From an uncultured Mycoplasmatota bacterium (GTDB taxonomy: Bacteria > Bacillota_I > Bacilli_A > RF39 > UBA660): a stretch of 64,000 nucleotides of DNA. Numbering within the stretch: position 1 is the stretch's first letter; each line of letters begins with the position of its first letter. Both the position numbers and the translations under genes were made by a program. The stretch covers positions 2,912 to 66,911 of the forward strand of contig URIY01000001.1 of assembly GCA_900547995.1 (NCBI GenBank), given 5' to 3'. The notes beneath the pieces are model-generated. The model made no database searches. It saw only the letters and a list, made by a program, of their open reading frames with translations, and had not been told where the DNA came from. Positions 1 through 64,000 of the stretch are shown here, piece by piece.

Positions 1-1073
1 GAATTTATAGTCTTTATTTTTTTATCATAAACATTCATTTGATCAATAAACATTTTATAGTGTTCTTCTTGAAGTTTTATATTATGTTTTAAATCATCTA
101 GTTTTGTCATTAATGATTGATTAATAAAAAGATAGTCATCATTTTTATCATAATATTTATAACTAAATTCAAATGGATCGATATGAGATTTACAATAAGG
201 ACATATCTCATTATCATAATTCTTATAGTTTTTATTATTGTCAGAAATATTATTTTTTAATTCCTCTAATAAATGCTCTACTTCAGTTTTACTATTTTGT
301 AATTGAATTATTTTATTTCTCGTATCGTTTAAATTTTTTACTATCTCATTATACTCATTTTTACTTAATTCTATTTCGTGATTTAATGATGTCATATCTA
401 AAGAATAATTGTTGCCAGACAATTCTTTTTCTATTTTTTGTATTAATTTATCTAAATCATTAGCTTCCTTTTTGTTTGCTTCTAATTCATCATTACTGTC
501 CTTTAATTTTTTATCTAAATCATAATATTCTTCATTAAATACACCAAAATGAGATAGCAAAGCATATTTTTTATAATTGCTATACTGTGCTAATCCCTTA
601 AATGAACTAAACGTTGTACAATTTAATCCAGTTTGATCTACATAATTTAATAAATACATATATGTTGGTGGAGTTAATTCCAATCTATTTTCTCTATTTG
701 GTAATTCTATATAAAAATCAAATAGTTCACTTAATTTTTCTGACAATTCTATTCTTCTTGTCGTTTCAAAAATAGTTTTAAAATTAGAATCAACTATTCT
801 GAAATAATTATTTGATCTTATAAAATAATATTTATCATCGTTTATATTTATATCTAATATTGTAGTTTTATTTGCAAAATCCCATTTTGGATCAAATGAA
901 CAATCTGCTCCTAAAGTACTATATATACTTTTCATTATTACAGATTTACCACGTTTATTACCATTTTCCTTACATGAGGTAACGAAATTAATGCCATCTT
1001 TGAATTCAGTATGATATGCTTTTTTTTCTTTTAAAGAGTATATATATAATCCATTTATAACTAATTTTTTCAT
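1..1073 (-). CDS. SMC/Rad50-like ATPase, N-terminal ~357 aa only (LmuB-like; gene continues beyond window start). N-terminal ABC-ATPase-like head with a non-canonical GNKRGKS P-loop-like motif, long coiled coil, CPYC zinc-hook-like motif
   Basis: Manual translation of the minus strand from ATG at 1071-1073: MKKLVINGLYIYSLKEKKAYHTEFKDGINFVTSCKENGNKRGKSV..., heptad-rich Lys/Glu coiled-coil, then ...NEICPYCKSH... (Rad50-type CPxC hook). Start lies 1 nt after the stop of the upstream 351-aa ORF, so the two are translationally coupled. Not in the ORF track because it is truncated at the edge. Confidence 0.45.
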   Translation of the reverse strand, partial: MKKLVINGLYIYSLKEKKAYHTEFKDGINFVTSCKENGNKRGKSVIMKSIYSTLGADCSFDPKWDFANKTTILDININDDKYYFIRSNNYFRIVDSNFKTIFETTRRIELSEKLSELFDFYIELPNRENRLELTPPTYMYLLNYVDQTGLNCTTFSSFKGLAQYSNYKKYALLSHFGVFNEEYYDLDKKLKDSNDELEANKKEANDLDKLIQKIEKELSGNNYSLDMTSLNHEIELSKNEYNEIVKNLNDTRNKIIQLQNSKTEVEHLLEELKNNISDNNKNYKNYDNEICPYCKSHIDPFEFSYKYYDKNDDYLFINQSLMTKLDDLKHNIKLQEEHYKMFIDQMNVYDKKIKTIN

Positions 1074-1074
1074 A

Positions 1075-2130
1075 TTATTTCATTTCCTCCTTAATCTCTT
1101 CTACGCAATATATAACCATAGTAAATATTGTACTTTCATCATCATATATAGGGAATTTAATATCCTGATGGTTATTTTTAAAATTTATTGCATATTCTTT
1201 CAAACTATTAGCATATCCTAATTCTATATCCTTTTTAATTGTATCACAAATTATGTCTATAAATTCATTTTTTTTCTTATCCTTACCAGATATTATTTCT
1301 GTTAACGCTTTTAGACATTTTATTTGAAGGGAAAAATTATCATTTGTTAAACTCGTAATTTGTTCCTCGCATTTTTTATGAAAATCACTATGTTGCGAGT
1401 AATGATAATTAACCATGTCAGTAAACTCTTTTTTACTTATTGCTTTATTTTGATATAAATCTTCAAAGCTACATTCTTTTTCGTATTTCGCTTTATTAAT
1501 AGCTATTGCTTTAATCGAGTCTAATAAAACAGTAGGCTTATTGATAGAACTTTTCTTTTCTTCTTCATAAAACTTGCTTAATTTACCTATTATACTATTT
1601 TCGAAATCTTGAACACCAACATTTCTATATAAATAATAAATGTTTTTTAAGTTAATTGTTTCTTGATTAGTTTCTTTTTGTAAATGTTCTATAATTTTTT
1701 TCTTAACATCTAAATCAATTTCATCTAATAGTATAATTTCATTAGGTTTTGTTGCATATTGATTGTTAACCAAAGGCGCATTCGACACAAGCAATACCGA
1801 AATATTTTCTTTCTCTTCTTCTGTTTTTCCTGATATACTATAAATTCTTCCTATTATTGACTGAGATTTATCACTTTTTTTATTTGTTAAAAAACTAACC
1901 TTATTTGATTTTCCAGTATCGGAAGTTTTTACTTGATAAAACTTTAGTTTATTATCAAAATGTAATTCAATATCGCATACATAGTCAAAAACAACATAAT
2001 AATTATCTATTTTGTTGTAATTATCAATTAATTGCTCTATTCCATATAAAACTTCAAAATCAAATCTATTTTTTGTACGTGATCCTGCTAAGTCATATGG
2101 AAGATTACTATATATCTCCTTTAACTCCAT
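1075..2130 (-). CDS. PD-(D/E)xK nuclease-like protein, candidate Lamassu LmuA (Cap4/DUF4297-type effector)
   Basis: 351 aa. N-terminal segment ...YYVVFDYVCDIELHFDNKLKFYQVKT... fits the D...(D/E)-x-K restriction-endonuclease-fold motif. Tightly coupled upstream of the SMC-like ATPase gene, the gene order expected for lmuA-lmuB. Confidence 0.4.
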   Translation of the reverse strand: MELKEIYSNLPYDLAGSRTKNRFDFEVLYGIEQLIDNYNKIDNYYVVFDYVCDIELHFDNKLKFYQVKTSDTGKSNKVSFLTNKKSDKSQSIIGRIYSISGKTEEEKENISVLLVSNAPLVNNQYATKPNEIILLDEIDLDVKKKIIEHLQKETNQETINLKNIYYLYRNVGVQDFENSIIGKLSKFYEEEKKSSINKPTVLLDSIKAIAINKAKYEKECSFEDLYQNKAISKKEFTDMVNYHYSQHSDFHKKCEEQITSLTNDNFSLQIKCLKALTEIISGKDKKKNEFIDIICDTIKKDIELGYANSLKEYAINFKNNHQDIKFPIYDDESTIFTMVIYCVEEIKEEMK

Positions 2131-2262
2131 TATTATTCCCCCATATAAAAGATAATTTAGATTATTATACCATAAATTGAATTTTTTTATTATATAATAC
2201 TACTTATTATTTTATAATAATTGGAATTATGCTATAATATTATCAGAAATTGGAGGGTTATT

Positions 2263-3063
2263 ATGGCAAATATAAACTTTGAAACTTATTTTAGTGAAAG
2301 CGAAAATAAATATTATGATTCGAAAATTATAATTAATATTCTAGAAAATATACTAGGAAAATCAATTAACGAAATAAAGAAAGATGTTAATGATAATCAA
2401 ATTGTTGTTACAAGGGAAAAAATTGAAAAATATCTTGAACAAAAATTTATTGAAGAAGATCCTGAATTAAAAAAGAGAATTGAAAGTCCAAGTCCTAAAA
2501 GAAGCAGAAATATTGCTGAATGGACAAAACAAGATATTGAAAATTATTCACAAGAGTTTGTAGATGATTTAAGTGTAGCAAGATATTGTTTCGAGCCTTA
2601 TACATTAGAGTACTTTAATAGATATACAGCCATTGTAAGAAATAAAGTTAATATATTATTAAGTCTTATTGAAAAAATTGGCAATAAAGAAATTCAACCA
2701 ATACAAGAGTTGTTAACTGAGTTAGATATTGTATTAGATGAAAATGGTAATGTTCTAAAAAGTGATATAGTTCGCTTAATTACACCTACTATTTATAACA
2801 TTAATTATTTAAATGAAAAACTTGCAAAAGCTAATGACTTATCAACATACCTAACTTTCAAAATGTCAAAACATTCATTATATAGAGATGGTTTCTCTGA
2901 AGGAGAAGTTTATCCTAGTCAATCAATACAAATTAATAGTTTACAATATGATTATATTCAAGGTAATGTTAGATTATCTGAAAATCAAAGAAAAACACTT
3001 GAAGAAGAAAGAAGTAAAAGTCTTAAAAAAAGTGCTGAATTTATATGTAATTTATTTAATTAA
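2263..3063 (+). CDS. hypothetical protein (266 aa from the ATG with a GGAGG RBS; the track ORF starts at 2221)
   Basis: ORF track 2221..3063. A GGAGG sits 8 nt upstream of ATG 2263 (MANINFETYF...). No recognisable motifs. Lies in the island, divergent from the Lamassu-like operon. Confidence 0.5.
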   Translation: MANINFETYFSESENKYYDSKIIINILENILGKSINEIKKDVNDNQIVVTREKIEKYLEQKFIEEDPELKKRIESPSPKRSRNIAEWTKQDIENYSQEFVDDLSVARYCFEPYTLEYFNRYTAIVRNKVNILLSLIEKIGNKEIQPIQELLTELDIVLDENGNVLKSDIVRLITPTIYNINYLNEKLAKANDLSTYLTFKMSKHSLYRDGFSEGEVYPSQSIQINSLQYDYIQGNVRLSENQRKTLEEERSKSLKKSAEFICNLFN

Positions 3064-3070
3064 TTAAAGC

Positions 3071-3098
3071 AAAAGGAAGAGATAAACTCTTCCTTTTG
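3071..3098. terminator. bidirectional hairpin terminator between convergent genes
   Basis: AAAAGGAAGAG-ATAAA-CTCTTCCTTTTG: 10-bp GC-containing stem flanked by an A-run on one side and a T-run on the other, between 2263..3063(+) and 3170..3997(-). Confidence 0.5.
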
Positions 3099-3169
3099 AA
3101 AAACTTCTACCAAGTGTATAAATACACCTGCAACAATCTAAAGTACTTTAATTATACCATTTTAACTCT

Positions 3170-3997
3170 CTAAGTCAACACTTTTTCACGATTTTCTTTA
3201 GATTTATAAATAGTATTATGTTTTTTAATAGTTCCATTTGTTTCTTTTATTTCTTCAAAAGCATAATACTTCTTTATTATTTTTAATATAGCATCATTAT
3301 CTATTTTAGTAATAGTTGCTATTTTATTATTTATATAATATGGTTCTCTAATTCTATTAGAACTAATATTAATTAAGTTTTCTAATCTAGCAGTTCCTAA
3401 TTTTTCATCTAATAAATCATAGTGAAAATAATAATTATCATCTTTATGTTTTGAAGTAAGTGGTATAGCAGTCCACATTTTTTTATTTGATGCACTTCTC
3501 CATAATATTGCTGGTCTTAATTTTCTTAATTCGCTACCAATATTATACCCTAAATCTACCCAATATATAGCTCCAACTTTTAAATTAGTAGTATCATCAC
3601 CATTTTTATTTATTAATTCTAACTTATCTTTACACCATTTATTATATGATATGCCATCTGGATCATTATTTGTATTATCTTTAACATAGTTTAAAAAACT
3701 AATTTTAGATCTTAATAAAATATCATCAAATTCTTTATTAGTTATTTTAATAGGTTTACCTTTAATGTAGACACATCTTTTAATATTAGAGCGATTATAA
3801 TCAGTTATTTCATCTAATACCGCATATTTATTAATAGATTTTAAATGAATACTATTTTCTTTTTCTTCATTATAAACAGGTACTCCAACATAATGATTTT
3901 GTGATATATCATAAAGAATCAAAATCCATTGTTTATTATCATTTAAATTAAATTCATATACTTGCTTCCAATTTATAGTAAGCATATTTATCACCAA
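3170..3997 (-). CDS. PemK/MazF-family toxin domain (C-terminal half) fused to an unknown ~135-aa N-terminal domain
   Basis: C-terminal region GAIYWVDLGYNIGSELRKLRPAILWRS...WTAIPLTS matches the MazF/PemK signature (G-x-[IV]-[YW]-x-x-D-[LF]...GSE....RP-[AV]-[IL]...hhh-P-[IL]-T; compare B. subtilis EndoA [26 protein letters not shown]...TAIVAAIT). Total length 275 aa against ~115 aa for stand-alone MazF. Confidence 0.55.
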   Translation of the reverse strand: MVINMLTINWKQVYEFNLNDNKQWILILYDISQNHYVGVPVYNEEKENSIHLKSINKYAVLDEITDYNRSNIKRCVYIKGKPIKITNKEFDDILLRSKISFLNYVKDNTNNDPDGISYNKWCKDKLELINKNGDDTTNLKVGAIYWVDLGYNIGSELRKLRPAILWRSASNKKMWTAIPLTSKHKDDNYYFHYDLLDEKLGTARLENLINISSNRIREPYYINNKIATITKIDNDAILKIIKKYYAFEEIKETNGTIKKHNTIYKSKENREKVLT

Positions 3998-4012
3998 CTT
4001 TCTTTATTTTAA

Positions 4013-5332
4013 TTATCTTTCTAGTTCATCATCTTTTGATTTTTTTGTTTCATAAAATTCTTCAGCATACTCATCCATTTCATCATTAATATGTTTAGTT
4101 ACTTTTTCAATTTCTTTTTTATTAAATAGATTAAATTTTTTAAATGATTTTTCTCTCTTTCTTATAACTTCAGGATCATATTGTTGTTTAAAAAAATTAA
4201 GGTTAATATTATTATAATTAAATAATCTATCAATTAGATTTTGTATAAATTCTGGAAGTTTTTTGATTATTTTATTTAAATGATAAATAAGATAATCTGT
4301 TCTTTCTTTTAAATCATTGTATCTATTTTCAGTTTGATAATTGATACTCTTTAAATGTTCATTTTCTTCTTTTAATTTTTTATTTTCGTCTAATAATTGA
4401 TTTTTAGATTTAATAATAATTTTATTATTAAGTTTTTTCTTTTTATCAATTTCATCGTTTATATCATCTTTATCTTTATTAAGTTTAGTAATTTGTTTAT
4501 TGATAGATTCTTTATTATCTTCTAAATCAGATACTTCATCTTGAAGATTAGATATTTCTTGTTTAAGTCCTTTAACTCTTTCATTAAAGAGTTTTCTTTC
4601 ATATGAAGTAATATCTCTATTTTTACCTTTTTCTTTTTCTTTAAGTTTAGAATCTAATCCATAGACAATATTAAATTTATTAATACATCTTTCTCTCATC
4701 TTATCTTGAATAACTACTAATGATTCTTTTGTGAAGATAGATGTTTTACCAACTTGTCTTGATAAACCTGTTTTACAATTTTCTTTAACTGGAACTCCAA
4801 CTATATGCATATGAGGAGAATGTTCATCAAAGTGAATTGATGCATTAGCTATATAAAAGTCTGGAACTATTTCTTGTATATCTTCAAGTTGTTGTTCAAA
4901 TACCTGTGTCATTTGATATTTGTATTCTAAACTTTTCTCATCCCAATATTCCATGTTTCCAAGTTCGATAACTATCTCACAAGCAAGATCATGTTTTGTA
5001 TCATTAGCAATTTTATTAAAGTAGTTATTTATCTTTCTATCATCTCTAGTTTGTTTATTATTGTATTCAAGTCTTACTTCATCAAATAAATCTAAATATA
5101 ATTCTTTAACATCTTTAACAATATCATTTGAACCTTTGATTGTCTTAATTAATTCTTGATTATTATCGTATTGTCTTAAGTTATGATGATTAACTTTTCC
5201 TAATTGCTTAACATTTTGAATAGCATTATTATTTTTAGATGTTGTTCCTGATTGAGTATTCTTGGCTTCTTGTCTTGCTTTAATAGATTTGTTTTTATCA
5301 TTACCTAAATGTAGTGAATAAGATAATTCCAT
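4013..5332 (-). CDS. mob: MobV-family relaxase / plasmid recombination enzyme (Mob_Pre)
   Basis: 439 aa. Contains the HxDE..PHxH relaxase motif (ASIHFDEHSPHMHIVGVP) and a C-terminal Lys/Glu-rich coiled coil typical of Pre/Mob proteins. Confidence 0.75.
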   Translation of the reverse strand: MELSYSLHLGNDKNKSIKARQEAKNTQSGTTSKNNNAIQNVKQLGKVNHHNLRQYDNNQELIKTIKGSNDIVKDVKELYLDLFDEVRLEYNNKQTRDDRKINNYFNKIANDTKHDLACEIVIELGNMEYWDEKSLEYKYQMTQVFEQQLEDIQEIVPDFYIANASIHFDEHSPHMHIVGVPVKENCKTGLSRQVGKTSIFTKESLVVIQDKMRERCINKFNIVYGLDSKLKEKEKGKNRDITSYERKLFNERVKGLKQEISNLQDEVSDLEDNKESINKQITKLNKDKDDINDEIDKKKKLNNKIIIKSKNQLLDENKKLKEENEHLKSINYQTENRYNDLKERTDYLIYHLNKIIKKLPEFIQNLIDRLFNYNNINLNFFKQQYDPEVIRKREKSFKKFNLFNKKEIEKVTKHINDEMDEYAEEFYETKKSKDDELER

Positions 5333-5577
5333 TTAAATTACACCCCCTAAATTATGAATATTGAAAATGGCACGAAAGTGGCTTTGTCATTATTCATAAC
5401 TTCCTATATATCTTGTCAGAGACAAGATATGGAAGCTAAGGTTTACCACCTTAGAAACCGTTTATACTTTATTTCACAATAACTAAACTATCGTAATAGT
5501 TAAAGTTCATAAAGTATTAATTTTTAAATTGCTATCGCCACTTTCATTTACTTCGTAAACAAAACGTGCCACGCATT

Positions 5578-7485
<1,908 letters not shown>

Positions 7486-7649
7486 CTAAATACTACTGAC
7501 TCCTCACAATATTCAATATATAAAATTTTTTTATGTATATATTTTATCATAGATGTACCTCTCTTTCTAGAGAATACCTCTTTCATTGGTTATTTATAAT
7601 ATCACTTTTTTATGATTTGTCAATTCCCTGTTTAGGGAATAAGCAGTAT

Positions 7650-7931
7650 TTAGATTGTTTTTAAATAATCTTCTAATTCTGACAATTTAATCTTATTAGA
7701 TAAGTTTTCAATAAAAATTTCATTAGAATAATTAAAAGCAAGAAATGTAGTATTATTAATTATTATTCTATGTGGCTCAATATAAATTAAGTTAGTTTTA
7801 TCGACTTTTCTAATATTACCATTAATAATAGTTGGTTTATTATTAGTAAAATCACATATGAACTCAATTTTCTTTTTTAGTGATTCTTCTAATGAAAGTT
7901 CTTCTTTAATAATATTTACCATTGTTTCCAT
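7650..7931 (-). CDS. hypothetical small protein (93 aa) between integrase and tRNA-His
   Basis: ORF track only; no motifs recognised. Could be an accessory (directionality) factor, but there is no support for that. Confidence 0.3.
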   Translation of the reverse strand: METMVNIIKEELSLEESLKKKIEFICDFTNNKPTIINGNIRKVDKTNLIYIEPHRIIINNTTFLAFNYSNEIFIENLSNKIKLSELEDYLKTI

Positions 7932-8032
7932 CCTTTCTTTTTAAGTTAGGATAGTTTTTAACAACAAAAAAACTAATCCATTTCTGAATTAGTCATTTAT
8001 CATAACTCGAAAAGTTCGAGCAGATTTCACAA

Positions 8033-8109
8033 TGGGGCGAGATAAGGGAATCGAACCCTTGCATAACGGAACCACAATCCGCCGTGTTAACCACTTCACC
8101 AATCTCGCC
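8033..8109 (-). tRNA. tRNA-His (anticodon GUG) with the His-specific extra G-1 paired to C73 and an encoded CCA
   Basis: Reverse complement folds as a cloverleaf: GGCGAGA acceptor / GCGGA-UUGUGGU-UCCGU anticodon arm (GUG at positions 34-36) / GGGTTCGATTCCC T-arm; 77 nt. Confidence 0.8.
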
Positions 8110-8223
8110 AAGTAAATACATACATATTTTAACAAATATTTTAACCTATGACAAGATTATTTATTAACTTTTTTACAAAAACAATAAAAATAATCATAAA
8201 ATAATATAAAAGGAGGAATATTA

Positions 8224-8502
8224 ATGAATCAATTACCAGATATTCATCCTTTATCTTTTACATTAAGTGCTACTATAATTGGTTATGCTTTAATTGATCA
8301 CTTTAAATCTACTGAACAAAATGCGATTGGAAACTGGCTAATGCTAATTGGACAAATTTTATGTACTAATGGCTCTTATCAATTTCATAAAGAATATCAA
8401 GAACCTACACCCGAAAGTAATGCTAAAGACATTGATTTAATAAATAGAACAATTGATGCTATGAAAGAAGAAATTGAAAAACTAAAAAAGTATAACAATT
8501 AA
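8224..8502 (+). CDS. hypothetical small protein (92 aa) with hydrophobic N-terminal segment
   Basis: ORF track; AGGAGG RBS 6 nt upstream of the ATG. Confidence 0.35.
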   Translation: MNQLPDIHPLSFTLSATIIGYALIDHFKSTEQNAIGNWLMLIGQILCTNGSYQFHKEYQEPTPESNAKDIDLINRTIDAMKEEIEKLKKYNN

Positions 8503-8510
8503 GTCATACT

Positions 8511-10034
8511 TTATAAAGTTGGATAAGTACCTATTCCACTTGGTAAACCAATTAAATACCAACAAACAATTATTAAAATCCATAAAGCACCCATTAATAA
8601 GTAAACAGGCATAGCCGATTTAATTGTTCCAAATACTGTTACTTTATAATTTTCATCATTATTGTATTTTTCTAAAAAAGCAAGCATTATTAAGAAATAT
8701 ATAAACAATGGTGAAAAACATTTACCTACACCATCAGCAACTTTATATATAAATAAGGTAAAATCAGGTGTAATATTGGCTCTCATAAATAGTGGTACAA
8801 CAAGCGGTGAAACAAGTGCCCATTTATCAAGTGTGGAAGGCATTACAAATGTCATTATAATAACAATAATAAAGAATGTTATTATCAATATAATTCCTGA
8901 AAAAGGCAAACTTGCTAGTAAATTAGTTAAACTTGATACAATTACAGGTCCAATATTTGTCCACTCTAATACACTTATCATTTGAGATGTAAAAAACATC
9001 AAAACAAATACAAAACCAACATTAGAAAAACTTTTTGATAGACCTATACTATATTCACTAGTATTTTTAATATTTCCTGATACTTTTCCATAAACATATC
9101 CACATAACATCAATACTACTGATACAATATAAACAAATCCATTTTTAAATGGTGATGCATCACCAAATAACATATCAATATATTCTGTACTATTTTTATC
9201 AAGTAATAATCCTGAATTAGGAAAACCTGGTACAATCATATATATTATAACTGCAAGTATAATAACAAATATTATATTAGAAAGATATAATCCTTTTTTT
9301 GAATAAACTAATTCTTCTCTTTCTTGTTTTTTATATTTTGGTAATCTTGGTACAATAAATTTATCTATTAAAGTTGTCCCAATAATAGTTAAAATAATTG
9401 TGCTTGCTACCATAATATATATATTAGAAAACATTCCATAAGTATAGTTCTTATCTACCTCTAAAGAAGCAGATATTTGAGTTAAATTACCCATTACATA
9501 ATCTAAATCATTATATATTATTCCCGTACCATAACCAATTGTCATACCTATAAATAAAGTTAATATTCCTAGGTAAGCATTTTTATCTATTATAGAGTAT
9601 ATTGCTCCAACAAGAGGAATTAATATTAAATAATTATAATCACCTATTATAGATGAAATTATTCCTATGAAAATAGTTATAGCAATCATAGTTTTATTAT
9701 TTAACCTTTTAAGTGGTTTAAACACTGCATCAAATAATCCACTTGATTCACCTATACTTACACCAATAAGAGCAACTATCAAAATAACAAGTGGTTCAAA
9801 TGTTTGAAAATTACTAAGTACATTTCCAAATAAAAATTTTAAACCATCTAATGTAAAAATATTATTTACGATTGTAAGTGATGATGCTAAAACACCATTT
9901 TCTATTGTCGTTATTTGACCTTGAAGTTGTAATTTAGACATTATTAAACTTGCTAACATTATAACAAAAGTCATAATTAAGATAGTAATAACAGGTCCAA
10001 ATAATATTTTTTTCTTCTTTTTTCTTTGTGACAT
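8511..10034 (-). CDS. AbgT-family transporter (p-aminobenzoyl-glutamate transporter family)
   Basis: 507 aa polytopic membrane protein. Segment DGLKFLFGNVLSNFQTFEPLVILIVALIGVSIGESSGL resembles the conserved AbgT N-terminal region. Confidence 0.65.
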   Translation of the reverse strand: MSQRKKKKKILFGPVITILIMTFVIMLASLIMSKLQLQGQITTIENGVLASSLTIVNNIFTLDGLKFLFGNVLSNFQTFEPLVILIVALIGVSIGESSGLFDAVFKPLKRLNNKTMIAITIFIGIISSIIGDYNYLILIPLVGAIYSIIDKNAYLGILTLFIGMTIGYGTGIIYNDLDYVMGNLTQISASLEVDKNYTYGMFSNIYIMVASTIILTIIGTTLIDKFIVPRLPKYKKQEREELVYSKKGLYLSNIIFVIILAVIIYMIVPGFPNSGLLLDKNSTEYIDMLFGDASPFKNGFVYIVSVVLMLCGYVYGKVSGNIKNTSEYSIGLSKSFSNVGFVFVLMFFTSQMISVLEWTNIGPVIVSSLTNLLASLPFSGIILIITFFIIVIIMTFVMPSTLDKWALVSPLVVPLFMRANITPDFTLFIYKVADGVGKCFSPLFIYFLIMLAFLEKYNNDENYKVTVFGTIKSAMPVYLLMGALWILIIVCWYLIGLPSGIGTYPTL

Positions 10035-10043
10035 AAATACCTC

Positions 10044-10229
10044 CTACAAAGATACTACACTTTTTAATTTTTTATTGAATTCTATTCTTGGAAGCATAAT
10101 ACTTCTTCCACATTTTAGACATTTAATTTTTATATCTGCTCCAATTCTTGTAATTTCCCATTTATTTTCACCACATGGATGCTGTTTCTTCATAACAACA
10201 ATTGATCCTAATTTATATTCCTTTTCCAT
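10044..10229 (-). CDS. DUF951-family small zinc-ribbon protein (probable start at the internal Met of the track ORF)
   Basis: ...HPCGENKWEITRIGADIKIKCLKCGR... fits the conserved DUF951 core. The track start at 10277 would overlap MscS by 65 nt; the internal ATG at 10229 reduces the overlap. Confidence 0.45.
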   Translation of the reverse strand: MEKEYKLGSIVVMKKQHPCGENKWEITRIGADIKIKCLKCGRSIMLPRIEFNKKLKSVVSL

Positions 10230-11022
10230 TATGCACCTCAATTTGTGGATATGGTATCTTAATATTTTCTTTATCAAATAAATTCTTAATTTCTTTCATT
10301 ATTAATCTTTGTACTTCATATTGTTTATAAGACTCTGTTTCAGCCGTAATTCTAATAATTACAGCACTATCTGCAAGTTCATTTATACCAAGTACTTTAA
10401 TATCACTTTTTAAAAATGGTATTCTTTTATTTTTCTTGATATCAATAAACAAATTATTTAATAATTTTTCTACTTTTTCATAGTCTTCCTCATATGCAAC
10501 AGATACGTCAACAAGGGCAAATGATGACATTTGACTATAATTTATTACTTCTGAAATATTTCTATTTGATAAAATTTTAACCTCACCCGTATAACTTCTT
10601 ATACGTGTTGTTTTAAGTCCAAGACCAATAACCTCTCCTTTAAAATCTCCAACACTTATTATATCACCTATACAATATTGATTTTCAAATATAATAGTCA
10701 TTCCTGATATAAAATCTTTAAGCAAATCTTGAAGAGCAAGACCAACTACAAGTCCAAGTACACCAAGTGAAGCAATTAATGATTTAGTATCCACACCAAA
10801 AATATCTAAAATCATTAAAAGGGCAACTATTAAAATAAAATATTTAACAACATTATATACTAACGAATAAATAGTTTTTTGTTTATTAGAAATATTTTTT
10901 TTAATTTTAAAAAATCTTTTTAATAGTTTTTTACAAATTAAATTAAGTAAAAAAGATATAATAATAATCAATATAGGAGCAACAATCTCCTTAACTAGTA
11001 TTTTATCAAGCATACTATTCAC
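10213..11022 (-). CDS. MscS-family small-conductance mechanosensitive channel
   Basis: 269 aa. TM segments followed by ...GLALQDLLKDFISGMTIIFENQYCIGDIISVGDFKGEVIGLGLKTTRIRSYTGEVKILSNRNI..., the MscS beta-domain signature. Confidence 0.75.
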   Translation of the reverse strand: MNSMLDKILVKEIVAPILIIIISFLLNLICKKLLKRFFKIKKNISNKQKTIYSLVYNVVKYFILIVALLMILDIFGVDTKSLIASLGVLGLVVGLALQDLLKDFISGMTIIFENQYCIGDIISVGDFKGEVIGLGLKTTRIRSYTGEVKILSNRNISEVINYSQMSSFALVDVSVAYEEDYEKVEKLLNNLFIDIKKNKRIPFLKSDIKVLGINELADSAVIIRITAETESYKQYEVQRLIMKEIKNLFDKENIKIPYPQIEVHNGKGI

Positions 11023-11890
11023 CTATATTAATTACTTCAAGTATTCTATTTAAATCAGCTGTATTACTAAATGATATTTCAATCTTATGATTTCTAACCT
11101 TAACTTTAGAATCAAGTTTTTCACTCATTAGTTCTTCAATATATTTATACTCATCATTAGAATCTTGTCTATTTATTTTTACTTTTTTTTCAATTGTTTT
11201 ATCGCTAGTTATTTTTTCTATATCTCTAACTGGCATTTTCTTTTCAACTATTTCATTTGCCAGTTTTTTAATTTCTTCTTCATCAGATAATTTACTAAGT
11301 ACCCTTGCATGTCCCATAGATATATCATTTGATACAACTAAATTTTGAACATCATCAGGTAATTTTAATAATCCTAGCATATTTGTAATATGGCTTCTAC
11401 TTTTACCTACTTTTTTAGCAAGTTCTTCTTGTGTTAAATGTAAATTATTTAACATTAATTCATATGCTTTTGCCTCTTCCATCGCATTTAAATTTTCTCT
11501 TTGTAAATTTTCAAGAAGAGCTATTTCCATCATTTGTTCATCTGTAAAAGTTCTTATGATGGCTGGAATAGTTGTTTTACCTGCTAATTTACTTGCACGA
11601 ACACGTCTTTCACCTGCAATTATTTCATAACCTTTTATGCTTTTTTTAATTATAACTGGTTGAAATACACCATGTTCTTTTATTGATTCTGCAAGTTCAT
11701 TAAGTGCATTTTCATCAAATACTTTTCTTGGTTGATATGGATTTGGTCTTAATTCATCAAGATTTACTTCAATAATTTCTTCATTAGATGCAGAATCATA
11801 AATTTGTTTTTCAATACTTTCAACATCTAAATTTTCTGTATTAAAAAGTTGTTCCAATCCACGTCCTAATGCTCTTTTTTTATTATCCAT
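11015..11890 (-). CDS. parB: chromosome partitioning protein ParB (Spo0J)
   Basis: 291 aa. ParB N-terminal motifs (NPYQPRKVFDE..., GERRVRASKLAG) and HTH (SRSHITNMLGLL); immediately downstream of soj. Confidence 0.85.
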   Translation of the reverse strand: MDNKKRALGRGLEQLFNTENLDVESIEKQIYDSASNEEIIEVNLDELRPNPYQPRKVFDENALNELAESIKEHGVFQPVIIKKSIKGYEIIAGERRVRASKLAGKTTIPAIIRTFTDEQMMEIALLENLQRENLNAMEEAKAYELMLNNLHLTQEELAKKVGKSRSHITNMLGLLKLPDDVQNLVVSNDISMGHARVLSKLSDEEEIKKLANEIVEKKMPVRDIEKITSDKTIEKKVKINRQDSNDEYKYIEELMSEKLDSKVKVRNHKIEISFSNTADLNRILEVINIGE

Positions 11891-12702
11891 TAGTTACCTC
11901 CATTTTCTTCTTTTGCGGCTCTTTCGTTTCTTTCTATAACTTCTTTAGCTAGATTTAGGTATGCTTCTGTCCCTCTGCTATGTGGGTCATACGCTAAAAT
12001 AGGTTTCCCATGACTTGGTGCTTCAGATAAGCGAACAAGTCTAGGTATAATTGTATCATAAACTCTTTCTTTAAAATAACTCTTTATATCTTCAACTACT
12101 TCTAACCCAAGGTTGGTTCTATTATCAAGCATAGTTAAAAGAACGCCTTCTATATCAAGAGTTGGATTTAAACTCTTTTGAGCAAGCATTATTGTACTAA
12201 GTAGTTGCATTATTCCTTCCAACGCAAAAAATTCACATTGTACTGGAATTATTACTGAATCTGATGCTGTTAAAGCATTTGTAGTTAATACTCCAAGTGA
12301 TGGTGGACAATCAATGATCACAAAATCAAACATATCACGAGCTTGATCTAAATATTTTTTTAGCTGACCACCCTTTACAAATCCAGGTTCATTTCTACTT
12401 TTTTCCATTAATTCTATATCAGCACCTGCTAAATTAATAGTTGCAGGAAGTACATAAAGATTTTTAAATTTAGTCTTAATCATAACTTCTTTTAATGTAG
12501 CATTATCTATCAATAAATCATATACACTTTTACTAATATCTGCCTTGTTTATACCAATTCCTGTTGTTGTATTACCTTGTGGATCTAAATCTACTAATAA
12601 TACTTTCTTTTTTAATACTCCAAGTGAGGCTGCCAAATTAATGCTAGAAGTAGTTTTACCAACTCCACCCTTTTGATTTACTAATGAAATAATTTTTCCC
12701 AT
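11890..12702 (-). CDS. soj: chromosome partitioning ATPase ParA (Soj)
   Basis: 270 aa. Deviant Walker A KGGVGKTT and ParA/MinD fold motifs. Confidence 0.9.
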   Translation of the reverse strand: MGKIISLVNQKGGVGKTTSSINLAASLGVLKKKVLLVDLDPQGNTTTGIGINKADISKSVYDLLIDNATLKEVMIKTKFKNLYVLPATINLAGADIELMEKSRNEPGFVKGGQLKKYLDQARDMFDFVIIDCPPSLGVLTTNALTASDSVIIPVQCEFFALEGIMQLLSTIMLAQKSLNPTLDIEGVLLTMLDNRTNLGLEVVEDIKSYFKERVYDTIIPRLVRLSEAPSHGKPILAYDPHSRGTEAYLNLAKEVIERNERAAKEENGGN

Positions 12703-12869
12703 ACAACATTCACTCCTAATTTTCTATCTATATTATATAATATCATATTTTGAGATATAAATCTATTAATTTTTTATTTCATCTATAATTTTAAAAAAGG
12801 AAGAAATTAATTTTTCTCCCTTTACTAATTATAAATTGTTTTATTAAATTCTATAATTTAACAATTAGA

Positions 12870-13208
12870 TTATTTTTTTAAGCATTTTGTTTTTTCTTTT
12901 GAATCATTCTCTTCCGCTTCTGCTTTATTTCTTCTATTATACAATTCAACTAATTTTTTGTTTTCTTTTACTTGCACACGTAATGATGCAACTGTCATTA
13001 CTGATATAAATGCTAATCCAACAATAGAACCAATATTATCTAAAGAAGCAAGCGCATAACCACCAAGCGATGCACCAAGCGTAGTAACAGAAGTTGCAAC
13101 GCTAAACTTCATAAGACACCTGCTAAACTCAACACTTTCCTGAGCCTTTTTTTGCTCTAATTCATTAATTGGTTCTTCAACACTTGTAATCTTATATTTT
13201 TTTTCCAT
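12870..13208 (-). CDS. small membrane protein, paralog 1 of a tandem family (conserved N- and C-termini, divergent hydrophobic core)
   Basis: MEKKYKITSVEEPINELEQKKAQES...hydrophobic core...EENDSKEKTKCLKK; a paralog of 13389..13742 and 14116..14439. Confidence 0.5.
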   Translation of the reverse strand: MEKKYKITSVEEPINELEQKKAQESVEFSRCLMKFSVATSVTTLGASLGGYALASLDNIGSIVGLAFISVMTVASLRVQVKENKKLVELYNRRNKAEAEENDSKEKTKCLKK

Positions 13209-13388
13209 TTTATTTCCACCATCTTTTTATGGCACATACTCTATCATAAAATTTTCATCTTGTCAATACTTTTATTTTTTGTATAATAAAAGCATGAATT
13301 TTAAAAACTCATGCACTTATCATATTTTTTACCAATTCTCTATTTATTGTAAATTTATTCTATTAAATTCTATAATTTAACAATTAGA

Positions 13389-13742
13389 TTATTTTTTTAA
13401 GCATTTTGTTTTTTCTTTTGAATCATTCTCTTCTGCTTCATCTTCTTTTGTTTCTCTCTCATCATATAAATTAAATAAATCTTGTGATGCTTGATCATTT
13501 AAACCTGAACATATCATTGATATTCCAAAGAAAAAAGCTGCAGCAATATAAAAATTTTGATTCTCCGTAAAAGCAGCAGTAATAATAGAATCTGCCATCA
13601 CTACGCTAGAAATTAGAGTAAATGAAGATGTAAGAGATAATTTTATAAGTGTCTTTGCAAATTTCTTACTCTCTTTAGCCCTTTTTTCTTCTAACTCATT
13701 AACTGGTTCTTCAACACCTGTAATCTTATATTTCTTTTCCAT
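13389..13742 (-). CDS. small membrane protein, paralog 2 of the tandem family
   Basis: MEKKYKITGVEEPVNELEEKRAKESKKF...EENDSKEKTKCLKK; flanking DNA is near-identical to that of paralog 1. Confidence 0.5.
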   Translation of the reverse strand: MEKKYKITGVEEPVNELEEKRAKESKKFAKTLIKLSLTSSFTLISSVVMADSIITAAFTENQNFYIAAAFFFGISMICSGLNDQASQDLFNLYDERETKEDEAEENDSKEKTKCLKK

Positions 13743-13894
13743 TTTATTTTCCCCCTCTTTTTATGTCACATACTCTATCATAAAATTTTCATTTTGTCAA
13801 TGCTTTTATTATAAAAATAAAAGCTTTTATAAAAAAATAAAAGCATGAATTTTAAAAACTCATGCACTTGTCATATTTTTTACTAATTTTTTAT

Positions 13895-14119
13895 TTATTG
13901 TGAAATTGCTTTATTAAATTCTATAATTAATTGACCAAATAAATTAGTATCACTAACAACTGTTATTTCATCATTTTCTATTTCACCAATAATAAAATCT
14001 TTATAGTCATCTAATCCTGATAAATAAACATATTTTTTACCTTCAAACATTATTGAACTAACAAAAACATATTTTTTATTATTACCAAGAGTAACAATTA
14101 AATCTTTTTCTTTATTCAT
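13895..14119 (-). CDS. DUF1292-like small protein
   Basis: 74 aa, ...EGKKYVYLSGLDD...EITVV... pattern typical of DUF1292. 4-nt ATGA overlap with paralog 3 upstream, suggesting co-transcription. Confidence 0.45.
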   Translation of the reverse strand: MNKEKDLIVTLGNNKKYVFVSSIMFEGKKYVYLSGLDDYKDFIIGEIENDEITVVSDTNLFGQLIIEFNKAISQ

Positions 14120-14439
14120 TTTGTTTTTCCTTCCATATCATTTTTATTTTCATCTTCTTCTACTTCATCTTCTTTTGTTTCTCTTTTATTATACATATCA
14201 ATTAAAGTACCTGCATGAAAAGTTGTACATAGTGTAGATAGCGATGCCATTATACCCAAAAATATTGCAGCAGCACGCATATTAGAATTATTCAACATTG
14301 AATTAAACAATATAGTATTACCAGATGAAACAACTGTTGCTAGAAGTGTCATTACAAACTTTTTATTCTCCTTAACTCTTTTTTTTAATAATTCATTAGA
14401 TGGTTCTTCTATACTTTTAACTTTATATTTTTCATCCAT
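14116..14439 (-). CDS. small membrane protein, paralog 3 of the tandem family
   Basis: MDEKYKVKSIEEPSNELLKKRVKENKKF...YNKRETKEDEVEED...; same architecture as paralogs 1 and 2. Confidence 0.5.
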   Translation of the reverse strand: MDEKYKVKSIEEPSNELLKKRVKENKKFVMTLLATVVSSGNTILFNSMLNNSNMRAAAIFLGIMASLSTLCTTFHAGTLIDMYNKRETKEDEVEEDENKNDMEGKTK

Positions 14440-14472
14440 AAAATCAACTCCCTACATACATAATAACATAAT

Positions 14473-14495
14473 CTAAACAAAAAAGGAAGAAATTT
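14473..14495 (-). terminator. rho-independent terminator downstream of ftsH
   Basis: GGAAGAAA-(6 nt)-TTTCTTCC hairpin (8-bp stem, 6-nt loop) followed on the transcribed strand by a T-run (TTTTTTG). Confidence 0.55.
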
Positions 14496-16476
14496 ATTTT
14501 TCTTCCAATTCTTTAATTAATTCTTCTTTAGTCATTTTTGAATAACCTTTAATTTCTTTTTCTTTAGCCATTTCACGAAGTTCAGTTAAAGTAAGATCTT
14601 CTAAAGATAATTCTTTTATTTCTTCTTTTTCAACTTCTTCATCAGGCATATGTCCATGTTCAACTAAATAATCAATTTGTTCTTTTGTAATTGTTTCTCT
14701 TTCAAGAAGAGTATTTGCGATTAAATCTAATAAATCTTTATTTTCAGAAATAATTTTTTGTGTTACTTTATAACATTCATCAATTATTTTACGCATCTCT
14801 TCATCAATCTCAAAAGCAACTTGACTAGAGAATATTTGACGTTTATTGTAATCTCTTCCTAAGAAAACACTACCTTCTTGTTGTTCAAATTGAACAGGTC
14901 CAAGTGAACTCATACCATATTCTGTTACCATAGCGCGAGCAATTTTAGTTGCTTTTTCAAAGTCATTATGTGCTCCTGTTGTTACCTCATGGAACATAAA
15001 TTCTTCAGCAACTCTACCACCTAATAGTCCACTAATTGTTTGTAGCAATTCTGTTTTAGTTTGTAAATATGTTTCTTCTTTTGGAAGCATTAAATTATAG
15101 CCACCAGCCATTCCTCTTGGAATGATAGTGATTTTTTGAACATCATTTGCTCCCTCAAGTTTTAAGCCAACAACAGCATGACCAGCTTCATGATAAGCAA
15201 CTGTTCTCTTTTCTTTTTCAGTATATTTATGACTCTTTTTAGCAGGACCCATTAATACTCTATCATGAGCTTCATCAAGTTCGGCCATAGTAATAACTTC
15301 TTTACCTCTTCTAACAGCAAGTAAGGCAGCTTCATTAAGTAAGTTTTCTAGGTCTGCTCCACTAAATCCTACTGTTCTTTTAGCAATATTTTCAAGGGTA
15401 ATTCCTTTAGCAAACTTTTTATTTCTAGCATGTACTTCAAGTATTTCTTTACGACCATTTTGGTCAGGTAAATTAACTTGTACTTGACGGTCAAAACGTC
15501 CTGGTCTAAGTAAGGCTGGGTCTAGAACGTCTGGTCTATTAGTTGCAGCAATAATTATGATTCCCTCATTAGCACCAAAACCATCCATTTCTGTTAATAA
15601 TTGATTTAGGGTTTGTTCACGTTCATCGTGTCCTCCACCAAGACCTGCGCCTCTTTGACGTCCAACAGCATCTATTTCATCAATAAATATTAAACAAGGT
15701 GCATTATGTTTTGCTTGTTTGAACATGTCTCTTACACGACTTGCTCCAACACCAACAAATAACTCAACGAAGTCTGAACCACTTATAAAATAGAACGGAA
15801 CATTTGCTTCACCAGCAACAGCTCTTGCAAGAAGTGTTTTACCTGTTCCTGGAGGACCAACTAACAATACTCCCTTTGGAATTCTTGCACCAAGTTTTTG
15901 AAATTTCTTTGGATTTTTCAAGAAATCAATTAATTCTTGAACTTCTTCTTTTTCCTCAGTTAATCCAGCAACATCTTTAAATGTTACTTTCTTACTATCT
16001 TCACTTAAACGAGCACGTGATTTTCCAAAATCCATAGATTTATTGGCTGTACCCATTTGTCTTGTTATAAAGAAGAAGGCAAAACCAATAAGTAGTACCA
16101 TTGGTAATACATTTATAACAAATAGTAAAAAGGTACTTGATTCTGGATCAGTTGATGTATTAATAACAAATGCATAATTGTCACTTGCTGTTAATACTTG
16201 TGTCATTACTTCTTCAGCAAGTGGTGCTCTAAAGAAGAATGATTCATTTTCTTCATATCCCTTTAGTTTTCCTTTTATTTCATATACACTTGCTCTACTT
16301 CTTGGTGTTATAGTTACTTCTGTAACTTTACCTTCAGCAACATCCTTCATAAATTCATCATATGTAATAACATTTACTTTGCTATTCATAGAATTTAAGA
16401 AGAACATTACACCTATAAGTATAAGAAATAAAAACAAGTATGGTAATAATCCTCTTTTGATGTTTTTCTTATTCAT
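14494..16476 (-). CDS. ftsH: ATP-dependent zinc metalloprotease FtsH with C-terminal Rho_N-like extension
   Basis: 660 aa. AAA Walker [18 protein letters not shown] zinc motif. C-terminal ...[30 protein letters not shown] resembles the Rho termination factor N-terminal (Rho_N) motif. Confidence 0.9.
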
Positions 16477-16486
16477 AAATTCCTCC

Positions 16487-17812
16487 CTAATAATACTTTA
16501 GTATTATATCATACTTTTCATCTTTTGTTTTGTCAAATTTCGATTTTTTCAAATCTGGTATCCAAACTATAGTTCCTGCTGAATCTACAACAACAGGCCA
16601 TGTATCACGTTCTGACATTGGTATTTTATCATCAATAAATATGTCATTAACTTTTTTTCTACCAAGCATTCCCTTAACACTTATTTTATCACCGTTATTT
16701 CTGTTTCTTACAATAAGTGGCAATTTAAGTTCTGATGATAAAAGTCTACATACACTATTATTTGTAATAGAACTTCTTTTTACTACTTCTATATTTTTAC
16801 CATTTGGTAGATTAGCAAACTCATTTAGTTCAATTTCATATTCATTTGTACCCTGTTCTTCTTTAACAAGTGTACATACATTATACTCTTTCAATGCTAT
16901 TACATTATTAGGTAAATGTATTTGTAAATTAGCCTTTTTAGACATAATTAAATTATATAAAAGTTCAGCATGTTTATCTGTAACAAGCATTAAGTCATCT
17001 TGATAGATATGCTCCAATATATAATATATTATTTTCATTTGGATAACATGATCTTCCTTAGAGAACTCTTCTATATTTAGAACATTCTGTGGATATATTT
17101 TTTTAATTTTTTTCGATACCACTTTATCAATATAATCACTATATTCTATTAATGTCTTACTAAATTTATAGAATTTTTGATGTACATTTGGATCTTCCTT
17201 TTTAAATTCTGGAACTATATATTTTCTAAATCTATTTCTTGTATACACATCTTTCTCATTTGACTTATCTAACACAAAAGGAATTTTGTTCCTTTTATCA
17301 TAATCATATAAGTCTTTTTTAGTTACGTCAATTAATGGTCTTAAAATTACATAATTTCCCATATTAACAATTTTTCCAAAACCACTGTATCCTCTTAAAG
17401 TAGACCCTCTTACAATACGCATTAATATTGTTTCCATTAAATCATCACCATGATGAGCTGTAAATAAATATCTTGCTTTATATTTTTTTAATAGTTCTCC
17501 AAAGTATGTATATCTTTTACTACGTGCTTCATTATGAAAATTATCATCACCATAATCTTCAATTTTCATAAATTCAAATATAACACTATTCTTATGGCAA
17601 TAATTTTCAACAAATATTTTTTCTTCACTACTTTCGGCTCTCACATTATGATTTACATGAGCACATACTATTCTAATATCTAACTCTTTTCTAACTTCCA
17701 TTAATAAGTGTAGTAATGCCATTGAGTCTGGTCCACCTGATACACCAACAACAACTGTTTCCCCATAATGTAAATCAATATTATTTTTAATAAAATTTAT
17801 TACTTTATCCAT
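16487..17812 (-). CDS. tilS: tRNA(Ile)-lysidine synthetase TilS (probable start at MDKVINF)
   Basis: PP-loop motif VGVSGGPDSMALL; TilS length and C-terminal domain; canonical tilS-ftsH arrangement. Confidence 0.8.
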   Translation of the reverse strand: MDKVINFIKNNIDLHYGETVVVGVSGGPDSMALLHLLMEVRKELDIRIVCAHVNHNVRAESSEEKIFVENYCHKNSVIFEFMKIEDYGDDNFHNEARSKRYTYFGELLKKYKARYLFTAHHGDDLMETILMRIVRGSTLRGYSGFGKIVNMGNYVILRPLIDVTKKDLYDYDKRNKIPFVLDKSNEKDVYTRNRFRKYIVPEFKKEDPNVHQKFYKFSKTLIEYSDYIDKVVSKKIKKIYPQNVLNIEEFSKEDHVIQMKIIYYILEHIYQDDLMLVTDKHAELLYNLIMSKKANLQIHLPNNVIALKEYNVCTLVKEEQGTNEYEIELNEFANLPNGKNIEVVKRSSITNNSVCRLLSSELKLPLIVRNRNNGDKISVKGMLGRKKVNDIFIDDKIPMSERDTWPVVVDSAGTIVWIPDLKKSKFDKTKDEKYDIILKYY

Positions 17813-17831
17813 AAATATTCCTTCTTTTCTT

Positions 17832-18482
17832 TTACCACTTAATCTCTTCCTCACCATATTGCTTTAAAAAAGCATTACATTTAGAAAAAGGTTTACTCCC
17901 AAAAAATCCCCGAGATGCAGATAATGGTGATGGATGAGCACTTTCAATAATTAAATGCCTTTTATTGGTTATTAATTCTTTTTTAGATCTAGCATATGAA
18001 CCCCATAGTATAAAAACTACTGGCTTTTCTCTATCATTTAAATACTTAATAATATTATCAGTAAATATTTCCCAACCTCTACTTTTATGAGATAGTGGTT
18101 TATCTTTTATAACTGTCATAATAGAGTTAAGTAATAATACCCCTTGTTTTGCCCAATCGCTAAGATTATTATTAGTTCTCTTTACGCCTAAATCACTATA
18201 TAATTCTTTAAAGATATTGTCAAGTGAGGGTGGTCTTCTTACACCTTCTAATACCGAAAAAGATAATCCATGAGCCTCATTTTCACCATGATAAGGATCT
18301 TGTCCTAAAATAACAACCTTAACATCATCATAATCTGTATATCTTAAAGCATTAAATATGTTTTCATATCTAGGATATACTATTTTTGTTTGGTATTCTC
18401 CTTTGACAAATAAACCAAGTTTCTTAAAATATTCACTATTATATTCATTTTTAAGGACTATATCCCAACTTTTGTTTATCAA
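17832..18482 (-). CDS. ung: uracil-DNA glycosylase (family 1)
   Basis: 216 aa. KVVILGQDPYHG...HGLSFSV and HPSPLS motifs. Confidence 0.85.
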   Translation of the reverse strand: MINKSWDIVLKNEYNSEYFKKLGLFVKGEYQTKIVYPRYENIFNALRYTDYDDVKVVILGQDPYHGENEAHGLSFSVLEGVRRPPSLDNIFKELYSDLGVKRTNNNLSDWAKQGVLLLNSIMTVIKDKPLSHKSRGWEIFTDNIIKYLNDREKPVVFILWGSYARSKKELITNKRHLIIESAHPSPLSASRGFFGSKPFSKCNAFLKQYGEEEIKW

Positions 18483-18564
18483 CTATCATCACAACCTACA
18501 TATTATTTTAACATAACTTAACCATTTTTGACAACGATAATACTGTAAATAAAAAAAGAAATGC

Positions 18565-19881
18565 TTATTTCTTCAAACTTTTATCTAAACTTGTTTTTAT
18601 ATCATATCTTAGCTTAAGTAAACCATATATATTTATAATAGCCAAAAAAGCAATTAAAAAATCTACTATAACCCATAGAGTTTTAGATGACATAATTGAT
18701 CCTAAAAAAAGAATTATTATTGTTAAAATCTTTAACATAAATAAAAGTGTTTTATGTGGTTTTTCAAAAAAGTATTTTAGAGATGTCTCTCCATAATAAT
18801 AACCCGTTATAACCGTAGAAAAAGAAAATAGAATAATAGAAATAAGCATTATAAATAAACCTATATTACCTAAATAATCTTTAAATATATTTTGTACTAT
18901 TTCAATACCATTTACATTTACATAATTTATATTATTTAAGTCAATAAGCATTACAACAAAGGCTGTAAATGTACAAATAAGCATAGATACATATATACCT
19001 ATTACTTGTATATATCCTTGCTTTACAGAATCATTATCACTCGTTGCCGAAGAAGCAATACTACCTGTTCCTAATCCTGCTTCATTAGAAAAAATTCCAC
19101 GCTGCAATCCTATAATAAAAGTTGGAATAAAGCCACTAAAAAAAGATTTAAAATTGAATGCGGATACTACAATTTTTTCTAAAATATCTGGTAAATAGTT
19201 AATATTCATACATAAAATAATTAGACATGATAATAAATATAAAATAGCCATAAATGGGATCATTTTGCCACTTACCATAAGTATTTTTTTGATACCACCA
19301 AAAATGATAAAACAAGTTATTATACATATAATAATTCCGATAATATATGGTTCTATTATAATAACCTCATTTACTGATCTTGTTATTGTATTAGATTGTA
19401 TACTGATAAAACCTCCAACATAACTAATTAAAATAATAATTGCATAAATACTTCCAAATAATTTATTATGACAGCCATATTTTAAATAATAACTAGGTCC
19501 CCCTTTATATACACCATCTACTTCTTTTTGTTTATAAAGATTTCCAAGTACTGTTTCACTAAAAGTATTTGAGGCCGTTAAAAAAGACATAATCCACATC
19601 CAAAAAATAGTACCTGGTCCACCTAAATATATAGCAAGAGCAATACCAGCAATACTACCTACCCCTATTCTGCCACCTAGGGATAGCATTAATGTTTGTA
19701 TAGGGCTTATACCATTATTTTTATGCTTATTTTGAAATAAACTTTTAAACATTTTTTTAAACTTAAATTGAACAAAATCTAATTTATATGTAAAGTAAAT
19801 ACTTGATATTAATATTAAAGTAGTTGCGACTGCCCAAACTATATTATTAATTATTGTAAACATATGATCACCAAAAAACAT
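18565..19881 (-). CDS. sodium:alanine symporter (AGCS) family transporter
   Basis: 438 aa polytopic membrane protein with the AGCS signature GGPGTIFWMW. Confidence 0.7.
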   Translation of the reverse strand: MFFGDHMFTIINNIVWAVATTLILISSIYFTYKLDFVQFKFKKMFKSLFQNKHKNNGISPIQTLMLSLGGRIGVGSIAGIALAIYLGGPGTIFWMWIMSFLTASNTFSETVLGNLYKQKEVDGVYKGGPSYYLKYGCHNKLFGSIYAIIILISYVGGFISIQSNTITRSVNEVIIIEPYIIGIIICIITCFIIFGGIKKILMVSGKMIPFMAILYLLSCLIILCMNINYLPDILEKIVVSAFNFKSFFSGFIPTFIIGLQRGIFSNEAGLGTGSIASSATSDNDSVKQGYIQVIGIYVSMLICTFTAFVVMLIDLNNINYVNVNGIEIVQNIFKDYLGNIGLFIMLISIILFSFSTVITGYYYGETSLKYFFEKPHKTLLFMLKILTIIILFLGSIMSSKTLWVIVDFLIAFLAIINIYGLLKLRYDIKTSLDKSLKK

Positions 19882-19915
19882 TTTAAAACTTATTTGTGTC
19901 TTAAAATGTCTTTTT

Positions 19916-20737
19916 TTATAAATTATTAGATATTTCTATAAATACATCTATTGGTATTTGTTCAGCTCTTGATTGAAGAGAAAAACCATTTTTTTCTAAT
20001 ATTAAACTTACTTTATCTAAATCATAATCTTTTAAATTATTTCTTAATGTTTTTCTTTTTTGTGTAAAACTTTTCTTTATTAATTCAAAAAACTTTTCTT
20101 CATTTATGACATTATATTTACTAGTCTTTTTATCCATTTCAATAACAATACTGTCTACATTAGGTTTAGGCATAAATACATGTCTACTTACATCCATTAT
20201 TTTCTTAATATCAAAGTAATAATTTAGGAAAATAGACAAAGAGTTATAATCTTTAGATCCTTCTTTAGCCTTAAATCTATCCCCGACCTCTTTTTGTACC
20301 ATAATAATTATTTTATCAACATTTATTTTATCTTCAATAAATTTCATAATAATTGGTGTAGTAATATAATATGGTAAATTAGCAACAACATATATTTTAT
20401 TATAGTTAAATTCTTTAATTTTTTCCTTTACATTTGCCTTTAAGAAATCTTCAAAAATAATAGATACATTATCATTATTTTCAAGTACCTTATCAAGAAT
20501 AGGTTTTAATGTCTTATCTACCTCGTAGCAAAGAACATAACCAGCCTTTTTTACTAAAGCAGTTGTAAGTGATCCAGCACCTGGACCTATTTCAATTACA
20601 AGAGTATCTTTATCAATATCGGCTTTTGATATTATACCATTTATGATATTCTCATCAATAATAAAATTTTGTCCATATTTCTTTTTAAAATCAAAATTAA
20701 ATTCATCTTTTATTTGTTTTATTTCTTTTAGTTGCAT
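19916..20737 (-). CDS. rsmA: 16S rRNA (adenine1518/1519-N6) dimethyltransferase RsmA/KsgA
   Basis: 273 aa. SAM-binding motif EIGPGAGSLT and KsgA family length; adjacent to tatD. Confidence 0.85.
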   Translation of the reverse strand: MQLKEIKQIKDEFNFDFKKKYGQNFIIDENIINGIISKADIDKDTLVIEIGPGAGSLTTALVKKAGYVLCYEVDKTLKPILDKVLENNDNVSIIFEDFLKANVKEKIKEFNYNKIYVVANLPYYITTPIIMKFIEDKINVDKIIIMVQKEVGDRFKAKEGSKDYNSLSIFLNYYFDIKKIMDVSRHVFMPKPNVDSIVIEMDKKTSKYNVINEEKFFELIKKSFTQKRKTLRNNLKDYDLDKVSLILEKNGFSLQSRAEQIPIDVFIEISNNL

Positions 20738-21498
20738 ACGCTTTCACCTATTCCATACTGTTCTAAACTATTTTTTGTTGTTATTTTAATAACATCTTCT
20801 TCACGCATATTTTTAAGTTCGGCAATTTTTTTAGCAACCAAATAAACATTTTTAGGTTCATTTTTAGTTCCACGTAAAGGTTCTGGTGCAAGATATGGAC
20901 TATCTGTTTCAAGCACAATATTGTGTAAATCAATGTCTTGAATTACTTCTTTGACCTTACGACTATTTTTAAAAGTTACCACTCCACCAATACCTAGTTT
21001 ACATCCTTTTTCAATAAATCTTTTAGCCATCTCCAAACTTTCAGAAAAACAATGAATTGTTATTTTATTGTTAAAAGCTTTTGTTTCTTCTAAAATATTA
21101 TATGTATCGTTAATTGAATCCCTTGTATGAATAATTATTGGCATATGATATTTTTTAGCAAGTTCTACTTGTTTTATCATTAATTCTTTCTGACTATCTT
21201 TATTGTAACCTTCATAATGGTAATCAAGACCAAATTCTCCAATACCAACAATCTTAGAATTACCTAAATTTTTTTCAATATACCTTAAATCTTCATCTTT
21301 ATAAGTATCGGCATATTCAGGATGAATACCAAGTGTTCCATAAATATTATCATGAGTGTTAACTATATTTACAACTTCTTTATTTGTTTTATTATCAACA
21401 CCACTTATAATCATAATATTTCCTTCAAAATTTTTGATTACTTGTTCTATATCATCATAATCTGCAAGCCCTAAATGGCAATGTGTATCTATGATCAT
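20728..21498 (-). CDS. tatD: TatD-family metal-dependent DNase/hydrolase
   Basis: 256 aa. MIIDTHCHL N-terminus and ...IGEFGLDYH... motifs of TatD. Confidence 0.8.
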   Translation of the reverse strand: MIIDTHCHLGLADYDDIEQVIKNFEGNIMIISGVDNKTNKEVVNIVNTHDNIYGTLGIHPEYADTYKDEDLRYIEKNLGNSKIVGIGEFGLDYHYEGYNKDSQKELMIKQVELAKKYHMPIIIHTRDSINDTYNILEETKAFNNKITIHCFSESLEMAKRFIEKGCKLGIGGVVTFKNSRKVKEVIQDIDLHNIVLETDSPYLAPEPLRGTKNEPKNVYLVAKKIAELKNMREEDVIKITTKNSLEQYGIGESVCN

Positions 21499-21501
21499 AA
21501 C

Positions 21502-22413
21502 TTATTTCACCTCTACTTTATAACCATCTTGCTTTAATAAATTGGCAATTCCATTATCACCAATAATATGTGCAAGCCCAACTGTGCAAAAAATATTTTT
21601 ATCCTGTGCAAAATATTCTTCTAATAATTTTGTCATCTTTTCATTTCGAACAGTAATTAAAGCATTATTATATATTTTATCATATTCATTCATTTCTTCA
21701 TCACTAAATAGTAAATTTTCTAAATCTTCTTTATTTCCTTTTTTATAAAGTTCATATAAATCTTTCATTTGATTTAAAGATGCATCATAATTATTGACAC
21801 TCTCTTCAAGTAAATATACTTGCATAGGAATATCAAAACTAGATAATATACCATATTGATAATTAGCTGATTCTAATTCAATTATTTCTTTTTTATCTTC
21901 TTTGGCTTTATTTAAAAAATACATATCAATTCCCTTTTGTTCATCTAAGTCTGAATTATTTATTACAGCATTTTCAACTAAACTCATCCAAATTATAGGT
22001 TTATATCGATCATATAGACTGCTGTATAAATCAGCATCTTCTAATATTACCTGTACTTTTTTATATAAATCATCAGATATATCATCTTTAATTGATTTAT
22101 TATTACTATACATAAATGGTAATATTCCACTTATTTGGCTTGACATATCATTCATATATTCAATTAAATCAAATTCAGTGGCAACATAATCACTATCTTG
22201 ATAAGCATTTATTATTTTATCAGATAATGGATACATTGTATCATCTGCGGCATGAATAGATCCAAATAAATATAGTTTACTATTATATCCATCTTTAGTT
22301 ACTTCAATTAATAAAGGTGTAGTGCTTTGTTCTTCTAATTCTTTTTTCTTTGAACAACCACTAAATATTAAACAAAAACAAAGTATAAGTAATAAATATT
22401 TAACTTTTTTCAT
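21502..22413 (-). CDS. TraB/GumN-family lipoprotein
   Basis: 303 aa. Signal peptide with lipobox (LIFSGCS), then ...LYLFGSIHAADD...TEFD... typical of TraB/GumN family. Confidence 0.5.
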   Translation of the reverse strand: MKKVKYLLLILCFCLIFSGCSKKKELEEQSTTPLLIEVTKDGYNSKLYLFGSIHAADDTMYPLSDKIINAYQDSDYVATEFDLIEYMNDMSSQISGILPFMYSNNKSIKDDISDDLYKKVQVILEDADLYSSLYDRYKPIIWMSLVENAVINNSDLDEQKGIDMYFLNKAKEDKKEIIELESANYQYGILSSFDIPMQVYLLEESVNNYDASLNQMKDLYELYKKGNKEDLENLLFSDEEMNEYDKIYNNALITVRNEKMTKLLEEYFAQDKNIFCTVGLAHIIGDNGIANLLKQDGYKVEVK

Positions 22414-22759
22414 ATTTGTCCTTCTTTCATAACGATTATATCAAAAAAAACAAAAAAATTATACCAAAAGTATAATCCTAGATGTTTTTCATCATTTTAT
22501 AACGAATTAAATATGTTATTATAGCGACAATATACATTGCATCAAATATTTTAAAATCTAGTACAGCACTACCTATTATTAGTAACAAAATTGTTGCAAA
22601 AGTGGCAATAACAATTTTGTTTGCATGCTTATCTAACATAAAAATCTCCTCTTCTTTTATTCTTTAACAACAATATAATTGTATCATAAAATCCTTAATA
22701 AACCTAATAAAAGCGAGCCTTATTTTTCGACATTTTACACAATTTTACAAAAAAAGAAA

Positions 22760-24325
22760 TTACTTTCTATTTTCAGCAATTTCTTTCAATTTTTCTTCTT
22801 TATCAATACGCATAAATATTGGTTCTGGATTACTTAATTTAATACCAAAATCCATACCTGTATAATCTTTTAATGTTTCATATCCATTATTGCTTGTATT
22901 TAATTGTTTAAATATTAAATTAGCAGTATCAGGTAAAAATGCTTGTAAAAGAACAGCACCATGTCTAATAGATTCTAATAGATTATAAATAACCGTTTTT
23001 AATCTATCTTTTTGTGTTTCATCTTTAGCAAGTACCCATGGCATTGTATCGTCTATATATTTATTACTTTTTCTAAATATTTCAAATAGTTCATCAATAG
23101 CATCTGCAATACGATAATTATTCATTTTTTCTTCTATTTTTTCTGGTGTACTTAAAACACAATTTCTTAATTCTCTATCAATATCAAGGATTTCACCTGG
23201 CTCTTCTACAACACCATCAAAGTATTTATGAGCCATACTTATTGTTCTATTAACTAAATTACCTAAAATGTTTGCTAAATCAGAATTAACTTTGTCAATT
23301 AAAAGATCATATGTAAATGTACCATCACTTGAAAAAGGTATTTCATGAAGCATATAATATCTAACAGCATCTACACCAAATATGCTAACCAAATCATCAG
23401 CATAAACAATATTTCCTTTTGATTTACTCATCTTATCATTACCAAATAATAACCATGGATGAGCAAATATTTTCTTAGGAAGCGGTAAATCTAAAGCCAT
23501 TAATATAATAGGCCAGTATATAGCATGAAAGCGTAATATATCTTTTCCTATTAAATGTACATCAGCAGGCCAATATTTTGAAAAATCCTTGTTATTAGAA
23601 ATTGGATCATAACCTAAGAAAGTAATATAGTTTGTAAGAGCATCTAGCCATACATATATAACATGTTTATTATCAAATGATACAGGGATACCCCAATCAA
23701 ATGATGTTCTTGATATACATAAATCTTGTAAACCTGGTTTAATAAAATTGTTGACTATTTCATTTTTTCTTGATTCAGGCTCTATAAAATCAGGATGTTC
23801 ATCCATGTATTTTACTAATCTATCAGCATAATTACTTAATTTTAAGAAATATGCCTCTTCGGATGATTTTACAACTTCACGACCACAATCAGGACAACAT
23901 CCATTTACTAGTTGTGATTCTGTCCAAAAAGATTCACATGGAATACAATATAATCCTTCATATGATCCTTTATAGATATCTCCCTGTTCATATAATTTAT
24001 TAAATATTTTTGATACTACCTCTTCATGTAAAGGATTAGTCGTTCTTACAAACTTATCATAACTTACATTCATTACATCCCAAATATGTCTTACTTCTAA
24101 AGCCACTTCATCAACATATTCTTGTGGTTGTAAACCCTTATCTATAGCCTTTTTTTGTATTTTTTCACCATGTTCATCTGTACCTGTTTGAAAATATACA
24201 TCATATCCTGTTAATCTTTTGTATCTTGCAATAGCGTCTGCTAAAACAATTTCATATGTATTTCCAATATGTGGTTTTGCTGACGCATATGCGATTGATG
24301 TTGAAATATAAAAATTCTTTTCCAT
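22760..24325 (-). CDS. metG: methionine--tRNA ligase (short form); start at MEKNFY with AGGAGG RBS
   Basis: Class I aaRS signatures (ASAKPHIGN for HIGH, KMSKS present) and zinc knuckle (CPDCGRE). The internal ATG at 24325 is preceded by AGGAGGAATAAA. Confidence 0.9.
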   Translation of the reverse strand: MEKNFYISTSIAYASAKPHIGNTYEIVLADAIARYKRLTGYDVYFQTGTDEHGEKIQKKAIDKGLQPQEYVDEVALEVRHIWDVMNVSYDKFVRTTNPLHEEVVSKIFNKLYEQGDIYKGSYEGLYCIPCESFWTESQLVNGCCPDCGREVVKSSEEAYFLKLSNYADRLVKYMDEHPDFIEPESRKNEIVNNFIKPGLQDLCISRTSFDWGIPVSFDNKHVIYVWLDALTNYITFLGYDPISNNKDFSKYWPADVHLIGKDILRFHAIYWPIILMALDLPLPKKIFAHPWLLFGNDKMSKSKGNIVYADDLVSIFGVDAVRYYMLHEIPFSSDGTFTYDLLIDKVNSDLANILGNLVNRTISMAHKYFDGVVEEPGEILDIDRELRNCVLSTPEKIEEKMNNYRIADAIDELFEIFRKSNKYIDDTMPWVLAKDETQKDRLKTVIYNLLESIRHGAVLLQAFLPDTANLIFKQLNTSNNGYETLKDYTGMDFGIKLSNPEPIFMRIDKEEKLKEIAENRK

Positions 24326-24335
24326 TTTATTCCTC

Positions 24336-24812
24336 CTAATTTGTACTACCAAAACCTGAAATTCTTTCATTGTTATTTAACTTATCATCTGATGTAAGTA
24401 AATACTTTGTAAAAATTCCTTGGATCGTTCTATCGCCTTTCTTAAAAGTAATTTCTTTATCGCCATGATTTTGAATACTATACCAAATATGTCCCTCATT
24501 ATCTTTATTGTTATAGTAGTCACTATCAATTATCCCTACTTGATTAGTAAGCCTAATGTTATATTTAAAACCTAAACTACTTCTTACATATAACTGTAAC
24601 ATTTCATCACTTTCCATTTTAGCCTTTATACCCGTTGGTATTTTTTTTATTTCACCTGGTTTAATAGTAAATTCCTCTATACATGTAAAATCATATCCAG
24701 CACTATTTTTAGTTGCACGGCTTGGTATATTATATGATTTATAAAGACTGATATCATCTTTTATATCTTTTTTAAATTGTTCATAACTTATCTTTTCAAA
24801 ATATCTATCCAT
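24336..24812 (-). CDS. dut: dUTP diphosphatase (dUTPase/dCTP-deaminase superfamily)
   Basis: 158 aa. Motif ...VRSSLGFKYNIRLTNQVGIIDSDY... matches dUTPase motifs 2 and 3. Confidence 0.6.
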   Translation of the reverse strand: MDRYFEKISYEQFKKDIKDDISLYKSYNIPSRATKNSAGYDFTCIEEFTIKPGEIKKIPTGIKAKMESDEMLQLYVRSSLGFKYNIRLTNQVGIIDSDYYNNKDNEGHIWYSIQNHGDKEITFKKGDRTIQGIFTKYLLTSDDKLNNNERISGFGSTN

Positions 24813-24825
24813 AATGCCTCCTAAA

Positions 24826-25070
24826 ACAAAAAAACATCCTCATATAAGGACGTTTAAAACGCGGTACCACCTTAATTTATAGTTTAAAACTATATCTCTT
24901 TCGTTTAACGCACTTTACCTTACGTTCTAACCTACATATCGATTAGACTACAATCCGAAACCATTTATTTTATGTCTTTATTATTTGCTTTCACCACGTG
25001 CAAATTCTCTTTGAATAAGATACATAAAACTCTTTTCTTCACTGTATTTATTAACCGTACTATACCATAA
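24826..25070 (-). ncRNA. T-box riboswitch leader upstream of dut-metG
   Basis: Minus strand contains the conserved T-box sequence AATTAAGGTGGTACCGCG (plus-strand coordinates 24860..24877). It is followed by a terminator hairpin AACGTCCT-TATATG-AGGATGTT + TTTTTTTG, then an AGGAGG RBS. Lies upstream of an operon ending in metG. Confidence 0.6.
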
Positions 25071-25079
25071 TTACTCTAA

Positions 25080-25613
25080 TTATTCAATATAATTTGCTAA
25101 AAAGGATGAAAAAGTGTCAATTATTTGTACATTTTCTTTAGTAATTTCTTCATCTAAAGAGAATATTATTAAAGCACCATATATATCTCCATTTTGTTTG
25201 ATTAAACTAATAACTTTATACATATCATCTTCTTTATTAGAAATTAATTCTGTCATTTCTTTTTGATTCTCACTATTAATATTTTTGCCATCATTTAATA
25301 TATTTTGTAAGTATTTACTTATATATTTATTTACATATTCTTTTTTATTATTACCACTGTATGATACAACACTATCACTGTCTATTATCATTGTATTTAG
25401 TTTAGTTACTTTATTTATAGAATTAGTTACATAATCAGCAACCTCATTTATATTTTTTAATGATGAAAATTTTTTTAAAATTATATTAGAATTTTCATCC
25501 ATATATATCTCAATATTTTCTCCTTCTCTTATTCTTAAATTTTTTCTAAGTTCTTTTGGTATAACAATTCTACCAAGTTCATCAATTCTTCTAACTACAC
25601 CAGTTGCTTTCAT
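25080..25613 (-). CDS. spoVT: stage V sporulation protein T (AbrB-type N-domain + GAF-like domain)
   Basis: MKATGVVRRIDELGRIVIPKELRKNLRIREGENIEIY... aligns closely with B. subtilis SpoVT (MKATGIVRRIDDLGRVVIPKEIRRTLRIREGDPLEIF), and the C-terminal ...GDIYGALIIFS... with GDPIGAVVIFS. Confidence 0.8.
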   Translation of the reverse strand: MKATGVVRRIDELGRIVIPKELRKNLRIREGENIEIYMDENSNIILKKFSSLKNINEVADYVTNSINKVTKLNTMIIDSDSVVSYSGNNKKEYVNKYISKYLQNILNDGKNINSENQKEMTELISNKEDDMYKVISLIKQNGDIYGALIIFSLDEEITKENVQIIDTFSSFLANYIE

Positions 25614-25723
25614 TATATTCCTCACTTTCTAATAAATATTTTGTTTTAAAATAATTAATTTATACTAAAATTTAACAATTTTTATGTTATAATAACTTTG
25701 TATTATTTTAAGGAGGAATTATT

Positions 25724-27343
25724 GTGGAAAAAACATATATTTTTGGTCATAAAAACCCTGATACTGATAGTGTTACTGCATCAATTGCTTTTTCATATTT
25801 AAAAAATCAATTAAAAGAAAATACAGTTCCTATGGTACTTGGTGAAATAAATAAAGAAACAAAATATGTTTTAGATTATTTTGGTGTTAAACAACCTGAA
25901 TTTTTAAATGATGTTAAATTACAAATAAAAGATATTAAATATAAAAAAGGTATTTATTTTGAAGAAAATGAGTCTATTTATAATACCTACTATTATATGA
26001 TGGATCAAAATTTAAGCACTATTCCTATTGTTGATAAAGATAAAAAAATGCTTGGTATCGTTTCTATGAAAGATATTGCTAAAAATCAACTTAGTAATAG
26101 TACAGATAAATTAAATACATCTTTTAACAATATTGTTGAAACACTAAATGGTAAAGAAATTTTAAAGTTTGATGATGAAATAAAAGGAAATATTAATGTT
26201 GCATTGCTTAGAAGTACAACATTTATTCAAAATATTAAATTGGATAATGATAGCATTTTAATTGTTGGTGATAGACATAGTATCATTGAATATGCTATCA
26301 ACTGTGGTGTTAAATTAATTATTATTACTAAAGATGGTGATATTAAGTCTTCTCATTTAGAAATTGCTAAAGAGAAAGGCATTAATGTTATTCAAACGAG
26401 ATTAGATACTTATAAAGTTGTTAAATTAATTAATCTTTGTAATTATGTAAAAACAATTACACTTACTAAAAATGTGTTCTGTTTTGATGAGAATGATACA
26501 GTTAATAACTTTATTGATTTTGCTAATAAAACAAAATATACAAACTATCCAATAATTAATAAACAAAATGAATGTTTAGGATTACTTAGACTTGCTGATT
26601 TAGCTGATAAAAATAAAAAGAAAGTTATATTAGTAGATCATAATTCTAAAGAACAAACTGTTGATGGTATTGATGAAGCGGAAATTTTAGAAATTGTAGA
26701 TCATCATAACATTGGATCTATTGGTACAACAAGTCCAATCTCATTTAGAAATATGCCTGTTGGTAGTACAAATACTATTCTTTATACAATATTTAAAGAA
26801 AATAATATTGATATTCCAAAAGATATTGCTGGATTAATGTTATCAGGAATTATATCTGATACCCTTATACTTATGTCTCCAACAACAACAAAATTAGATA
26901 AAGAGATTGTTAAAGATTTAGCTAAAATTGCTGGTGTAAATTATAGTGAATATGGAATGAATATGTTTAAAGCTGGATCATCTCTTGAAGGCATGAGTAA
27001 AACTGATGTTCTTTACAATGACTTTAAGAAATTTACAACAAATAGTGGAAAACTTGGTATTGGTCAAATATTTACTATGGATATTGATTGTATTAAAAAT
27101 GAACTTGATGAATATGTAAATATGTTAGATGAAGTTTGTAAAAATGAAGATTATAAAACAATTGCTTTATTTGTAACAGATATTATCAATAATGGATCAT
27201 ATGTTATATTTAACACAAGTAGTAAAGATCTTGTACAATCTGCATTTAACTTAAAAGATGGTAAAGAATGTTCATATATTGCTGGATGTGTATCTAGGAA
27301 GAAACAAATGTTACCAAATTTACTTAATGAATTAGAAAAATAA
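25724..27343 (+). CDS. manganese-dependent inorganic pyrophosphatase family protein with CBS-domain insertion (DHH-CBS-DHHA2)
   Basis: 539 aa. GTG start after AGGAGG. DHH motifs (GHKNPDTDS, DHH in VDHHNIGS), DHHA2 region; CBS-like region around residues ~80-140. Confidence 0.7.
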   Translation: MEKTYIFGHKNPDTDSVTASIAFSYLKNQLKENTVPMVLGEINKETKYVLDYFGVKQPEFLNDVKLQIKDIKYKKGIYFEENESIYNTYYYMMDQNLSTIPIVDKDKKMLGIVSMKDIAKNQLSNSTDKLNTSFNNIVETLNGKEILKFDDEIKGNINVALLRSTTFIQNIKLDNDSILIVGDRHSIIEYAINCGVKLIIITKDGDIKSSHLEIAKEKGINVIQTRLDTYKVVKLINLCNYVKTITLTKNVFCFDENDTVNNFIDFANKTKYTNYPIINKQNECLGLLRLADLADKNKKKVILVDHNSKEQTVDGIDEAEILEIVDHHNIGSIGTTSPISFRNMPVGSTNTILYTIFKENNIDIPKDIAGLMLSGIISDTLILMSPTTTKLDKEIVKDLAKIAGVNYSEYGMNMFKAGSSLEGMSKTDVLYNDFKKFTTNSGKLGIGQIFTMDIDCIKNELDEYVNMLDEVCKNEDYKTIALFVTDIINNGSYVIFNTSSKDLVQSAFNLKDGKECSYIAGCVSRKKQMLPNLLNELEK

Positions 27344-27359
27344 AACTGAGAAATTAATC

Positions 27360-30300
27360 TCAGTTTTTTGTTAAACTATTTTTAATTAATAGCATTAAAT
27401 CAACTAAATAGTATATAAAATGTTTATCTAAATTATTTAAATCCATAATTATGATTAAATTATTATCACTTACTTTAAAGCGAATATTTTTAGTAATCTT
27501 TTGGCTTTCCATAAATAAATTACTATAATTTAACATCATACTTATATCTTCAGGTAAGGTAATTTCAATAAATTTATTATTTTGTTTAATATTTTTAATT
27601 TCAAAGGCTTTTGATAATTTTTCAAACCATTCGCTAAACATATATATATTTAAACTTTCTGGTACTTTACCAAACCTATCTTCTAATTCTTGTTTTACTT
27701 TATTTAAAGTTTCATAAGAATCGATTGTATTAATTTTCTTATGTATTTCTATCTTTAATTCAGGGTCATTTACATAATCATCAGGTATATACGTTTCTAT
27801 ATCTAACAATGGTTGTTCATCCGTTGGAATATTTCTTTTAATTTCTTTACCTTTTAATTTATCTATTTCATCTTGGAGCATATTCATAAACATTTCAATA
27901 CCAACAGAAGCAACAAATCCTGCTTGTTGTGCACCTAGTATATCACCTGCTCCCCTTATTGACAAATCTCTCATAGCGATAGAAAGTCCACTACCAAGTT
28001 CTGTAAAGTCTTTAATAGCATTTAATCTTTTAGTTGCAACATCACTTAATATTTTAGATTTATTATACATTAAGTAACAGTATGCAATTTTATCACTACG
28101 GCCTACTCTTCCTCTTATTTGATATAATTGCGATAGTCCATATTTATCCGCATCATATATTATTAAAGTATTTACAGATGGTATGTCAATTCCAGTTTCA
28201 ATAATAGTTGTACATAACAATATATCATATTCTTTATTTAAGAATTTTATCATAACATTTTCAAGAATATCCTTATCCATCTGACCATGAATATATACTA
28301 TCCTTGCTTCTGGTACTAATTTTTGTATTTCAGCTTGTTTTCTATCCATTTCACTTACGTTATTATATAAAATAAATACTTGTCCGTTTCGTGACATCTC
28401 CTTATATATAGCGTCTTTTATAATTTGTGTATTTTCGGCTAAAACATAGGTTTGTATAGGAAATCTATTAACAGGAGGAGTTTCAATTAACGATAATCCT
28501 CTAATTCCTGATAAAGACATTTGTAATGTTCTTGGAATTGGTGTTGCAGATAAAGTTAAAACATCAATATTCTTTTTATATTCTTTAATTTTTTCCTTAT
28601 GCTTTACACCGAATCTTTGTTCCTCATCTATAACAAGCAAACCTAAATCTTTAAATTCAATATTTTTACCTAATATTTTATGTGTACCAATAAGTAGGTC
28701 TATTTTGCCTAATTTTAAATCATTGATTATCTCCTTTGTTTTAGTATAACTTACAAAACGATTTAAGAGAGCAATATTAACAGGAAATGATTTGAATCTT
28801 TCTAATGCATTTTTATAATGTTGGTCTGACAAAATAGTCGTTGGGCATAAAATAGCTGCTTGTTTATTAGAAAGAATAGCTTTAAATATGGCTCTAAATG
28901 CTACCTCTGTTTTACCAAAACCAACATCACCACATAATAATCGATCCATAGGAGCATCTTTTTCCATATCATTTTTAATGTCACGTACGGCTTTTAATTG
29001 ATCTGGCGTTTCTTCAAATGGAAATTCACTTTCAAATAAAATTTGATTTTCGTCATCTTTAGCAAATTTAAAACCTTTACTTGCTTCCCTTTGGGCATAA
29101 AGAGCAAGTAATTCATGAGCCATCTCTTCAACCTTAGCCTTTACTTTTAATTTTGTTTTGCTCCAATCACTTGAACCTAATTTATTTAATTTAGGTACCA
29201 TAGCATCACTATTGGAATATTTGCTTATTATATCTATTTTTTCAACAGGTACATATAGTTTGTCACCATCACTATATTCTAATAAAATATAATCCTTTTT
29301 TAAGCCACCTTTTTCAAGCGATTTTATACCTAAGTATCTACCAATTCCATGCGATATGTGGACAATATAATCGCCTACTTCTAATTTTGATATATCACGT
29401 ATTTTAGTTCCAACTTTAAAGTTAGTTTTATATACATAATTATTATTTTTTCTATTAAATATTTCTTGTTCGGAAATAACAACATAGTTATTAAATTTAA
29501 AACCTTTATTAATTTTCTTTACAACTAGATTTACAACATTTGGATATAATTCATCTAATTTTGTAAAAACAAATTTAACATCTGGAATACTATCATTTAT
29601 TTTATTAAGTGTATATTTATTACTTGCACATATTGTAACAATATTATTGGATAAATATTTGTTTAATTCTTTTGATATATTATTTGGATTTGATGAATTT
29701 ATTTCTATATTTGAACAATTATATACATATGCATTATCTTCATCAATATCTGTAAAATTAATATAATTATTATTTATTAATTCATCTAAGTTAAACATAT
29801 GCTTAATTTGATTACCATCAAATTGAACATTATTATAACTTGTTATTTCTTCAAAGAGATTTCGATATGATAGAGTTATTTCTGTTAAATTATTATATAT
29901 AATAAAGGGATTATACATATATTCTAATAGATTGCATACGTTTGTGTATTTTGGTAAATTATATTGATTTTTATCTATTTCTTCATCAATTTGATAATTA
30001 ATTGGTAACAAAAACTCACTATTAGGATAAATAGTTATCTCATTTAATTTTTCAATTGTAAGTTGTGTATCAACATTAAATGTCTTTATAGAATCTATTT
30101 CATTATCCCAAAATTCAAATCTAATTGGATAAACATTACCATTTGGGAAAATATCTAATACATATCCTCTTACAGCATATTCACCTGTTTTATTAACAGT
30201 TGTTTCTCTTTTATAACCTAGTTTATCAAAAAGATTAATTAAATCTTTTATTTCTATAACATCAGATACTTTATATTTTAAAATATTTTGACTAAATATT

Positions 30301-30647
30301 TCTTTGGAAGGCAAAAATCTTAAATATCCCATTAAATTAGTTACAACAATACTATTTTGTTCTTTTAATAAATTATTTAATGTTTCTAACCTAGTATTTT
30401 GTAGTTCTGGAGAACTTGCTACAGCAACACTTGTTAAAAAGTCATCCATAGGAAACATGTATACTTTATTAGTATAATTTAAAAGAAATTGATACATCAT
30501 ATTGGCTTCATACAAAGAATTACACACTAAAAGAATAGATTCATTATTTTTAATAAATCTATTATATATGTACAAAGATTTTAGTTCTTCATTCAATCCT
30601 ACTTGATTTATATTTTTATAATCAAATTCATTAGATAAAAAATCCAT
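27360..30647 (-). CDS. mfd: transcription-repair coupling factor Mfd
   Basis: 1095 aa. Superfamily-2 helicase motifs (GDVGFGKTEVA, DEEQRFG), TRCF domain. Confidence 0.9.
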   Translation of the reverse strand: MDFLSNEFDYKNINQVGLNEELKSLYIYNRFIKNNESILLVCNSLYEANMMYQFLLNYTNKVYMFPMDDFLTSVAVASSPELQNTRLETLNNLLKEQNSIVVTNLMGYLRFLPSKEIFSQNILKYKVSDVIEIKDLINLFDKLGYKRETTVNKTGEYAVRGYVLDIFPNGNVYPIRFEFWDNEIDSIKTFNVDTQLTIEKLNEITIYPNSEFLLPINYQIDEEIDKNQYNLPKYTNVCNLLEYMYNPFIIYNNLTEITLSYRNLFEEITSYNNVQFDGNQIKHMFNLDELINNNYINFTDIDEDNAYVYNCSNIEINSSNPNNISKELNKYLSNNIVTICASNKYTLNKINDSIPDVKFVFTKLDELYPNVVNLVVKKINKGFKFNNYVVISEQEIFNRKNNNYVYKTNFKVGTKIRDISKLEVGDYIVHISHGIGRYLGIKSLEKGGLKKDYILLEYSDGDKLYVPVEKIDIISKYSNSDAMVPKLNKLGSSDWSKTKLKVKAKVEEMAHELLALYAQREASKGFKFAKDDENQILFESEFPFEETPDQLKAVRDIKNDMEKDAPMDRLLCGDVGFGKTEVAFRAIFKAILSNKQAAILCPTTILSDQHYKNALERFKSFPVNIALLNRFVSYTKTKEIINDLKLGKIDLLIGTHKILGKNIEFKDLGLLVIDEEQRFGVKHKEKIKEYKKNIDVLTLSATPIPRTLQMSLSGIRGLSLIETPPVNRFPIQTYVLAENTQIIKDAIYKEMSRNGQVFILYNNVSEMDRKQAEIQKLVPEARIVYIHGQMDKDILENVMIKFLNKEYDILLCTTIIETGIDIPSVNTLIIYDADKYGLSQLYQIRGRVGRSDKIAYCYLMYNKSKILSDVATKRLNAIKDFTELGSGLSIAMRDLSIRGAGDILGAQQAGFVASVGIEMFMNMLQDEIDKLKGKEIKRNIPTDEQPLLDIETYIPDDYVNDPELKIEIHKKINTIDSYETLNKVKQELEDRFGKVPESLNIYMFSEWFEKLSKAFEIKNIKQNNKFIEITLPEDISMMLNYSNLFMESQKITKNIRFKVSDNNLIIIMDLNNLDKHFIYYLVDLMLLIKNSLTKN

Positions 30648-30658
30648 ATTTTCTCCTT

Positions 30659-31216
30659 TTAGTTATATGTTGCCATTATTTCATCAAACTTTTTTGTCAA
30701 AAAATCGTCTATAATATTTCTAGTCGTTGGAAAGATACTGTTAATAATTTTTGTCTCATTACTGTCAAGATTACTTAATACATAATCCACTATATTTTTA
30801 CCTGTTTTATTTTGAATACCAATTCTTAAGCGTTTATATTCACTTGTATGCAAATGTAATTCAATATTTTTAAGTCCATTATGACCTCCTGAACTACCCT
30901 TTGGTCTAAGCCTAATCTTACCCGTATCAAGAGCAAGATCATCACTTATTATTAAGATATCATTTACATCTATATTATAATATCTAGCAAATGCAGCAAC
31001 TACTTCACCTGATAAATTCATATATTTAAGTGGTTTTAATAAAATTATTTTTTCATTATTTTTTCTAAATTCAAGATACATACCATTAAGCATTGTTTTA
31101 CTAAATTTTTCTCCAATATATTTGGCATAATCATCAATTACCATGAAGCCAATATTATGATGAGTATGTTCATATTCTTTACCTGGATTTCCAAGACCAA
31201 CTATCAATTTTGTCAT
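30659..31216 (-). CDS. pth: peptidyl-tRNA hydrolase
   Basis: 185 aa. MTKLIVGLGNPG...HNIGF and ...GGHNGLK motifs. Confidence 0.9.
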   Translation of the reverse strand: MTKLIVGLGNPGKEYEHTHHNIGFMVIDDYAKYIGEKFSKTMLNGMYLEFRKNNEKIILLKPLKYMNLSGEVVAAFARYYNIDVNDILIISDDLALDTGKIRLRPKGSSGGHNGLKNIELHLHTSEYKRLRIGIQNKTGKNIVDYVLSNLDSNETKIINSIFPTTRNIIDDFLTKKFDEIMATYN

Positions 31217-31218
31217 AA

Positions 31219-32064
31219 TTACCTCTCACTCTTCTTATGATATTCATTATATACATCACTTTTAGTCATTTTTCTTTCTTTAGCAACTAATTTTGTGGCT
31301 TCTTTTACATCAAATCCTTCTTTAATATATAAATTAACATGTTCAATAATTGAAAGATTATCATATGTTTTTTCTTCGTAATTGCCATCAATGACAATAA
31401 CAAACTCTCCCTTTGCATCTTTAACTTGTTCTCTGATATTTTCTAATGTATCACGATAAATCTCTTCAAACTTTTTACTTATTTCCCGGGAAATACAAAT
31501 TTTCCTATTTCCAAGGACATCATACATATCATCAAGTGTTTCTAGTAAACGATGTGGAGCCTCATAAAAAATTAATGTATATGGATAATTTTTTAAATCT
31601 TCCAACTCTTTTTTTCGTTTACTTGATTTATTACTTAAAAAACCAAAGAATAAAAATGGTTGGGGATTTAAACCCGAAGCAATTAATGCAGGAACAAATG
31701 CTGTTGTTCCTGGAAGAGCAACAACATTAAAATTATTATCAATGGCTGCCTTAGCCAATTTATATCCGGGATCACTAATTACAGGAGTTCCTCTATCACT
31801 TACTAAACCAACATTTTTACCTTCCTTTAAATAGTCTATTAATTTATTACTTGTTACATCTTCATTATAACTGTGACTTGACACTAATTTTTTACTAATT
31901 TCAAAATGTGATAATAACAAAGATGTTACTCTTGTATCTTCAGAAAAAATGACATCAACTTCCTTTAGAGTATTCAAACATCTTATACTAATATCATCTA
32001 AATTACCAATTGGTGTTGGTATTAAATATAATGTTGGACTATTATCATAACTTTTTTGTGACAT
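31219..32064 (-). CDS. rsmI: 16S rRNA (cytidine1402-2'-O)-methyltransferase RsmI (YabC)
   Basis: 281 aa tetrapyrrole-methylase fold (LYLIPTPIGNLDD..., SDRGTP...SDPG). Confidence 0.8.
   Translation of the reverse strand: MSQKSYDNSPTLYLIPTPIGNLDDISIRCLNTLKEVDVIFSEDTRVTSLLLSHFEISKKLVSSHSYNEDVTSNKLIDYLKEGKNVGLVSDRGTPVISDPGYKLAKAAIDNNFNVVALPGTTAFVPALIASGLNPQPFLFFGFLSNKSSKRKKELEDLKNYPYTLIFYEAPHRLLETLDDMYDVLGNRKICISREISKKFEEIYRDTLENIREQVKDAKGEFVIVIDGNYEEKTYDNLSIIEHVNLYIKEGFDVKEATKLVAKERKMTKSDVYNEYHKKSER
31481..31494. promoter_or_regulatory. Noc-binding site (NBS) ATTTCCCGGGAAAT, perfect 14-bp palindrome, inside rsmI
   Basis: Exact match to the B. subtilis NBS consensus 5'-ATTTCCCGGGAAAT-3'. A CCCGGG-centred palindrome is improbable by chance in a ~28% GC genome. 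Confidence 0.5.
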
Positions 32065-32075
32065 TTTAGCACTTC

Positions 32076-32795
32076 CTAACTAAAAAAACATTTTACATCT
32101 TCAGTATAATTTCCATCTTTATCATGTACAATTAATGGTGACTCAATTTTGACACCACTTTTACCCATTTTGACACCTTCTATTAAAACCATATTGGCAG
32201 ATTCATTAATTCTTGGGTAAATAAATCTTAATCTTTTTGGCTCAATTTTATTTTGTTTCATAATACTTAATATTTCAACTAATCTATCTGGTCTATGAAC
32301 AATATTGATTGTTCCATTATTTTTTAATAACTTTCTAGCTATTTTAAATATTTGTTCAATATTTAAAGTTATCTCATGTCTTGCATACCTTTTGTATACA
32401 CTTTCATTTAATTTGACATTTTCTGTAATTTTAAAAAATGGTGGATTACATGTTATAATATCAAAACTTTCAGAATTCCATTCTTTATATTTATTATTAA
32501 TATCATCATTAATAACCGTAATTTGATTTTGCAATTTATTATATTGAATACTTTTCATAGCCAAAGAAAAAACATCTTCTTGAATTTCAACTCCTGTAAT
32601 TTTAGCATCTGTTTTTTGGGATAATATTAGAGGGATTGGTGCATTACCAGTTCCGATATCTAAAATATTACTAACTTTCTTATTTATATTAACAAAATTA
32701 GCAAGTAAAACAGAGTCTAAGGAGAAACTAAACATTTGTGTATTTTGGTATATTTTTATATTTTTATACCCTAATAAATCATTTAAAACTTCCAT
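32076..32795 (-). CDS. SAM-dependent methyltransferase, tRNA (adenine37-N6)-methyltransferase-like (YabB/TrmN6 family)
   Basis: 239 aa. ILDIGTGNAPIPL SAM motif and NPPF(F) N6-adenine MTase motif (CNPPFFK); syntenic with B. subtilis yabB. Confidence 0.6.
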   Translation of the reverse strand: MEVLNDLLGYKNIKIYQNTQMFSFSLDSVLLANFVNINKKVSNILDIGTGNAPIPLILSQKTDAKITGVEIQEDVFSLAMKSIQYNKLQNQITVINDDINNKYKEWNSESFDIITCNPPFFKITENVKLNESVYKRYARHEITLNIEQIFKIARKLLKNNGTINIVHRPDRLVEILSIMKQNKIEPKRLRFIYPRINESANMVLIEGVKMGKSGVKIESPLIVHDKDGNYTEDVKCFFS

Positions 32796-33595
32796 TAATC
32801 AATTTTTTCCTCTACTATTTCATTTTTTTTAAGTTCAACCTTACATGTTCTATTTAGTATATCAACGCTTTTTACCACGCCATCTTCTCCATGACATTTT
32901 ATTTTATCACCAACACAAGGAAGACCATTTTTGCATTTCGTATATGTCTCATCTTCGTAATTCAAACAACAAAGTAATCTACCACAACTACCATTTATTT
33001 TATTTGGATTTAGTGATATACCTTGATTTTTTGCCATATTAATAGAAACTGAATTTAATTCTTTTAGAAATCCTGCACAACATAGTGGTCTTCCACAAGG
33101 TCCAAGTCCACCAACTTCTTTAGCCTTATCACGAATACCTATTTGTCTTAATTCAATTCTTGTTTTATAAATATACGCTAAATCCTTAGCTAAATCACGA
33201 AAGTCAATCCTGCTATCTGATATAAATCTAAACATTAACTGACTTCTATCAAAAGTAAAATCAACATCTAGTATTTGAATATTTAAATTATGTTTAACAC
33301 TTAATTCTTTACATTTTTTTAAGGCTTTTTTTTCTTCTTCCTTATTTGCCAAATGCCTTTGATAATCTTGTTTTGTCGATATTCTAATAATAGTATTTTT
33401 TTCTAAATCTTCAATTTTTATATCTTTAGGTTCTAAATCTGTAACTATTCCAAATTGTAAACCTCTATCTGTTTTTACAATTACTGTTAAATTTTTTTTC
33501 AAGTTAAATTTATCATTTTTACAAAAGGCAATTTTTTGATTATAAAATTTAACCTTTACAACATTAGGCATTACCATCACACCTTCCAAATTCAA
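32795..33595 (-). CDS. ricT: PSP1-domain protein RicT/YaaT
   Basis: 266 aa. PSP1 C-terminal domain and Cys-rich stretch (CGRPLCCAGFL...CGRLLCC); syntenic with holB. Confidence 0.7.
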   Translation of the reverse strand: MNLEGVMVMPNVVKVKFYNQKIAFCKNDKFNLKKNLTVIVKTDRGLQFGIVTDLEPKDIKIEDLEKNTIIRISTKQDYQRHLANKEEEKKALKKCKELSVKHNLNIQILDVDFTFDRSQLMFRFISDSRIDFRDLAKDLAYIYKTRIELRQIGIRDKAKEVGGLGPCGRPLCCAGFLKELNSVSINMAKNQGISLNPNKINGSCGRLLCCLNYEDETYTKCKNGLPCVGDKIKCHGEDGVVKSVDILNRTCKVELKKNEIVEEKID

Positions 33596-34514
33596 TTATT
33601 AGTTTGTCCATTATTAAATTTAAATTATTATTTTCTTTTATCTTTTGCTGCAAATTTAAAAGTAAATTAATTTTAGTACATAAATTTTCATAAGATAATT
33701 TATTTGATAGATTTATTATATCTTGGTTATCTTCTTCAAAAACATTAACTTTAGTATGACATTTCTTACGTAGTATGTCAATATAATATAAAATCATAAC
33801 TGAAAAAGCAATATAAAATTGTTCTTTTTCCTTATAAACATTAAACCATAGTTCATTTAAATGAATATATACGTCTAATTTATATTTTTCATAATAATTA
33901 ACAAAATCTATACATTTATTTAAAACTGTAATATCGGTATCAATACCAAATATATTTTCCAAGGCCTGTTTTGTCATATTAAGGTTTGACAAAATTCTAT
34001 CTTCAAAACTAGGAGTTTCTATTTTATTTATTCCTATTAAGGAAATAATTTGACATCTTGAAATAATTGTACTTAACATATTATATATATTTTCAGTAAC
34101 TAAAATGGCAACGATATCTTGTTCTGGCTCCTCCAAAAATTTTAATATTGAATTGGCGGATGATTTATTTAATCTTTCAGCATTGTTAATTATATATATT
34201 TTTTTATCACTATATATTGGTTTTTTTGAAAAATCGTATTGTAATTCATCTATTTCTTCCTTTTTTATAATTAATCCTTCTGGGTCAATTATTTTAAGTT
34301 CAGGAAAGTCATTGTTATCAATCATATCACATATTTTTTGTGTATTTTCTATATTTACGCAAAAAAGGGCTTTTGCAAAAGCAATTGCAACACCCATTCC
34401 ATCTAAATATCCATTAGTTTCTATTATATATGCATGTGAATGTTCATTTTTCTTAATCACATTATTCATAATTTTGTAAGCATAAACTTGTGTATCTTGA
34501 TATTTTTCTAGCAT
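33564..34514 (-). CDS. holB: DNA polymerase III delta' subunit (probable start at MLEKYQD)
   Basis: AAA+ clamp-loader fold without an intact Walker A; ...HAYIIETNG... and SRC-like motif; position between ricT and recR cluster. Confidence 0.65.
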   Translation of the reverse strand: MLEKYQDTQVYAYKIMNNVIKKNEHSHAYIIETNGYLDGMGVAIAFAKALFCVNIENTQKICDMIDNNDFPELKIIDPEGLIIKKEEIDELQYDFSKKPIYSDKKIYIINNAERLNKSSANSILKFLEEPEQDIVAILVTENIYNMLSTIISRCQIISLIGINKIETPSFEDRILSNLNMTKQALENIFGIDTDITVLNKCIDFVNYYEKYKLDVYIHLNELWFNVYKEKEQFYIAFSVMILYYIDILRKKCHTKVNVFEEDNQDIINLSNKLSYENLCTKINLLLNLQQKIKENNNLNLIMDKLIIEFGRCDGNA

Positions 34515-34533
34515 GACTTCACCTCTTAATACA

Positions 34534-34722
34534 TTAAAACATAACGATAAACATGACAATAAATGATAATAAAGCAGGAACACCAAATATAGTCATTGAT
34601 CCTACCGTAATTAAATTTATTGGTACAACTACTCCTAATGGGGATGCAACTAAATTGTATCCATACAATAAAAAGGAGTAAAATACTACCTTTTTTATTA
34701 CATTAAATATTTTCTTTAACAT
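34534..34722 (-). CDS. bofA: BofA-like small membrane protein (pro-sigma-K processing inhibitor family)
   Basis: 62 aa, two TM segments. ...PINLITVGSMTIFGVPALL... resembles BofA (...HVPINLVT...GIPG...). Adjacent to recR as in B. subtilis. Confidence 0.4.
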   Translation of the reverse strand: MLKKIFNVIKKVVFYSFLLYGYNLVASPLGVVVPINLITVGSMTIFGVPALLSFIVMFIVMF

Positions 34723-34763
34723 TACTTGTCACCTCTAGTTAATGTTATGGATTATATTTAATT

Positions 34764-35369
34764 TTATGAATCAGAAACAACAGTTCTATTTTCAAGTGCC
34801 ATTTCAAGTGTTAGTGAATCTATATAATCCATATTAGCACCTAGTGGCACACCATGAGCAATTTTTGAGACAACGACATTTTTATCATCAATTTTTTTAC
34901 TTATATAAAGTGCCGTTGTTTCACCCTCTATACTTGGTGTTAATACTAAAATAAGTTCCTTAATTTCATTGCTTTTTATTCTGTCAAGTAAAGATTTAAT
35001 ATTCAAATCTTCTGGATTTTTACCATTCATTGGAGATATTAAACCATCAAGTACATGATATAACCCCTTATACGTACCAATTCTTTCTATTGATATAACA
35101 TCTTTAGGGTTTTCTACAACACAAATTGTACTATGATTTCTTGACTCATCACTACATAAAGAACATATATCTGTTTCAGAAAAGCCATGGCATTGTTGAC
35201 ATCGTTTTATTTTCTTTTTTACATTGGAAATAGAATACGAAAATAATTCTAACATTGCATCATCTGAATCAACTAAAGATAAAGCAAGTCTTTCAGCTGT
35301 TTTTTCGCCTATTCCAGGTAACCTTTTAAAACATTCAATTAGATTACATAAAGTTTCTGGATAATTCAT
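34764..35369 (-). CDS. recR: recombination protein RecR
   Basis: 201 aa. Helix-hairpin-helix, C4 zinc finger (CQQCHGFSETDICSLC), Toprim. Confidence 0.9.
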   Translation of the reverse strand: MNYPETLCNLIECFKRLPGIGEKTAERLALSLVDSDDAMLELFSYSISNVKKKIKRCQQCHGFSETDICSLCSDESRNHSTICVVENPKDVISIERIGTYKGLYHVLDGLISPMNGKNPEDLNIKSLLDRIKSNEIKELILVLTPSIEGETTALYISKKIDDKNVVVSKIAHGVPLGANMDYIDSLTLEMALENRTVVSDS

Positions 35370-35665
35370 TAAAATAAACCTGGCATTCCTTGAGTATATT
35401 TACCTAATTTTTTTTCTGTTTCTGCATCAATCTTTTTGAAAATACTATTTGTTAATACAACAATAATATCTTGCATCATTTCAATATCATCTTTATCCAT
35501 AGAATCATTATCTATTTTTACTTCTAAAATTTCTTTTTTACCATTTGCCTTAATTGTTACAAAAGAATTTGTTTCCTCAAAAATCATATTATCTATTTCA
35601 TTTTTTGCTTCCATCATATCTTTTTGCATTTTTTGTGCTTGTTTAAGCATTGCTTGCATATTCAT
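35369..35665 (-). CDS. ybaB: nucleoid-associated protein YbaB/EbfC
   Basis: 98 aa; MNMQAMLKQAQKMQKDM... N-terminus is typical of the family. Confidence 0.85.
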   Translation of the reverse strand: MNMQAMLKQAQKMQKDMMEAKNEIDNMIFEETNSFVTIKANGKKEILEVKIDNDSMDKDDIEMMQDIIVVLTNSIFKKIDAETEKKLGKYTQGMPGLF

Positions 35666-35681
35666 AATTTATTCCTCTTTT

Positions 35682-37319
35682 CTATTTATCATATTCTATT
35701 ATATCATTAAATAGGTTTTCAATGCTATTTTTTTTATCATTATTTTGTTCTTGTTTAAAAAGCATATTTATAATTTGTGTATCGTCTACATAATTATATT
35801 TTTTTGTTTTAGAATTATATTCTTCTTTAATGCTATTCCAAGTATCTTGATCAACAGCAACTACCATATAATTTTGCAAACCTATCTTTTGTAGTAATTT
35901 TTCTATATCAGGTATTTTTAAATTGAACTCTTTTTCAACATTTTCACTTTCAAAAACAAAAACTAAATTTTTATCACTCGCTGCTTTTAAATTTCCATCT
36001 AGAATTAATCCAGCAATATTACTATAATCAGGATCAATAATAAAATTCTTTACATTATCTATTTTCCCTTTACATTCAATTAAATATTTTTTATTAAAAT
36101 TAGATAAGGTATTATTTATTCTGATATTTTTTAATTTTTCTAGCATTTCTTGCTTATCTTTAGAAACAGTAATTGGCTCTTCCTTATTGACAGTATCTTT
36201 AACATCCAATTTTACTTTTTCTTTTTTTATTATAGGTATTTCTATTTTTTCATTATAGATTTTATTTTCACTAGTTGTCATTTTAATTATATTTGTTTCA
36301 AACACTATTTTTGGATTACTAGCATTCTTTACTATATTTGACATATCTGAAAATTGCTCTATATATTTAATTAATTCATCATTTGATATTTCTAGTTCAT
36401 TTTTTGACAAATTGGTTACACTATCCACTAATATATTTCTTAAATATTCTATTAATTCATCTATTATTTTTACGAAATTCTTACCTTTGCTATTTAAATT
36501 ATCAACGAATTCAAATATATTTTTATAGTCTTTACTTATTATCATTTTTATAAAACTTTTTAATTCATCGTGTGTTACAATTCCATTTATATCATTTACA
36601 TCATTAATAGTTATTTTATCATCACAATAAGAAACTAGTTTATCAAGCATACCAATTGAATCACGCATTCCACCATCACATAACTTAGCAATTTGAATTA
36701 AGGCTTCTTCATCTATTTCTATATTTTCTTGACTGCAAATGGTTTTTAATCGATTTACAACATCATCTTGACTTATTTTTTTAAAATCTAACCTTTGACA
36801 TCTAGATAATATAGTTATTGGTATTTTATGGGGTTCAGTAGTTGCTAGTATAAAAATAGCATGTTTCGGTGGTTCTTCTAGTGTTTTTAATAAAGCATTA
36901 AAAGCCCCAATTGTTAACATATGAACTTCATCTATTATGTATACCTTATATTTACTTGTATTTGGAACTAAATTTATTTTGTTTTTTAATTCTCTTATCT
37001 CATCTACCCCGTTATTTGAAGCAGCATCTATTTCAATTATATCATTTGAATTTTTATTATTAATTTGCATACAGCTAACACAATTATCACAAGGTATAAA
37101 ATCATTTAAATGTTCACAATTAATTGTTTTAGCAAGTATTTTAGCAATACTTGTTTTTCCTGTTCCCCTTGGTCCGCAAAATAAGTATGCATGACTAATC
37201 TTATCTTTTCTAATGGCATTTTTTAATATTTTTACAACTATATCTTGCCCAGCAATTTCATCCAATTTTTTTGGTCTATATTTTCTATATAAAGCCTGAT
37301 ACATCATATCACCATCCAA
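35682..37319 (-). CDS. dnaX: DNA polymerase III subunits gamma/tau
   Basis: 545 aa. GPRGTGKTS Walker A, zinc module (CEHLNDFIPCDNCVSC), DEVHML Walker B. Confidence 0.9.
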   Translation of the reverse strand: MDGDMMYQALYRKYRPKKLDEIAGQDIVVKILKNAIRKDKISHAYLFCGPRGTGKTSIAKILAKTINCEHLNDFIPCDNCVSCMQINNKNSNDIIEIDAASNNGVDEIRELKNKINLVPNTSKYKVYIIDEVHMLTIGAFNALLKTLEEPPKHAIFILATTEPHKIPITILSRCQRLDFKKISQDDVVNRLKTICSQENIEIDEEALIQIAKLCDGGMRDSIGMLDKLVSYCDDKITINDVNDINGIVTHDELKSFIKMIISKDYKNIFEFVDNLNSKGKNFVKIIDELIEYLRNILVDSVTNLSKNELEISNDELIKYIEQFSDMSNIVKNASNPKIVFETNIIKMTTSENKIYNEKIEIPIIKKEKVKLDVKDTVNKEEPITVSKDKQEMLEKLKNIRINNTLSNFNKKYLIECKGKIDNVKNFIIDPDYSNIAGLILDGNLKAASDKNLVFVFESENVEKEFNLKIPDIEKLLQKIGLQNYMVVAVDQDTWNSIKEEYNSKTKKYNYVDDTQIINMLFKQEQNNDKKNSIENLFNDIIEYDK

Positions 37320-37333
37320 CTGTATCCATTATA

Positions 37334-37774
37334 TCATTTTTTTCTTTTTTCTTTGAAGAATTTTTGTAATAATTCTAAACATTCTTTTCTATGTAACCCC
37401 TGTATAAACGATATATTTTTATAATTTTTATCTATTAATGAAAGATACTTGTTTATTTGTTCAAATTGTTCACCTGAAACACCATAAATCACTTTTTTTA
37501 TTCTACTTTGCATAATAACTGATGTGCACATAAAACACGGAGACAATGTTGTATAAAGTATACAACCATCTAAATGCCAAGTATGTAATTTATTTGAAGC
37601 CTTTTCGATTGCTACTATTTCGGCATGTTTAGTAATTTTTTGTTTTTTTTCACGTTCATTATATGCTTTAGCAAGTATTTTATCATCTTTTACAATTACA
37701 CATCCAACAGGCACATCACCATATTCAATTGATTTATTGGCTTCTCTTAAAGCAATTAACATATAATCTTTCAT
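37334..37774 (-). CDS. tadA: tRNA-specific adenosine deaminase TadA
   Basis: 146 aa. CDA motifs HAE (HAEIVAIE) and PCxxC (SPCFMCTS). Confidence 0.85.
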   Translation of the reverse strand: MKDYMLIALREANKSIEYGDVPVGCVIVKDDKILAKAYNEREKKQKITKHAEIVAIEKASNKLHTWHLDGCILYTTLSPCFMCTSVIMQSRIKKVIYGVSGEQFEQINKYLSLIDKNYKNISFIQGLHRKECLELLQKFFKEKRKK

Positions 37775-37791
37775 CTATACCTCCACAAAAA

Positions 37792-37880
37792 AAGCACACA
37801 CATTAAGTGACTTTTAAGGCTGCTACCTTCCGATTCTGACCTGGTTCAAGTATTAACGTTGTGCATATGTATTATTACAT
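37792..37880 (-). ncRNA. ffs: signal recognition particle RNA (small 4.5S-type SRP RNA)
   Basis: Reverse complement contains CCAGGUCAGAAUCGGAAGGUAGCAGCC, matching SRP RNA domain IV consensus (CCAGGUCAGGUCCGGAAGGAAGCAGCC). Flanked by complementary 5'/3' arms and followed by GCTTTTTTT. Canonical position between tadA and dnaX. Ends approximate. Confidence 0.65.
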
Positions 37881-37918
37881 ATTTTCTATTTTTTTGCAAC
37901 TTTATTAAGTGTTTTTTT

Positions 37919-37936
37919 ATGTTTCACGTGAAACAT
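37919..37936. promoter_or_regulatory. parS site 1 (ATGTTTCACGTGAAACAT, perfect palindrome)
   Basis: Contains the exact 16-bp parS consensus TGTTTCACGTGAAACA. Confidence 0.8.
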
Positions 37937-38026
37937 TTAATTGCAAATCAAAAGAAACTATATAATAGTATCTAATTTTTATATATTAATTATTATAATA
38001 TTTTTTTGTAAGTTTACATTAAAAAA

Positions 38027-38050
38027 TCAATGTTTCACGTGAAACATTGA
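38027..38050. promoter_or_regulatory. parS site 2 (24-bp perfect palindrome TCAATGTTTCACGTGAAACATTGA)
   Basis: Contains the exact parS consensus core. Confidence 0.8.
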
Positions 38051-38063
38051 TTTATATTATTTC

Positions 38064-38693
38064 TTACATAAATGCACTCATATCAGAATAAGAAATAGGA
38101 GTATTTACATCATCTATATCATAAGATTCTTCATTACAATTTATAAACATTTTCGAAAAGCGACGACCCTTTGATTCATTTAAAACTTTAAACATTTTGC
38201 AAGTTCCCAAATAATACATTAATAAATCATATCCGTTATAATTTGTTGCATTTGAATGTGACTTTTCAAAATTTTTCAAGCGTCCCTTTGCCAATCTTAT
38301 TTTAAATTCTTTTTCTATTTCCTTTATTATTTTTTTCTTAAAAGGTGTTTTTAAAATTGCATTTATTATTTCATTTTCGTCATAGGTTTCCATTCCATAA
38401 TTTAATATAGTAAGGTGTTCCTTAGACCATTTACTTGCATATTTGTCTCCTCTCAGATCTTCATCAGAGATTGGATAAGTAAATGATGCGCCTAAAATAC
38501 ATTCATTAACCTTTTTATTATTTAATGTTTTCCTCATAACAGTTTCAAATTCTTCTGTAGAACTTATTTTTTTATTTTTCTTTAATACTTTATGCAATAA
38601 AAGTTCAAGTTCCTTCATTGACAAAATTGTACTTTCCAAATATGAATCTTTTGCATTTGGATAATTTTTTATAAATAATATTTCATTTTCCAT
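38064..38693 (-). CDS. hypothetical protein (209 aa) embedded in the parS array
   Basis: ORF track. No recognisable motifs. Three parS copies lie upstream and two downstream. Confidence 0.4.
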   Translation of the reverse strand: MENEILFIKNYPNAKDSYLESTILSMKELELLLHKVLKKNKKISSTEEFETVMRKTLNNKKVNECILGASFTYPISDEDLRGDKYASKWSKEHLTILNYGMETYDENEIINAILKTPFKKKIIKEIEKEFKIRLAKGRLKNFEKSHSNATNYNGYDLLMYYLGTCKMFKVLNESKGRRFSKMFINCNEESYDIDDVNTPISYSDMSAFM

Positions 38694-38778
38694 AGCTAAA
38701 TTTCCTTTCTTATTGGAATATATTACAGCATTAAATATTATATGTCAATAAGTATTCTTTTTATTATTAAACCAAAAG

Positions 38779-38800
38779 TAATGTTTCACGTGAAACATTA
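38779..38800. promoter_or_regulatory. parS site 3 (22-bp perfect palindrome TAATGTTTCACGTGAAACATTA)
   Basis: Contains the exact parS consensus core. Confidence 0.8.
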
Positions 38801-38908
38801 GAATATATATTTATATAGAATGCCTTTTTGGGTAACAATAACAAAATTTATTTTTCAATTTTATTATCTAATGTAATAGTTTCTTTAAAAAATTATTTTT
38901 CATAATAA

Positions 38909-38940
38909 TAAAACAATGTTTCACGTGAAACATTGTTTTA
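38909..38940. promoter_or_regulatory. parS site 4 (32-bp perfect palindrome TAAAACAATGTTTCACGTGAAACATTGTTTTA)
   Basis: Contains the exact parS consensus core with an extended symmetric flank. Confidence 0.8.
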
Positions 38941-38958
38941 AATTAAATTCTTTTTATT

Positions 38959-38976
38959 ATGTTTCACGTGAAACAT
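38959..38976. promoter_or_regulatory. parS site 5 (ATGTTTCACGTGAAACAT), abutting the gyrA stop codon
   Basis: Contains the exact parS consensus core, immediately 3' of gyrA. Confidence 0.8.
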
Positions 38977-41490
38977 TTATTCTTCTGTTGAATTTTCATT
39001 ACTGATTTCTTCAACTTTATCAACAATAGCAACTGTACTTACCTTTTGATTATCCTTTAGATTAATTAATCTAACACCTTGAGCAACTCTTCCGGTAGAT
39101 GATACTTGATCTAGTGGTAATCTTATGATAATTCCATTATCAGTAATTACCATTAAATCTTTATTTTCATCGTTTAAAGTTTTACATGCAACTATATTAC
39201 CATTTTTTTCTGTTACATTTAGTCCCTTAACACCTTTACTACCTCTATGAGTCATTCTATATTCGCTTATACTAGTTTTTTTACCATAACCGTTTTCTGT
39301 TACAACTAATACTTGATCATCAGTGTTTGCAATCTCACAATCAACTGCTTTACCATCACCAAGGTCAATACCTCTTACACCTGATGCTGTTCTTCCCATA
39401 ACACGAATTTCATTTTCATCAAAACGTATCATTCTTCCATTTGAACCAGCAATAATTATTTGATTACTTCCATTAGTTTTCTTTGCAGAAATTAATGCAT
39501 CATCATCTTTTAGTGTAATAGCAATCTTACCATTGCTTCTGATGTTTTCAAATTCACTAATATTGGTTTTCTTAATTAAACCGTTTTGTGTACAAAGTAC
39601 AATATAATTATTTGTATCATTATTAGTTACCTTTAACATTACTGTTATTTTTTCATCCTTATCAATTGTTAGCAAATTTACAATTGGTAAACCTTTAGAT
39701 TGCCTATTAAATGTTGGTATTTCATATCCCTTAACACGATATACTTTACCTTTATTACTAAAGAATAATAGATAGTCATGTGTTGTCATAGTAACAATAT
39801 TTTCAACAAAATCTTCCTCGTTTGTTGTCATACCCTTAATACCAACACCTCCACGATTTTGTAACTTGTATGTATCAGTCGTTACTCTCTTAATATACCC
39901 TTTATTTGTAAGAGTAATTATAATATCTTCTTCTGGTATTAATGATTCATCTTCAATATAATCAATAGCAGTCATATCAATGCTAGTTCTTCTATCATCG
40001 GCATATCTTTGCTTAATTTCAAGCATTTCATCTTTAATAATTTGATATACTCTATATTCATTAGCAAGAATATCCTTATAATCTTTAATTAATTCTAATA
40101 ATTCATTTAATTCTTGCTCAATTTTATCTCTTTCTAAGGCTGTTAATCTTCTTAATTTTAATTCTAGAATTGCATCAGCCTGAATATCAGATAATCCAAA
40201 GCGTGATATCAATTTTTCTTTTGCTTCTATATCACTTTCAGCATTTCTAATTATTCTTATTACTTCATCAATATAATCCAAAGCAATTTTATAACCTTCT
40301 AAGATATGAACTCTCTTCTCAGCCTTGGCTAAGTCAAATTTTGTTCTTCTAATAATAACAATTTTTTGATGATCTATATATTTTGATATAATATCCTTTA
40401 AACCAAGCGTTTTTGGAGTTAACCCATCAAGCATTAAGAATATTATTCCATATGAAATTTGAAAATTAGTATGTTTATATAGATTATTAAGTACAACATT
40501 TGGATTAGCGTCCTTTTTAAGAGTAATTGTTATCTTTACACCATCTTTTAAATCAGTATGATAATCGGCAATTCCATCAATAATCTTATTATGAACAAGT
40601 TCAGCAACCTTATTTTTTAATTCAAGGGTATTAACACCATATGGCACCTCTGTAAAAACAATACTACTATGATTGCCATGTTCTTCTATTTCGGCTCTAC
40701 TACGTATTGTTATAGTACCTCTACCTGTTTCATATGCCTTTTTAATTCCTGAATTTCCTAAAATAATACCACCGGTTGGAAAATCAGGTCCTTTAATATA
40801 ATTCATAAGTTCAAGTGTTGTAATATCAGGATTATCAATAAAAGCAACACATCCATCAATTACCTCACCTAAATTATGGGGAGGAATATTTGTTGCCATA
40901 CCAACGGCAATACCCATTGTTCCATTTACCAAAATATTAGGAAATCTAGATGGTAAAACGGATGGTTCTTTACATGTTTCATCAAAGTTACTGTCCATAT
41001 CAACAGTATCTTTATTTATATCTCTAAGTAATTCAAGAGAAATCTTAGAAAGACGAGCTTCAGTATAACGGTAAGCAGCGGCTCCATCACCTTCGATGTT
41101 ACCAAAGTTACCATGGCCATCAACTAACATATATCTTTCATTAAAATCTTGAGCAAGTCTTACCATAGCCTCATATATAGAACTATCACCATGTGGATGA
41201 TAATGTCCCATAACATATCCAACCGTAGTAGCACTCTTCTTATGTGGCTTATCTGGAGTATTATTTTCCTCGTACATTGACCATAATATTCTTCTATGAA
41301 CAGGCTTTAATCCATCTCTTAAATCTGGAAGTGCACGAGATGCAATAACACTCATTGAGTAATCAAGAAATGATTGTTGTACCTCATCAACAATATTATT
41401 TTCTTCTAAACTATCCCTTTCATGAAAATCACCATGAAAATTATTTTCTTTTTGTTCTTTTTCTTCTGAATTTAATACATCTTTATCCAT
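38977..41490 (-). CDS. gyrA: DNA gyrase subunit A
   Basis: 837 aa. Active-site region (AAAYRYTEARL...), QRDR-like segment (HPHGDSSIYEAMVRLAQDF), C-terminal beta-pinwheel repeats. Confidence 0.95.
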   Translation of the reverse strand: MDKDVLNSEEKEQKENNFHGDFHERDSLEENNIVDEVQQSFLDYSMSVIASRALPDLRDGLKPVHRRILWSMYEENNTPDKPHKKSATTVGYVMGHYHPHGDSSIYEAMVRLAQDFNERYMLVDGHGNFGNIEGDGAAAYRYTEARLSKISLELLRDINKDTVDMDSNFDETCKEPSVLPSRFPNILVNGTMGIAVGMATNIPPHNLGEVIDGCVAFIDNPDITTLELMNYIKGPDFPTGGIILGNSGIKKAYETGRGTITIRSRAEIEEHGNHSSIVFTEVPYGVNTLELKNKVAELVHNKIIDGIADYHTDLKDGVKITITLKKDANPNVVLNNLYKHTNFQISYGIIFLMLDGLTPKTLGLKDIISKYIDHQKIVIIRRTKFDLAKAEKRVHILEGYKIALDYIDEVIRIIRNAESDIEAKEKLISRFGLSDIQADAILELKLRRLTALERDKIEQELNELLELIKDYKDILANEYRVYQIIKDEMLEIKQRYADDRRTSIDMTAIDYIEDESLIPEEDIIITLTNKGYIKRVTTDTYKLQNRGGVGIKGMTTNEEDFVENIVTMTTHDYLLFFSNKGKVYRVKGYEIPTFNRQSKGLPIVNLLTIDKDEKITVMLKVTNNDTNNYIVLCTQNGLIKKTNISEFENIRSNGKIAITLKDDDALISAKKTNGSNQIIIAGSNGRMIRFDENEIRVMGRTASGVRGIDLGDGKAVDCEIANTDDQVLVVTENGYGKKTSISEYRMTHRGSKGVKGLNVTEKNGNIVACKTLNDENKDLMVITDNGIIIRLPLDQVSSTGRVAQGVRLINLKDNQKVSTVAIVDKVEEISNENSTEE

Positions 41491-41500
41491 AATTCACCCC

Positions 41501-43429
41501 CTATATATCTAAGTTTTCTACATATCCAGCATTTTCTTCAATAAATTTACGTCTTGGCTCTACTTCATCACCCATTAACGTTTCAAATACTTTATCTGCT
41601 GCTATACAATCATTTACAGTTATTTTTCTTAATACTCTTTTTTCAATGTCCATTGTTGTTTCATTAAGTTCCTCAGCATCCATTTCACCAAGTCCCTTCA
41701 TTCGGGCAATTTCAGCACGTTGTCTAACATTATCTGGAAGAGATTTTAAATATTCATCTCTTTCATCTTCTGTTAAAACATATTTTCTTGTTTTTCCATG
41801 CATTATTCTAAATAATGGTGGCTGTGCAGCATACACATGTCCTGCCTCTACTATTGGTTTAAAAAATCTGTAAAATAATGTTAATAATAATACACGAATA
41901 TGTGCCCCATCAACATCGGCATCGGTCATGATTATTATTTTATGATATCTTAACTTATTTAAATCAAAATCTTCACCTATACCTGTACCAAAAGCAGTTA
42001 TAATTGATCTAATTTCTTCATTTGATAATGCTTTATCAAGTCTTGCCTTTTCAACATTAAGAATCTTACCTCTAAGTGGTAAAATGGCTTGTGTCATTGA
42101 ATCTCTTCCTTTTTTAGCTGATCCACCTGCTGAATCTCCTTCGACTATAAATATTTCAGATATTGTAGGATCTTTACTTTTACAGTCAGATAATTTGCCA
42201 AAGAAATTAGTTGTAACTAAATCACTTTTTCTTGTTATCTCACGAGCTTTTTTAGCAGCATTTCTTGCACGAGATGCAAGTAAAGCCTTATTTATTATTA
42301 TTTTAGCATAATCAGGATTTTCCATTAAAAATCTTTCAAATCCCTCAGAAAAAACATTATCAGCAAGTTTTCTAACTTCTGAATTTCCCAAACGTCCTTT
42401 AGTTTGACCTTCAAACTGTGGATTAGGATGTTTACAAGAAATAATCATTGTTAATCCTTCTTTTACATCATCACCAGTAAGGGAATCATCTTTTTCTTTA
42501 AGTAATCCTGATTTTCTAGCATATGAATTAATAATTCTTGTTAATGCTCTTCTAACTCCTTCTTCATGAGTACCACCATCATGGGTATTTATATTATTTA
42601 CAAAAGAATAAATATTGTCATTATAACTTGAATTATATTGCATTGCAACCTCAAAGAAAACGCCATCTTCCTCACCTTGTAAATGTATAATTTGTTCATG
42701 TATTGGTGTTTTATTTTGATTAATGAATTTTACATATTCACTAATTCCACCTTCATAGTGAAAAGTTTCTCCTGTTGTATCCTCATCATCTCTATCATCA
42801 CGAATTGTTAAAGCAAGACCTTTATTTAAAAATGCAAGTTCTCTTATCCTTACCTTTAGAGTTTCATAATCATATATTGTCGTATCAAATATTTCAGGAT
42901 CTGGTTTAAAGGTAACGGTTGTTCCTGTTCTATTTATATCACAATCTCCAATTACAGTTAAATGTTGAGCGATTTTTCCACCATCAACAAATTTTGTTTC
43001 ATATATTTTACCATCTTTATAAACAGTAACGGTAACACTTGTTGATAAAGCATTTACAACACTAGCACCTACTCCATGAAGACCTCCGGATACTTTATAT
43101 CCTCCGCCTCCAAATTTTCCGCCGGCATGTAATACTGTGTATACTGTTTCAACAGTTGAAATACCTGTTTTAGCATGTAAACCAACAGGAATCCCACGTC
43201 CATTATCTTTTACAGTAATTGAATTATCTTTATTAATAATGACCTCAATAGCATTACAATATCCAGCCAATGCTTCATCTATAGCATTATCAACTATTTC
43301 CCATACCAAATGATGTAAACCTTTTACATCCGTAGTACCAATATACATACCTGGTCTTTTGCGAACTGCTTCTAAGCCTTCTAGGACTTGTATATCGGAA
43401 GCATCATAATGTTCTTTATTATTCTCCAT
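41501..43429 (-). CDS. gyrB: DNA gyrase subunit B
   Basis: 642 aa. GHKL ATPase motifs, Toprim ([10 protein letters not shown]), and the [12 protein letters not shown] motif. Confidence 0.95.
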
Positions 43430-44531
43430 TTTGCACCTCTTCTATTTTTCCATCACAAATTTTAATTAATTTGGCTTTTTTTAATATATTTTCATTTATA
43501 TTTTTTAAATCAGTGGTAGTAATTATGACTTGAAAATCATCATCAATATATTTTAATAATAAATTTTTTTTAATATCATCTAATTCACTAAATACATCAT
43601 CCAAAAGTAATATTGGTTTTTCACCTTTAATATTTTTAAATAAACTTATTTCAGCAAGTTTATATGCAATGATTGACATTCTTTGTTGACCTTGTGATCC
43701 ATTTTCTTTTAAATTATTGTTATCAAGTATAAAATAATAGTCATCTTTATGTGGACCAATAACAGTAGTTCCTAACCTAACTTCATCATTATATCTTTTT
43801 TTAAACTCCTCTAGCATTGTCTTTTGGACATCATTACTATCTAAATTGACACTTGGCTTATAAATTAGTTTAAAATTTTTATACCCGCTTATTTCATAAT
43901 AAATATCACCTATTATTTTATTTAAATCCTCAAAATACTTTTTCCTTATTTCATATATTGAAACAGATCTTTGTATTAAATAATTTGTTAAAATAGAAAA
44001 ATAATTTAAATCAACATTTTCATTAAATTTGATTTTTTTTAAATAGTCATTACGCATTTTAAGTAATTTGTTATAATCATTAAGATAGATAATATAATTA
44101 TTATAAAGCTGAGATAATTCTACATTTAAATATCTTCTTCTCTCTTGTGGAGAACCTTTTATTAAATTTAAGTCTTCTGGATAGAAAATGATAATATTAG
44201 AATTAATAATATAATCATTTATTTTTTTTACACGATTATTGTTTAATTCTAATTTTTTTCCACTGTTATCAATAGATAATTTTTTTACATCATCAATTGG
44301 CTTATTTTCAAAAATACCTATCAAATTAGTAAATTCTTGATTATGTTTAATTAGATTACTATCAACATATAAACGATGTGATTTTGTAAGACATAGTACA
44401 AATATTCCTTCTAATATATTTGTTTTACCTTGAGCATTATTTCCATATATAATATTTATTTTTTTATTAAATTCAATTTCTAGATTATCATAATTTCGAA
44501 AATTAGTTAAATTTAATTTCTTAATTATCAT
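43419..44531 (-). CDS. recF: DNA replication and repair protein RecF
   Basis: 370 aa. Walker [13 protein letters not shown], signature and Walker B ([11 protein letters not shown]); overlaps the gyrB start by 11 nt. Confidence 0.85.
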
Positions 44532-44637
44532 TAATTTTTATTTTTATGCCTCTATTTTGAATTTTAATGCTCATTGTATACCACCTCATACATATATATT
44601 ATATCATAAATTTGGCTTTTTTTATATAAAAAATAGG

Positions 44638-45090
44638 TTATTCACCTATTTTCCTTCTCCTTAATACAGAATCTAATCTGGTCGCTCTTAAAATTTGATT
44701 TTCGATACTTTCAAATGATATACATAATTCTAACTGATAACCATTTATAAATTCTAATGTTGTACATTTTCTTTCTCTTTTATAATCAGTCAAATTATTT
44801 AAAGATATCCAAGAACATTCTTTACCCCTTGGTGATGATGTTGGAAAGAAAATAATATTCTTTGTCTCTTCGATTATAATTGGTGATTTATAGTTTATAC
44901 CCATTAAATGTTTAGTTCCTTCAAATCGACCCATATAAGAACTTCCAAAAAATTTACAACTTTCATCAATTATTGACATTGCGGATTTTTCCACATAAAA
45001 TTCATCCTCTTTCTCAACAACTTTAGAAATTTTATTATTTATCCATATTATTGCACATGTTGATGAATTAATTTCATACGTCTTTTTCAT
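44638..45090 (-). CDS. comK: ComK-family competence transcription factor-like protein (probable start at MKKTYEI)
   Basis: ...IIDESCKFFGSSYMGRFEGTKHL...IIFFPTSSPRGKECSWISL...SFESIENQILRATRL... aligns with B. subtilis ComK (VDRSCRFFGSSYAGRKAGTYEV...IFLFPTLSSTRPQCGWIS...SFENQVYRTAWL). Confidence 0.6.
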   Translation of the reverse strand: MKKTYEINSSTCAIIWINNKISKVVEKEDEFYVEKSAMSIIDESCKFFGSSYMGRFEGTKHLMGINYKSPIIIEETKNIIFFPTSSPRGKECSWISLNNLTDYKRERKCTTLEFINGYQLELCISFESIENQILRATRLDSVLRRRKIGE

Positions 45091-45231
45091 TTTATTCCCC
45101 CTATTTATATCTTTCTCCAAAAAAAGAAATTATCCTTGTTATATCATACAAATTTGTCAAATTTTATCATTTTTTGTCGCAGATTTGACATTTTTGTCGT
45201 TTTTGACAAAAAATGTAGAAAAAAAGAACTT

Positions 45232-46353
45232 TTAATAAGTTCTTATTGGTAAAATCAATTCTGTTAAATCTTGATTATCATCACTTCTTAATATAATAGG
45301 TTTAATTTCTCCATTAAAACATAAAGTTACTTTATCACCATTAAATGCTTTAAGAGCATCCATCATATATCTAGAACTAAAAGCAATTTTAATATTTTCA
45401 TTATTATTTTTTAGTGCTGATATATTTTCTTCAACATTACCTATTTCTGGTATATTTGAAGAAATTTTAATTTTTTCATCTAATGTTTCTAAATTAATGG
45501 TATTTTTATCATCCTGATTAGTAAGTAAAGATGCTCTATCAAGTGCATTATACATTTCATATAGATTAATAGTTACCTCGAGGGCAAACTCATTAGGAAT
45601 TAATTTTGAAGTATCTGGATAACTTCCGCTTATTAAAGTGGTCATCATGATAATATTATTAAATTTAAAAATTACTTTATTATTAAATATATGCATTTCT
45701 ATTTTTTCTTCATCATCATTGAATAATTTAATTAATTCGTTTAAGTTTTTAGTTGGAATAATTATATTTATATTGTTTTCCACAATACAATCTAACTTTA
45801 CAACTTTCTTAGATAAACGATATGAATCTGTTGCAACACATTCAAGTGTATCACCTTCTATTTTAAAATTAATTCCTGTTAAAACTGGTCTTGATTCTTG
45901 TGTAGAAGATGCAAATGTAGTTTGACTAACAATATTCTTAAATATCTTTTTATCAAAAGTAATAGGATTTTTACTAATATCCAAATTTAAATCAGGGAAT
46001 TCATTTACACTATTACAATTTAAGTTAAATGAAGAATTATCTGTAAATATATATACTTTTGAATCCATTACTTCTTCTATATTTACAACCGTATTTGGCA
46101 ATTTTCTTATTATATCATATATATATCTACCAGATATAACAATTGAACCAGTTTGTTCTATCTCGACTATTTCATCTTTATTTATAAAAGTTTTAATAGC
46201 GATTTCATTGTCTGTACTCATTAAATACAAGCCTTCTTCTGTTAACTCAAATTTTATACAGTTAAGTATGGGTATTAAATTTTTAGTTGACACTCCTTTA
46301 ATAACATAATTTAAATGTTCCATTAATTTTTCTTGTTTAATTTTAAATTTCAT
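45232..46353 (-). CDS. dnaN: DNA polymerase III beta sliding clamp
   Basis: 373 aa; three-domain beta-clamp length and MKFKI...NL N-terminus; downstream of dnaA. Confidence 0.9.
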   Translation of the reverse strand: MKFKIKQEKLMEHLNYVIKGVSTKNLIPILNCIKFELTEEGLYLMSTDNEIAIKTFINKDEIVEIEQTGSIVISGRYIYDIIRKLPNTVVNIEEVMDSKVYIFTDNSSFNLNCNSVNEFPDLNLDISKNPITFDKKIFKNIVSQTTFASSTQESRPVLTGINFKIEGDTLECVATDSYRLSKKVVKLDCIVENNINIIIPTKNLNELIKLFNDDEEKIEMHIFNNKVIFKFNNIIMMTTLISGSYPDTSKLIPNEFALEVTINLYEMYNALDRASLLTNQDDKNTINLETLDEKIKISSNIPEIGNVEENISALKNNNENIKIAFSSRYMMDALKAFNGDKVTLCFNGEIKPIILRSDDNQDLTELILPIRTY

Positions 46354-46392
46354 ATCTATTCTCCTTTTATATATAAGTATTATTATTATTAG

Positions 46393-46492
46393 TGTGGATA
46401 TGGTGGATAACTTTACAAATCCTTTAATTTTAAGGTATAAAACAAGTGTAAATTATTCATCATTTCCTGTGGATTTTCTTAGTTTTTCCACT
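46393..46492. other. oriC, dnaA-dnaN intergenic part: DnaA-box cluster
   Basis: DnaA-box-like 9-mers: TGTGGATAT (46393..46401), GGTGGATAA (46402..46410), TGTGGATTT (46468..46476), TTTTCCACT (46484..46492). Confidence 0.5.
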
Positions 46493-47845
46493 TTACTTTA
46501 ATTGACTTTCAATTTTTTTAATTATAAGTTCAAGGTTACTATCTTTTTTTATAGCTTTTTTAATTTTATCCACCGAGTGCATAACAGTCGTATGATCTTT
46601 TCCACCAAATTCCATTCCTATTTTGGGAAACGATTCTTCACAGACAACTCTACATATATACATAGCCACTTGTCTTGGAACAGCGATGTTAGCATTTCTT
46701 TTCTTACTTTTTAAGTCATCTATGGTAATGTTATATGTGTCGGCAACAAGTTGTTGTACTAAATCAATTTTATTTTTTGATATTATTGTTTTAGCGAAAT
46801 AATCTTTTAAAGCCTCTATGGCAAGTTCAATTGTTATACTAGAACCATTCATCATTGTGGAAAAAGCGGCTACCCTAGTAATTGCACCTTCAAGTTTTCT
46901 TATATCACTTGTACAATTACTCGCTATATACTCTTTAACTTCAATTGGGAAGTATTTAACCATATCATTGCCTTCAATTTTTTTATCAATAATATGCATT
47001 CTAAGTTCAAAATCCGGTGGAAATACGTTTGTAGTAAGTCCCCAACTAAATCTAGTCTGAAGTCTTTCCTCAAGGGCTTTTAAGTCATCGGGTGATCTAT
47101 CTGATGTAATAATAATTTGTTTATTATTCCCATATAATTCATTAAAGGTATTAAAAAATTCTTGTTGGGCTTTATTAGCAATTTGCAAATATTGTATATC
47201 ATCTATCATTAAGACATCAATATCTCTATATTTAGTTTTAAAATATTTTACATCATTAATGTTATCATTATCTTTATTCTTTCTATATAAATCAATAAAA
47301 TCATTAACAAATTGCTCACTTGTTACATATAAAACTCTTTTTTTTGAGTTTTTAACAATATAGTTTCCAATAGCGTGCATCAAATGTGTTTTTCCTAGCC
47401 CACTTTTTCCATATATAAATAAAGGATTATACATTATACCTGGTTTTTCAGCAACAGCTAGTGCTACTGTTCGTGCAAATTTATTACTCTCCCCTACTAT
47501 AAAATTTTCAAAAGTATATTGTGGTTTTAAATTGTTTTCCACCATATTAATTGATGGAACACCTATTTCTTCATCATTTACTTGAACATTCTTTTCAATT
47601 TCATCATCCGTATAATACTCAAATTGAAAATTGGAGCCTGTAACAAGAGCAAATGTTTCCACGATAAGTTCATTATAGTTTTCTTTCAAATGCTTTTTAT
47701 GAATATGCATAGGAACAATTACCTTGGCTGTTTCATTATTTAATTCTGCAAGTTTTGTTTCCATAAACCATGTTTCATATAGCATTGGTGAAATTTCTTC
47801 TTTTATCTTATCCAAAAAGGTTTTCCATATATTTTCTAAGTCCAT
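46493..47845 (-). CDS. dnaA: chromosomal replication initiator protein DnaA (start at MDLENIW with GGGTGAGG RBS; the track ORF starts at an upstream GTG)
   Basis: AAA+ Walker A GKSGLGKTHL, Walker B, C-terminal DNA-binding domain (...HTTVMHSVDKI...). Confidence 0.95.
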   Translation of the reverse strand: MDLENIWKTFLDKIKEEISPMLYETWFMETKLAELNNETAKVIVPMHIHKKHLKENYNELIVETFALVTGSNFQFEYYTDDEIEKNVQVNDEEIGVPSINMVENNLKPQYTFENFIVGESNKFARTVALAVAEKPGIMYNPLFIYGKSGLGKTHLMHAIGNYIVKNSKKRVLYVTSEQFVNDFIDLYRKNKDNDNINDVKYFKTKYRDIDVLMIDDIQYLQIANKAQQEFFNTFNELYGNNKQIIITSDRSPDDLKALEERLQTRFSWGLTTNVFPPDFELRMHIIDKKIEGNDMVKYFPIEVKEYIASNCTSDIRKLEGAITRVAAFSTMMNGSSITIELAIEALKDYFAKTIISKNKIDLVQQLVADTYNITIDDLKSKKRNANIAVPRQVAMYICRVVCEESFPKIGMEFGGKDHTTVMHSVDKIKKAIKKDSNLELIIKKIESQLK

Positions 47846-47931
47846 AACCTCACCCACTACATCAATCTATCCCCATTGTACCTTATTTTTACACAAAAAA
47901 CAAACAAAATGTGACAAAATCACAAAAAAAC

Positions 47932-48154
47932 TGTGGAAAATTATTTCCCAGGCAATAATAAATTAACTAAATCACAGCATATTCACATATTTTTCCACAA
48001 GGTAAAGTCTTTAAAAATAAAGAAAAAAGCTAATAATTAACATTAACTGTGGAAAAAATATTAACTATGTGAATTGAAATATATAAAGTTTTCCACAAAT
48101 TATGTGAATTTAAAATAAAACCTTTAATTTTTAACAAAAAAAGTATGTGGAAAA
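47932..48154. other. oriC, dnaA-rpmH part: five regularly spaced DnaA boxes (TTTTCCACA type)
   Basis: TGTGGAAAA at 47932..47940, 48048..48056 and 48146..48154; TTTTCCACA at 47991..47999 and 48089..48097. Orientation alternates with ~45-60 bp spacing. AT-rich region follows. Confidence 0.7.
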
Positions 48155-48195
48155 CTATTTTATCAAAAAAATTATATAACTTTCAAAAAATGTTT

Positions 48196-48229
48196 GACAA
48201 TTTAGAAGAATATATTATATAATTAAGCC
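48196..48229 (+). promoter_or_regulatory. candidate sigma-A promoter of rpmH
   Basis: TTGACA (48196..48201), 17-18 nt spacer, TATAAT-like box (TATAAT at ~48220..48225); AGGAGG RBS follows before the rpmH ATG. Confidence 0.4.
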
Positions 48230-48267
48230 AATGGCAATTTTTGACTAGTACAGGAGGTGTTATAACT

Positions 48268-48390
48268 ATGAAGAGAACATATCAACCAAATAATAGAAAA
48301 AAAGCAAAAAAAATGGGTTTCTTTGCTAGAATGCAAACTAAAATAATAAATAGTCGTCGTCGCAAAGGACGTAAAGTATTATCTCATTAA
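48268..48390 (+). CDS. rpmH: 50S ribosomal protein L34
   Basis: Manual translation [40 protein letters not shown] (40 aa), canonical L34. Not in the ORF track because it is short. Confidence 0.9.
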
Positions 48391-48400
48391 TTATTTTAAT

Positions 48401-48427
48401 AACGCCACCTAAGAGTGGCGTTTTAAC
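48401..48427 (+). terminator. rho-independent terminator after rpmH
   Basis: AACGCCAC-CTAAGA-GTGGCGTT hairpin followed by TTTTAACTTT. Confidence 0.6.
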
Positions 48428-48443
48428 TTTATGGAGTGATATT

Positions 48444-48779
48444 ATGAAAAAAATTAATATAATAAAGAAAAATGAAGATTATAATAGAATAATTAAAAAT
48501 TGTAAGTCATATAAATATAAAGATTATGTTGCATACATAGAGTGGGTGGATAGTTCAATTTATCATTTTGGATTTTCTGTTGGTAAAAAAATAGGGAATG
48601 CTGTTACAAGAAATAGGATAAAGAGACAGTTAAAATCTATTTTAGATAAAATAACCTTTAAAAATAACTTTAATTGTATTATAATTGTAAGGAAAGGTAT
48701 TTTAGATAAAACTTTTCAACAAATGCAAGATGAATTAAATGAACTTGTGGAATTAATAAAAATAAAAAAGGAGAACTAA
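48444..48779 (+). CDS. rnpA: ribonuclease P protein component
   Basis: 111 aa basic protein, RnpA-like (...FGFSVGKKIGNAVTRNRIKRQLK...); canonical rpmH-rnpA order. Confidence 0.8.
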   Translation: MKKINIIKKNEDYNRIIKNCKSYKYKDYVAYIEWVDSSIYHFGFSVGKKIGNAVTRNRIKRQLKSILDKITFKNNFNCIIIVRKGILDKTFQQMQDELNELVELIKIKKEN

Positions 48780-48781
48780 AG

Positions 48782-49711
48782 ATGAAGAAAAAAATAATGA
48801 GAATATTTTTAACAGTTGCATTAGTATTTACTTTAACTGGATGTACTAAAACATTAAAAGATTCTAATAATAAAATTGTTAAAAATGAAATAACTGGTCA
48901 GAGCCTGCCATCAAATATACTATGTCAAGCAGAGGATGAAAATACAGTTAAACTTTATGAAGCCAATGGTATTGAAATGAAGAAATTACCAAAATGTACT
49001 GATTTCAAAATAACGAGTGGGGGATATGAAGGAATTTGGACTACTATATTTGTAAAACCACTTGCTTGGGTAATTTTAAAATTAGGAGCACTTGTTAAAA
49101 ATTATGGATTATCTATTATTATAATTACTATACTAATTAGATTAATAATGTATCCTATAACTAAAAAGAGTGCTATGCAATCAGAAAATTTAAAGAAAGC
49201 CCAAAATGATTTACAAAAACTTGAAAAGAAATATGCTGGAAAGCAAGATCAAGAAAGTATGATGCAAAAAAGTCAAGAAATGATGTTAATATATAAAAAA
49301 TATAATATTAATCCAATGTCTGGTTGTATCTTTGCTTTAATTCAAATACCGTTATTCTTTGCCTTCTATGAAGCAATGAATAGATTACCAGCCATATTTG
49401 AGGGTAAATTTCTTGGATTCCATTTAGGAACAACACCAATAAATGCTATGCAATCAGGAAATTTCTTTTATATCATATTTATAGTATTAGTCGTTTTAAC
49501 AACATATTTCTCATTTAAATTGAATAGTGGAGCAACACCAAGTCCTGAACAAGAAAAGCAAATGAAAATGATGTCCAAAATTATGGTTATAATGATTGGT
49601 ATAACATCAATTACTATGCCAGTTGCTATTGAGGTATATTGGATTTTCAATAGTGGATTTACCATTATTCAAAACTTACTTGTAAAGAGGAAAAAAGCCA
49701 ATGTTAAATAA
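48782..49711 (+). CDS. yidC: membrane protein insertase YidC/SpoIIIJ (lipoprotein type)
   Basis: 309 aa. Lipobox LTGCTK, 60-kDa inner-membrane protein conserved TM core (...YGLSIIIITILIRLIMYPIT...). Confidence 0.8.
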   Translation: MKKKIMRIFLTVALVFTLTGCTKTLKDSNNKIVKNEITGQSLPSNILCQAEDENTVKLYEANGIEMKKLPKCTDFKITSGGYEGIWTTIFVKPLAWVILKLGALVKNYGLSIIIITILIRLIMYPITKKSAMQSENLKKAQNDLQKLEKKYAGKQDQESMMQKSQEMMLIYKKYNINPMSGCIFALIQIPLFFAFYEAMNRLPAIFEGKFLGFHLGTTPINAMQSGNFFYIIFIVLVVLTTYFSFKLNSGATPSPEQEKQMKMMSKIMVIMIGITSITMPVAIEVYWIFNSGFTIIQNLLVKRKKANVK

Positions 49712-50321
49712 GTATATATATGAAGATAAAACAATAGAAAAAGCATTAGAAAAATGTTTAAATGATTTAAATGTTAACAAAGATGATATTTATTATAAAG
49801 AAGAAATTCAAAAGGGAAGTTTATTGAAAGCAAGTAAGGCAATAATAGAAGTTATAAAAAAAGATGATATAAAAATATTAATTAATAATTTTATTAAAGA
49901 AATAGGAAAATATATTAATTTAACTATTAAAACAGATATATATTTTACAGATGAAAATATTAAAGTAATATTAGATTCTGAAAATAATGCTGTACTTATT
50001 GGAAAAAATGGTAAGATGTTAAATTCAATTCAAACTTTATTAAAAAAACATATAGAAAATGAAACAAGCATGAATTTGAAAGTTTATATTGATATAGAAA
50101 ATTATAAACAAAAGAAAATAGAAAATTTAGAAAAAAATGTTAGAAAAATTATTAATGAAGTATTACTAACAAAAATAGATGCAAAATTAGATGAAATGAA
50201 TTCATATGAAAGAAGAATTGTTCATAATATTGTAAGTGAATATGACTTTATCATATCAGAAAGTTTTGGAGAAACTCCTCATCGATATGTTGTTATAAAA
50301 TATGTAGAAGGTAAGGAATAA
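49701..50321 (+). CDS. khpB: Jag/KhpB RNA-binding protein (KH + R3H domains)
   Basis: 206 aa. R3H region near C-terminus (...NSYERRIVHNIVSEYDFIISESFGE...); canonical position after yidC. Confidence 0.7.
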   Translation: MLNKYIYEDKTIEKALEKCLNDLNVNKDDIYYKEEIQKGSLLKASKAIIEVIKKDDIKILINNFIKEIGKYINLTIKTDIYFTDENIKVILDSENNAVLIGKNGKMLNSIQTLLKKHIENETSMNLKVYIDIENYKQKKIENLEKNVRKIINEVLLTKIDAKLDEMNSYERRIVHNIVSEYDFIISESFGETPHRYVVIKYVEGKE

Positions 50322-50345
50322 AACTTACCTTTTAATTTAGGAGGA

Positions 50346-50849
50346 ATGTATATGGATATAAATGATGATTATTATTTAATTGTTAAAGATATTTTAAATT
50401 CAGATGAATTTATAAAAAGAAAAAAATATAGACATCATGGTGATATAAGTGTATATGAACACTCTCTAAAAGTATCAAGGTTATCTTATGAGATTGCCAA
50501 AAAAATAAATTTGGCATTAAAACGACAAGTATTTAATGAGTATGATATGGCTATTGGAGCCCTTTTACATGATTTTTACTATAAACCATATACAGAAGAT
50601 CATACTAAAAAGCCTTTCTTTAAGCAACATGGCTTTGTTCATGCAAGAGAAGCACTAGATAATTCTAGAAAATTTTTTCCACAGTACATGAATAAGAAAG
50701 TAGAAAATATTATTTTAAGACATATGTTTCCTTTAAATATTGTTCCACCTAAATATTTAGAAAGTTGGTTAATAACGCTTACTGATAAGTATGTTTCTTT
50801 AGAGGTAGTTCCATATTTATTAAAAAAATTAGTAAGGAGTTTTAGTTAA
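50346..50849 (+). CDS. HD-domain phosphohydrolase-like protein
   Basis: 167 aa. H...HSLKV...LLHDFYY... HD motif pattern. Confidence 0.5.
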   Translation: MYMDINDDYYLIVKDILNSDEFIKRKKYRHHGDISVYEHSLKVSRLSYEIAKKINLALKRQVFNEYDMAIGALLHDFYYKPYTEDHTKKPFFKQHGFVHAREALDNSRKFFPQYMNKKVENIILRHMFPLNIVPPKYLESWLITLTDKYVSLEVVPYLLKKLVRSFS

Positions 50850-52201
50850 TGGAAGATACTATAGTAGCAATTGCCACATCTTCAGGTGTTGGAGCCATTT
50901 CAATAATTAGAATAAGTGGTGAAAAGGCTATTGAAATAGCCAATAAAGTATGTGATATTAATCTTTTAAACAAAAATACACATACAATAAATTATGGTCA
51001 TATTATTGATAAAAATAATATGATTGATGAAGTTTTAATAACAGTTATGCATGCACCAAAAACATTTACTAAAGAAAATGTTGTGGAAATTAATTGTCAT
51101 GGCGGAATAGCTGTTACCAATAAAGTGTTAAAAATTTTGTTACAAAATGGATGTAGACTAGCAGAGCCAGGTGAGTTTACTAAAAGAGCATACCTAAATG
51201 GAAGAATTGATTTATTAGAGGCTGAAGGTATTATGGATATGATAAATGCTAAAAGTGAAAATGCTCGTAAACTAGCCATGAATACATTAAACGGTAACTT
51301 GTCAAAAAAAGTAAAGGAATTACGTGAACCACTTCTAAATATTGAAGCAAATATTAATGTAAATATAGATTATCCAGAATATGAAGATATTGAAGAAATG
51401 ACAAATGAAATAATATTACCAAGAATTGATAAAATAGAAACAGAAATAAACAAATTAATAAAAGAAAGCGAAAATGGCCAAATCATAAAGGAAGGAATTA
51501 AAACTGTTATAATTGGTAAACCGAATGTCGGGAAAAGTAGTCTATTAAATAGTCTATTAGAAGAAGAAAAAGCCATTGTTACAGATATACCAGGAACAAC
51601 GAGAGATATCGTTGAAGGTGTAATTAATTTAGATGGAATTCTTTTAAATATTATCGATACAGCAGGTATTAGAAAAACCAATGATGTTGTTGAAAGCATA
51701 GGTGTACAAAAAAGTTTACAATACATTGATAAGGCTGATCTGGTTTTATACCTAATTAATAACAATGAAGAGATAACAAAAGAAAATTTAGATATTTTAG
51801 AAAAAATAAAAGCAAAAAAGTATTTGTTAATTATTAATAAAATAGATTTAGAATCTAAAATAGATTATAATTTATTGAAAGATGAAAAAATAATTAAAAT
51901 GAGTATTTTAAATAATAACGGATTAAATGAATTAAAAGAAGAAATAAGAAATATGTATGATTTTGATAAAATAGAACAAGGTGATTATACATATATATCA
52001 AATGCTTCTGATGTAGCCACTTTAAATAATTGTTTAGATAAAATAAATGATATTAAAACGGGTATTTTAAATAATTATCCAATTGATATTGTTGAAATTG
52101 ATATTAAAGCATTATGGGATATGCTTGGTACAATTACAGGTGATACATATAAAGATGAATTAATTGACGCATTATTTAGTAAATTTTGTTTAGGAAAATA
52201 G
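50849..52201 (+). CDS. mnmE: tRNA modification GTPase MnmE
   Basis: 450 aa. G-domain GKPNVGKSSLLN, DTAGIR, C-terminal CxGK (CLGK). Confidence 0.9.
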   Translation: MEDTIVAIATSSGVGAISIIRISGEKAIEIANKVCDINLLNKNTHTINYGHIIDKNNMIDEVLITVMHAPKTFTKENVVEINCHGGIAVTNKVLKILLQNGCRLAEPGEFTKRAYLNGRIDLLEAEGIMDMINAKSENARKLAMNTLNGNLSKKVKELREPLLNIEANINVNIDYPEYEDIEEMTNEIILPRIDKIETEINKLIKESENGQIIKEGIKTVIIGKPNVGKSSLLNSLLEEEKAIVTDIPGTTRDIVEGVINLDGILLNIIDTAGIRKTNDVVESIGVQKSLQYIDKADLVLYLINNNEEITKENLDILEKIKAKKYLLIINKIDLESKIDYNLLKDEKIIKMSILNNNGLNELKEEIRNMYDFDKIEQGDYTYISNASDVATLNNCLDKINDIKTGILNNYPIDIVEIDIKALWDMLGTITGDTYKDELIDALFSKFCLGK

Positions 52202-52276
52202 GAGATTTTATTCTCCTTTTATTGTATTATTAAATAATAGATAGTATAATAAAAAAGTCAAAAGAAGGTGTAATTT

Positions 52277-54148
52277 ATGAATTATGAAATAATTGTTGTA
52301 GGTGGTGGACATGCGGGATGTGAAGCAAGTTTAGCAGCTTCTAGAATAGGACATAAAACATTATTAGTAACAGGCAATATTAAAAATATTGCTGATATGC
52401 CATGTAATCCATCAATAGGTGGTAGTGCTAAGGGTATCGTGGTACGTGAAATTGATGCCCTAGGTGGAGAAATGGGACGTAATGCTGATAAATCATTACT
52501 TCAAATAAAAATGCTTAATAATAAAAAAGGACCTGCAGTTCAAGCGTTGAGAGCGCAAGCCGATAAAATTACATATCCAAAGGAAATGTTAAAAACATTA
52601 AATGCAGAAAAAAATTTAGAGATTATAGAGGCATTAGTTAAAAAACTTGTGGTTGAAGATGGCAAAGTAGTCGGTGTAGAGTTAGAAGATGGCCGAATAT
52701 TTAATTCTAAATGTGTTATTTTAACTACTGGCACATATATGAAAGCCGATATTTTAGTAGGAGATACTAGAAGAAGAGAAGGACCACATGGTGAAAAACC
52801 TAGTAACTATTTAAGTGAAAATTTGGAAGAATTAGGTTTTCAAATAAAAAGATTAAAAACAGGTACTCCACAAAGAATAGAAAAATCTTCTATTAATTAT
52901 GATAATTTGAAGTTGGAGCCGGGGGATGATGATTACCTAACTTTTAGTTTTGATAACAATATTTATTATGATAAAGATAAACAAGTACCTTGTTATCTAA
53001 CTTATACAACTGAAGAAACACATAAAATAATACTTGAGAATTTACATAAATCAAGTATGTATGGAGGACTTAATGATATTAAGGGAATAGGTCCAAGATA
53101 TTGTCCTTCTATTGAAGATAAAGTTGTTCGTTTTAAAGATAAAGAAAGACATCAAATATTCTTAGAGCCAGAAAGTAATTATTATGATGATATATATATT
53201 CAAGGTTTTTCAACAAGTATGCCCCATGACATTCAAGAAAAGATGGTCCATAGTCTTCCAGGATTAGAGAATGCAAAAATACTAAAATATGCTTATGCGA
53301 TTGAATATGATGCGATATATCCAACACAACTAAAGCAATCACTTGAAACTAAATTAATAGAAAATTTATATACAGCAGGTCAAATAAATGGCACAAGTGG
53401 TTACGAAGAAGCAGCATGTCAAGGTTTAATAGCAGGTATAAATGCATCACTTAAAATAGAGAATAAAGAACCACTCATCTTAAAAAGAAATGAAGCATAT
53501 ATCGGGGTTTTAATTGATGATTTAGTGACTAAAGGAATAAGAGATCCATACCGTCTTTTAACATCAAGAGCAGAATATCGTTTATTATTAAGACATGATA
53601 ATGCTGATTTAAGACTTGGTGAAATTGGTAAAAGGGTAGGATTATTAAGTAATCAAAGATATGAAAAATTATTACAAAAGAAAAAAGATATAAATGATTT
53701 GATGAATTTATTAAAAGAAAGCAAAATTACACCAACAGAAGAAATAAATAGTAAATTAAGTAATATACCAACCAATCCTATAAAAGATGGCATAAAACTA
53801 TATGAATTATTAAAACGACCAGAAGTTAGAATGGAACATATTAAATATTTTATAGATATTCCTTATTCAGAAGAGGTTGTTAATCAAGTTGAAATAAATA
53901 TCAAATATGAAGGATATATTTTAAAAGAAGAAGTAGAAGCCGAAAAAATGTTAAAATTAGAAAATAAACCTATACCAGAAGGAATTGATTATTATAAGAT
54001 TCATAATTTAGCAAGTGAAGCCAAACAAAAATTATCAGAAGTAAGACCAACATCAATAGGACAGGCAATTAGAATAAGTGGAGTTAATCCTGCAGATATT
54101 TCAATCCTTAGTATTTATATAAAAAAGGAGTATTTTCATGAAAATTGA
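52277..54148 (+). CDS. mnmG: tRNA uridine 5-carboxymethylaminomethyl modification enzyme MnmG (GidA)
   Basis: 623 aa. FAD-binding GGGHAGCEA N-terminus and GidA family length. Confidence 0.9.
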   Translation: MNYEIIVVGGGHAGCEASLAASRIGHKTLLVTGNIKNIADMPCNPSIGGSAKGIVVREIDALGGEMGRNADKSLLQIKMLNNKKGPAVQALRAQADKITYPKEMLKTLNAEKNLEIIEALVKKLVVEDGKVVGVELEDGRIFNSKCVILTTGTYMKADILVGDTRRREGPHGEKPSNYLSENLEELGFQIKRLKTGTPQRIEKSSINYDNLKLEPGDDDYLTFSFDNNIYYDKDKQVPCYLTYTTEETHKIILENLHKSSMYGGLNDIKGIGPRYCPSIEDKVVRFKDKERHQIFLEPESNYYDDIYIQGFSTSMPHDIQEKMVHSLPGLENAKILKYAYAIEYDAIYPTQLKQSLETKLIENLYTAGQINGTSGYEEAACQGLIAGINASLKIENKEPLILKRNEAYIGVLIDDLVTKGIRDPYRLLTSRAEYRLLLRHDNADLRLGEIGKRVGLLSNQRYEKLLQKKKDINDLMNLLKESKITPTEEINSKLSNIPTNPIKDGIKLYELLKRPEVRMEHIKYFIDIPYSEEVVNQVEINIKYEGYILKEEVEAEKMLKLENKPIPEGIDYYKIHNLASEAKQKLSEVRPTSIGQAIRISGVNPADISILSIYIKKEYFHEN

Positions 54149-54842
54149 TGAATTTATAGAATCATTACGTAAACTTAATATAGATATAACAAGTAGGCAA
54201 TTGGAACAATTGGAAGAGTATTATAATTTATTAGTAGAATGGAATGAAAAGATTAATTTAACCAGAATTACCCTTAAAGATGATGTTTATCTAAAACATT
54301 TTTATGATAGTGCTACCATAGTAAAAGTAATTGATTTAAATAAAGTTGATACTTTTTGTGATTTTGGCACAGGAGCAGGTTTTCCTGGTATTGTTATAAA
54401 AATATTATTTCCCCATTTAAATGTTACTTTAGTTGATTCTTTAAATAAGAGAATTAATTTTCTAAATATTGTAATTGAAAAATTAAAATTAGAAAAAATT
54501 GTTGCTATTCATTCAAGAATAGAAGATTTTGCTAGAACACATCGTGAAAAATTTGATTTAGTAACAGCACGAGCCGTAGCCTCTCTTCCAGTACTGTTAG
54601 AATATGCAACAGGTATAATAAAGAAGGATAAATATTTTGTTGCTATGAAAGCAAGTATTGACGAGGAATTAGAACAAAGTATTAATGCCCAAAAAACATT
54701 AAAAATTAAACTTATAGATAAGAATAGTTTTTTACTTCCAAAAGAAAACAGTGTAAGAAATATTTTACTATTTCAAAAGCAAGAAAGAACTAATTTAAAA
54801 TATCCAAGAAATCCTTCAGAAATAAAGAAGAAACCATTATAA
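54138..54842 (+). CDS. rsmG: 16S rRNA (guanine527-N7)-methyltransferase RsmG (GidB)
   Basis: 234 aa. SAM motif DFGTGAGFPGI; follows mnmG. Confidence 0.85.
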   Translation: MKIDEFIESLRKLNIDITSRQLEQLEEYYNLLVEWNEKINLTRITLKDDVYLKHFYDSATIVKVIDLNKVDTFCDFGTGAGFPGIVIKILFPHLNVTLVDSLNKRINFLNIVIEKLKLEKIVAIHSRIEDFARTHREKFDLVTARAVASLPVLLEYATGIIKKDKYFVAMKASIDEELEQSINAQKTLKIKLIDKNSFLLPKENSVRNILLFQKQERTNLKYPRNPSEIKKKPL

Positions 54843-54941
54843 AGTTTCTTTTTTTCATTTTGGGAAATAATTTATTGAATTATTTCCCAAAGTGTAGTAT
54901 TATATAGATAAGAATAAAAAGAGTGTAGGAGGCTAGTTATA

Positions 54942-56795
54942 ATGAAAGATAATAGGCAAGTAGTAGTATTAAATTTAGATGATATTCTACCTAATCGTTT
55001 TCAGCCACGTATTAAATTTGATGAAAAGGCTATTGTAGAATTATCAGAATCAATAAAAGAACATGGTGTTATTCAACCAATCATTGTTAGAAAAATAGAT
55101 GATAAATTTGAAATAATTGCTGGTGAAAGAAGATATAAGGCTAGTGTTATGGCTGGTAAAACAACTATTCCAGCTATTGTTGTTGATTTAAATGATAAAG
55201 AAAGTTCGGAAATTGCTTTAATTGAAAATGTACAAAGAAAAGATTTAACTCCAATAGAAGAGGCTATCTCATATCGAAAAATATTTGATATGGGAAATAT
55301 TACTCAAGAGGAATTAGCAGCCAAACTTGGTGTGTCACAATCAACTATTGCTAATAAAATGCGTCTTTTAAATCTTGATGATGAAGTTCAGGATGCACTA
55401 TTAGATGAAAAAATTTCAGAAAGACATGCAAGATCATTATTAAAGTTATCTAAAATGTCAGAACAAAGAGAAATGTTAAAAAGAATAATAACTGAAAGAC
55501 TAACTGTTAGAAGAACAGACGAAGAAATTGAAAAGATAATAAAGGGGAATAATATGAATATAATGGATAGTTTTAATAATAAAGTTGAAGAACCAATTCA
55601 AAATAATATAAATAATAACGAAGGTAATAATAATCCATTTAATATAAATGTGGATTCTAATCAAGCAGTAACTAACACAAGTACAGAAAATTATAATAGT
55701 AATGTTAATAATATAGAAGTATTTGATTTTGCTGATTTTGGAGATAATAATCAAACTGTAAGTCAACCAATAAATAATGTACAAGATATTAACATGCCAC
55801 AATCTCCAATTTTTGAAGATAATAATACATCATCATTTGTACCAAATGAAATTCCAAATGATTTTGTAATGAATAATACAGGTATGGGAAATGATAATTT
55901 TACTAATAATGTTAATCAAAATGTTACTAATAATGTTATGCCTCAAATGCCAATTGTAGATGATACAATTCCAGATATAACAAAACAAGATACTGTTGCT
56001 AATCCTTTTGTTGAAACTCAAGATGTAGTATCTCAAGGTAGTGCAAATGAACAAGAATTTAGTATGCCACAGGCACCAATTATACAAGATAATGAATTCC
56101 AAAAAGTTGTTAATGATGATGATGATAATGATAAAACTATAACTATGGAGCCAATTAATATTAATAATCAAAATACGGAGTTTAATGAATTTACAAATAA
56201 TCAAGTCCCAACTACTAATTCTTTAGATAATGAAAATGATATACAAGATGAGCCTGAAATTAAACAAGGAAGATTTTTCAATATTTTATCTAATGATGTA
56301 GATGATGAAACATCAACAAATAACCAAGAAGAAATGTCATTTAATGGCTTTAATAATCAAATGACTGATAATAATATAAATAATGCAAATGATAATTTAC
56401 CTAATAATGAATATATGGTTAATCAAGAAGAAACTAATAATAATATTTTTAATTCTTTTGGTAATTTTGGTTCAATCGATAAACAAGTTAATAATCAAGT
56501 AAATGATATACCAAATCAAGTAAATTTTGATAATAATATCCCAAATAATACATTTAATTATAATTCAACACCAGTTGAGCCAGTATATGATGATGTTAAT
56601 GAAGAACCTGAAAATAATTATAATAATAATGTAAATAATGCCGAAACAGTAGTTGCAGAACCAACTTTAAAAGATATAATATCTATGATAAGAAAGTGTG
56701 CAGATGATATAGAAAAACAAGGATTTGAGTTAGATTCTGAAGAATTTGATTTCCAAGATATATATCAAGTAATATTTAAAATAAAGAAAAAATAA
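54942..56795 (+). CDS. noc: ParB-family nucleoid occlusion protein Noc-like, with ~400-aa Asn/Gln-rich low-complexity C-terminal extension
   Basis: N-terminal ~200 aa with ParB motifs (FQPRIKFDE..., GERRYKASVMAG) and HTH (SQSTIANKMRLL); canonical position after rsmG. Residues ~210-617 are N/Q/D-rich and compositionally biased. Confidence 0.65.
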   Translation: MKDNRQVVVLNLDDILPNRFQPRIKFDEKAIVELSESIKEHGVIQPIIVRKIDDKFEIIAGERRYKASVMAGKTTIPAIVVDLNDKESSEIALIENVQRKDLTPIEEAISYRKIFDMGNITQEELAAKLGVSQSTIANKMRLLNLDDEVQDALLDEKISERHARSLLKLSKMSEQREMLKRIITERLTVRRTDEEIEKIIKGNNMNIMDSFNNKVEEPIQNNINNNEGNNNPFNINVDSNQAVTNTSTENYNSNVNNIEVFDFADFGDNNQTVSQPINNVQDINMPQSPIFEDNNTSSFVPNEIPNDFVMNNTGMGNDNFTNNVNQNVTNNVMPQMPIVDDTIPDITKQDTVANPFVETQDVVSQGSANEQEFSMPQAPIIQDNEFQKVVNDDDDNDKTITMEPININNQNTEFNEFTNNQVPTTNSLDNENDIQDEPEIKQGRFFNILSNDVDDETSTNNQEEMSFNGFNNQMTDNNINNANDNLPNNEYMVNQEETNNNIFNSFGNFGSIDKQVNNQVNDIPNQVNFDNNIPNNTFNYNSTPVEPVYDDVNEEPENNYNNNVNNAETVVAEPTLKDIISMIRKCADDIEKQGFELDSEEFDFQDIYQVIFKIKKK

Positions 56796-56942
56796 GAAAG
56801 AAAATTTTCTTATTTTTTTTATATACTAGGAAAGTTCTTTTAAATTTTTTTAGCAAGAATTTATATACTTATAGTTAATAAATATAATTGTGCAACGCAA
56901 AAATTCGGCTATTAAATCCGTTTTTAAAAATTATTGTTAATT

Positions 56943-57170
56943 TTAATAATCTACTTCAACACTAACAGGGTTCATTCTTATTTTACAATTTTCACACATG
57001 AATAATTGGTTATTTTTAAATGTTTCTTGTGTCATTTTTTTAAATTCAACTCTATATACAAGTCTTTCAAACCCACATGTATCACATTTAAATTTAATTG
57101 CCATTATAATATCTTCTTTGTTTCTTTTAAGTTTTCTAGTCATCGAACTCATATTTATATCCTCCTTCAA
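56943..57170 (-). CDS. small zinc-ribbon protein (75 aa), translationally coupled downstream of the IS91-family transposase
   Basis: CDTCG...CENCK pair of CxxC motifs; ATGA overlap with the transposase stop. Confidence 0.3.
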   Translation of the reverse strand: MKEDINMSSMTRKLKRNKEDIIMAIKFKCDTCGFERLVYRVEFKKMTQETFKNNQLFMCENCKIRMNPVSVEVDY

Positions 57171-58411
57171 GTTACATCAAAACATAGTTTCATTAATGAA
57201 CCACATTTTGGACATTTAATAGGAATCCTATTAAATGATGTCAAAATTGAGTTTTTCCATTTAAGCATAGATCTCATAAAAGGAATTTTTTCTTTTTTTA
57301 TAATTGTAATTAGTTTATCACATAATTTGTTTGATTTATTATAAAAACCATAATATCGTATAGATTTATAATTTGAGGGAAGTAGATGCCTTAATAATTT
57401 CGTAATAAATGATTCTGCTGATTCAGTTATTTCATGATATTCTTCGTGTGTATGATCTGAATAAAACCATGTAACATTTTCTCCATCATATTTTAATATT
57501 CTTGATTCAGCAATAACTGGTCTAGAACAATATCTAGTTACATATCTAATTAATTCTTCAATTGAATTAAACTTATATCCATCATCTTCTAGTTTATTAT
57601 TAACATAGAATCCATTTTTATATTTTAAATCCATTTTGTTTTTAGTGTCTTCAAATGATTTTTTTCCAAAATGTTTTTGCATGTTATCCAATAATATTTT
57701 CATAAATCTTTTTGAAAGAGCATCATAATTGAAATAATTATATTTCTTAAAATTATGATTTTTGTCAATTAATCCTTCAGCAATAATAACATGAATATGT
57801 GGATTAAAATTAAGTGGTCTACCAAATGTATGAAGAAAAGCAAAGAAACCTGGCATTAATTTATATTTATATTTCTTTTTTACTTTCCCGTTAACAATAG
57901 AATAAAGAGTTTTACAAACTGAATCAAATAAAATATCATTAGTAAGAAGGTCGTCAAAGAACCACATGTTTAAATCGTTAGGTATTGTAAATGTAATATG
58001 CCTATGTTTTGTATTAATACATTTTTCCAAAATATTTTGAGTTTTGATTTTTTGAGATTTAATACCACATGAAGAACATAATCTACCTTTACATGTATGA
58101 TGAGAAAAGATAACTTCATCATCTTCAGGACAAACATATACGGAAGCACCGAGATTGTGATTAGCACAGTTAATTATTTTATGTACTTCTTTATCAGCAT
58201 TATTTCGTTTTAAATCAATAGTATTTTTATATTTAGAGTAATACGCATCCCAATGGTCTTCAAATATTTTAGCAATTATACCAGTGGATTTATGGTTTGA
58301 ATTGTTTTCCATAATGATATAGCCATCTTCATCAAATCTATTTTCATCAAAAATATGTTTTTTTGCCCAAGTATTAAAATTATTTATATCTAAATGCTTC
58401 ATATCTATCAC
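57167..58411 (-). CDS. tnpA: IS91-family (HUH Y2, rolling-circle) transposase
   Basis: 414 aa. N-terminal zinc-binding region (HHTCKGRLCSSCG), HUH motif (...FLHTFGRPLNFNPHIHVIIAEGLI...) and the two-tyrosine motif (IRYVTRYCSRPVIAE), plus a C-terminal CPKCG zinc ribbon. Confidence 0.65.
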   Translation of the reverse strand: MIDMKHLDINNFNTWAKKHIFDENRFDEDGYIIMENNSNHKSTGIIAKIFEDHWDAYYSKYKNTIDLKRNNADKEVHKIINCANHNLGASVYVCPEDDEVIFSHHTCKGRLCSSCGIKSQKIKTQNILEKCINTKHRHITFTIPNDLNMWFFDDLLTNDILFDSVCKTLYSIVNGKVKKKYKYKLMPGFFAFLHTFGRPLNFNPHIHVIIAEGLIDKNHNFKKYNYFNYDALSKRFMKILLDNMQKHFGKKSFEDTKNKMDLKYKNGFYVNNKLEDDGYKFNSIEELIRYVTRYCSRPVIAESRILKYDGENVTWFYSDHTHEEYHEITESAESFITKLLRHLLPSNYKSIRYYGFYNKSNKLCDKLITIIKKEKIPFMRSMLKWKNSILTSFNRIPIKCPKCGSLMKLCFDVT

Positions 58412-58431
58412 AAATTAATTATAACAAAAAA

Positions 58432-58446
58432 TGTCCCCAAAGGGGA
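58432..58446. terminator. GC-rich hairpin GTCCCC-AAA-GGGGAC; likely terminator of the 575-aa gene and/or IS91 end structure
   Basis: Perfect 6-bp GC stem in AT-rich context. On the minus strand it is followed by ATTTTTTGTT, directly downstream of the stop at 58481. Confidence 0.45.
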
Positions 58447-58480
58447 CGGATAACAAAATTTATTTTGTTATTTTTTTATA

Positions 58481-60208
58481 TTATCGTGGTCTTCTCATAT
58501 CATCTCTTGTCATCATATTAGCATTTTGCGTATTTCCAACTTTTGTAATAATACCTGAAATAGTAAATGCATCATATTTTTCATCATCAATATATATTGT
58601 ATAATCACCATTACTTAATTTATCATTTGATATAACAAGATTAGTATAAGATTTATCTGCTTTATAGTTTATAATTTCCTCATCACTACTATTTTTAATC
58701 GTAACTATCTTATCACTTGTAATTGTTTGATTAAAGTTGATCATTACAGAGTTAACGCTTGAATCTTCTCCTGGCATTTGAGCCATTCCTGATGAGCCAG
58801 ATGCAATAAGTGATCCATCAGTAATTTCCAAAACTCCATCATAGTCTAGTGCACCATTTCCATTGTCAGTAGGGCCATATATAATAGTGTTACCACCATT
58901 TATATAAATGTTTCCATTTGCATCTAATCCATCGCCACTTGCATTAACAACAATATTACCACCATTTATTTTAAGTGTACCTGTAGTGCCCGAAAAATTA
59001 TTACTACCAGGTCTATCATATGAAGAGCCATCTCCACCAGCAACATTAATACCATCATCACTTGAATTAATATTAATATTACCACCATTAATATTAATAA
59101 CGGTTGCTTCAACACCTTCATAACTTTTATTTATATCAATATCACCATCATTAATAGTTAAATTATTATCTGCATGTATTCCATCATCACCTGAAGAAAT
59201 AACGAATTTTCCATTTTTAATGATTATTTCGTCATTACTATGGATGCTGTCATCTGACGAATTAATATTAAATTCACCATTATCAATAACAATTGATTCT
59301 TCAGCCTTTAATCCCTTGGCACTTTTATTATCATCGTTACTACCCCAAGAACCCCACTTAGAATTATCTTTACTACTATTTTGACTACCATTTCCAGATG
59401 TAATATCAAAAGTACCATTTTCTATATATAAAATAGTTTCTGCTTGTATACCATCAGTTTCACTATTAATTTTATAAGTTCCACCTTTAATAGTAATAAA
59501 GCCTTGAGTTTCATCACTATCATTAGTAGATTTTATTCCATCACCACTAGATGTAATATCAATTGTCGTATTTTCAAGATAAACATAATCTTTTCCTTTA
59601 ATACCGGTGTTAATACTAATAACTTTAATATCAGTATTTATAATTTTTAAACCATCTTTACTAACAATACCATTTTGATAATTTCCGTTTATAATTAATT
59701 TTCCATCACCATTTATAACTAAGTCATCCTTACTATATATTGTTGCATCAGTGTCATCACTTGTATAATTATCCTTATCTGAAATATTATTTTCACCTAA
59801 TACTGTAATAATTACCTTTTTAGCCTTTTTAACGTATATAGGACTATAATCATATGTTAAGTTTGCACTATCAAGAATTAAATGAACAATATCATTATCA
59901 TCAGCGTCAATAATAATTTGTGCATTTCCTGTACCACTTATATAATAATCACCATTATTTGTAATAGTAAATATATTATTATTTTTTTGAATACTATTTG
60001 TACAAGTCAAATTATCTAAATCTATATTATTATTTTTGTTATAACTTGTATCATAATCATCATCTATGGTAATATTATTACTTTCATTTGTTTTTTTATC
60101 ATCAATATCAATATTTTCTTTATTCAAATAATCACTGAATATATAAATAATTATTCCTATAATTAATACAATAGGTATAAATTTAATTAAATGTTTCAAG
60201 TTCATCAC
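58481..60208 (-). CDS. membrane-anchored beta-helix repeat protein, Cthe_2159-like carbohydrate-binding domain family
   Basis: 575 aa. N-terminal TM anchor, then many degenerate repeats of the type I-x-I-x-S-x-G-D-G-I-x-(S/A) (IDITSSGDGIKS, INSETDGIQA, ISSGDDGIHA, NSSDDGINVA, NASGDGLDA) typical of parallel beta-helix proteins. Confidence 0.5.
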   Translation of the reverse strand: MMNLKHLIKFIPIVLIIGIIIYIFSDYLNKENIDIDDKKTNESNNITIDDDYDTSYNKNNNIDLDNLTCTNSIQKNNNIFTITNNGDYYISGTGNAQIIIDADDNDIVHLILDSANLTYDYSPIYVKKAKKVIITVLGENNISDKDNYTSDDTDATIYSKDDLVINGDGKLIINGNYQNGIVSKDGLKIINTDIKVISINTGIKGKDYVYLENTTIDITSSGDGIKSTNDSDETQGFITIKGGTYKINSETDGIQAETILYIENGTFDITSGNGSQNSSKDNSKWGSWGSNDDNKSAKGLKAEESIVIDNGEFNINSSDDSIHSNDEIIIKNGKFVISSGDDGIHADNNLTINDGDIDINKSYEGVEATVININGGNININSSDDGINVAGGDGSSYDRPGSNNFSGTTGTLKINGGNIVVNASGDGLDANGNIYINGGNTIIYGPTDNGNGALDYDGVLEITDGSLIASGSSGMAQMPGEDSSVNSVMINFNQTITSDKIVTIKNSSDEEIINYKADKSYTNLVISNDKLSNGDYTIYIDDEKYDAFTISGIITKVGNTQNANMMTRDDMRRPR

Positions 60209-60880
60209 CTATAATTCATTTTCTGTAGATACTCTACCTAAATTAACAGTTAAATTACCGTTTCGCGTTCTAATTTCATCAATAAAGTCTTTTTCATTTA
60301 TATTATTTTTTAAACTTATATTATAAGATAATTCAAACATACTACCCATATTTGTTGTTTTAACTTTATTAAGTTCTATATTATTGGTATATTTATCAAA
60401 AATATCATCAAATATATTTGTATAATCTAAATTTTCAGGTATAGTTACTTTTAAACTTTTTTCATTATTCTTTTTCATACCAAAACTACTTTTTTGTAAT
60501 ATTATAAGTGCTAAACTTGTAATTAATGTAAATACAAAAGCATACATAATATGTCCCATACCAACTGCAAGACCAATCGCCATTGCAAAAAAGATACTTA
60601 CAAGTTCTCTAGAGTTACCTTGCATTGATCTAAATCTAATTAAACTAAATGAACCTAAAATCGCAATTGATGTACCAAGATTACCATTAACCATCATAAT
60701 AACAACTTGAACTAAAAGGGGAAGAACGGCAATTGTAATTGCAAAATTCTTACTACACTTTGTACTATACATATGTACAAGAGCAATTATAATTCCAAAT
60801 ATAAGGGCTGCTCCCATACAAATAAGAGCTGTACTAATTGAAAGTGTACCACTGTTACTTTCTAAAATACTATTAAACAT
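60209..60880 (-). CDS. DUF4956-like membrane protein
   Basis: 223 aa, 4-5 TM segments with charged C-terminal domain; overlaps the upstream VTC gene by 8 nt. Confidence 0.45.
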   Translation of the reverse strand: MFNSILESNSGTLSISTALICMGAALIFGIIIALVHMYSTKCSKNFAITIAVLPLLVQVVIMMVNGNLGTSIAILGSFSLIRFRSMQGNSRELVSIFFAMAIGLAVGMGHIMYAFVFTLITSLALIILQKSSFGMKKNNEKSLKVTIPENLDYTNIFDDIFDKYTNNIELNKVKTTNMGSMFELSYNISLKNNINEKDFIDEIRTRNGNLTVNLGRVSTENEL

Positions 60881-61598
60881 TAATTATTCCTTCTTTCATC
60901 ATTTTTTTATAAACATTTCCATATTTAGAAAAGGTTTTAGGAAAAATATTATTATTTGATAAACACTCTACTAACCATCTAGGATATCCATTTAAACTTT
61001 TAATTTCCATTAGATAGTATTTTTCATCACTTAATAATTCTCCTTTATCACCATGTTCTAATTTTAAATCATAATTTCTACTTCTAATATTATTATCAAT
61101 TGTAATTCTTAAATTTTTATCTTGCTTAGCAATGTATGCTTTTCTATCATATGCAAGAAAGACTTTTGGTTTTAAATTATAATGTTTAATCATATAAATA
61201 ATTTCTTTACTTATCTGGGAATCTTTATTAGAAATCTTTTCCATATTTATATATTTATAATAATCTTTAAGGGATAAAGTAATTCTTCTTTTATTAACAA
61301 TACTATTGTATTTTTTCTTTATTTCAAAGAAAACTTCATCATCAAGACTAGGTACATTATAACTTCTTAATCTAAGTTTTTCTTTATATATAGGTTTCTC
61401 AATGGAAGTTCTTACTAACTCATAATCATCAGTATCAAAATATATATTACAAATAGTTGATTTATAAAACTTATCATGATTCATATATTCATTTATTAGA
61501 ATCATTAAATTATGATATTGTTCTTCATTAAGAAGATATTTTTTTTCTACTCTATTAAATATTTCATTTGCCATATTTTTTCCTTTCCACAGTCTCAT
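60873..61598 (-). CDS. VTC-domain (polyphosphate-polymerase-like) protein
   Basis: 241 aa. ...NRVEKKYLL... N-terminus and basic/tyrosine-rich pattern resembling the bacterial VTC-domain family. Confidence 0.5.
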   Translation of the reverse strand: MRLWKGKNMANEIFNRVEKKYLLNEEQYHNLMILINEYMNHDKFYKSTICNIYFDTDDYELVRTSIEKPIYKEKLRLRSYNVPSLDDEVFFEIKKKYNSIVNKRRITLSLKDYYKYINMEKISNKDSQISKEIIYMIKHYNLKPKVFLAYDRKAYIAKQDKNLRITIDNNIRSRNYDLKLEHGDKGELLSDEKYYLMEIKSLNGYPRWLVECLSNNNIFPKTFSKYGNVYKKMMKEGIINV

Positions 61599-61728
61599 TA
61601 TATTTCTTTAATTTGTAAAAATTATCATTAAATTATGTGAAATCGTTGTAAAATATGTACTTTTAATGTCTAATGTAATTATCAAATCATTGCTTTATGA
61701 ATATTTTAATATTAAGGAAAGTGATAAA

Positions 61729-62811
61729 ATGCATAAATATAAAGTATGTGTATATGCGATTAGTAAAAATGAATCTAAGTTTGTTGATAGATGGATTGAC
61801 TCTATGCAAGAAGCCGATAAAATATTTGTATTAGATACAGGTTCAACTGATGATACTATAGATAAGTTAAAAACAAGAGGTGTAGTTGTAGAAACAAAAG
61901 TATTTAATACATGGCGATTTGATAATGCAAGAAATGCATCACTTGATATGGTTGATATAGATACAGATATATGTGTTTGTACAGATTTAGATGAAGTATT
62001 AGAAAAAGGATGGCGTCAGAAATTAGAAGATGCATGGAATGATAAAGTAACAAGAGCAAGATATAATTATAATTGGAAATTAGATGAAAAAGGAAACCCA
62101 ATTGTTAATTTTTACACTGATAAAATACATAAAAGATGTGGTTATAAATGGACACATCCTGTTCATGAGGTTTTGAAATATAACAAAGATTATGAAAATA
62201 TTATTACAATTGATGGTATTGTTTTAAATCATTATCCTGATGTTTTCAAATCAAGAGGTAGTTATTTATCATTACTTGAATTATCTGTAGAAGAAGATCC
62301 AGAAGATGATCGAAATATGCATTATTTAGGTAGAGAGTATATGTATCATCAAAGGTGGAATGAATGTATTGATACCTTAATAAGGCATTTAAGTTTAAAG
62401 AGTGCAACATGGAGAGATGAACGATGTGCTTCAATGCGATTTATTTCAAGATCATACCAAGCGTTAAATAGATATGAAGAAGCAAGAATGTGGTTAGATA
62501 AAGCCATTAATGAGGCACCTTATTTAAGAGACCCTTATATTGAAAGAGCCATATTAGAATATAAACAAAATAATTATAAGGATGTTATTAAATATGCCGA
62601 AGAAGCCTTAAAAATAACAAATCATGATAAAACATATATAAATGAAGTATTTAGTTGGGATAATACCGTTTATGATTTATTATCAGTTGCCTATTTTAAT
62701 GAAGGAAAGATGGATAAGGCTTTAGAAAATGTTAATTTGGCTTTGAAAATGGATAAAGATAATAAAAGATTACAAAATAATAAAAGAATAATTGAAAATG
62801 TGATAAAATAA
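61729..62811 (+). CDS. family-2 glycosyltransferase domain fused to C-terminal TPR repeats (start at MHKYKV with AAGGAAAG RBS; track ORF starts upstream at 61666)
   Basis: N-terminus KVCVYAISKNESKFVDRWIDS...LDTGSTDDT (GT2 DxD-type), C-terminal TPR-like helices (...YFNEGKMDKALENVNLALKMDKDNKRL). Confidence 0.55.
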   Translation: MHKYKVCVYAISKNESKFVDRWIDSMQEADKIFVLDTGSTDDTIDKLKTRGVVVETKVFNTWRFDNARNASLDMVDIDTDICVCTDLDEVLEKGWRQKLEDAWNDKVTRARYNYNWKLDEKGNPIVNFYTDKIHKRCGYKWTHPVHEVLKYNKDYENIITIDGIVLNHYPDVFKSRGSYLSLLELSVEEDPEDDRNMHYLGREYMYHQRWNECIDTLIRHLSLKSATWRDERCASMRFISRSYQALNRYEEARMWLDKAINEAPYLRDPYIERAILEYKQNNYKDVIKYAEEALKITNHDKTYINEVFSWDNTVYDLLSVAYFNEGKMDKALENVNLALKMDKDNKRLQNNKRIIENVIK

Positions 62812-62833
62812 TATATAGGATAGGTGAATAATT

Positions 62834-64000
62834 ATGAAGATATGTATTAAAAATGGTACTTTAATTTCTATGTCAAACAGTAGAGAAAAAATAGAAAAAA
62901 ATATTGATATTTTAATAGAAGATAATAAAATTGTTAAAATGGAAAGAAATATAAATACAGATGAAAATATGAAAGTAATTGATGCGACTAATAAAGTTGT
63001 TATGCCAGGGTTAATTAATACTCATGCTCATTTACCAATGAGTATTTTTAGAGAAACAATTGATGGATACACTCTTCAAGATTGGCTTACTAAAAAAATA
63101 TGGCCAATGGAAGATAAATTAACAGAGGAAGATATATATTATGCATCATATTTATCAAATATTGAAATGATAAAGGGTGGAACAACAACTATCAATGATA
63201 TGTATTTTATGACAAATAGTATTATTAAAGCTGCTATAGATAGTGGTGTTAGGATTCAAACAACAAGAACATTAATGGGAAATGCTGATAATAAAAATGA
63301 TTTGGATAGACTTAAAGAATTAGAAACGATTATTAATCAAAATAAACATGATCGAATAACTTTTAATATAGGTGTTCATGGTTTATACACAACATATGAA
63401 AATTATTTTGACAAATGTTTACAACTTGCCGATAAATATAATTTACCAATTCATATGCATTTTTGTGAAAATGAAACTGAAAAAAAAGATATTATAAATA
63501 TGTATAATAAGAAACCCATATCTATTTTAAAGGAAAAATTAAATGGTAAGAAAGCAATTCTTGCTCATTGTGTAAAATTATCTAAAGAAGAAATAGAGGA
63601 GTTGGCTAAAGAAAATATTAGTGTTTCACATTGCCCTGTTAGTAATTTAAAACTAGGTTGTGGTATTGCTGATATAAATGAAATGTATCATAATAAGATT
63701 AACATATCTCTTGGAACAGATGGGCAGGGAAGCGGTAGCAATCTAGATATGTTTGAGACTATGAAATATACAGCTCTTTTACAAAAGGGAATTAAAGAAG
63801 ACCCAACCATTATGAATGCTTATGATGTTATGTGTATGGCAACTATTAACGGAGCTAAAGCGCTAGGATTAGAAGAGAAAATAGGTAGTATAGATGTAAA
63901 TAAATTAGCCGATATTATTATAATTGATTTAGAAGACATTAAATTAAAACCAATTAATAATATCTTTTCTGAAATAGTTTATAATGTAAAGTCTAACAAT
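62834..64000 (+). CDS. amidohydrolase-family deaminase, MtaD-like (5'-methylthioadenosine/S-adenosylhomocysteine deaminase family); 3' end truncated by the window
   Basis: Manual translation MKICIKNGTLISM...VVMPGLINTHAHLPMS...HMHFCE...HCV...GTDGQGS: metal-dependent amidohydrolase motifs (HxH, His, Asp). Not in the ORF track because it is truncated. Confidence 0.6.
   Translation, partial: MKICIKNGTLISMSNSREKIEKNIDILIEDNKIVKMERNINTDENMKVIDATNKVVMPGLINTHAHLPMSIFRETIDGYTLQDWLTKKIWPMEDKLTEEDIYYASYLSNIEMIKGGTTTINDMYFMTNSIIKAAIDSGVRIQTTRTLMGNADNKNDLDRLKELETIINQNKHDRITFNIGVHGLYTTYENYFDKCLQLADKYNLPIHMHFCENETEKKDIINMYNKKPISILKEKLNGKKAILAHCVKLSKEEIEELAKENISVSHCPVSNLKLGCGIADINEMYHNKINISLGTDGQGSGSNLDMFETMKYTALLQKGIKEDPTIMNAYDVMCMATINGAKALGLEEKIGSIDVNKLADIIIIDLEDIKLKPINNIFSEIVYNVKSNN

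Follow-up and report, generated by a model that had tools for sequence, protein, structure and literature searches.

A probable type I Lamassu gene pair at the end of an integrative mobilisable element in a gut Bacilli genome

Layout and conservation of the gene pair

The window analysed here is a stretch of 64,000 nucleotides of contig URIY01000001.1, from the assembly GCA_900547995.1 of an uncultured Mycoplasmatota bacterium. Its first 2,130 positions hold two adjacent genes on the minus strand, lmuA and lmuB. lmuA (2130..1075), recognised as an open reading frame and by its Pfam and PADLOC matches, encodes 351 amino acids between an ATG start and a TAA stop. lmuB starts at position 1073 and runs past position 1; the window edge cuts the gene, so that the first 357 of its 558 codons (1..1073) lie inside, recognised by translation and by PADLOC, profile and fold matches. 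A single base, 1074, separates the lmuA stop codon (1077..1075) from the ATG of lmuB (1073..1071). This is exactly the 1-nt gap between two adjacent genes given in a preliminary description of this DNA, which had been made from the letters alone. Both reading frames are of a length far beyond chance in DNA of ~23% G+C.

Ribosome-binding sites can be read from the sequence on the minus strand for both genes: GGAGG within the 3' end of lmuA for lmuB (1086..1090), and GGGGG at 2142..2138 for lmuA. A divergent intergenic region (2131..2262) lies between lmuA and a gene for a 266-aa protein on the plus strand. It contains an extended -10-like element, TGgTATAAT (2172..2164, minus strand), that may be the promoter of the operon. 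This putative site is missing from a scan with consensus promoter elements because no -35 hexamer matched; the scan returned sites no more numerous than in shuffled sequence.

Of 85 loci, 78 have lmuA immediately before lmuB and the other seven are cut by contig ends; in the 78 related loci the genes are 1 nt apart, adjoin or overlap. The gene order of the preliminary description, nuclease first and ATPase second, is conserved in these loci. We found no third conserved gene within 3 kb, and no flanking ORF family occurs in more than 11 of the ~78 loci; the pair therefore points to type I Lamassu, which has no LmuC. The commoner Lamassu architecture is the three-component type II or ABC-3C system (DdmABC-like), and an LmuC-like middle component might have been overlooked, all the more as the 266-aa gene adjoins lmuA divergently. 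However, there is no space for such a gene between lmuA and lmuB, the flanking ORF families each recur in few loci, and the 266-aa neighbour is confined to close relatives and has no PADLOC match. Given that type I LmuB also outranks the type II proteins in sequence and fold matches (see below), we consider a hidden third component very unlikely.

The nuclease and the ATPase

LmuA has a single Pfam match, to Cap4_nuclease (PF14130; E-value 1.2e-29, residues 15-208), the family formerly known as DUF4297, which the preliminary description had named for checking. The PADLOC LmuA profile PDLC00239 covers almost the entire protein (4.7e-72, residues 1-342), and no NCBIfam model matches it. The D...D-I-E...Q-V-K nuclease motif noted earlier in this 351-aa protein consists of D49, D53-I54-E55 and Q66-V67-K68, and D49, D53, E55, Q66 and K68 are invariant among 30 relatives. 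An AF2 model of LmuA (pLDDT 89.7) shows a nuclease domain followed by a helical domain: residues ~1-170 are predicted to form a Cap4-type PD-(D/E)xK dsDNA nuclease, and residues ~176-350 an all-helical C-terminal domain. Neither a single-sequence phmmer search nor the family profile gave a real match to LmuA in the PDB, so that a comparison of folds was needed. The closest PDB fold is 9ux7_C, the LmuA of Bacillus cellulasensis, followed by other LmuA structures and by Cap4.

Full-length lmuB was recovered from a metagenome contig (L001) that is identical to the window across the 2,281 bases compared; the 3' third of the gene was taken from this contig. The complete protein has 558 residues, of which 357 (64%) are encoded in the window. 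What lies beyond window position 1 is thus about one third of LmuB, and not its C-terminal half as had been stated. The window part comprises the N-terminal half of the ABC/SMC head, the outgoing coiled coil (residues 181-286), the hook and the beginning of the helix that leads back. The PADLOC LmuB profile PDLC00254 matches this fragment at 1e-104 and the full protein, end to end, at 4.2e-167. A family profile built from 34 sequences reached PDB 9ux7_A ('Lamassu protein LmuB') at 3.3e-32, aligning residues 5-548 with residues 2-552 of the solved protein, whereas single-sequence phmmer found no real match to LmuB in the PDB.

The GNKRGKS stretch and the CPYC hook seen in the initial reading are residues 38-44 and 291-294 of LmuB, respectively. 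G38, G42, K43 and S44 of the Walker A motif are invariant among the 34 relatives, as are C291, P292 and C294 of the hook. The description of this Walker A as non-canonical is right as far as the regular expression goes (G-x3-GKS instead of G-x4-GKS), but the spacing is the norm in this family and is shared with the active LmuB of B. cellulasensis (KGNTKGKS). Recovery of the full ATPase also revealed a deviant Walker B motif, P-I-V-F-D480-S481, which is read from L001, outside the window; its aspartate and serine are invariant in the relatives. The sequence IVFDS fits the pattern hhhhD[Q/S/T/E] reported for the Walker B of short Lamassu systems (PMC12663957). In the profile alignment to 9ux7_A, K43 falls on K37, C291/C294 fall on C285/C288, and D480-S481 falls on the corresponding D-S.

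The AF2 model of LmuB was made from P0001, which is 98% identical over the window part. It places CPYC in a loop between two long helices (residues 227-286 and 301-425), residues 220-226 form a kink, and we predict that CPYC forms a zinc hook at the apex of the coiled coil, a feature that varies among Lamassu systems. The best Foldseek match of the model is 9ux7_A (2.9e-24), followed by type II LmuB structures (1e-13 to 1e-15) and then by Rad50 and SMC proteins. Pfam yielded only spurious coiled-coil matches for full-length LmuB. DUF3732, a profile that had been suggested as a check on LmuB identity, found no match at E <= 0.1 and proved uninformative: the LmuB sequence of 9ux7_A, a type I protein of solved structure, is also unmatched. 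DUF3732 therefore does not define type I LmuB, and we rejected the miss as a refutation.

A Rad50-like fold with a CxxC hook is also what would be expected of a housekeeping or repair pair of the SbcCD or Rad50-Mre11 kind, processing DNA ends, and the literature derives Lamassu from SbcCD as its proposed ancestor (PMC12663957). The partner protein, however, has a Cap4 PD-(D/E)xK fold and not that of the Mre11/SbcD phosphoesterase. Full LmuB matched no family model of SbcC, RecN, RecF, Rad50 or SMC, scoring 16-29 bits, in the coiled coil only, compared with cut-offs of 300-1087 bits; across the NCBIfam models of SbcC, Rad50 and SMC the scores ranged from 9 to 29 bits. The ATPase has 558 residues instead of the ~1000 of SbcC, the nuclease gene comes first, and the pair resides on a mobile element with a patchy distribution. 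The resemblance to SbcCD/Rad50-Mre11 extends to the ABC head, the antiparallel coiled coil and the zinc hook, but the coiled coil is much shorter here, the Walker B motif is deviant, the nuclease partner is unrelated and the context is one of defence and mobile elements. The combination of Cap4 partner, HMM scores, size, gene order and mobile context effectively refutes a role as SbcCD or Rad50-Mre11, to which we attach a negligible probability; the housekeeping ATPase with an Mre11-type partner that the preliminary description had held out as the alternative was not found.

Relation to known Lamassu systems and proposed mechanism

LmuB is homologous to, and is predicted to fold like, solved LmuB proteins; it has the Walker A lysine, the deviant Walker B motif and the CxxC hook, and its gene follows that of an LmuA effector directly, with no lmuC between them or conserved beside them. 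We conclude, with a probability of about 0.9, that lmuA-lmuB belongs to the 'short' Lamassu systems of type I, which have two genes and lack LmuC, with a predicted anti-phage and anti-plasmid function and a Cap4-nuclease effector. HMM matches, the profile match to a solved LmuB, predicted folds and synteny all agree with the original reading of an LmuA-like nuclease coupled to a LmuB-like Rad50/SMC ATPase; a reading of sequence only had recognised a Lamassu system correctly in nearly every point. The pair is an ordinary type I Lamassu of an already described kind, of low novelty and of little importance beyond annotation. It adds a divergent, AT-rich case from gut Bacilli to the rarer LmuC-less architecture, with all functional motifs intact. 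By homology, the pair would be expected to confer a defence phenotype.

The type I Lamassu LmuA-LmuB of B. cellulasensis NIO-1130 reportedly goes back to Doron et al. 2018. It has the closest fold to both of our proteins and is the closest sequence-profile match to LmuB. Its LmuAB complex has been solved by cryo-EM (PDB 9ux7/9ux8), its LmuB has a Zn-hook CQYC at residues 285-288 and a deviant Walker B motif, and the Walker A residue K37 is needed, the K37A variant having lost ATPase activity (bioRxiv 10.1101/2025.06.23.660979). Both systems are lmuA-then-lmuB operons without lmuC, in which LmuA consists of a Cap4 nuclease and a helical C-terminal domain. Their LmuB proteins have ~560 residues, with a G-x3-GKS Walker A and an hhhhDS Walker B; the coiled coil is kinked, and there is one CxxC hook, at about residue 290. 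Sequence identity in the structural alignments is only ~22% for LmuB and 17% for LmuA, and the present pair belongs to another PADLOC sub-family (PDLC00254/PDLC00239). With 351 residues here and 304 in 9ux7_C, LmuA may diverge in the details of its C-terminal domain. The host also differs, being an AT-rich lineage of gut Bacilli MAGs in which the pair rides on a mobile element at tRNA-His.

In the type II Lamassu/DdmABC system of Vibrio cholerae and LmuACB of Salmonella enterica (PDB 9uxh, 9hqu, 9hr5, 9nxx), LmuA joins a Cap4 nuclease to an oligomerising C-terminal domain, and LmuB is a short SMC-like protein whose Walker B motif is deviant. Our pair shares this organisation, and probably also the logic of sequestering, releasing and tetramerising the effector. 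The type II systems differ in that LmuC is required and LmuB has 630-650 residues, without a zinc hook in V. cholerae, and in fold they match less well (1e-13 to 1e-15 compared with 3e-24). CBASS Cap4 (PDB 6vm6, 6wam) has a nuclease domain of the same family (PF14130) and matches in fold, but is switched by cyclic oligonucleotides through a SAVED/CARF sensor. LmuA instead has an all-helical C-terminus of the Lamassu type, and there is no CD-NTase gene nearby; the genes around the pair code for a relaxase, a recombinase, a PemK-like protein and a protein of no assigned family.

By analogy with B. cellulasensis LmuAB and with the Vibrio and Salmonella LmuACB systems, from which we infer the stoichiometry, the sensing of DNA ends, the part played by ATP and the activation by tetramerisation, the pair may work as follows. 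The folded coiled coils of two LmuB protomers would pair with each other, as would the protomers at the CPYC zinc hook, and one LmuA monomer would be kept inactive close to the distal coiled coil by way of its helical C-terminal domain. The LmuB heads would bind ATP via K43 and hydrolyse it slowly because of the deviant Walker B motif (IVFD-S), and they would recognise an invader by its free dsDNA ends or its replication intermediates. LmuA, once released, would tetramerise via its C-terminal domain, thereby pairing two Cap4 nuclease domains, and the tetramer would cut DNA non-specifically and so abort the infection.

The carrier element

lmuA-lmuB is the terminal cargo of an integrative mobilisable element of ~8.7 kb inserted at a tRNA-His gene. 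The tRNA gene (GTG; 8033..8108, minus strand; ARAGORN) is the probable integration site. The mobility genes (4013..7431, minus strand), identified by Pfam, encode a large serine recombinase (7431..5578; Resolvase 1.5e-33, Recombinase 6e-16) and a Mob_Pre relaxase (5332..4013; 3.9e-12). Similarity across five genomic contexts ends 98-99 bp past the lmuB stop codon, which marks the distal end of the element and bears out the placement of the pair 'at the island edge' in the preliminary description. In the genome of the window, the element would be expected to end in the sequence '...GTTATCGCCCCA', ~99 bp past the lmuB stop. The 3' end of tRNA-His resembles the sequence at this distal end, where the five contexts diverge; with <=3 mismatches allowed, no second copy of this end sequence was found in the window, the likeness to the tRNA-His 3' end being looser than that. 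A megablast search of window positions 1-8000 against plasmid and phage collections gave no match, so that the carrier is not among the plasmids and phages catalogued there.

The element copy on L001 lacks the N-terminus of the recombinase, and decay therefore does occur in this element family. The Lamassu pair itself could likewise be a decayed, non-functional remnant that the element carries passively. This has only a small probability, since both open reading frames are intact and retain all residues that are invariant in their families, identical proteins occur on at least 11 contigs from different samples, and every contig that extends far enough carries lmuB at full length.

Neighbouring genes encode the 266-aa protein of no assigned family and one that carries a PemK/MazF-like toxin domain. 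PADLOC found nothing in the PemK-like, 266-aa, Ltp-repeat and 130-aa proteins. The earlier statement that the pair lies beside other defence-like genes thus finds only weak support. Since plasmids, too, are eliminated by Lamassu (DdmABC), the element might use it against competing mobile DNA, instead of or besides protecting its host. The LmuAB sub-family to which our pair belongs, with its larger LmuA and an identity of only ~20% to the proteins of B. cellulasensis, might go back to a separate loss of LmuC and have another mode of holding the effector. This reading, in which the Lamassu pair may be the only recognisable defence cargo of a minimal element, may be its weapon against rival mobile DNA and may stem from its own loss of LmuC, is tentative and on balance rather doubtful. 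Several species-level MAGs of gut Bacilli carry the element, with 90-100% identity; it could be of use as a natural vehicle in which to follow the spread of Lamassu and as a compact case for tests of type I function.

The lmuA-lmuB gene pair and its Cap4 nuclease

The preliminary description placed two genes one nucleotide apart, and this is what translation of the minus strand gives. lmuA (2130..1075, 351 aa) ends in a TAA stop at 1077..1075 and lmuB starts with an ATG at 1073..1071, leaving base 1074 as the only spacer. The lmuB frame (minus strand) continues without a stop for 357 codons, as far as window position 1; the remaining two registers of this region are stop-rich. At the 22-26% G+C of this DNA stop codons are common, and reading frames of the size of lmuA and lmuB are therefore not due to chance. 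A GGAGG at 1090..1086 (minus strand) lies within the 3' end of lmuA, making tight or coupled translation of the two genes plausible.

The restriction-endonuclease-fold motif originally noticed in LmuA is present in full (D49, D53-I-E55, Q66-V-K68), and across 30 aligned LmuA relatives, with identities down to 24%, D49, D53, E55, Q66 and K68 do not vary. The DUF4297/Cap4 profile proposed as a check matches residues 15-208 at 1.2e-29 (Pfam PF14130, Cap4_nuclease, formerly DUF4297), and the PADLOC LmuA profile PDLC00239 covers the whole protein at 4.7e-72. Searches of the PDB by sequence reached no entry with either the protein or the LmuA family profile. In the AlphaFold2 model (pLDDT 89.7) an α/β nuclease domain precedes a C-terminal domain made up entirely of helices (residues 176-350). 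Among PDB structures Foldseek ranks 9ux7_C highest, which is LmuA from the LmuAB-DNA complex of Bacillus cellulasensis; the next matches are Hachiman HamA, Vibrio and Salmonella LmuA, and CBASS Cap4, the fold with which a comparison had been suggested.

The complete LmuB and its motifs

At least 11 public metagenome contigs encode an identical LmuA protein. The truncated ATPase could be completed from one of these contigs, L001, which is identical to the window at all 2,281 overlapping aligned bases and encodes an LmuB of 558 aa. This protein matches the PADLOC LmuB profile PDLC00254 from end to end (4.2e-167), and a dozen further PADLOC LmuB profiles less strongly. A profile of 34 relatives finds the solved 'Lamassu protein LmuB' (9ux7_A/9ux8, 562 aa) at 3.3e-32, with residues 5-548 aligned to 2-552. 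The LmuB-like identity first assigned from a partial sequence is thus confirmed.

AlphaFold2 modelling was done on P0001, a relative 98% identical to the window-encoded part of LmuB (pLDDT 87.7). The model has a β-rich head half (residues 1-175), two helices with a kink between them (181-219 and 227-286), a loop containing CPYC (287-300), a return helix (301-425) and, after it, the C-terminal head half. Ranked by fold against the PDB, 9ux7_A comes first (2.9e-24), followed by type II LmuB proteins, a YydD model, and SMC and Rad50 heads.

G38-NKR-G42-K43-S44 and C291-PY-C294 are both found in LmuB. In the profile alignment to 9ux7_A, K43 corresponds to K37, C291/C294 to C285/C288, and D480-S481, the Walker B residues located in the completed protein, to the D-S of B. 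cellulasensis LmuB. The Walker A lysine, the CPYC cysteines and the Walker B D-S are invariant among LmuB relatives. The Rad50-type hook of the preliminary description stands. The GNKRGKS stretch is also real; its 'non-canonical' form, G-x3-GKS, is invariant in the family, and therefore its norm, and occurs in the biochemically active B. cellulasensis LmuB (KGNTKGKS). Mutation of the Walker A lysine in that protein abolishes ATPase activity, and the same study describes a 'canonical Zn-hook motif 285CQYC288' and a 'naturally deviant Walker B' (bioRxiv 10.1101/2025.06.23.660979). The IVFDS of our LmuB, read from L001, conforms to the hhhhD[Q/S/T/E] pattern given for the Walker B of short Lamassu systems (PMC12663957).

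The alternative of an SbcC/Rad50/SMC-type ATPase with an Mre11-type partner fails on both counts. LmuB scores 9-29 bits with the NCBIfam SMC, SbcC and Rad50 models, whose cut-offs are 300-1087, and these matches are confined to the coiled coil; an Mre11-type phosphoesterase partner is rejected, as the first gene encodes a Cap4 nuclease. The DUF3732 support expected for LmuB was not obtained from Pfam. The 9ux7_A LmuB, with its sequence rebuilt from the alignment, likewise has no DUF3732 match, and the absence of one is therefore no argument against Lamassu membership.

Two-gene architecture and proposed mechanism

Searching a single genome from each species yielded 77 more loci with relatives. 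Their hosts are mostly Bacillota: gut Bacilli and Clostridia MAGs, Anaerococcus, Veillonella, Paenibacillus, Streptococcus oralis and others. An LmuA-family ORF lies immediately upstream of lmuB in 78 of 85 loci; the remaining seven are at a contig end or have an lmuB fragment only. Nearly all of the 78 have a gap of ≤10 nt or overlapping ORFs, with a larger gap or a truncated lmuA in three. No ORF family recurs in more than 11 loci within the 3-kb flanks; with lmuA adjoining lmuB, it follows that LmuC is absent. The arrangement is the type I Lamassu architecture, described as LmuC loss in 'clade S' (PMC12663957).

These data support a type I Lamassu system with a Cap4 nuclease, a known kind that will hold little surprise for the specialist. 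The pair is well conserved and probably functional. By homology to the B. cellulasensis LmuAB and the Vibrio and Salmonella LmuACB systems, an LmuB dimer, joined by its hook as well as by contacts along its coiled coils, would sequester one LmuA via the LmuA C-terminal domain. LmuA would be released when LmuB binds dsDNA ends or phage replication intermediates and also binds ATP and slowly hydrolyses it. Free LmuA would then tetramerise via its C-terminal domain, form a composite Cap4 active site and degrade DNA non-specifically, resulting in abortive infection.

The carrier element and its probable chromosomal site

The early placement on a mobile element agrees with the neighbouring genes, and that at an island edge with the break in similarity past lmuB. 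Leftward from tRNA-His(GTG) (8033..8108, minus strand), which lies just past the serine recombinase gene, the minus strand encodes a 90-aa ORF (7922..7650), a large serine recombinase (7431..5578), a Mob_Pre relaxase (5332..4013) and a 271-275-aa protein (3997..3170) with a PemK/MazF-like toxin domain as its C-terminal half, preceded by a ~135-aa extension of no assigned family; no antitoxin gene is obvious. Between the gene for this protein and lmuA-lmuB, a 266-aa protein (2263-3063, plus strand) without Pfam, NCBIfam or PADLOC match is encoded divergently from lmuA, and is kept beside lmuAB in close relatives only. On the minus strand, a hairpin with an A/T-rich tail is called directly past its stop (3098..3070).

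Four further genomes that carry the same module (88-99% identity) were set against L001. Similarity among the five contexts breaks off sharply 98-99 bp past the lmuB stop, at '...AGGGTTTCAGATAACCTTTGTTATCGCCCCA' (L001:12800-12833), beyond which each has its own terminator-like hairpin. AGGGTTTCAGATAACCTTTGTTATCGCCCCA resembles a degenerate copy of the tRNA-His 3' end, which suggests the att sites of a ~8.7 kb element. Most simply, the region is read as an integrative mobilisable element of this size that has inserted at tRNA-His and whose last cargo is the Lamassu operon. The element matched nothing in plasmid and phage collections.

From ~8.5 kb on, the window is chromosomal, with AbgT, MscS, ParB, ParA and FtsH genes (ParA, ParB and FtsH at 11-16 kb). 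A run of minus-strand ORFs at 38977-47857 has the sizes of dnaA (454 aa), dnaN (373), recF (370), gyrB (642) and gyrA (837). Given this block, judged by size alone, and the ParA, ParB and FtsH genes, the window appears to adjoin the replication origin of a genome of ~25% G+C.

In L001, unrelated sequence (L001:4660-4810) takes the place of the first ~35 recombinase codons, among them those of the catalytic-serine motif RVSTEDQ, and runs into genes for an HTH protein and a DnaB_C-like protein; the element on this contig appears to have been rearranged or to have decayed. Just beyond the element end, L001 (13197-14243) and L003, a contig with a related locus, encode a 348-aa protein in which Pfam finds four repeats of the Ltp family (PF07553, 'host cell surface-exposed lipoprotein') at 1.9e-50.

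Follow-up and report, generated by a model that had tools for sequence, protein, structure and literature searches.

A strain-variable array of small membrane protein genes between ftsH and soj, very probably derived from a rare two-gene module

Introduction

The interval between soj and ftsH in the genome of an uncultured Mycoplasmatota bacterium raises the question of what a cluster of three related small membrane protein genes represents, and how it arose. The locus lies in a window of 64,000 nucleotides (the whole stretch of DNA analysed) from a gut lineage of Bacilli that is uncultured and has a small genome, and about whose accessory functions, to our knowledge, almost nothing is known. 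The initial annotation placed the array between soj and ftsH, and the coordinates confirm this position: on the minus strand, the interval from soj (11890-12702) to ftsH (14494-16476) contains three paralogous ORFs of 107, 117, and 112 aa, here termed smp. The results below indicate that the locus is very probably a tandem array, variable among strains, that arose from a rare and self-contained module of two genes, smp and a 74-aa gene termed o74. The ancestral unit is an overlapping smp-o74 pair seated between ftsH and soj in the window's species.

Results

Protein alignment agrees with the earlier description of three paralogs with shared termini and divergent hydrophobic cores. The N-termini have M-E/D-K/E-K-Y-K-I/V..EEP.NEL in common and the C-terminus ENDSKEKTKCLKK is present in two of the three copies; the three share 36-45% identity overall, with far more divergence in the central hydrophobic region than at the termini. 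Each paralog has two hydrophobic segments (KD19 peaks of 1.64-1.85, with 1.76 for paralog 3) and charged termini. An AF2 model of paralog 3, of low confidence (pLDDT 60.7), contains two long helices spanning residues 16-48 and 55-101. Topology prediction, a check proposed at the outset, gives a two-helix membrane protein with an N-in/C-in orientation when hydrophobicity and the AF2 model are combined. Members of the smp family (~105-120 aa) are therefore predicted to have N- and C-tails that are both charged and cytoplasmic, with two hydrophobic helices in between that a short outside loop connects.

Features of the array are described from the ftsH side, all on the minus strand. The upstream boundary is the ftsH intrinsic terminator (14485..14506), detected by terminator scan with an RNA fold of -11.1 kcal/mol (z=-3.1). 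Paralog 3 (14116..14439, 107 aa) is the copy still coupled to o74 (13895..14119, 74 aa), its acidic soluble partner. The o74 ATG overlaps the paralog-3 stop codon (ATGA) and the o74 SD is embedded in paralog-3 codons; this overlap of stop and start bears out the proposal that the 74-aa gene is translationally coupled to paralog 3. Upstream of the pair are an SD, GGGAG (14448-14452), and a putative extended -10 element, TGTTATTAT (14460..14468), both read from the sequence. The position of TGTTATTAT matches that of TGATATAAT/TGATACAAT upstream of the pair at three loci in other genomes (L117, L120, and L019), and we infer that it may act as the promoter of the paralog-3/o74 pair. The consensus promoter scan requires a -35 hexamer, and TGTTATTAT is not among its matches. 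The operon ends at a predicted intrinsic terminator (13843..13865; scan, -10.2 kcal/mol, followed by UUUUAUUUUUU).

The o74 protein is modelled as five strands followed by a C-terminal helix (AF2 pLDDT 85.5), and proteins of this type, 73-76 aa across modules, are predicted to be acidic beta-barrel-plus-helix proteins. The 74-aa gene had been labelled DUF1292, an assignment that is not supported. Searches of o74 against PF06949 gave no Pfam match at E<=1, none of 15 aligned sequences (o74 and 14 homologues) matched this family at E<=10, and the precomputed Pfam fields are empty for 17 of 17 o74 homologue clusters. DUF1292/UPF0473 proteins (PF06949, B. subtilis YrzB type) are, like o74, small acidic cytoplasmic Firmicutes proteins, and the label probably arose because their presumed pattern of beta-strands and then a C-terminal helix resembles that of o74. 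However, o74 is always found behind smp and never in the yrzL-ruvX-yrzB context, which we take to be the typical DUF1292/UPF0473 operon; the ruvX/yrzL neighbourhood is absent at o74. We know of no function for DUF1292 itself. PDB sequence and fold searches with the module proteins returned no significant match.

Downstream of the pair lie two monocistronic smp cassettes. Cassette A is paralog 2 (13389..13742, 117 aa; exact match to P0001), preceded by a promoter-like site, TTGACA-17-TAGAGT with a TG extension (13772..13800; 10 of 12 matches in the scan), and followed by an o74 relic (13315..13403) and a predicted intrinsic terminator (13292..13314; scan, -16.6 kcal/mol, z=-5.7). Cassette B is paralog 1 (12870..13208, 112 aa; exact match to P0002), with the same promoter-like site and TG extension in the promoter scan (13238..13266), an o74 relic (12824..12884), and a terminator-like hairpin that forms the downstream boundary before soj (12796..12823; an inverted repeat with a fold of -17.1 kcal/mol, z=-4.3, then a U-run). 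The cassette B hairpin differs from both of the other hairpins in the array.

The relics were recognized by alignment with the paralog-3/o74 unit: the cassette 3' flanks correspond to that unit minus an internal piece of o74, a deletion of ~163 nt. In cassette A, the former o74 start region and first ~9 codons are fused to the last ~11 codons, the SD is eroded, and TGA has become TGC. In cassette B, tblastn of o74 residues 65-72 matches 12857-12834 at 87.5%. Paralogs 1 and 2 are thus, very probably, duplicates of the paralog-3/o74 pair that lost the partner gene. Tandem duplication followed by the ~163 nt loss from o74 gave rise to monocistronic smp cassettes, each with a promoter-like site and a terminator hairpin. 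The conserved 3' flanks, interpreted earlier as a regulatory block, are accounted for as o74 relic plus o74 terminator. Junction sequences show that the GGAGG SD and the ATGA junction are kept in pairs and eroded in cassettes.

Near-identical flanks around paralogs 1 and 2 had been reported, and the repeats were recovered at 91% identity (12833-12933 versus 13352-13452) and 90% identity (13285-13377 versus 13836-13928); a third pair (13083-13276 versus 13617-13810) is 80% identical. This similarity is far above chance. The hairpin noted in each copy of the second repeat is indeed present twice, as GCATGAGTTTTTAAAATTCATGC at 13292-13314 and 13843-13865, and its two copies are the predicted intrinsic terminators of cassette A and the paralog-3/o74 operon. 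The block at 13290-13380 and 13835-13930 is therefore a genuine repeat, but it is the 3' trailer and terminator of the preceding unit rather than a regulatory flank lying upstream of paralogs 1 and 2. The upstream blocks of the cassettes do carry the promoter-like TTGACA-17-TGnTAGAGT, and the same element precedes cassettes in other strains. Promoter-like matches as a whole are at chance level (17 found versus 13.6 expected in 26% GC DNA), including a plus-strand site at 13260-13287 that is absent from the second copy.

Divergence between the units is uneven. Between paralogs 1 and 2, dS falls from ~0.7 over the N-terminal region and core to ~0.2 over the C-terminal region, with a 9% difference in the 3' flank, a segment-wise pattern that suggests a mosaic produced by gene conversion or recombination. 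The duplication had been called recent; tandem duplication and diversification of the core stand, but "recent" is too simple because segments differ in dS.

Copy number, which the initial annotation had suggested comparing among related strains, differs: conspecific strains hold one or two cassettes belonging to four core types. Array types are P3-o74|A|B, P3-o74|A|C, P3-o74|C, P3-o74|A, a frameshifted P3-o74|A, and a replaced P3-o76|D. Unequal crossing-over or gene conversion between the ~520-550-bp units altered cassette number and shuffled segments, which explains why each strain has one or two cassettes of the four types. Across strains with differing array types, ftsH and soj are 98.2-99.6% identical; the array is a hypervariable island inside ~98-99.6% identical core genes and could mark strains in gut metagenomes. 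Paralog 3 has 98.5-99.7% nucleotide identity among strains and is frameshifted or replaced in some, and it is lost only in strains where a cassette remains. Orphan (smp-only) cassettes are common, and no o74 without an intact smp was seen among contigs covering the whole locus. Cassette A forms an allelic series, and the cassette ORFs of all four types are intact throughout ~30 contigs.

Selection acts differently on the parts of smp. The cytoplasmic tails are under purifying selection (dN/dS 0.06-0.28, Fisher p ~1e-4). In the membrane core, dN/dS is ~1-1.4 between types and reaches 6.8 within type A. Most of the variation within that type falls in helix 1 and the loop, with conservation of helix 2 and the tails. 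The case for positive selection in the core is statistically insecure, as a single pair reaches p=0.03, uncorrected. Purifying selection on the core is strong where smp is single-copy and paired (dN/dS 0.10, L117 versus L120).

The smp family is rare: 21 clusters were found in 5.8 billion proteins, and exhaustive HMMER searching of 1.84 billion representatives yielded ~13 clusters at 50% identity. In distant members, an o74 homologue lies behind smp and overlaps it by 4 nt, in contexts unrelated to each other: between metG and tatD (L019), between an aminoacyl-tRNA synthetase and DUF421 (L114-116), near CtpB (L120), and adjoining a Mob_Pre relaxase and serine recombinase of a mobilizable element (L117-119). 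The ATGA overlap is present at L019, L114, L120, and L117. Modules therefore occupy five different contexts, one of them on a mobilizable element. In L020 (Soj 81% identical), the nearest genome that the species-representative collection yielded, soj directly follows ftsH and no module is present. The 17 clusters of o74 homologues are all at least 76% identical; in distant modules, o74 is 50-84% identical as compared to 19-43% for smp, so that o74 is far better conserved.

The window itself also holds a mobilizable element homologous to that at L117 (55-56% amino acid identity). In the window's element a PemK/MazF-domain protein directly follows the relaxase and a Cap4-nuclease-domain protein lies further on; at L117, an smp-o73 pair adjoins the relaxase.

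Discussion

It is possible, though doubtful, that smp-o74 is an accessory, horizontally mobile pair of toxin-antitoxin (TA) or defence type in which smp holds o74 by its conserved cytoplasmic tails. In such a system, membrane-inserted smp would bind or sequester o74 through putative tail motifs, KYKIT..EP.N.LE and, after helix 2, LYNK. Orphan cassettes would be extra, harmless tethers that, once no longer coupled, could diversify in the first helix and the outside loop. The assignment of o74 as conserved effector and smp as tether is suggested by the far better conservation of o74. It is also favoured because smp is the upstream gene, and in type II TA systems the antitoxin gene is usually upstream; because smp-only orphans are common and o74 without an intact smp was not seen; because loss of paralog 3 is confined to strains that retain a cassette; and because the related mobilizable element carries PemK/MazF and Cap4-nuclease proteins where L117 has the pair by its relaxase. 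Like mazEF and higBA, smp-o74 consists of two small, co-directional, translationally coupled genes with a 4-nt overlap, is patchy and differently placed in related species (once on a mobilizable element), and has orphan copies of one partner. It differs from type II systems in lacking homology to known toxin or antitoxin families and a recognisable DNA-binding antitoxin domain, and in that smp is a predicted integral membrane protein.

Several observations count against this TA or defence reading. Searches of Pfam, NCBIfam, PADLOC, and PHROGs placed no module protein above threshold in a family of toxins, antitoxins, defence proteins, or holins. The small size and acidity of o74 fit an antitoxin or inhibitor better than a toxin, and strong conservation in all strains is unexpected of a purely selfish toxin. 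The chromosomal neighbours are mostly housekeeping genes, and no part of the module was found in phage and plasmid collections, with no relative in IMG/VR or GenBank phages. No report of membrane-anchored antitoxins was found in a full-text literature search. We consider it rather unlikely that smp-o74 is a new class of mobile conflict module (TA or abortive-infection type), with a highly conserved small beta-barrel effector kept at the membrane by interchangeable two-helix tethers and a strain-variable repertoire of orphan tethers, diversifying in the first helix and outer loop, that tunes what frees the effector or what is excluded. If the pair does work as a two-partner system, a mobile module of one membrane-embedded and one conserved soluble partner would be an unprecedented arrangement; if the module is an ordinary membrane accessory, it amounts to an annotation correction and little more.

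The roles could also be reversed, with smp proteins as holin-like toxins that permeabilise the membrane and o74 as a cytoplasmic antitoxin or antiholin acting in trans on the conserved tails of every paralog to neutralise it, an arrangement that we regard as somewhat improbable. The small, acidic nature of o74 is shared with many antitoxins, and o74 is never lost while any smp persists. Like class II holins and membrane toxins, smp has ~100 aa, two helices rich in small residues, a predicted N-in/C-in topology, a highly charged C-terminal tail, and rapid divergence, but its segments are only moderately hydrophobic. The holin-like label of the initial annotation comes down to this topology and one sub-threshold PHROG match: paralog 1 alone matched phrog_20 (E=2e-4) and phrog_1350 (E=0.036), paralogs 2 and 3 had no holin match among PHROGs, and no Pfam or NCBIfam holin family was matched by any smp protein. 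No endolysin, spanin, or phage context was found at any smp locus. Gene order would be toxin first, the supposed antitoxin is much better conserved than the supposed toxin (the opposite of the usual pattern), and the orphan "toxin" cassettes have promoter-like sites nearer consensus and better SDs than the coupled copy, with one antitoxin gene only. Slightly less likely is a role for smp in immunity or exclusion against an agent that targets the membrane (a bacteriocin, phage entry, or incoming DNA, for example), with specificity set by helix 1 and the outside loop, the array as a repertoire particular to each strain, and o74 as an accessory chaperone or regulator. The concentration of type A variation in helix 1 and the loop, dN/dS >1 in some allele pairs, and one module as cargo of a mobilizable element are consistent with it. 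Orphan immunity arrays of polymorphic toxins and bacteriocins are likewise tandem, strain-variable sets of small membrane proteins, differing in number and type among strains, with divergent cores and conserved ends that promote recombination. However, no cognate toxin or secretion genes are found near smp; no bacteriocin structural gene or exporter lies within 4-6 kb, and no toxin gene near the module, at any locus examined. The insecure positive selection and the constrained core of single-copy paired smp also argue against immunity, and the basal state of the family, in which smp is paired with a cytoplasmic protein that is conserved and coupled to it in translation, is atypical of immunity genes.

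It is very unlikely that paralogs 1 and 2 are duplicates in decay and without function, or that the units are type I toxin/antisense-RNA repeats. Decay would fit a core dN/dS of ~1 and the o74 deletions, but not intact cassette ORFs, tails under significant purifying selection despite substantial dS, or the conservation of promoter-like site, SD, and terminator hairpin. The tandem ~520-550 bp units resemble LDR arrays (Fozo et al. 2010, PMC2887945). As in E. coli ldr/rdl and ibs/sib, units of ~0.5 kb carry a small hydrophobic protein gene with its own (here promoter-like) promoter and terminator, and vary in copy number among strains. In contrast, smp proteins have 107-120 aa and two helices, two to three times the length of type I toxins (<60 aa, one helix), and the ancestral partner is a protein, o74. 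The array has no conserved antisense promoter or RNA: the plus-strand promoter-like site that could serve as one is missing from the second copy, such matches being at chance level, and there is no Rfam match at the array. It is also very unlikely that smp and o74 are modulators or substrates of FtsH, or act in chromosome segregation with Soj/Spo0J. In every conspecific strain the module immediately follows ftsH and precedes soj, and FtsH could plausibly act on small membrane proteins whose charged tails are disordered; yet the module is nowhere near ftsH or soj at L019, L114, L117, or L120, the ftsH-soj junction at L020 has no insert, and Pfam and NCBIfam searches found no similarity to the HflK/C, YccA, or SpoVM families.

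The locus is a clean natural example of a two-gene operon turned into a single-gene cassette array via duplication and internal deletion. It also illustrates nucleotide-level constraint on a protein terminus, to which the conserved GGKT[KR] C-terminus of smp is attributed because it embeds the ribosome-binding site and the overlapping start of o74.

Organization of the array

Four ORFs, with every gene on the minus strand, lie between ftsH (14494-16476, minus) and soj (11890-12702, minus). Paralog 3 (14116-14439, minus; 107 aa), paralog 2 (13389-13742, minus; 117 aa) and paralog 1 (12870-13208, minus; 112 aa) belong to a family of small two-helix membrane proteins (smp), and the fourth ORF, o74 (13895-14119, minus; 74 aa), has an ATG that overlaps the stop codon of paralog 3 (ATGA). 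The initial annotation described three paralogous small proteins with conserved termini and divergent cores, and this was confirmed by protein alignment: the paralogs are 36-45% identical, with conserved N- and C-termini and far more divergent hydrophobic centers. The near-identical duplicated flanks it reported were also recovered, as repeat blocks at 12833-12933 and 13352-13452 (91% identical), 13285-13377 and 13836-13928 (90%), and 13083-13276 and 13617-13810 (80%). The window has a GC content of 25.8% and contains the replication-origin region of a low-GC Firmicute; ORF order and sizes point to putative dnaA, dnaN, recF, gyrB and gyrA on its minus strand, and to putative rnpA to rsmG on the plus strand.

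Structure prediction gave a low-confidence model for smp (pLDDT 60.7), in which the N-terminus is extended and a 6-residue loop connects two long helices. This model was used solely as support for the two helices, which agree with the hydropathy profile; basic residues flanking the helices suggest an N-in/C-in topology. In the case of o74, the model was confident (pLDDT 85.5) and consisted of five strands and a C-terminal helix. It had no significant neighbor in the PDB or BFVD, and a PDB sequence search with the o74 profile returned nothing below E=0.068.

Origin of the single-gene units

The end of paralog 3, o74 and the terminator were aligned with the sequence that follows each of paralogs 2 and 1, which are monocistronic smp units (cassettes A and B, respectively). 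Each cassette flank matches the paired unit except that ~163 nt of o74 are missing: the old o74 start region and ~9 codons have been joined to the final ~11 codons and the 3' trailer. Residues 65-72 of o74 were also detected behind paralog 1 by local tblastn. In all pairs of an smp gene with an overlapping o74-type gene, the last smp codons read ..GGAGG(T/A)A(A/G)AACAAGATGA, that is, an SD and the overlapping o74 start. The smp C-terminus, GGKT[K/R], is conserved because the codons there carry both signals, and the ATGA overlap together with the SD inside the last smp codons upholds the earlier proposal that the 74-aa gene is translationally coupled to paralog 3. The cassettes have an eroded SD and, in place of TGA, a TGC, TGT or AGT, which gives the read-through tail KTKCLKK. 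The flank alignment and the eroded junction therefore indicate that paralogs 1 and 2 descend from a duplicated paralog 3/o74 unit that lost o74. The conserved flanks had been read as regulatory; on the evidence of this alignment, the 3' flanks are instead a gene relic, that of o74.

Synonymous divergence between paralogs 1 and 2 falls from ~0.7 across the N-terminal part and the core to ~0.2 across the C-terminal part, and their 3' flanks differ by 9%. This uneven divergence suggests that the two are gene-conversion mosaics. An apparently chimeric protein cluster (P0015), joining a type C core (one of the core types A-D) to the paralog 3 C-terminus, was discarded as evidence of recombination: all contigs that carry it are ≤721 nt long, and it may be an assembly artefact.

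Selection was assessed with Nei-Gojobori estimates. The cytoplasmic tails of cassette alleles gave dN/dS of 0.06-0.28 (dS 0.2-0.5; Fisher p about 1e-4), so the cassette products are functional and their tails are important. Core values were 1.2-1.4 between cassette types and 2.1-5.5 between cassettes and paralog 3, both near saturation, and 0.9-6.8 within type A, where one pair only reached p=0.03, uncorrected; cassette cores have thus been relaxed or diversifying since duplication. Type A substitutions are concentrated in helix 1 and the loop, and helix 2 is nearly invariant. The core of single-copy, paired smp gave 0.10 (contigs L117 versus L120), which argues that the ancestral smp core is constrained.

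Transcription signals

The repeated hairpin (GCATGAGTTTTTAAAATTCATGC on the coding, minus strand, with a U-run after it) was identified as an intrinsic terminator at both of its positions, 13865-13843 and 13314-13292 (minus), and folds well below shuffled controls. The scan found 4 terminator-like sites, compared to 0.2 in shuffles. A different hairpin with a U-run follows paralog 1 (12823-12796, minus), and the ftsH terminator lies at 14506-14485 (minus). Paralogs 1 and 2 are each preceded by a promoter-like TTGACA-17-TAGAGT with a TG extension, also present ahead of cassettes in other strains, and then by an SD (GAGGGGG/GATGGTGG). Ahead of paralog 3 the only promoter-like element is an extended -10-like TGTTATTAT at 14468-14460, a position matching that of TGATATAAT/TGATACAAT in distant relatives, and TGTTATTAT may act as the promoter of this gene. 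The promoter-like sites and terminators therefore define three units: paralog 3 and o74 with a terminator, and paralogs 2 and 1 each with a promoter and a terminator.

Variation among conspecific strains

Gut metagenomes are the source of the strain contigs (Hadza sample labels appear in several record names, and one reads 'gut metagenome'). Their ftsH and soj are 98.2-99.6% identical to those of the window at the nucleotide level, yet array content differs, as the copy-number comparison suggested by the initial annotation revealed. The window carries paralog 3-o74, A (117 aa) and B (112 aa). Paralog 3-o74 is accompanied by A (119 aa) and C (120 aa) in L001/L002, by C only in L006-L013 and L121, and by A only in L100-105. 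Contigs L106-108 hold A' and B but start at the cassettes, leaving paralog 3-o74 uncovered. In L112, a frameshifted paralog 3 is followed by o74 and A, and in L014-016 the paralog 3 core is replaced by unrelated sequence with stops, upstream of an intact o74 homologue (o76) and cassette D (109 aa). Many contigs end at the array, as repeats are expected to break them. Smp-only cassettes are common among strains, and no o74 without any intact smp was seen where a contig spans the whole locus. The evolutionary history of the array is clear and instructive.

The N-terminal coding part of paralog 3 contains an A8 homopolymer (14336-14343), which is A6 in L112 (~2985-2990) and causes the frameshift there; truncated paralog 3 products (P0017-P0020) occur in several samples. 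These could reflect decay or slipped-strand switching. Phase variation through the A8 run was rejected for L112, which has other substitutions as well and looks like decay, not a switch.

A ~410-nt MITE-like insertion lies between o76 and cassette D in L014 (5231-5715), and also in L015 and L017. Its ends are inverted and contain AATTCCG, and L016, near-identical in other respects, lacks it. Inside the insertion, contig L017 moves to an ftsY context, a sign that the element may be present in several copies and break assemblies; the placement of o76 beside ftsY was set aside as a probable assembly chimera.

Homologues and their contexts

None of the four proteins scored above threshold in Pfam, NCBIfam or PADLOC. 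A weak PHROG holin match was seen for paralog 1 only (E=2e-4), the smp proteins matched no PADLOC defence-system model, and the single weak PADLOC match of o74 (E=0.004), to a 601-residue profile, was disregarded. The 74-aa gene had been assigned to DUF1292, an assignment that was dropped: neither o74 nor its 14 homologues (15 aligned sequences) matched that family, even at E≤10. Searches for smp returned 21 clusters among 5.8 billion proteins (word-indexed) and 13 among 1.84 billion representatives (exhaustive HMMER). Distant members are 19-43% identical to paralog 3 and retain the KYKIT..EP.N.LE motif at the N-terminus, both hydrophobic segments, LYNK behind the second of them and a GGKT[KR] end. 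For o74, 17 clusters were found, each at least 76% identical and lacking a Pfam domain; across lineages o74 is 50-84% identical, compared to only 19-43% for smp. No o74 relative was present in viral contigs, GenBank phages or PLSDB plasmids, and a JGI metagenome scan added only two close ones. Smp patterns gave no confirmed locus in the species-representative genome collection, from which the species itself was not recovered (Soj scan, best 81%). A literature search found no description of the family, with DUF1292 mentioned only in passing. Both proteins belong to undescribed families, and the family is restricted to uncultured gut Bacilli of a narrow group.

Every distant smp that could be placed on a contig has an o74 homologue directly downstream, with a 4-nt overlap. 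The pair lies between metG and tatD (L019), between an aminoacyl-tRNA synthetase and a DUF421 gene (L114-116), near a CtpB-like protease (L120), or adjoining a Mob_Pre relaxase and a large serine recombinase (L117-119). In the closest genome found in the species-representative collection (Soj 81%), soj directly follows ftsH. Smp and o74 therefore form a mobile module of two genes that is complete in itself, and only this species has it next to ftsH. In L019 the pair is smp-o73, and just upstream of it (4290-4460) is a 56-aa hydrophobic ORF unrelated in sequence to smp.

Possible function of the module

Beside the demonstrated descent, transcription-unit signals, strain variation, mobility and rarity, function was addressed by analogy. 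Like toxin-antitoxin (TA) and abortive-infection pairs, smp and o74 genes overlap, are patchily distributed at differing insertion sites, occur on a mobilizable element, and leave orphan copies of one partner. By this likeness we infer a small mobile two-partner module of TA or abortive-infection type. DUF1292, holins, known TA superfamilies, type I TA repeats, bacteriocin immunity and FtsH modulators each have at least one defining feature that the locus lacks. In its way of working the locus would most resemble a small, mobile pair of TA or defence type, made up of two undescribed families, with expansion of an orphan partner.

As for the division of roles, smp proteins could, tentatively, be inserted in the membrane as tethers or neutralizers, their conserved cytoplasmic tails holding an o74 effector. 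This arrangement is favored because o74 evolves slowly compared with its partner, smp lies upstream in the pair, orphan smp genes are tolerated and diversifying, and loss of paralog 3 is seen only in loci that retain a cassette. The opposite assignment, a holin-like smp toxin with o74 as antitoxin, fits the physico-chemistry but neither the conservation pattern nor the orphan cassettes with their strong promoter-like sites, and is doubtful. Variation in helix 1 and the loop would suit an immunity or exclusion repertoire; this is improbable given the constrained core of single-copy smp and the lack of any cognate toxin. A role related to FtsH or Soj is unlikely, as relatives carry the module in other contexts and ftsH-soj is uninterrupted in the closest genome. 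The tail dN/dS of 0.06-0.28 makes it unlikely that the cassettes are pseudogenes. Type I TA or antisense-RNA repeats are also an unlikely explanation, since the plus-strand promoter-like site is unconserved between units and occurs at chance density, and there is no Rfam match.

Mobilizable element and other features of the window

The window carries an integrated mobilizable element (1075-7431, minus) homologous to that of L117, where a pair of smp and an o74 homologue (o73) adjoins the relaxase; the window element adjoins a tRNA (8036-8108). It encodes a large serine recombinase (5578-7431) and a Mob_Pre relaxase (4013-5332), which are 55-56% identical to their L117 counterparts. A 275-aa PemK/MazF toxin-domain protein (3170-3997) directly follows the relaxase, with a Cap4-nuclease-domain protein (1075-2130) further on and a 280-aa ORF lacking a Pfam match on the plus strand (2221-3063). 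By analogy, the PemK/MazF and Cap4 genes may be taken as supporting context for a TA or defence role of smp-o74.

At gathering score, Rfam matches in the window were a T-box leader (24843-25051), a small SRP RNA (37779-37873) and the tRNA only. According to precomputed Pfam matches of an identical-length protein in related contigs, FtsH has a C-terminal Rho_N domain (PF07498), which is unusual for FtsH. In most Firmicutes soj-spo0J adjoins rsmG/gidB; here it lies (11015-12702) ~34 kb from putative dnaA (46493-47857), on the dnaA-gyrA side and downstream of tilS-ftsH. In the related MAGs L022 and L023, soj follows a noc/parB-like gene. The slot past an abgT-like transporter and a 92-aa gene, corresponding to the window left of 8500, differs among conspecific strains (at ~11.5 kb on L001-L004 and at ~11.2-12.2 kb on L006-L012): a type II Cas9 gene occupies it in some, others have a tyrosine integrase there, and in the window it contains the serine-recombinase element.

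Follow-up and report, generated by a model that had tools for sequence, protein, structure and literature searches.

Five perfect parS palindromes downstream of gyrA form the probable centromere of an uncultured, small-genome gut bacterium

Among plasmids, centromeres such as sopC of F are built from tandem repeats. The parS sites of the Bacillus subtilis chromosome are dispersed and mostly intragenic, with one lying in spo0J itself. The chromosomal parS consensus is given as TGTTNCACGTGAAACA and the number of sites in B. subtilis as 10 (PMC7022226). Other chromosomes carry their sites close to the origin, with counts of 10 in Corynebacterium glutamicum, 21 in Streptomyces coelicolor, and five in Caulobacter crescentus (PMC7022226), and in Pseudomonas aeruginosa a cluster of four parS sites is the closest to oriC (PMC4368675). 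With regard to parS within terminators, parS arrays downstream of gyrA, and parS in Mollicutes-like lineages, nothing specific was found in the literature.

The window analysed here is a 64-kb stretch of DNA from a lineage that has been binned as Bacilli, 'Tenericutes', or Mycoplasmatota, with Acholeplasma sp. CAG:878 and Candidatus Fimihabitans among its relatives. The 16-bp inverted repeat TGTTTCACGTGAAACA, which conforms to TGTTNCACGTGAAACA, occurs five times without mismatch in the window, where 0.01 matches are expected by chance (mean of 100 dinucleotide-preserving shuffles). Scanning the whole 64 kb revealed no further sites with up to two mismatches; the sole site with three mismatches is at 37466. 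All five copies fall within 1.06 kb, in the non-coding DNA between gyrA (38977-41490, minus strand), the 3′ end of which marks the start of the array, and the SRP RNA gene (ffs; 37779-37873, minus strand; Rfam RF00169, 53.6 bits), which bounds it. The first-pass annotation of this DNA had reported five exact, canonical parS sites in one tight origin-proximal cluster, placed between the gyrA stop codon and the SRP RNA gene, and both the sites and their placement are supported.

The core of parS-A (38960-38975; no strand assigned) starts 1 nt past the gyrA stop codon within an 18-bp palindrome (38959-38976), a position that is kept in loci L001-L008 and L089-L093. Next is parS-B (38909-38940, core 38917-38932, minus strand), a 32-bp perfect palindrome that is followed on the gene strand by TTATTATG and shows no sequence variation among the relatives. 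The 22-bp palindrome of parS-C (38779-38800, core 38782-38797; no strand assigned) is approximately 34 nt upstream of the -35 of the promoter of ORF209, a gene inserted within the array. At the other end of this gene, the 30-bp perfect palindrome of parS-D (38024-38053, core 38031-38046, minus strand) starts 10 nt past the stop codon; TTTAATG comes next on the gene strand and the final arm itself ends in TTT. The last site, parS-E (core 37920-37935, 18-bp palindrome at 37919-37936; no strand assigned), lies approximately 20 nt upstream of the promoter-like -35 of the SRP RNA gene (TTGCAA, 37899-37894). In ascending coordinate order, the perfect palindromes around the cores therefore measure 18, 30, 22, 32, and 18 bp. 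The lengths of 22 and 32 bp given previously for two of the three long palindromes are correct, but the third was measured as 30 bp rather than 24 bp; likewise, the positions given for the sites refer to where each extended palindrome begins rather than to its 16-bp core, and one of these, 38027, is in error, as the palindrome starts at 38024.

Several of the sites resemble one another beyond the core. There is 96 % identity over 28 nt between parS-A and parS-E and 85 % identity over 47 nt between parS-D and parS-B, and parS-D and parS-E belong to a duplicated 111-bp tandem unit, each unit comprising a parS and, after it, a promoter-like stretch (families D2 and D3). The core-to-core spacings of 43, 135, 751, and 111 bp are without pattern, and helical phasing of the five sites was rejected.

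The presumed reader of the array is a ParB/Spo0J protein of 291 aa (11015-11890, minus strand), containing the Pfam domains ParB_N and HTH_ParB. Its closest solved relative is B. subtilis Spo0J (6SDK, 215 bits; Noc, 158 bits), and it carries the CTP-binding GERR box and an N-terminal LGRGL motif. Alignment to 6SDK gives R173, M179, K184, and G201 at the specificity positions, which on sequence criteria assigns the protein to the RxxG parS-specific class, in whose members R173 is invariable and glycine is most preferred at position 201 (Jalal et al., 2020). The partner ATPase, ParA/Soj, is encoded in an operon with parB (270 aa; 11890-12702, minus strand; Pfam AAA_31 and CbiA, with matches to NCBIfam partition ATPase families). 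There is no parS within spo0J, as noted in the first-pass annotation and borne out by the window scan. The five sites were also considered as Noc-binding sites (NBS), defined as the palindrome ATTTCCCGGGAAAT, which is read by Noc with Q173 and R201. This was rejected, since the specificity bases of the five sites are not those of the NBS. The window does contain a perfect NBS elsewhere, at 31481-31494, as well as a gene for a Noc-like protein (54942-56795).

The array is 9-10 kb from oriC, in agreement with the earlier estimate of about 9 kb. The origin is indicated by the GC-skew minimum (~48 kb), which coincides with a cluster of DnaA boxes upstream of dnaA (47932-48154; no strand assigned), and there is a second cluster at 46393-46410. 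The parAB operon is detached from the array, at approximately 36 kb from oriC. It is probable that the five palindromes are chromosomal ParABS loading sites and together make up the centromere of this small genome of 25 % GC. By analogy with the described systems, we infer ParB binding, spreading, and SMC loading at the array: ParB would bind each 16-18-bp site through its helix-turn-helix, close into a CTP-dependent clamp, and slide outwards, so that, with five such sites inside 1.06 kb, a dense ParB zone would build up ~9-10 kb from oriC. This zone would be moved by ParA/Soj, and SMC would be loaded from it.

Comparison with relatives shows that the 3′ end of gyrA, beside the SRP RNA gene, is a stable position for parS. 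Across 80 gyrA-anchored loci from uncultured gut Bacilli, the first 2.6 kb downstream of gyrA contain 314 parS sites, and the other 1.18 Mb of origin-proximal flanking sequence two, both of which are one-mismatch sites. Clade-wide, the gyrA 3′ end is where the array starts; the SRP RNA gene of the relatives is found either within the array or at its end. The number of sites per locus ranges from 0 to 16 (median four), with at least two in 47 and at least five in 25 of the 53 loci that have enough DNA downstream of gyrA, although copy numbers in metagenome-built assemblies are possibly distorted by repeat assembly. In 14 loci that carry ORF209, all five sites are kept in register. Where sites in the relatives have a single mismatch, this is predominantly T to C at position 5 (94 of 119 variants), the degenerate N of TGTTNCACGTGAAACA. 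Tandem arrays are also seen, with 17 copies of a 34-bp unit in L060 and two blocks of a 63-bp unit in L079; together with the duplications in the window, these show that arrays grow by local and tandem duplication.

In common with the origin-proximal clusters of C. glutamicum, S. coelicolor, C. crescentus, and P. aeruginosa, this locus has several sites of the 16-bp consensus near oriC, a cognate ParB with a CTP-binding GERR box, a ParA, and a presumed role in nucleating a ParB zone and loading SMC. It differs from them in being very compact (five sites in 1.06 kb) and wholly non-coding, in its location at the gyrA 3′ end beside the SRP RNA gene, in the distance of ~36 kb between parAB and oriC, and in the near-invariant base flanking the core, with a third of the sites in the clade lying in longer palindromes. 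B. subtilis, a member of the same phylum, has the closest solved ParB and the same consensus; however, spo0J has no site here and the sites in the window are all in a single non-coding array. The true tandem parS arrays of L060 and L079, and the duplicated 111-bp unit of the window, are reminiscent of F sopC, but the core of these repeats is the chromosomal consensus parS rather than a plasmid-specific sequence, and the five sites of the window are irregularly spaced.

The tightness of the cluster had previously been taken as special, on the basis of a comparison with B. subtilis that proves to be too narrow. In a metagenome scan, at least 120 loci with perfect parS pairs 15-45 bp apart were identified, from bacteria of 30-70 % GC, and pairs and triplets of perfect parS within 100 bp are widespread. 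Tight pairs adjoin parA in 77 of the 120 metagenome loci listed. As diverse metagenomic bacteria commonly have tight pairs, clustering alone is unexceptional.

Sequence constraint beyond the 16-bp core, which had been suspected from the symmetric flanks, is evident across the clade. The base flanking the core is A or T in 98 % of 195 sites from the relatives. At least 5 bp of additional palindrome on each side is found in 36 % of unique sites clade-wide, compared with 2.9 % when flank partners are permuted, and long extensions are thus 12 times more frequent than under random re-pairing of left and right flanks. The extension arms vary by genus yet stay complementary, for example GAA/TTC, GGAA/TTCC, GTAA/TTAC, and ATCAA/TTGAT. 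The extended palindromes are real, and the two whose cores lie at 38917 and 38031 probably also serve, in the RNA, as terminator hairpins for gyrA and ORF209. A terminator scan gave three matches, with 0.3 expected; in the match at parS-B, a 4-nt loop tops a 14-bp stem and a T-rich tail follows. The predicted RNA folds of parS-B (-15.3 kcal/mol, z = -5.0) and parS-D (-13.8 kcal/mol, z = -4.1) are more stable than those of any of the shuffled sequences. As in intrinsic terminators, the elements at 38909-38940 and 38024-38053 consist of a stem-loop and a T-rich tail right after a stop codon. They differ from intrinsic terminators in that the top of the stem is a putative protein-binding palindrome and in that they are symmetric and could act in both directions. 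From these sequence features, parS-B is likely to be the intrinsic terminator of gyrBA and parS-D that of ORF209. The hairpins are AU-rich, with only three G-C pairs, and parS-B is followed by a weak, interrupted U-tract (TTATTATG). Termination cannot explain all of the extensions, because many internal extended palindromes lack a T-run: among non-first sites with at least 4 bp of extension, a T-rich tail is present in only 9 of 66.

ORF209 (209 aa; 38064-38693, minus strand) encodes an orphan, helical, and hypervariable protein and has three parS sites on its 5′ side and two on its 3′ side, as originally described. It has its own promoter-like site (38720-38748, minus strand; TTGACA, 17-nt spacer, TAATAT; 10 of 12 consensus matches), which is identical in four loci, and an AGGAAA ribosome-binding site, read from the sequence, precedes the ATG at 38693. 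The gene had been called motif-less and, in keeping with this, there is no family match above cutoff in Pfam, NCBIfam, PHROGs, or PADLOC. The best Pfam match, to T4_MRH, is below threshold (17.5 bits; cutoff 24.4), those in PHROGs and PADLOC are weak, and NCBIfam gives none. A word-indexed search identified only 12 close homologues, and no remote relatives emerged when 1.84 billion representative proteins were searched with a HMMER profile.

The distribution of ORF209 is limited to two species, in which every genome bearing the gene has it inside the array with parS on both sides; in L092 there are two tandem paralogues with a parS between them. Its dN/dS is 0.66-1.33. Alleles within one species are 80-98 % identical, compared with 98-99 % for the flanks, and in the alignment conserved blocks are interspersed with variable ones that reassort. 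Between the two species, the stretch bounded by the gyrA stop codon and the SRP RNA gene shows 85-97 % identity, while the flanking genes are 66-80 % identical, and dS is 0.16 in ORF209 against ~1.0-1.2 in gyrA, tadA, and dnaX. The ORF209 cassette, with its parS-bearing flanks, is exchanged between strains and species. The majority of arrays in the relatives contain no protein-coding gene, and these ORF-less arrays occupy the same intergenic space where GyrA is only 63-81 % identical to that of the window. The presence of ORF-less arrays in dozens of related species, with ORF209 in only two, indicates that the gene was inserted late into an older centromere. The proposal that the array is tied to the 209-aa ORF is thus not upheld, and the suggested comparison of their co-occurrence in relatives instead separates a widespread array from a rare gene. 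The parS array is far older than ORF209, which is a lineage-restricted, fast-evolving late insertion with its own predicted promoter, probably outside the segregation machinery.

Alternatives to the centromere reading concern both the palindromes and the inserted gene. That the palindromes are merely terminator-like or REP-like repeats that resemble parS and are not used by ParB is scarcely credible: two of the five are terminator-like, but each of the five is identical to the canonical site over all 16 positions, three have neither an extended stem nor a T-run, the variation in the relatives follows the known tolerance of ParB at position 5, and the window encodes a parS-specific type of ParB. 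A separate question is whether the long extensions are under selection. In quasi-palindrome correction, a perfect palindrome promotes intrastrand template switching during replication and is lengthened as a result. The extensions may on this account be an unselected mutational by-product, with one flank copied onto the other by template switching within the strand, which would suit the internal extended palindromes without T-runs and the high diversity of arm sequences (26 distinct types). This is possible, though on the unlikely side. It does not readily account for the first site after gyrA, which in many relatives lies in a longer palindrome flanked by a T-run only downstream (at least five T downstream in 16 of 30, at least five A upstream in 7 of 30), in many genera, nor for the location of the two extended sites of the window exactly where terminators of gyrA and ORF209 would be expected. 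Extensions at perfect parS sites in other bacteria are also 3-6 times rarer (6-11 %, compared with 36 % here). The possible reuse of parS as terminator hairpins is a modest lead, which leaves the understanding of ParABS unchanged.

The exchange of the 1.1-kb segment between species, with its high identity and low dS relative to the neighbouring genes, and the orphan status of ORF209 would fit what is left of a mobile element (for instance, a partition cassette of plasmid or phage origin, with ORF209 as cargo) that integrated downstream of gyrA and is not the native centromere. This origin is very improbable and was rejected, as the array is present clade-wide without the ORF, at the same place. 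The gyrA-tadA interval contains no integrase or replication gene, there are no terminal repeats, and tblastn found no match to ORF209 in 72,556 plasmid and 50,697 phage records. The sites conform to the chromosomal consensus, and a single ParAB pair, of chromosomal type, is encoded in the window. Accepting a native centromere, ORF209 might still be functionally tied to it, either through expression that is gated or silenced as ParB loads and spreads or through a product acting on the partition complex, and this tie would be why the gene is kept between the sites. Its constant position inside the array, the parS between the paralogues of L092, and the joint movement of the cassette and its parS flanks point in this direction, as does P. 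aeruginosa, in which excess ParB is reported to repress the promoters adjoining parS3 and parS4 (PMC5521831). Nevertheless, such a tie is improbable. Dozens of related species have the array without the ORF, which is confined to two, and a dN/dS of 0.7-1.3 with reassorting blocks is unlike a core segregation factor. No parS overlaps the -35 or -10 of ORF209, no DNA-binding or ParB-interacting fold is recognisable in the protein, and in B. subtilis the loss of Spo0J leaves the expression of parS-adjacent genes unchanged (PMC7022226). Slightly less probable again is a joint reading, in which the cassette would be a centromere-resident module under diversifying selection, coupled to ParB loading through its expression or through an effect of its product on the partition complex, and spread among strains and species by recombination through the near-identical parS flanks, while the parS sites of the clade would serve both as ParB loading sites and as terminator hairpins. 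With the array read as a centromere into which ORF209 was inserted late, a hypervariable gene in this position is likewise a modest lead that does not alter what is understood of ParABS.

The result probably locates the centromere of an uncultured small-genome gut lineage, and the array can be used as a marker of the origin region in metagenome-built assemblies. The series of 0 to 16 copies provides a clean natural set for the effect of parS number and spacing on ParB loading. The 18-bp site ATGTTTCACGTGAAACAT translates as MFHVKH and gives rise to spurious gene starts, a source of false calls of which annotators of these genomes should be warned.

A search for the 16-bp ParB-binding palindrome TGTTTCACGTGAAACA, allowing up to two mismatches, returned exactly five matches across the 64-kb window, all of them perfect, against a mean of 0.01 expected by chance in dinucleotide-preserving shuffles; the sole three-mismatch site is at 37466. 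The five perfect parS sites near gyrA reported in the first-pass annotation are thus confirmed. The cores start at 37920, 38031, 38782, 38917, and 38960, the coordinates in that annotation having marked the starts of extended palindromes, not those of the 16-bp cores. All five have an A on one side and a T on the other, giving the 18-bp ATGTTTCACGTGAAACAT, and perfect symmetry extends over 18, 30, 22, 32, and 18 bp, respectively; the reported lengths of 22 and 32 bp stand, and the palindrome given as 24 bp is actually 30 bp. Two pairs of sites are paralogous, 38031 with 38917 (85 % over 47 nt) and 37920 with 38960 (96 % over 28 nt), and a 111-bp unit duplicated in the window consists of one parS plus a promoter-like stretch.

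Every gene around the array is on the minus strand: gyrA (38977-41490, -), a 209-aa ORF lying between parS sites (ORF209; 38064-38693, -), and the SRP RNA gene (37779-37873, -), then tadA and dnaX. The origin is about 9-10 kb from the array, because the GC-skew minimum and DnaA-box clusters (47932-48154 and 46393-46410) place it there. A ComK-domain gene (44638-45120, -) lies in the origin core between dnaN and recF and is kept in all close relatives. ParA (11890-12702, -) is encoded in an operon with the 291-aa ParB (11015-11890, -), about 36 kb from oriC, and no parS is present in parB, as had been noted for spo0J. An MscS channel gene comes after this operon (11015-12702, -), which departs from the usual rsmG-noc-parAB order; rsmG (54138-54842) retains beside it only a Noc-like gene. 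Elsewhere in the window, a T-box leader (24843-25051, -; Rfam RF00230, 100.8 bits) is upstream of the genes at 22760-24812.

The ParB scores best against B. subtilis Spo0J (6SDK; 215 bits, versus 158 bits for Noc) and carries a GERR box and an N-terminal LGRGL motif. DNA specificity is set by four positions (173, 179, 184, and 201), and in parS-specific variants R173 is invariable, G is preferred at 201, and 179 and 184 are free (Jalal et al., 2020); here these are R173, M179, K184, and G201. The second ParB-family protein (54942-56795, +; 617 aa), directly after rsmG, is Noc-like, with 7NG0 as its best solved relative (202 bits) and the residues Q, K, N, and R at the specificity positions. 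Compared with solved Noc chains, it is missing the first ~25 residues ahead of the same domain, the stretch that in B. subtilis Noc is the membrane-targeting helix; ~365 N/Q/D-rich low-complexity residues lie between its DNA-binding part and a short C-terminal domain. A perfect Noc-binding site, TATTTCCCGGGAAATA, is present at 31480-31495 within a TP_methylase-domain gene (31219-32064). With a Spo0J-like ParB and parS on one side and a Noc-like protein and Noc site on the other, two distinct specificities are therefore both present. Relatives have the same Noc site at the corresponding position, and in several genera Noc sites lie inside or adjoin the parS array, with sites near the gyrA 3′ end in loci L009, L010, L024, L025, L049, L050, L076, L086, and L087. 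Judged by sequence, the array is most likely a ParABS centromere, its palindromes being presumed ParB sites.

A GyrA-anchored scan, taking one genome per species, identified 80 loci from uncultured gut 'Bacilli', 'Tenericutes' or Mycoplasmatota, including Acholeplasma sp. CAG:878 and Candidatus Fimihabitans, with GyrA 63-81 % identical to that of the window. At up to one mismatch, the 2.6 kb downstream of gyrA contain 314 parS sites, versus 2 in the remaining 1.18 Mb. The one-mismatch variants are mostly T to C at position 5 (94 out of 119), the known degenerate position of the consensus (PMC7022226). Where enough downstream DNA was available (53 loci), 47 have at least two sites and 25 at least five. 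Copy number per locus has a median of 4 and a maximum of 16, and true tandem repeats occur in L060 (12507-13088; 17 copies of a 34-bp unit) and L079 (12518-13201; two blocks of a 63-bp unit), the copy numbers of large arrays being possibly unreliable as the assemblies were built from metagenomes. In L085, 15 sites occupy 1.8 kb (12705-14550). The SRP RNA gene is within the array or at its end, and the majority of the arrays contain no protein-coding gene. Mostly gene-free arrays in relatives, together with paralogous sites, show the array to be an old, clade-wide feature growing by local duplication, with ORF209 as a recent guest. Since ATGTTTCACGTGAAACAT starts with ATG and translates as MFHVKH, spurious ORFs or false tadA N-terminal extensions arise in relatives (L026 12814, L041 3359, L052 12709, L085 12855), a trap for annotation.

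The first-pass annotation set the tight cluster apart from the sites of B. subtilis, which overstated its novelty. Searching metagenomes for pairs of perfect parS sites spaced 15-45 bp from each other found at least 120 loci; those listed have a GC content of 30-70 %, 77 out of 120 adjoin parA, and most have 2-3 sites, with 5-15 in eight. Among the matches listed, L119 (1044-2030), near dnaA, has 15 in 984 bp. Clusters are published for C. glutamicum (10), S. coelicolor (21), and Caulobacter (5; PMC7022226). Tight clustering is thus normal for bacterial centromeres, and a centromere of the ParABS kind is already known; particular to this array are its location, separation from parAB, strictly non-coding placement, and palindrome extensions.

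ORF209 has only 12 homologues, whereas the arrays are clade-wide. All homologue loci examined have the order gyrA-ORF-SRP RNA-tadA and five parS sites, of which three come ahead of the ORF and two behind it, the layout first described for the window. Two tandem copies are present in L007 (10001-11360), L008 (9853-11212), and L092 (5001-6264), the last with a parS between them; these are strains of the same species, and their paralogues are divergent (~65 % identical). A near-consensus promoter and a ribosome-binding site precede the gene, whose frame is unbroken in every homologue. Family, remote-homologue, and fold searches, including plasmid and phage collections, gave no match, in agreement with its description as motif-less. 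The suggested tie to segregation is not supported, most relatives' arrays being without a protein-coding gene and nothing linking ORF209 to the process. In a single species, gyrA nucleotide identity is 98-99.4 %, versus just 80-98 % identity for ORF209 alleles, and dN/dS is 0.66-1.33 in ORF209 versus 0.04-0.30 in gyrA, tadA, and dnaX. The protein has a mosaic structure, with conserved blocks and two variable ones, the latter reassorting among alleles; one allele (P0011, 171 aa) has lost the first variable block. Against a second species (L001) the pattern is reversed: identity is 66-80 % in the flanking genes but 85-97 % between the gyrA stop codon and the SRP RNA gene, and dS is 0.16 in ORF209 versus ~1.0-1.2 in its neighbours. 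This low dS and high identity between divergent flanks indicate that the cassette has been exchanged between species. A hypervariable gene within the array is a modest lead.

Among 195 perfect sites from 53 loci, 98 % of half-sites have an A next to the core and 42 % a C at position -3. At least five extra complementary bases per side are present in 36 % of 189 unique sites, versus 2.9 % (maximum 9 %) after random re-pairing of left and right flanks, and the extended sites have 26 different arm sequences. It is complementarity, rather than one given flank sequence, that is maintained. The two long palindromes of the window directly follow the gyrA and ORF209 coding regions and score as terminator-like (3 scan matches versus 0.3 expected); their RNA folds (-15.3 and -13.8 kcal/mol) are equalled by no shuffle, whereas the three short sites fold weakly. 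For many relatives, the parS that comes first after gyrA is a long palindrome whose T-run is confined to the downstream side. Certain parS sites may therefore serve also as terminator hairpins, a possible double use that is a modest lead. Internal extended sites of relatives often have no T-run, however, and because of this part of the extension signal may well be mutational in origin, through quasi-palindrome correction. The first-pass hint of selection beyond the core is supported as a constraint on the flanks. In unrelated bacteria both features are less pronounced, with A at -1 in 57-63 % and long extensions in just 6-11 %.

Follow-up and report, generated by a model that had tools for sequence, protein, structure and literature searches.

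A Noc-lineage ParB-family protein that lacks the membrane-targeting helix and carries a long acidic disordered linker

A 64,000-nucleotide stretch of DNA from an uncultured Mycoplasmatota bacterium (hereafter the window) encodes a 617-aa protein that, judged by its sequence, descends from Noc and not from a centromere-binding ParB. It departs from known Noc in two ways: the N-terminal helix is absent, and a long acidic linker joins the DNA-binding domain (DBD) to the C-terminal dimerisation domain (CTD) (Table 1). Noc is the textbook nucleoid-occlusion factor of Gram-positive bacteria, and in its accepted mechanism the N-terminal amphipathic helix ties the CTP-loaded Noc-DNA complex to the membrane. 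Rather than being one odd gene, the architecture found here defines a very large clade, which comprises over 150 clusters when proteins are grouped at 50% identity. Our literature search, which was limited and whose silence does not prove novelty, returned no paper describing Nocs of a clade with a long linker or without the helix.

Table 1. Positions of the long-linker gene, its domains and motifs, and related loci and sites in the window.
Feature	Position	Strand	Basis or remark
noc-lineage ORF with long linker	54942..56795	+	complete, 617 aa + stop
Ribosome-binding site (RBS) AGGAGG	54927..54932	+	9 nt 5' of ATG
ParB_N CTPase-type + HTH DNA-binding domain (aa 1-205)	54942..55556	+	Pfam, PDB matches, AF2 pLDDT 63-94
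Specificity positions Q133, K139, N144, R161	55338..55424	+	recognition helices, alignment to 7OL9
Acidic Asn-rich disordered DBD-CTD linker (aa 206-572)	55557..56657	+	composition, AF2 pLDDT <50
IEVFDFADF (aa 258-266)	55713..55739	+	regex scan; kept in nearer relatives
Three copies of [IM]PxxPI[IVF][EDQ][DE]	55794..56090	+	MPQSPIFED (aa 285), MPQMPIVDD (aa 333), MPQAPIIQD (aa 375)
Basic-FF motif IKQGRFFNIL (aa 440-449)	56259..56288	+	acidic flanks
FNYNSTPVEPVYD (aa 538-550)	56553..56591	+	counterpart of family motif TDYNKQYDPV; small AF2 pLDDT rise
Noc-type C-terminal dimerisation domain (aa 573-617)	56658..56792	+	AF2 pLDDT 84-93, helix + two strands
soj	11890..12702	-	tblastn, translation, NCBIfam
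spo0J	11015..11890	-	RxxG-type HTH, N-terminal LGRGLEQLF (tblastn, translation, NCBIfam)
Perfect 16-bp Noc-binding site (NBS) TATTTCCCGGGAAATA	31480..31495	.	predicted cognate site
NBS-like site, 2 mismatches	47942..47957	.	upstream of dnaA, oriC region; alone not significant
Five perfect parS sites (TGTTTCACGTGAAACA)	37920..38975	.	starts 37920, 38031, 38782, 38917, 38960

The original prediction had assigned the gene to the Noc lineage of the ParB family, and profile and structure searches, synteny, phylogeny and the CTD all bear this out. Against the Noc profile TIGR04285 the protein scores 273.8 bits; the match extends over just positions 1-200 of the 255 in the model and falls short of the curated cut-off of 315 bits; the Spo0J encoded in the same window scores lower, at 240.4 bits. 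A PDB search gave 202 bits for Noc (7NG0/7NFU) versus ~160 bits for Spo0J. The long-linker clade is sister to canonical Noc, and apart from Spo0J/ParB, in an NJ tree (no bootstrap). As in canonical noc, the gene lies after rsmG in all loci, and soj-spo0J follows directly 3' of it in nine relatives. Pfam places ParB_N at residues 7-98 (E 3.7e-31) and HTH_ParB at residues 100-199, and the GERR (aa 61-64) and ENVQR boxes, shared with the Nocs of B. subtilis and Geobacillus thermoleovorans (7OL9, 7NFU, 7NG0, 6Y93; TIGR04285), are unchanged in 42 representatives. The CTD aligns with that of canonical Noc at a probability of 97.9% (hhalign, E 3.8e-13, 49 columns).

The DNA-binding residues point the same way. 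NBS specificity involves Q173, K179, K184 and R201 in Caulobacter ParB numbering, of which Q and R suffice when combined with one Lys, either at 179 or at 184 (PMC7383237). In our alignment, Q133, K139, N144 and R161 pair with Q158, K164, K169 and R186 of B. subtilis Noc. The Q/K/R signature is thus shared with canonical Noc and three of the four residues are identical; N144 differs, occupying the second permissive position, where canonical Noc has Lys. Among the 42 representatives, Q133, K139 and R161 never vary, and N144 hardly does. The window also contains a single perfect NBS of the B. subtilis type, and only 0.01 matches to the NBS 14-mer at one mismatch or fewer are expected in a sequence of this size.

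The N-terminal ~200 aa had been described as normal and ParB-like. ParB_N and HTH are indeed present, but by alignment the residues of the membrane-targeting helix are missing. The protein begins at the ParB_N core, without the amphipathic helix (aa 1-10/15), helix alpha2 and loop of canonical Noc: its residue 7 pairs with residue 28 of the Noc chain 7NFU, the first ~21-27 residues of canonical Noc have no counterpart, and the alignment makes it equal to NocNdelta26. Canonical Nocs open with MKxxFS[RK][FL]FG, whereas this protein opens with MKDNRQVVVLNLDDILPNRFQPR and also lacks the ParA-activating peptide LG[RK]GL. The RBS, together with an in-frame TAA at 54915-54917, nine codons before the ATG, fixes the start codon and makes an N-terminal extension of the ORF impossible, and all relatives likewise start at the ParB_N core. 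The amphipathic helix is needed for the function of Noc in B. subtilis, NocNdelta10 being non-functional, and a heterologous amphipathic helix can substitute for the Noc N-terminus (PMC4331003). Departures at the N-terminus also occur in two short Nocs of the Erysipelotrichales, from Holdemania filiformis (258 aa; helix entirely absent) and Solobacterium (272 aa; a short, non-canonical N-terminal extension). Both lie in a noc-soj-spo0J context and have the same QKNR residues as the 617-aa protein, but they keep a short basic linker and are devoid of the acidic disordered region and of the FF and IPxxPI motifs.

AlphaFold2 models residues 1-205 and 573-617 with confidence and leaves residues 206-570 at pLDDT <50, without secondary structure. 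What had been read as a ~400-aa N/Q/D-rich disordered C-terminal tail is disordered and Asn/Gln-rich, but it measures 367 aa and forms an internal linker between the DBD and the CTD. Searches of the linker against Pfam and NCBIfam gave no domain match. Asn accounts for 25.6% of its residues, versus 8.3% in the window background, together with 6.8% Gln, 9.0% Asp and 7.6% Glu. Only seven Lys or Arg residues accompany 61 Asp or Glu (16.6%), giving a net charge of about -54, and the sole Arg, R444, falls inside the basic-FF motif. Canonical Noc, by contrast, has a short linker rich in Lys and Arg, in proteins of 275-304 aa in total.

Prion-like domains are neutral in charge. The prion-like composition first attributed to the linker holds for its Asn and Gln content, which peaks at 35 Q/N per 80 aa (aa 460-539; at most 23 in other ORFs of the window), but not for its charge, which is strongly acidic, nor for its orthologues, in which Q/N richness is not kept. 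Fifty-eight 80-aa segments contain 30 or more Q/N, reportedly the threshold by which Michelitsch and Weissman defined Q/N-rich regions in 2000. Across the clade, Asn makes up 3 to 26% of the linker and tracks genome composition, whereas all linkers are acidic and poor in Lys and Arg, however much Asn, Pro or Gln they contain; the 'prion-like' character is therefore a compositional effect at the level of the species. In the explanation we favour (below), Asn richness would be a by-product of a 25% GC genome and not a selected trait. Asn-rich segments of AT-rich genomes should accordingly not be read as 'prion-like' without caution; here, it is charge and motifs that are conserved.

Short motifs recur in the linkers of 180 proteins. 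F445 and F446, in the basic-FF motif, are the only invariant linker columns among the 42 representatives, and the family consensus reads [ILV][KR]PG[KR]FFN[ILF][LF]. All 42 close representatives contain [KR]FF, compared with ~3% of shuffles, as do 106 of 141 distant representatives, the exact [KR]FF being missing from about a quarter of the latter. With a hydrophobic moment of 0.47-0.61, the motif resembles the canonical Noc helix in moment, hydrophobicity and +2 charge, a likeness limited to [KR]-F-F-x-hydrophobic. We considered whether it is the Noc helix itself, homologous and relocated. This was ruled out by a PSSM built from 27 canonical Noc helices: across the 180 linkers it did not detect the FF motif, which scored -3 to -10 against self-scores of 25-39 (linker median z 0.27; top match on the FF motif in 65 of 180). 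The motif is possibly a functional analogue of the lost helix, as its hydrophobic moment faintly suggests. In the full-length AlphaFold2 model no linker motif docked on a domain. Peptides representing the linker motifs, as candidate partner contacts, are EPEIKQGRFFNILSNDVDD, NMPQSPIFEDNN and FNYNSTPVEPVYDD.

We consider it probable that the gene is a Noc orthologue in which the linker acts as a spacer bearing short motifs and the effector contact has moved into the linker. From the established behaviour of Noc and ParB, the protein would load at NBS sites, close as a CTP-dependent clamp and then spread on DNA. The linker would form an extended, flexible spacer on which a small number of conserved short linear motifs are presented, namely [KR]PG[KR]FFN[IL], three copies of [IM]PxxPI[IV]E/D, and FNYNxxPVxPVYD. 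The Noc-DNA complex would thereby contact its effector through this spacer instead of through the N-terminus, with the basic-FF motif as the presumptive key contact. That motif quite plausibly docks a protein partner, and its conserved Pro, Gly and Asn are more reminiscent of a protein-binding than of a lipid-binding motif. More tentatively, it could take the place of the lost helix as an amphipathic membrane anchor that is weak and depends on avidity. As to anchoring, the FF motif is short, is preceded by Pro-Gly and lies in acidic sequence that anionic membranes would be expected to repel. Several observations sit less easily with the spacer reading as a whole: the lack of motif docking in the AlphaFold2 model, the distant clade members without an exact [KR]FF, the TIGR04285 score below cut-off, Asn instead of Lys at position 144, and the presence of only one perfect NBS in 64 kb.

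Comparable designs exist elsewhere. FtsZ has a disordered spacer of hypervariable length and sequence, together with a conserved peptide that contacts membrane anchors or regulators. It is unrelated to the 617-aa Noc, and its peptide lies at the extreme C-terminus, whereas the motifs described here lie inside the protein, ahead of a folded dimerisation domain. KorB of plasmid RK2 and the PRTRC ParB family (TIGR03734) are, like the 617-aa protein, ParB-family CTP clamps, and some KorB/PRTRC-type proteins make partner contacts outside the core NTD-DBD. The TIGR03734 model, at 555 positions far longer than canonical ParB, matches our protein weakly and through the N-terminal domains only; linker similarity is undetectable, and KorB/PRTRC proteins differ in being plasmid-borne and in using other DNA sites.

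A bolder account, which we find rather doubtful, is that nucleoid occlusion itself has been rewired in this large clade of uncultured low-GC Bacilli, the helix having been lost and a basic-FF motif midway along a polyanionic linker of 170-730 aa having taken over its role. NBS-loaded CTP clamps with long acidic tethers would then attach the nucleoid either to the membrane or to some partner in division or replication; the linker would also greatly enlarge the lumen of the clamp and surround the DNA with an electrostatic brush. If the clade still carries out nucleoid occlusion, it would reveal another route by which a ParB-type clamp can be coupled to an effector, and would let the influence of linker length and charge on the loading, sliding and condensation of clamps be read from natural variation. 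If it does not, it would show what becomes of Noc once membrane tethering is abandoned.

The evolution of the linker bears on whether it does anything at all. Clade members come from gut and rumen Bacilli and are 383-982 aa in length, with linkers of ~130-730 aa. The suspicion that this region varies in length among strains proved correct: all indels fall in the linker except for one gap column, which lies at the domain boundary (residue 202), and one 562-aa strain variant has lost the stretch between the first and second MPQxPI copies. With dN/dS of 0.34-0.49, versus 0.055 or less in the N-domain, the linker is fast-evolving yet still constrained. An unlikely reading is that it is a functionless, composition-driven expansion produced by slippage, tolerated because a DBD-CTD linker need only be flexible, in a partly decayed Noc that has lost its membrane function. 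This would fit the spread in linker length, an amino-acid bias that follows genome composition, dN/dS values ~6-18 times those of the domains, indels segregating among strains, a perfect 20-aa tandem repeat in the linker of one relative, and the helix-less short Nocs of Holdemania and Solobacterium. However, linker dN/dS remains below 1, the FF pair is invariant, and several motifs recur in more than 100 clusters that share less than 50% identity. Acidity and Lys/Arg depletion also stay uniform as Asn, Pro and Gln vary, and the ancestral gene position is kept in the sampled genomes of low-GC gut Bacilli. The N-domain and CTD, moreover, are under very strong purifying selection, which indicates that the protein is in use.

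It is very improbable that the protein is instead a chromosome-partition ParB whose linker modulates condensation of the partition complex. Such a role could be suggested by the ParB_N and HTH_ParB domains, a match to TIGR00180, a location near the origin and a strong array of parS sites at a distance of 16 kb, and the protein does share with Spo0J and chromosomal ParB the superfamily fold, the CTP-clamp NTD and the HTH (43-46% identity over NTD+DBD). The window, however, encodes a separate canonical soj-spo0J pair, whose Spo0J has an RxxG HTH and an LGRGLEQLF N-terminus, and for this reason the long protein is not taken to be the centromere-binding ParB. Q133 and R161 stand at the parS-specificity positions where ParB invariably has R and G, the LG[RK]GL peptide of Spo0J is absent, the CTD is unrelated to the Spo0J type (hhalign probability 0.45%), and the tree groups the protein with Noc. 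The five parS sites, an array also kept in a relative, are likely to be loading sites for Spo0J. Two variants of this idea were rejected: fusion of noc to a downstream spo0J, by which the N-terminal peptide of a ParB would come to lie within the protein, given the Noc-type CTD and an intact soj-spo0J in the window and in relatives, and a sole ParB serving a reduced genome, given soj-spo0J at 11015-12702.

The ORF is a real, translated gene. Its close variants in independent assemblies (ENA and Logan; n = 50) are 562-622 aa long, 24 of them exactly 617 aa. AT-rich low-complexity DNA misassembles easily and long open stretches are also present on the reverse strand, but the chance of an assembly or sequencing artefact or of pseudogene read-through is negligible in view of ~50 near-identical full-length copies, DNA without long repeats, conserved domains at both ends in one frame, zero stops in the linker reading frame versus 22-147 in the remaining five, and dN/dS below 1. 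The artefact and frameshift that could have undermined the original prediction are thereby set aside. Expansion or collapse of a repeat is likewise excluded, as the repeats detected by TRF are all micro-repeats no longer than 43 bp, and the three MPQxPI copies form no tandem repeat at the DNA level. The two antisense ORFs noted earlier (55500..55802 and 55833..56204) are present, and because their position and extent shift among relatives they are best regarded, as first proposed, as a by-product of composition.

Pfam places ParB_N at residues 7–98 and HTH_ParB at residues 100–199 of the 617-aa window protein and detects no domain beyond these two. In an AlphaFold2 model based on 42 homologues, residues 1–205 and 573–617 are confident; residues 206–570 have pLDDT <50 and are devoid of secondary structure. 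The original prediction described a Noc/ParB-family protein with a prion-like, Asn/Gln-rich "C-terminal tail" of ~400 aa. Disorder and Asn richness both stand, but the segment measures 367 aa, is strongly acidic and is an internal linker (residues 206–572), with a confident C-terminal domain (CTD) after it. Judged from its sequence, the protein belongs by descent to the Noc orthologues.

The canonical Nocs found in our genome scan, which served for comparison, are 275–304 aa long, start with MKxxFS[RK][FL]FG[LF]G, an amphipathic membrane-targeting helix, and have a short, Lys/Arg-rich linker ahead of the CTD. The helix was present in all Noc homologues examined by Adams et al. (2015, PMC4331003), in whose work NocNdelta10 was non-functional and a foreign amphipathic helix restored function; its exposure is under CTP control (Jalal et al. 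2021, PMC8429893). The window protein begins at the ParB_N core, with residue 7 opposite residue 28 of 7NFU, and therefore lacks the membrane-targeting helix, helix alpha2 and the connecting loop. Where canonical Noc has a short basic linker, it carries an acidic disordered segment. Our literature search found no description of this helix-less, long-acidic-linker Noc architecture. Two Erysipelotrichales Nocs retain the short basic linker although the helix is wholly absent in one (Holdemania) and replaced by no more than a short, non-canonical N-terminal extension in the other (Solobacterium). This suggests that helix loss came earlier than linker expansion.

We searched 1.84 billion cluster representatives with the N-terminal 205 residues alone. 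The best 150 matches share 69–96% identity in this region, with three exceptions at 60–63%, and almost all are 383–982 aa long and start at the ParB_N core, within about the first dozen residues. On these matches, the long-linker architecture is a clade feature rather than a single oddity. Closest among genome records are MAGs of uncultured Bacilli or Tenericutes from gut and rumen, at 25–33% GC. The window protein's linker contains 25.6% Asn (8.3% in the window's other ORFs), 6.8% Gln and 16.6% Asp+Glu, and peaks at 35 Q/N per 80 residues, against ≤23 in every other window ORF. Since only seven of its residues are Lys/Arg, it has a net charge of about −54. In every linker of the 42 nearer and 141 more distant representatives, Asp+Glu lies far above Lys+Arg; Asn content spans 3–26%, and some linkers are dominated by Pro or Gln. 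Prion-like Asn richness is therefore what a 25% GC genome produces locally; what the linkers of these representatives conserve is their negative charge and their scarcity of Lys/Arg. The finding holds up and is of greater interest than the original prediction suggested, on grounds other than those first offered.

Nei–Gojobori dN/dS between the window gene and its strain and species relatives is 0.34–0.49 for the linker, 0–0.055 for the N-domain, 0.02–0.20 for the CTD and 0.04–0.14 for the adjacent rsmG. Variable columns across 50 close variants make up 25% of the linker and 3% of the N-domain, and indels are confined to the linker apart from one gap column on the domain boundary (residue 202). 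Length is indeed strain-variable, as had been raised, at 562–622 aa among ~50 copies. In P0048, a variant 55 aa shorter overall, a 48-residue gap takes out the sequence that separates two MPQxPI motifs. Neutral expansion driven by composition alone would fit both the variable length and the raised linker dN/dS; we consider it unlikely, because it leaves unexplained a linker dN/dS below 1, the uniform charge bias, an invariant FF pair and recurrent motifs.

That pair, F445 and F446, forms the sole invariant linker columns in the 42 representatives. It lies in an FF motif (residues 440–449; consensus [ILV][KR]PG[KR]FFN[ILF][LF], IKQGRFFNIL in the window protein) to which the single Arg of the linker belongs. 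All 42 nearer representatives contain [KR]FF, compared with ~3% of composition-matched shuffles; so do 106 of the 141 distant representatives. Two further motifs recur: (N)IP[ST]xPI[IV]E[DE], present in three copies in the window protein as MPQxPI..., and TDYNKQYDPV, whose counterpart there is FNYNSTPVEPVYD. The family's commonest linker motif, NPGFMD[IV]DKIxxxAxDI....KPxAxxDxLL (~30 aa), is carried by 72/180 relatives (proteins P0094, P0116 and P0120, loci L008–L010 and others) and by neither the window protein nor its closest relatives, which have IEVFDFxDF at about that place. In the linker of the orthologue from an uncultured Tenericutes MAG (L010, 5001–6653), a 20-aa unit, PTMPTFEAPSMPEVTPEPSA, is repeated almost perfectly about seven times in tandem; some family linkers have thus undergone repeat expansion, unlike that of the window protein.

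Domain set, specificity residues, cognate site, separate ParABS system, helix absence, disorder, charge, constraint and motifs are all read directly from sequence. Beyond these, the linker may act as a flexible acidic spacer presenting short linear motifs for effector contacts, the chief of which would be the basic-FF motif. We tentatively favour a protein partner for this motif; a membrane anchor is possible but held with less confidence, and other roles take up the remaining probability. An anchor would fit the hydrophobic moment of 0.47–0.61 (0.53–0.62 in canonical Noc helices, with mean hydrophobicity and a local charge of +2 likewise matching; FF windows rank in about the top 4% of linker windows by moment) and the known success of helix replacement (PMC4331003). 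Against it stand the failure of a PSSM of canonical Noc helices to recognise the motif, the preceding Pro-Gly and the acidic flanks. With P, G and N conserved at the identity level, the motif looks more like a protein-binding one. As a functional analogy, the closest is FtsZ, whose C-terminal linker carries a conserved peptide at its end.

Noc lineage, as originally proposed, is backed by domains, structure matches, TIGR04285, specificity residues, CTD, tree, synteny, a Noc-binding site (NBS) and a separate ParABS system. The top solved-structure matches are Geobacillus and Bacillus Noc (202 and 169 bits; Spo0J/ParB, ~160 bits). The Noc model TIGR04285 gives the window protein 273.8 bits, over model positions 1–200 only, and the window's Spo0J 240.4; a generic ParB model reverses the order (180.9 versus 211.2). 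In two traits that define Noc the protein falls short: it has no N-terminal membrane-targeting helix and scores under the curated TIGR04285 cut-off. Q133, K139, N144 and R161 align opposite B. subtilis Noc Q158, K164, K169 and R186; Q and R read the two NBS-specific bases as long as one or both Lys residues are retained, and ParB has absolutely conserved R and G at these specificity positions (Jalal et al. 2020, PMC7383237). Over the final 45 residues, the profile of the canonical Noc CTD gives a match (97.9% probability, E 3.8e-13) and the Spo0J CTD does not (0.45%). In a quick neighbour-joining tree of the N-terminal and DNA-binding domains (no bootstrap), the long proteins form a single clade that is sister to canonical Noc and separate from Spo0J/ParB. 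That the long protein is itself a partition ParB is highly improbable, given the separate Spo0J encoded in the window and specificity residues Q133/R161 rather than R/G.

Features of the window discussed here, with coordinates
Feature	Coordinates	Strand	Remark
spo0J	11015..11890	-	canonical; N-terminus LGRGLEQLF, R...G helix-turn-helix
soj	11890..12702	-	canonical
Perfect B. subtilis-type NBS, TATTTCCCGGGAAATA	31480-31495		expected count 0.01 for 14-mer core
Five perfect 16-bp parS sites	37920, 38031, 38782, 38917, 38960 (span 37920-38975)		most extend to AATGTTTCACGTGAAACATT
Orphan ORF	38064..38693	-	209 aa
ComK-family protein	44638-45120	-	PF06338, E 2.4e-42
NBS-like palindrome, TATTTCCCAGGCAATA	47942-47957		2 mismatches
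AGGAGG before ATG	54927-54932	+	read in sequence
noc-like ORF	54942..56795	+	617 aa
Antisense ORF	55500-55802	-	100 aa
Antisense ORF	55833-56204	-	123 aa
IS91-family transposase	57167-58411	-	Y2_Tnp + Zn_Tnp_IS91
Cthe_2159-domain, DUF4956 and VTC-domain proteins	58481-61598	-	trio

The perfect NBS is the only one in the 64-kb window. The NBS-like palindrome, upstream of dnaA in the oriC region, is not significant alone (two hits at ≤3 mismatches were reached by 8/100 shuffles). By analogy with the known Noc/ParB mechanism, the window protein would load at the NBS, close as a CTP-dependent clamp and spread; on the ParB clamp model, two 367-residue linkers between the DNA-binding domain and CTD are predicted to give a lumen far larger than in canonical ParB/Noc. 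The parS sites flank the orphan ORF, between gyrA and SRP RNA/tadA/dnaX. This ORF has no Pfam or NCBIfam match, and its homologues fall into only 12 clusters; L090, a related genome, shows the same layout around a 78%-identical ORF, with three sites upstream and two downstream.

The noc-like gene lies in the replication-origin region, where GC skew flips near 47–48 kb, with dnaA and dnaN on one side of the origin and rnpA, yidC, jag, mnmE, mnmG, rsmG and the noc-like gene on the other. In this gut bacterium of low GC content, the dnaN–gyrB origin cluster also encodes a ComK-family protein. As in Bacillus, where soj–spo0J sits directly downstream of noc, nine related genomes have soj–spo0J directly after the long gene; in the window the pair is ~42 kb away, on the opposite side of oriC. 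Because the nine relatives keep the Bacillus-like adjacency, a rearrangement has split the two in the window lineage. The IS91-family insertion, ~370 bp 3' of the noc-like gene, is missing in six other strains or relatives (L004–L007, L088, L089), in which a Cthe_2159-domain gene comes directly after the noc-like gene. The trio to which this domain belongs is kept downstream of noc in all strains, and its VTC domain may point to a polyphosphate link.

An artefactual ORF has negligible probability, as the frame is replicated across assemblies: of the ~50 near-identical copies from independent assemblies, 24 are exactly 617 aa. The long ORF, genuine as first called, contains no stops in its coding frame, against 22–147 in the remaining five, and TRF detects no repeat longer than 43 bp. 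Its N-terminus is fixed by the ribosome-binding site position and an in-frame TAA nine codons 5' of the ATG. Both antisense ORFs noted earlier are present in the sequence and rich in Ile/Phe/Leu/Tyr; open antisense stretches in relatives differ from them in position and extent, as would fit a by-product of encoding Asn/Asp/Glu with AT-rich codons.
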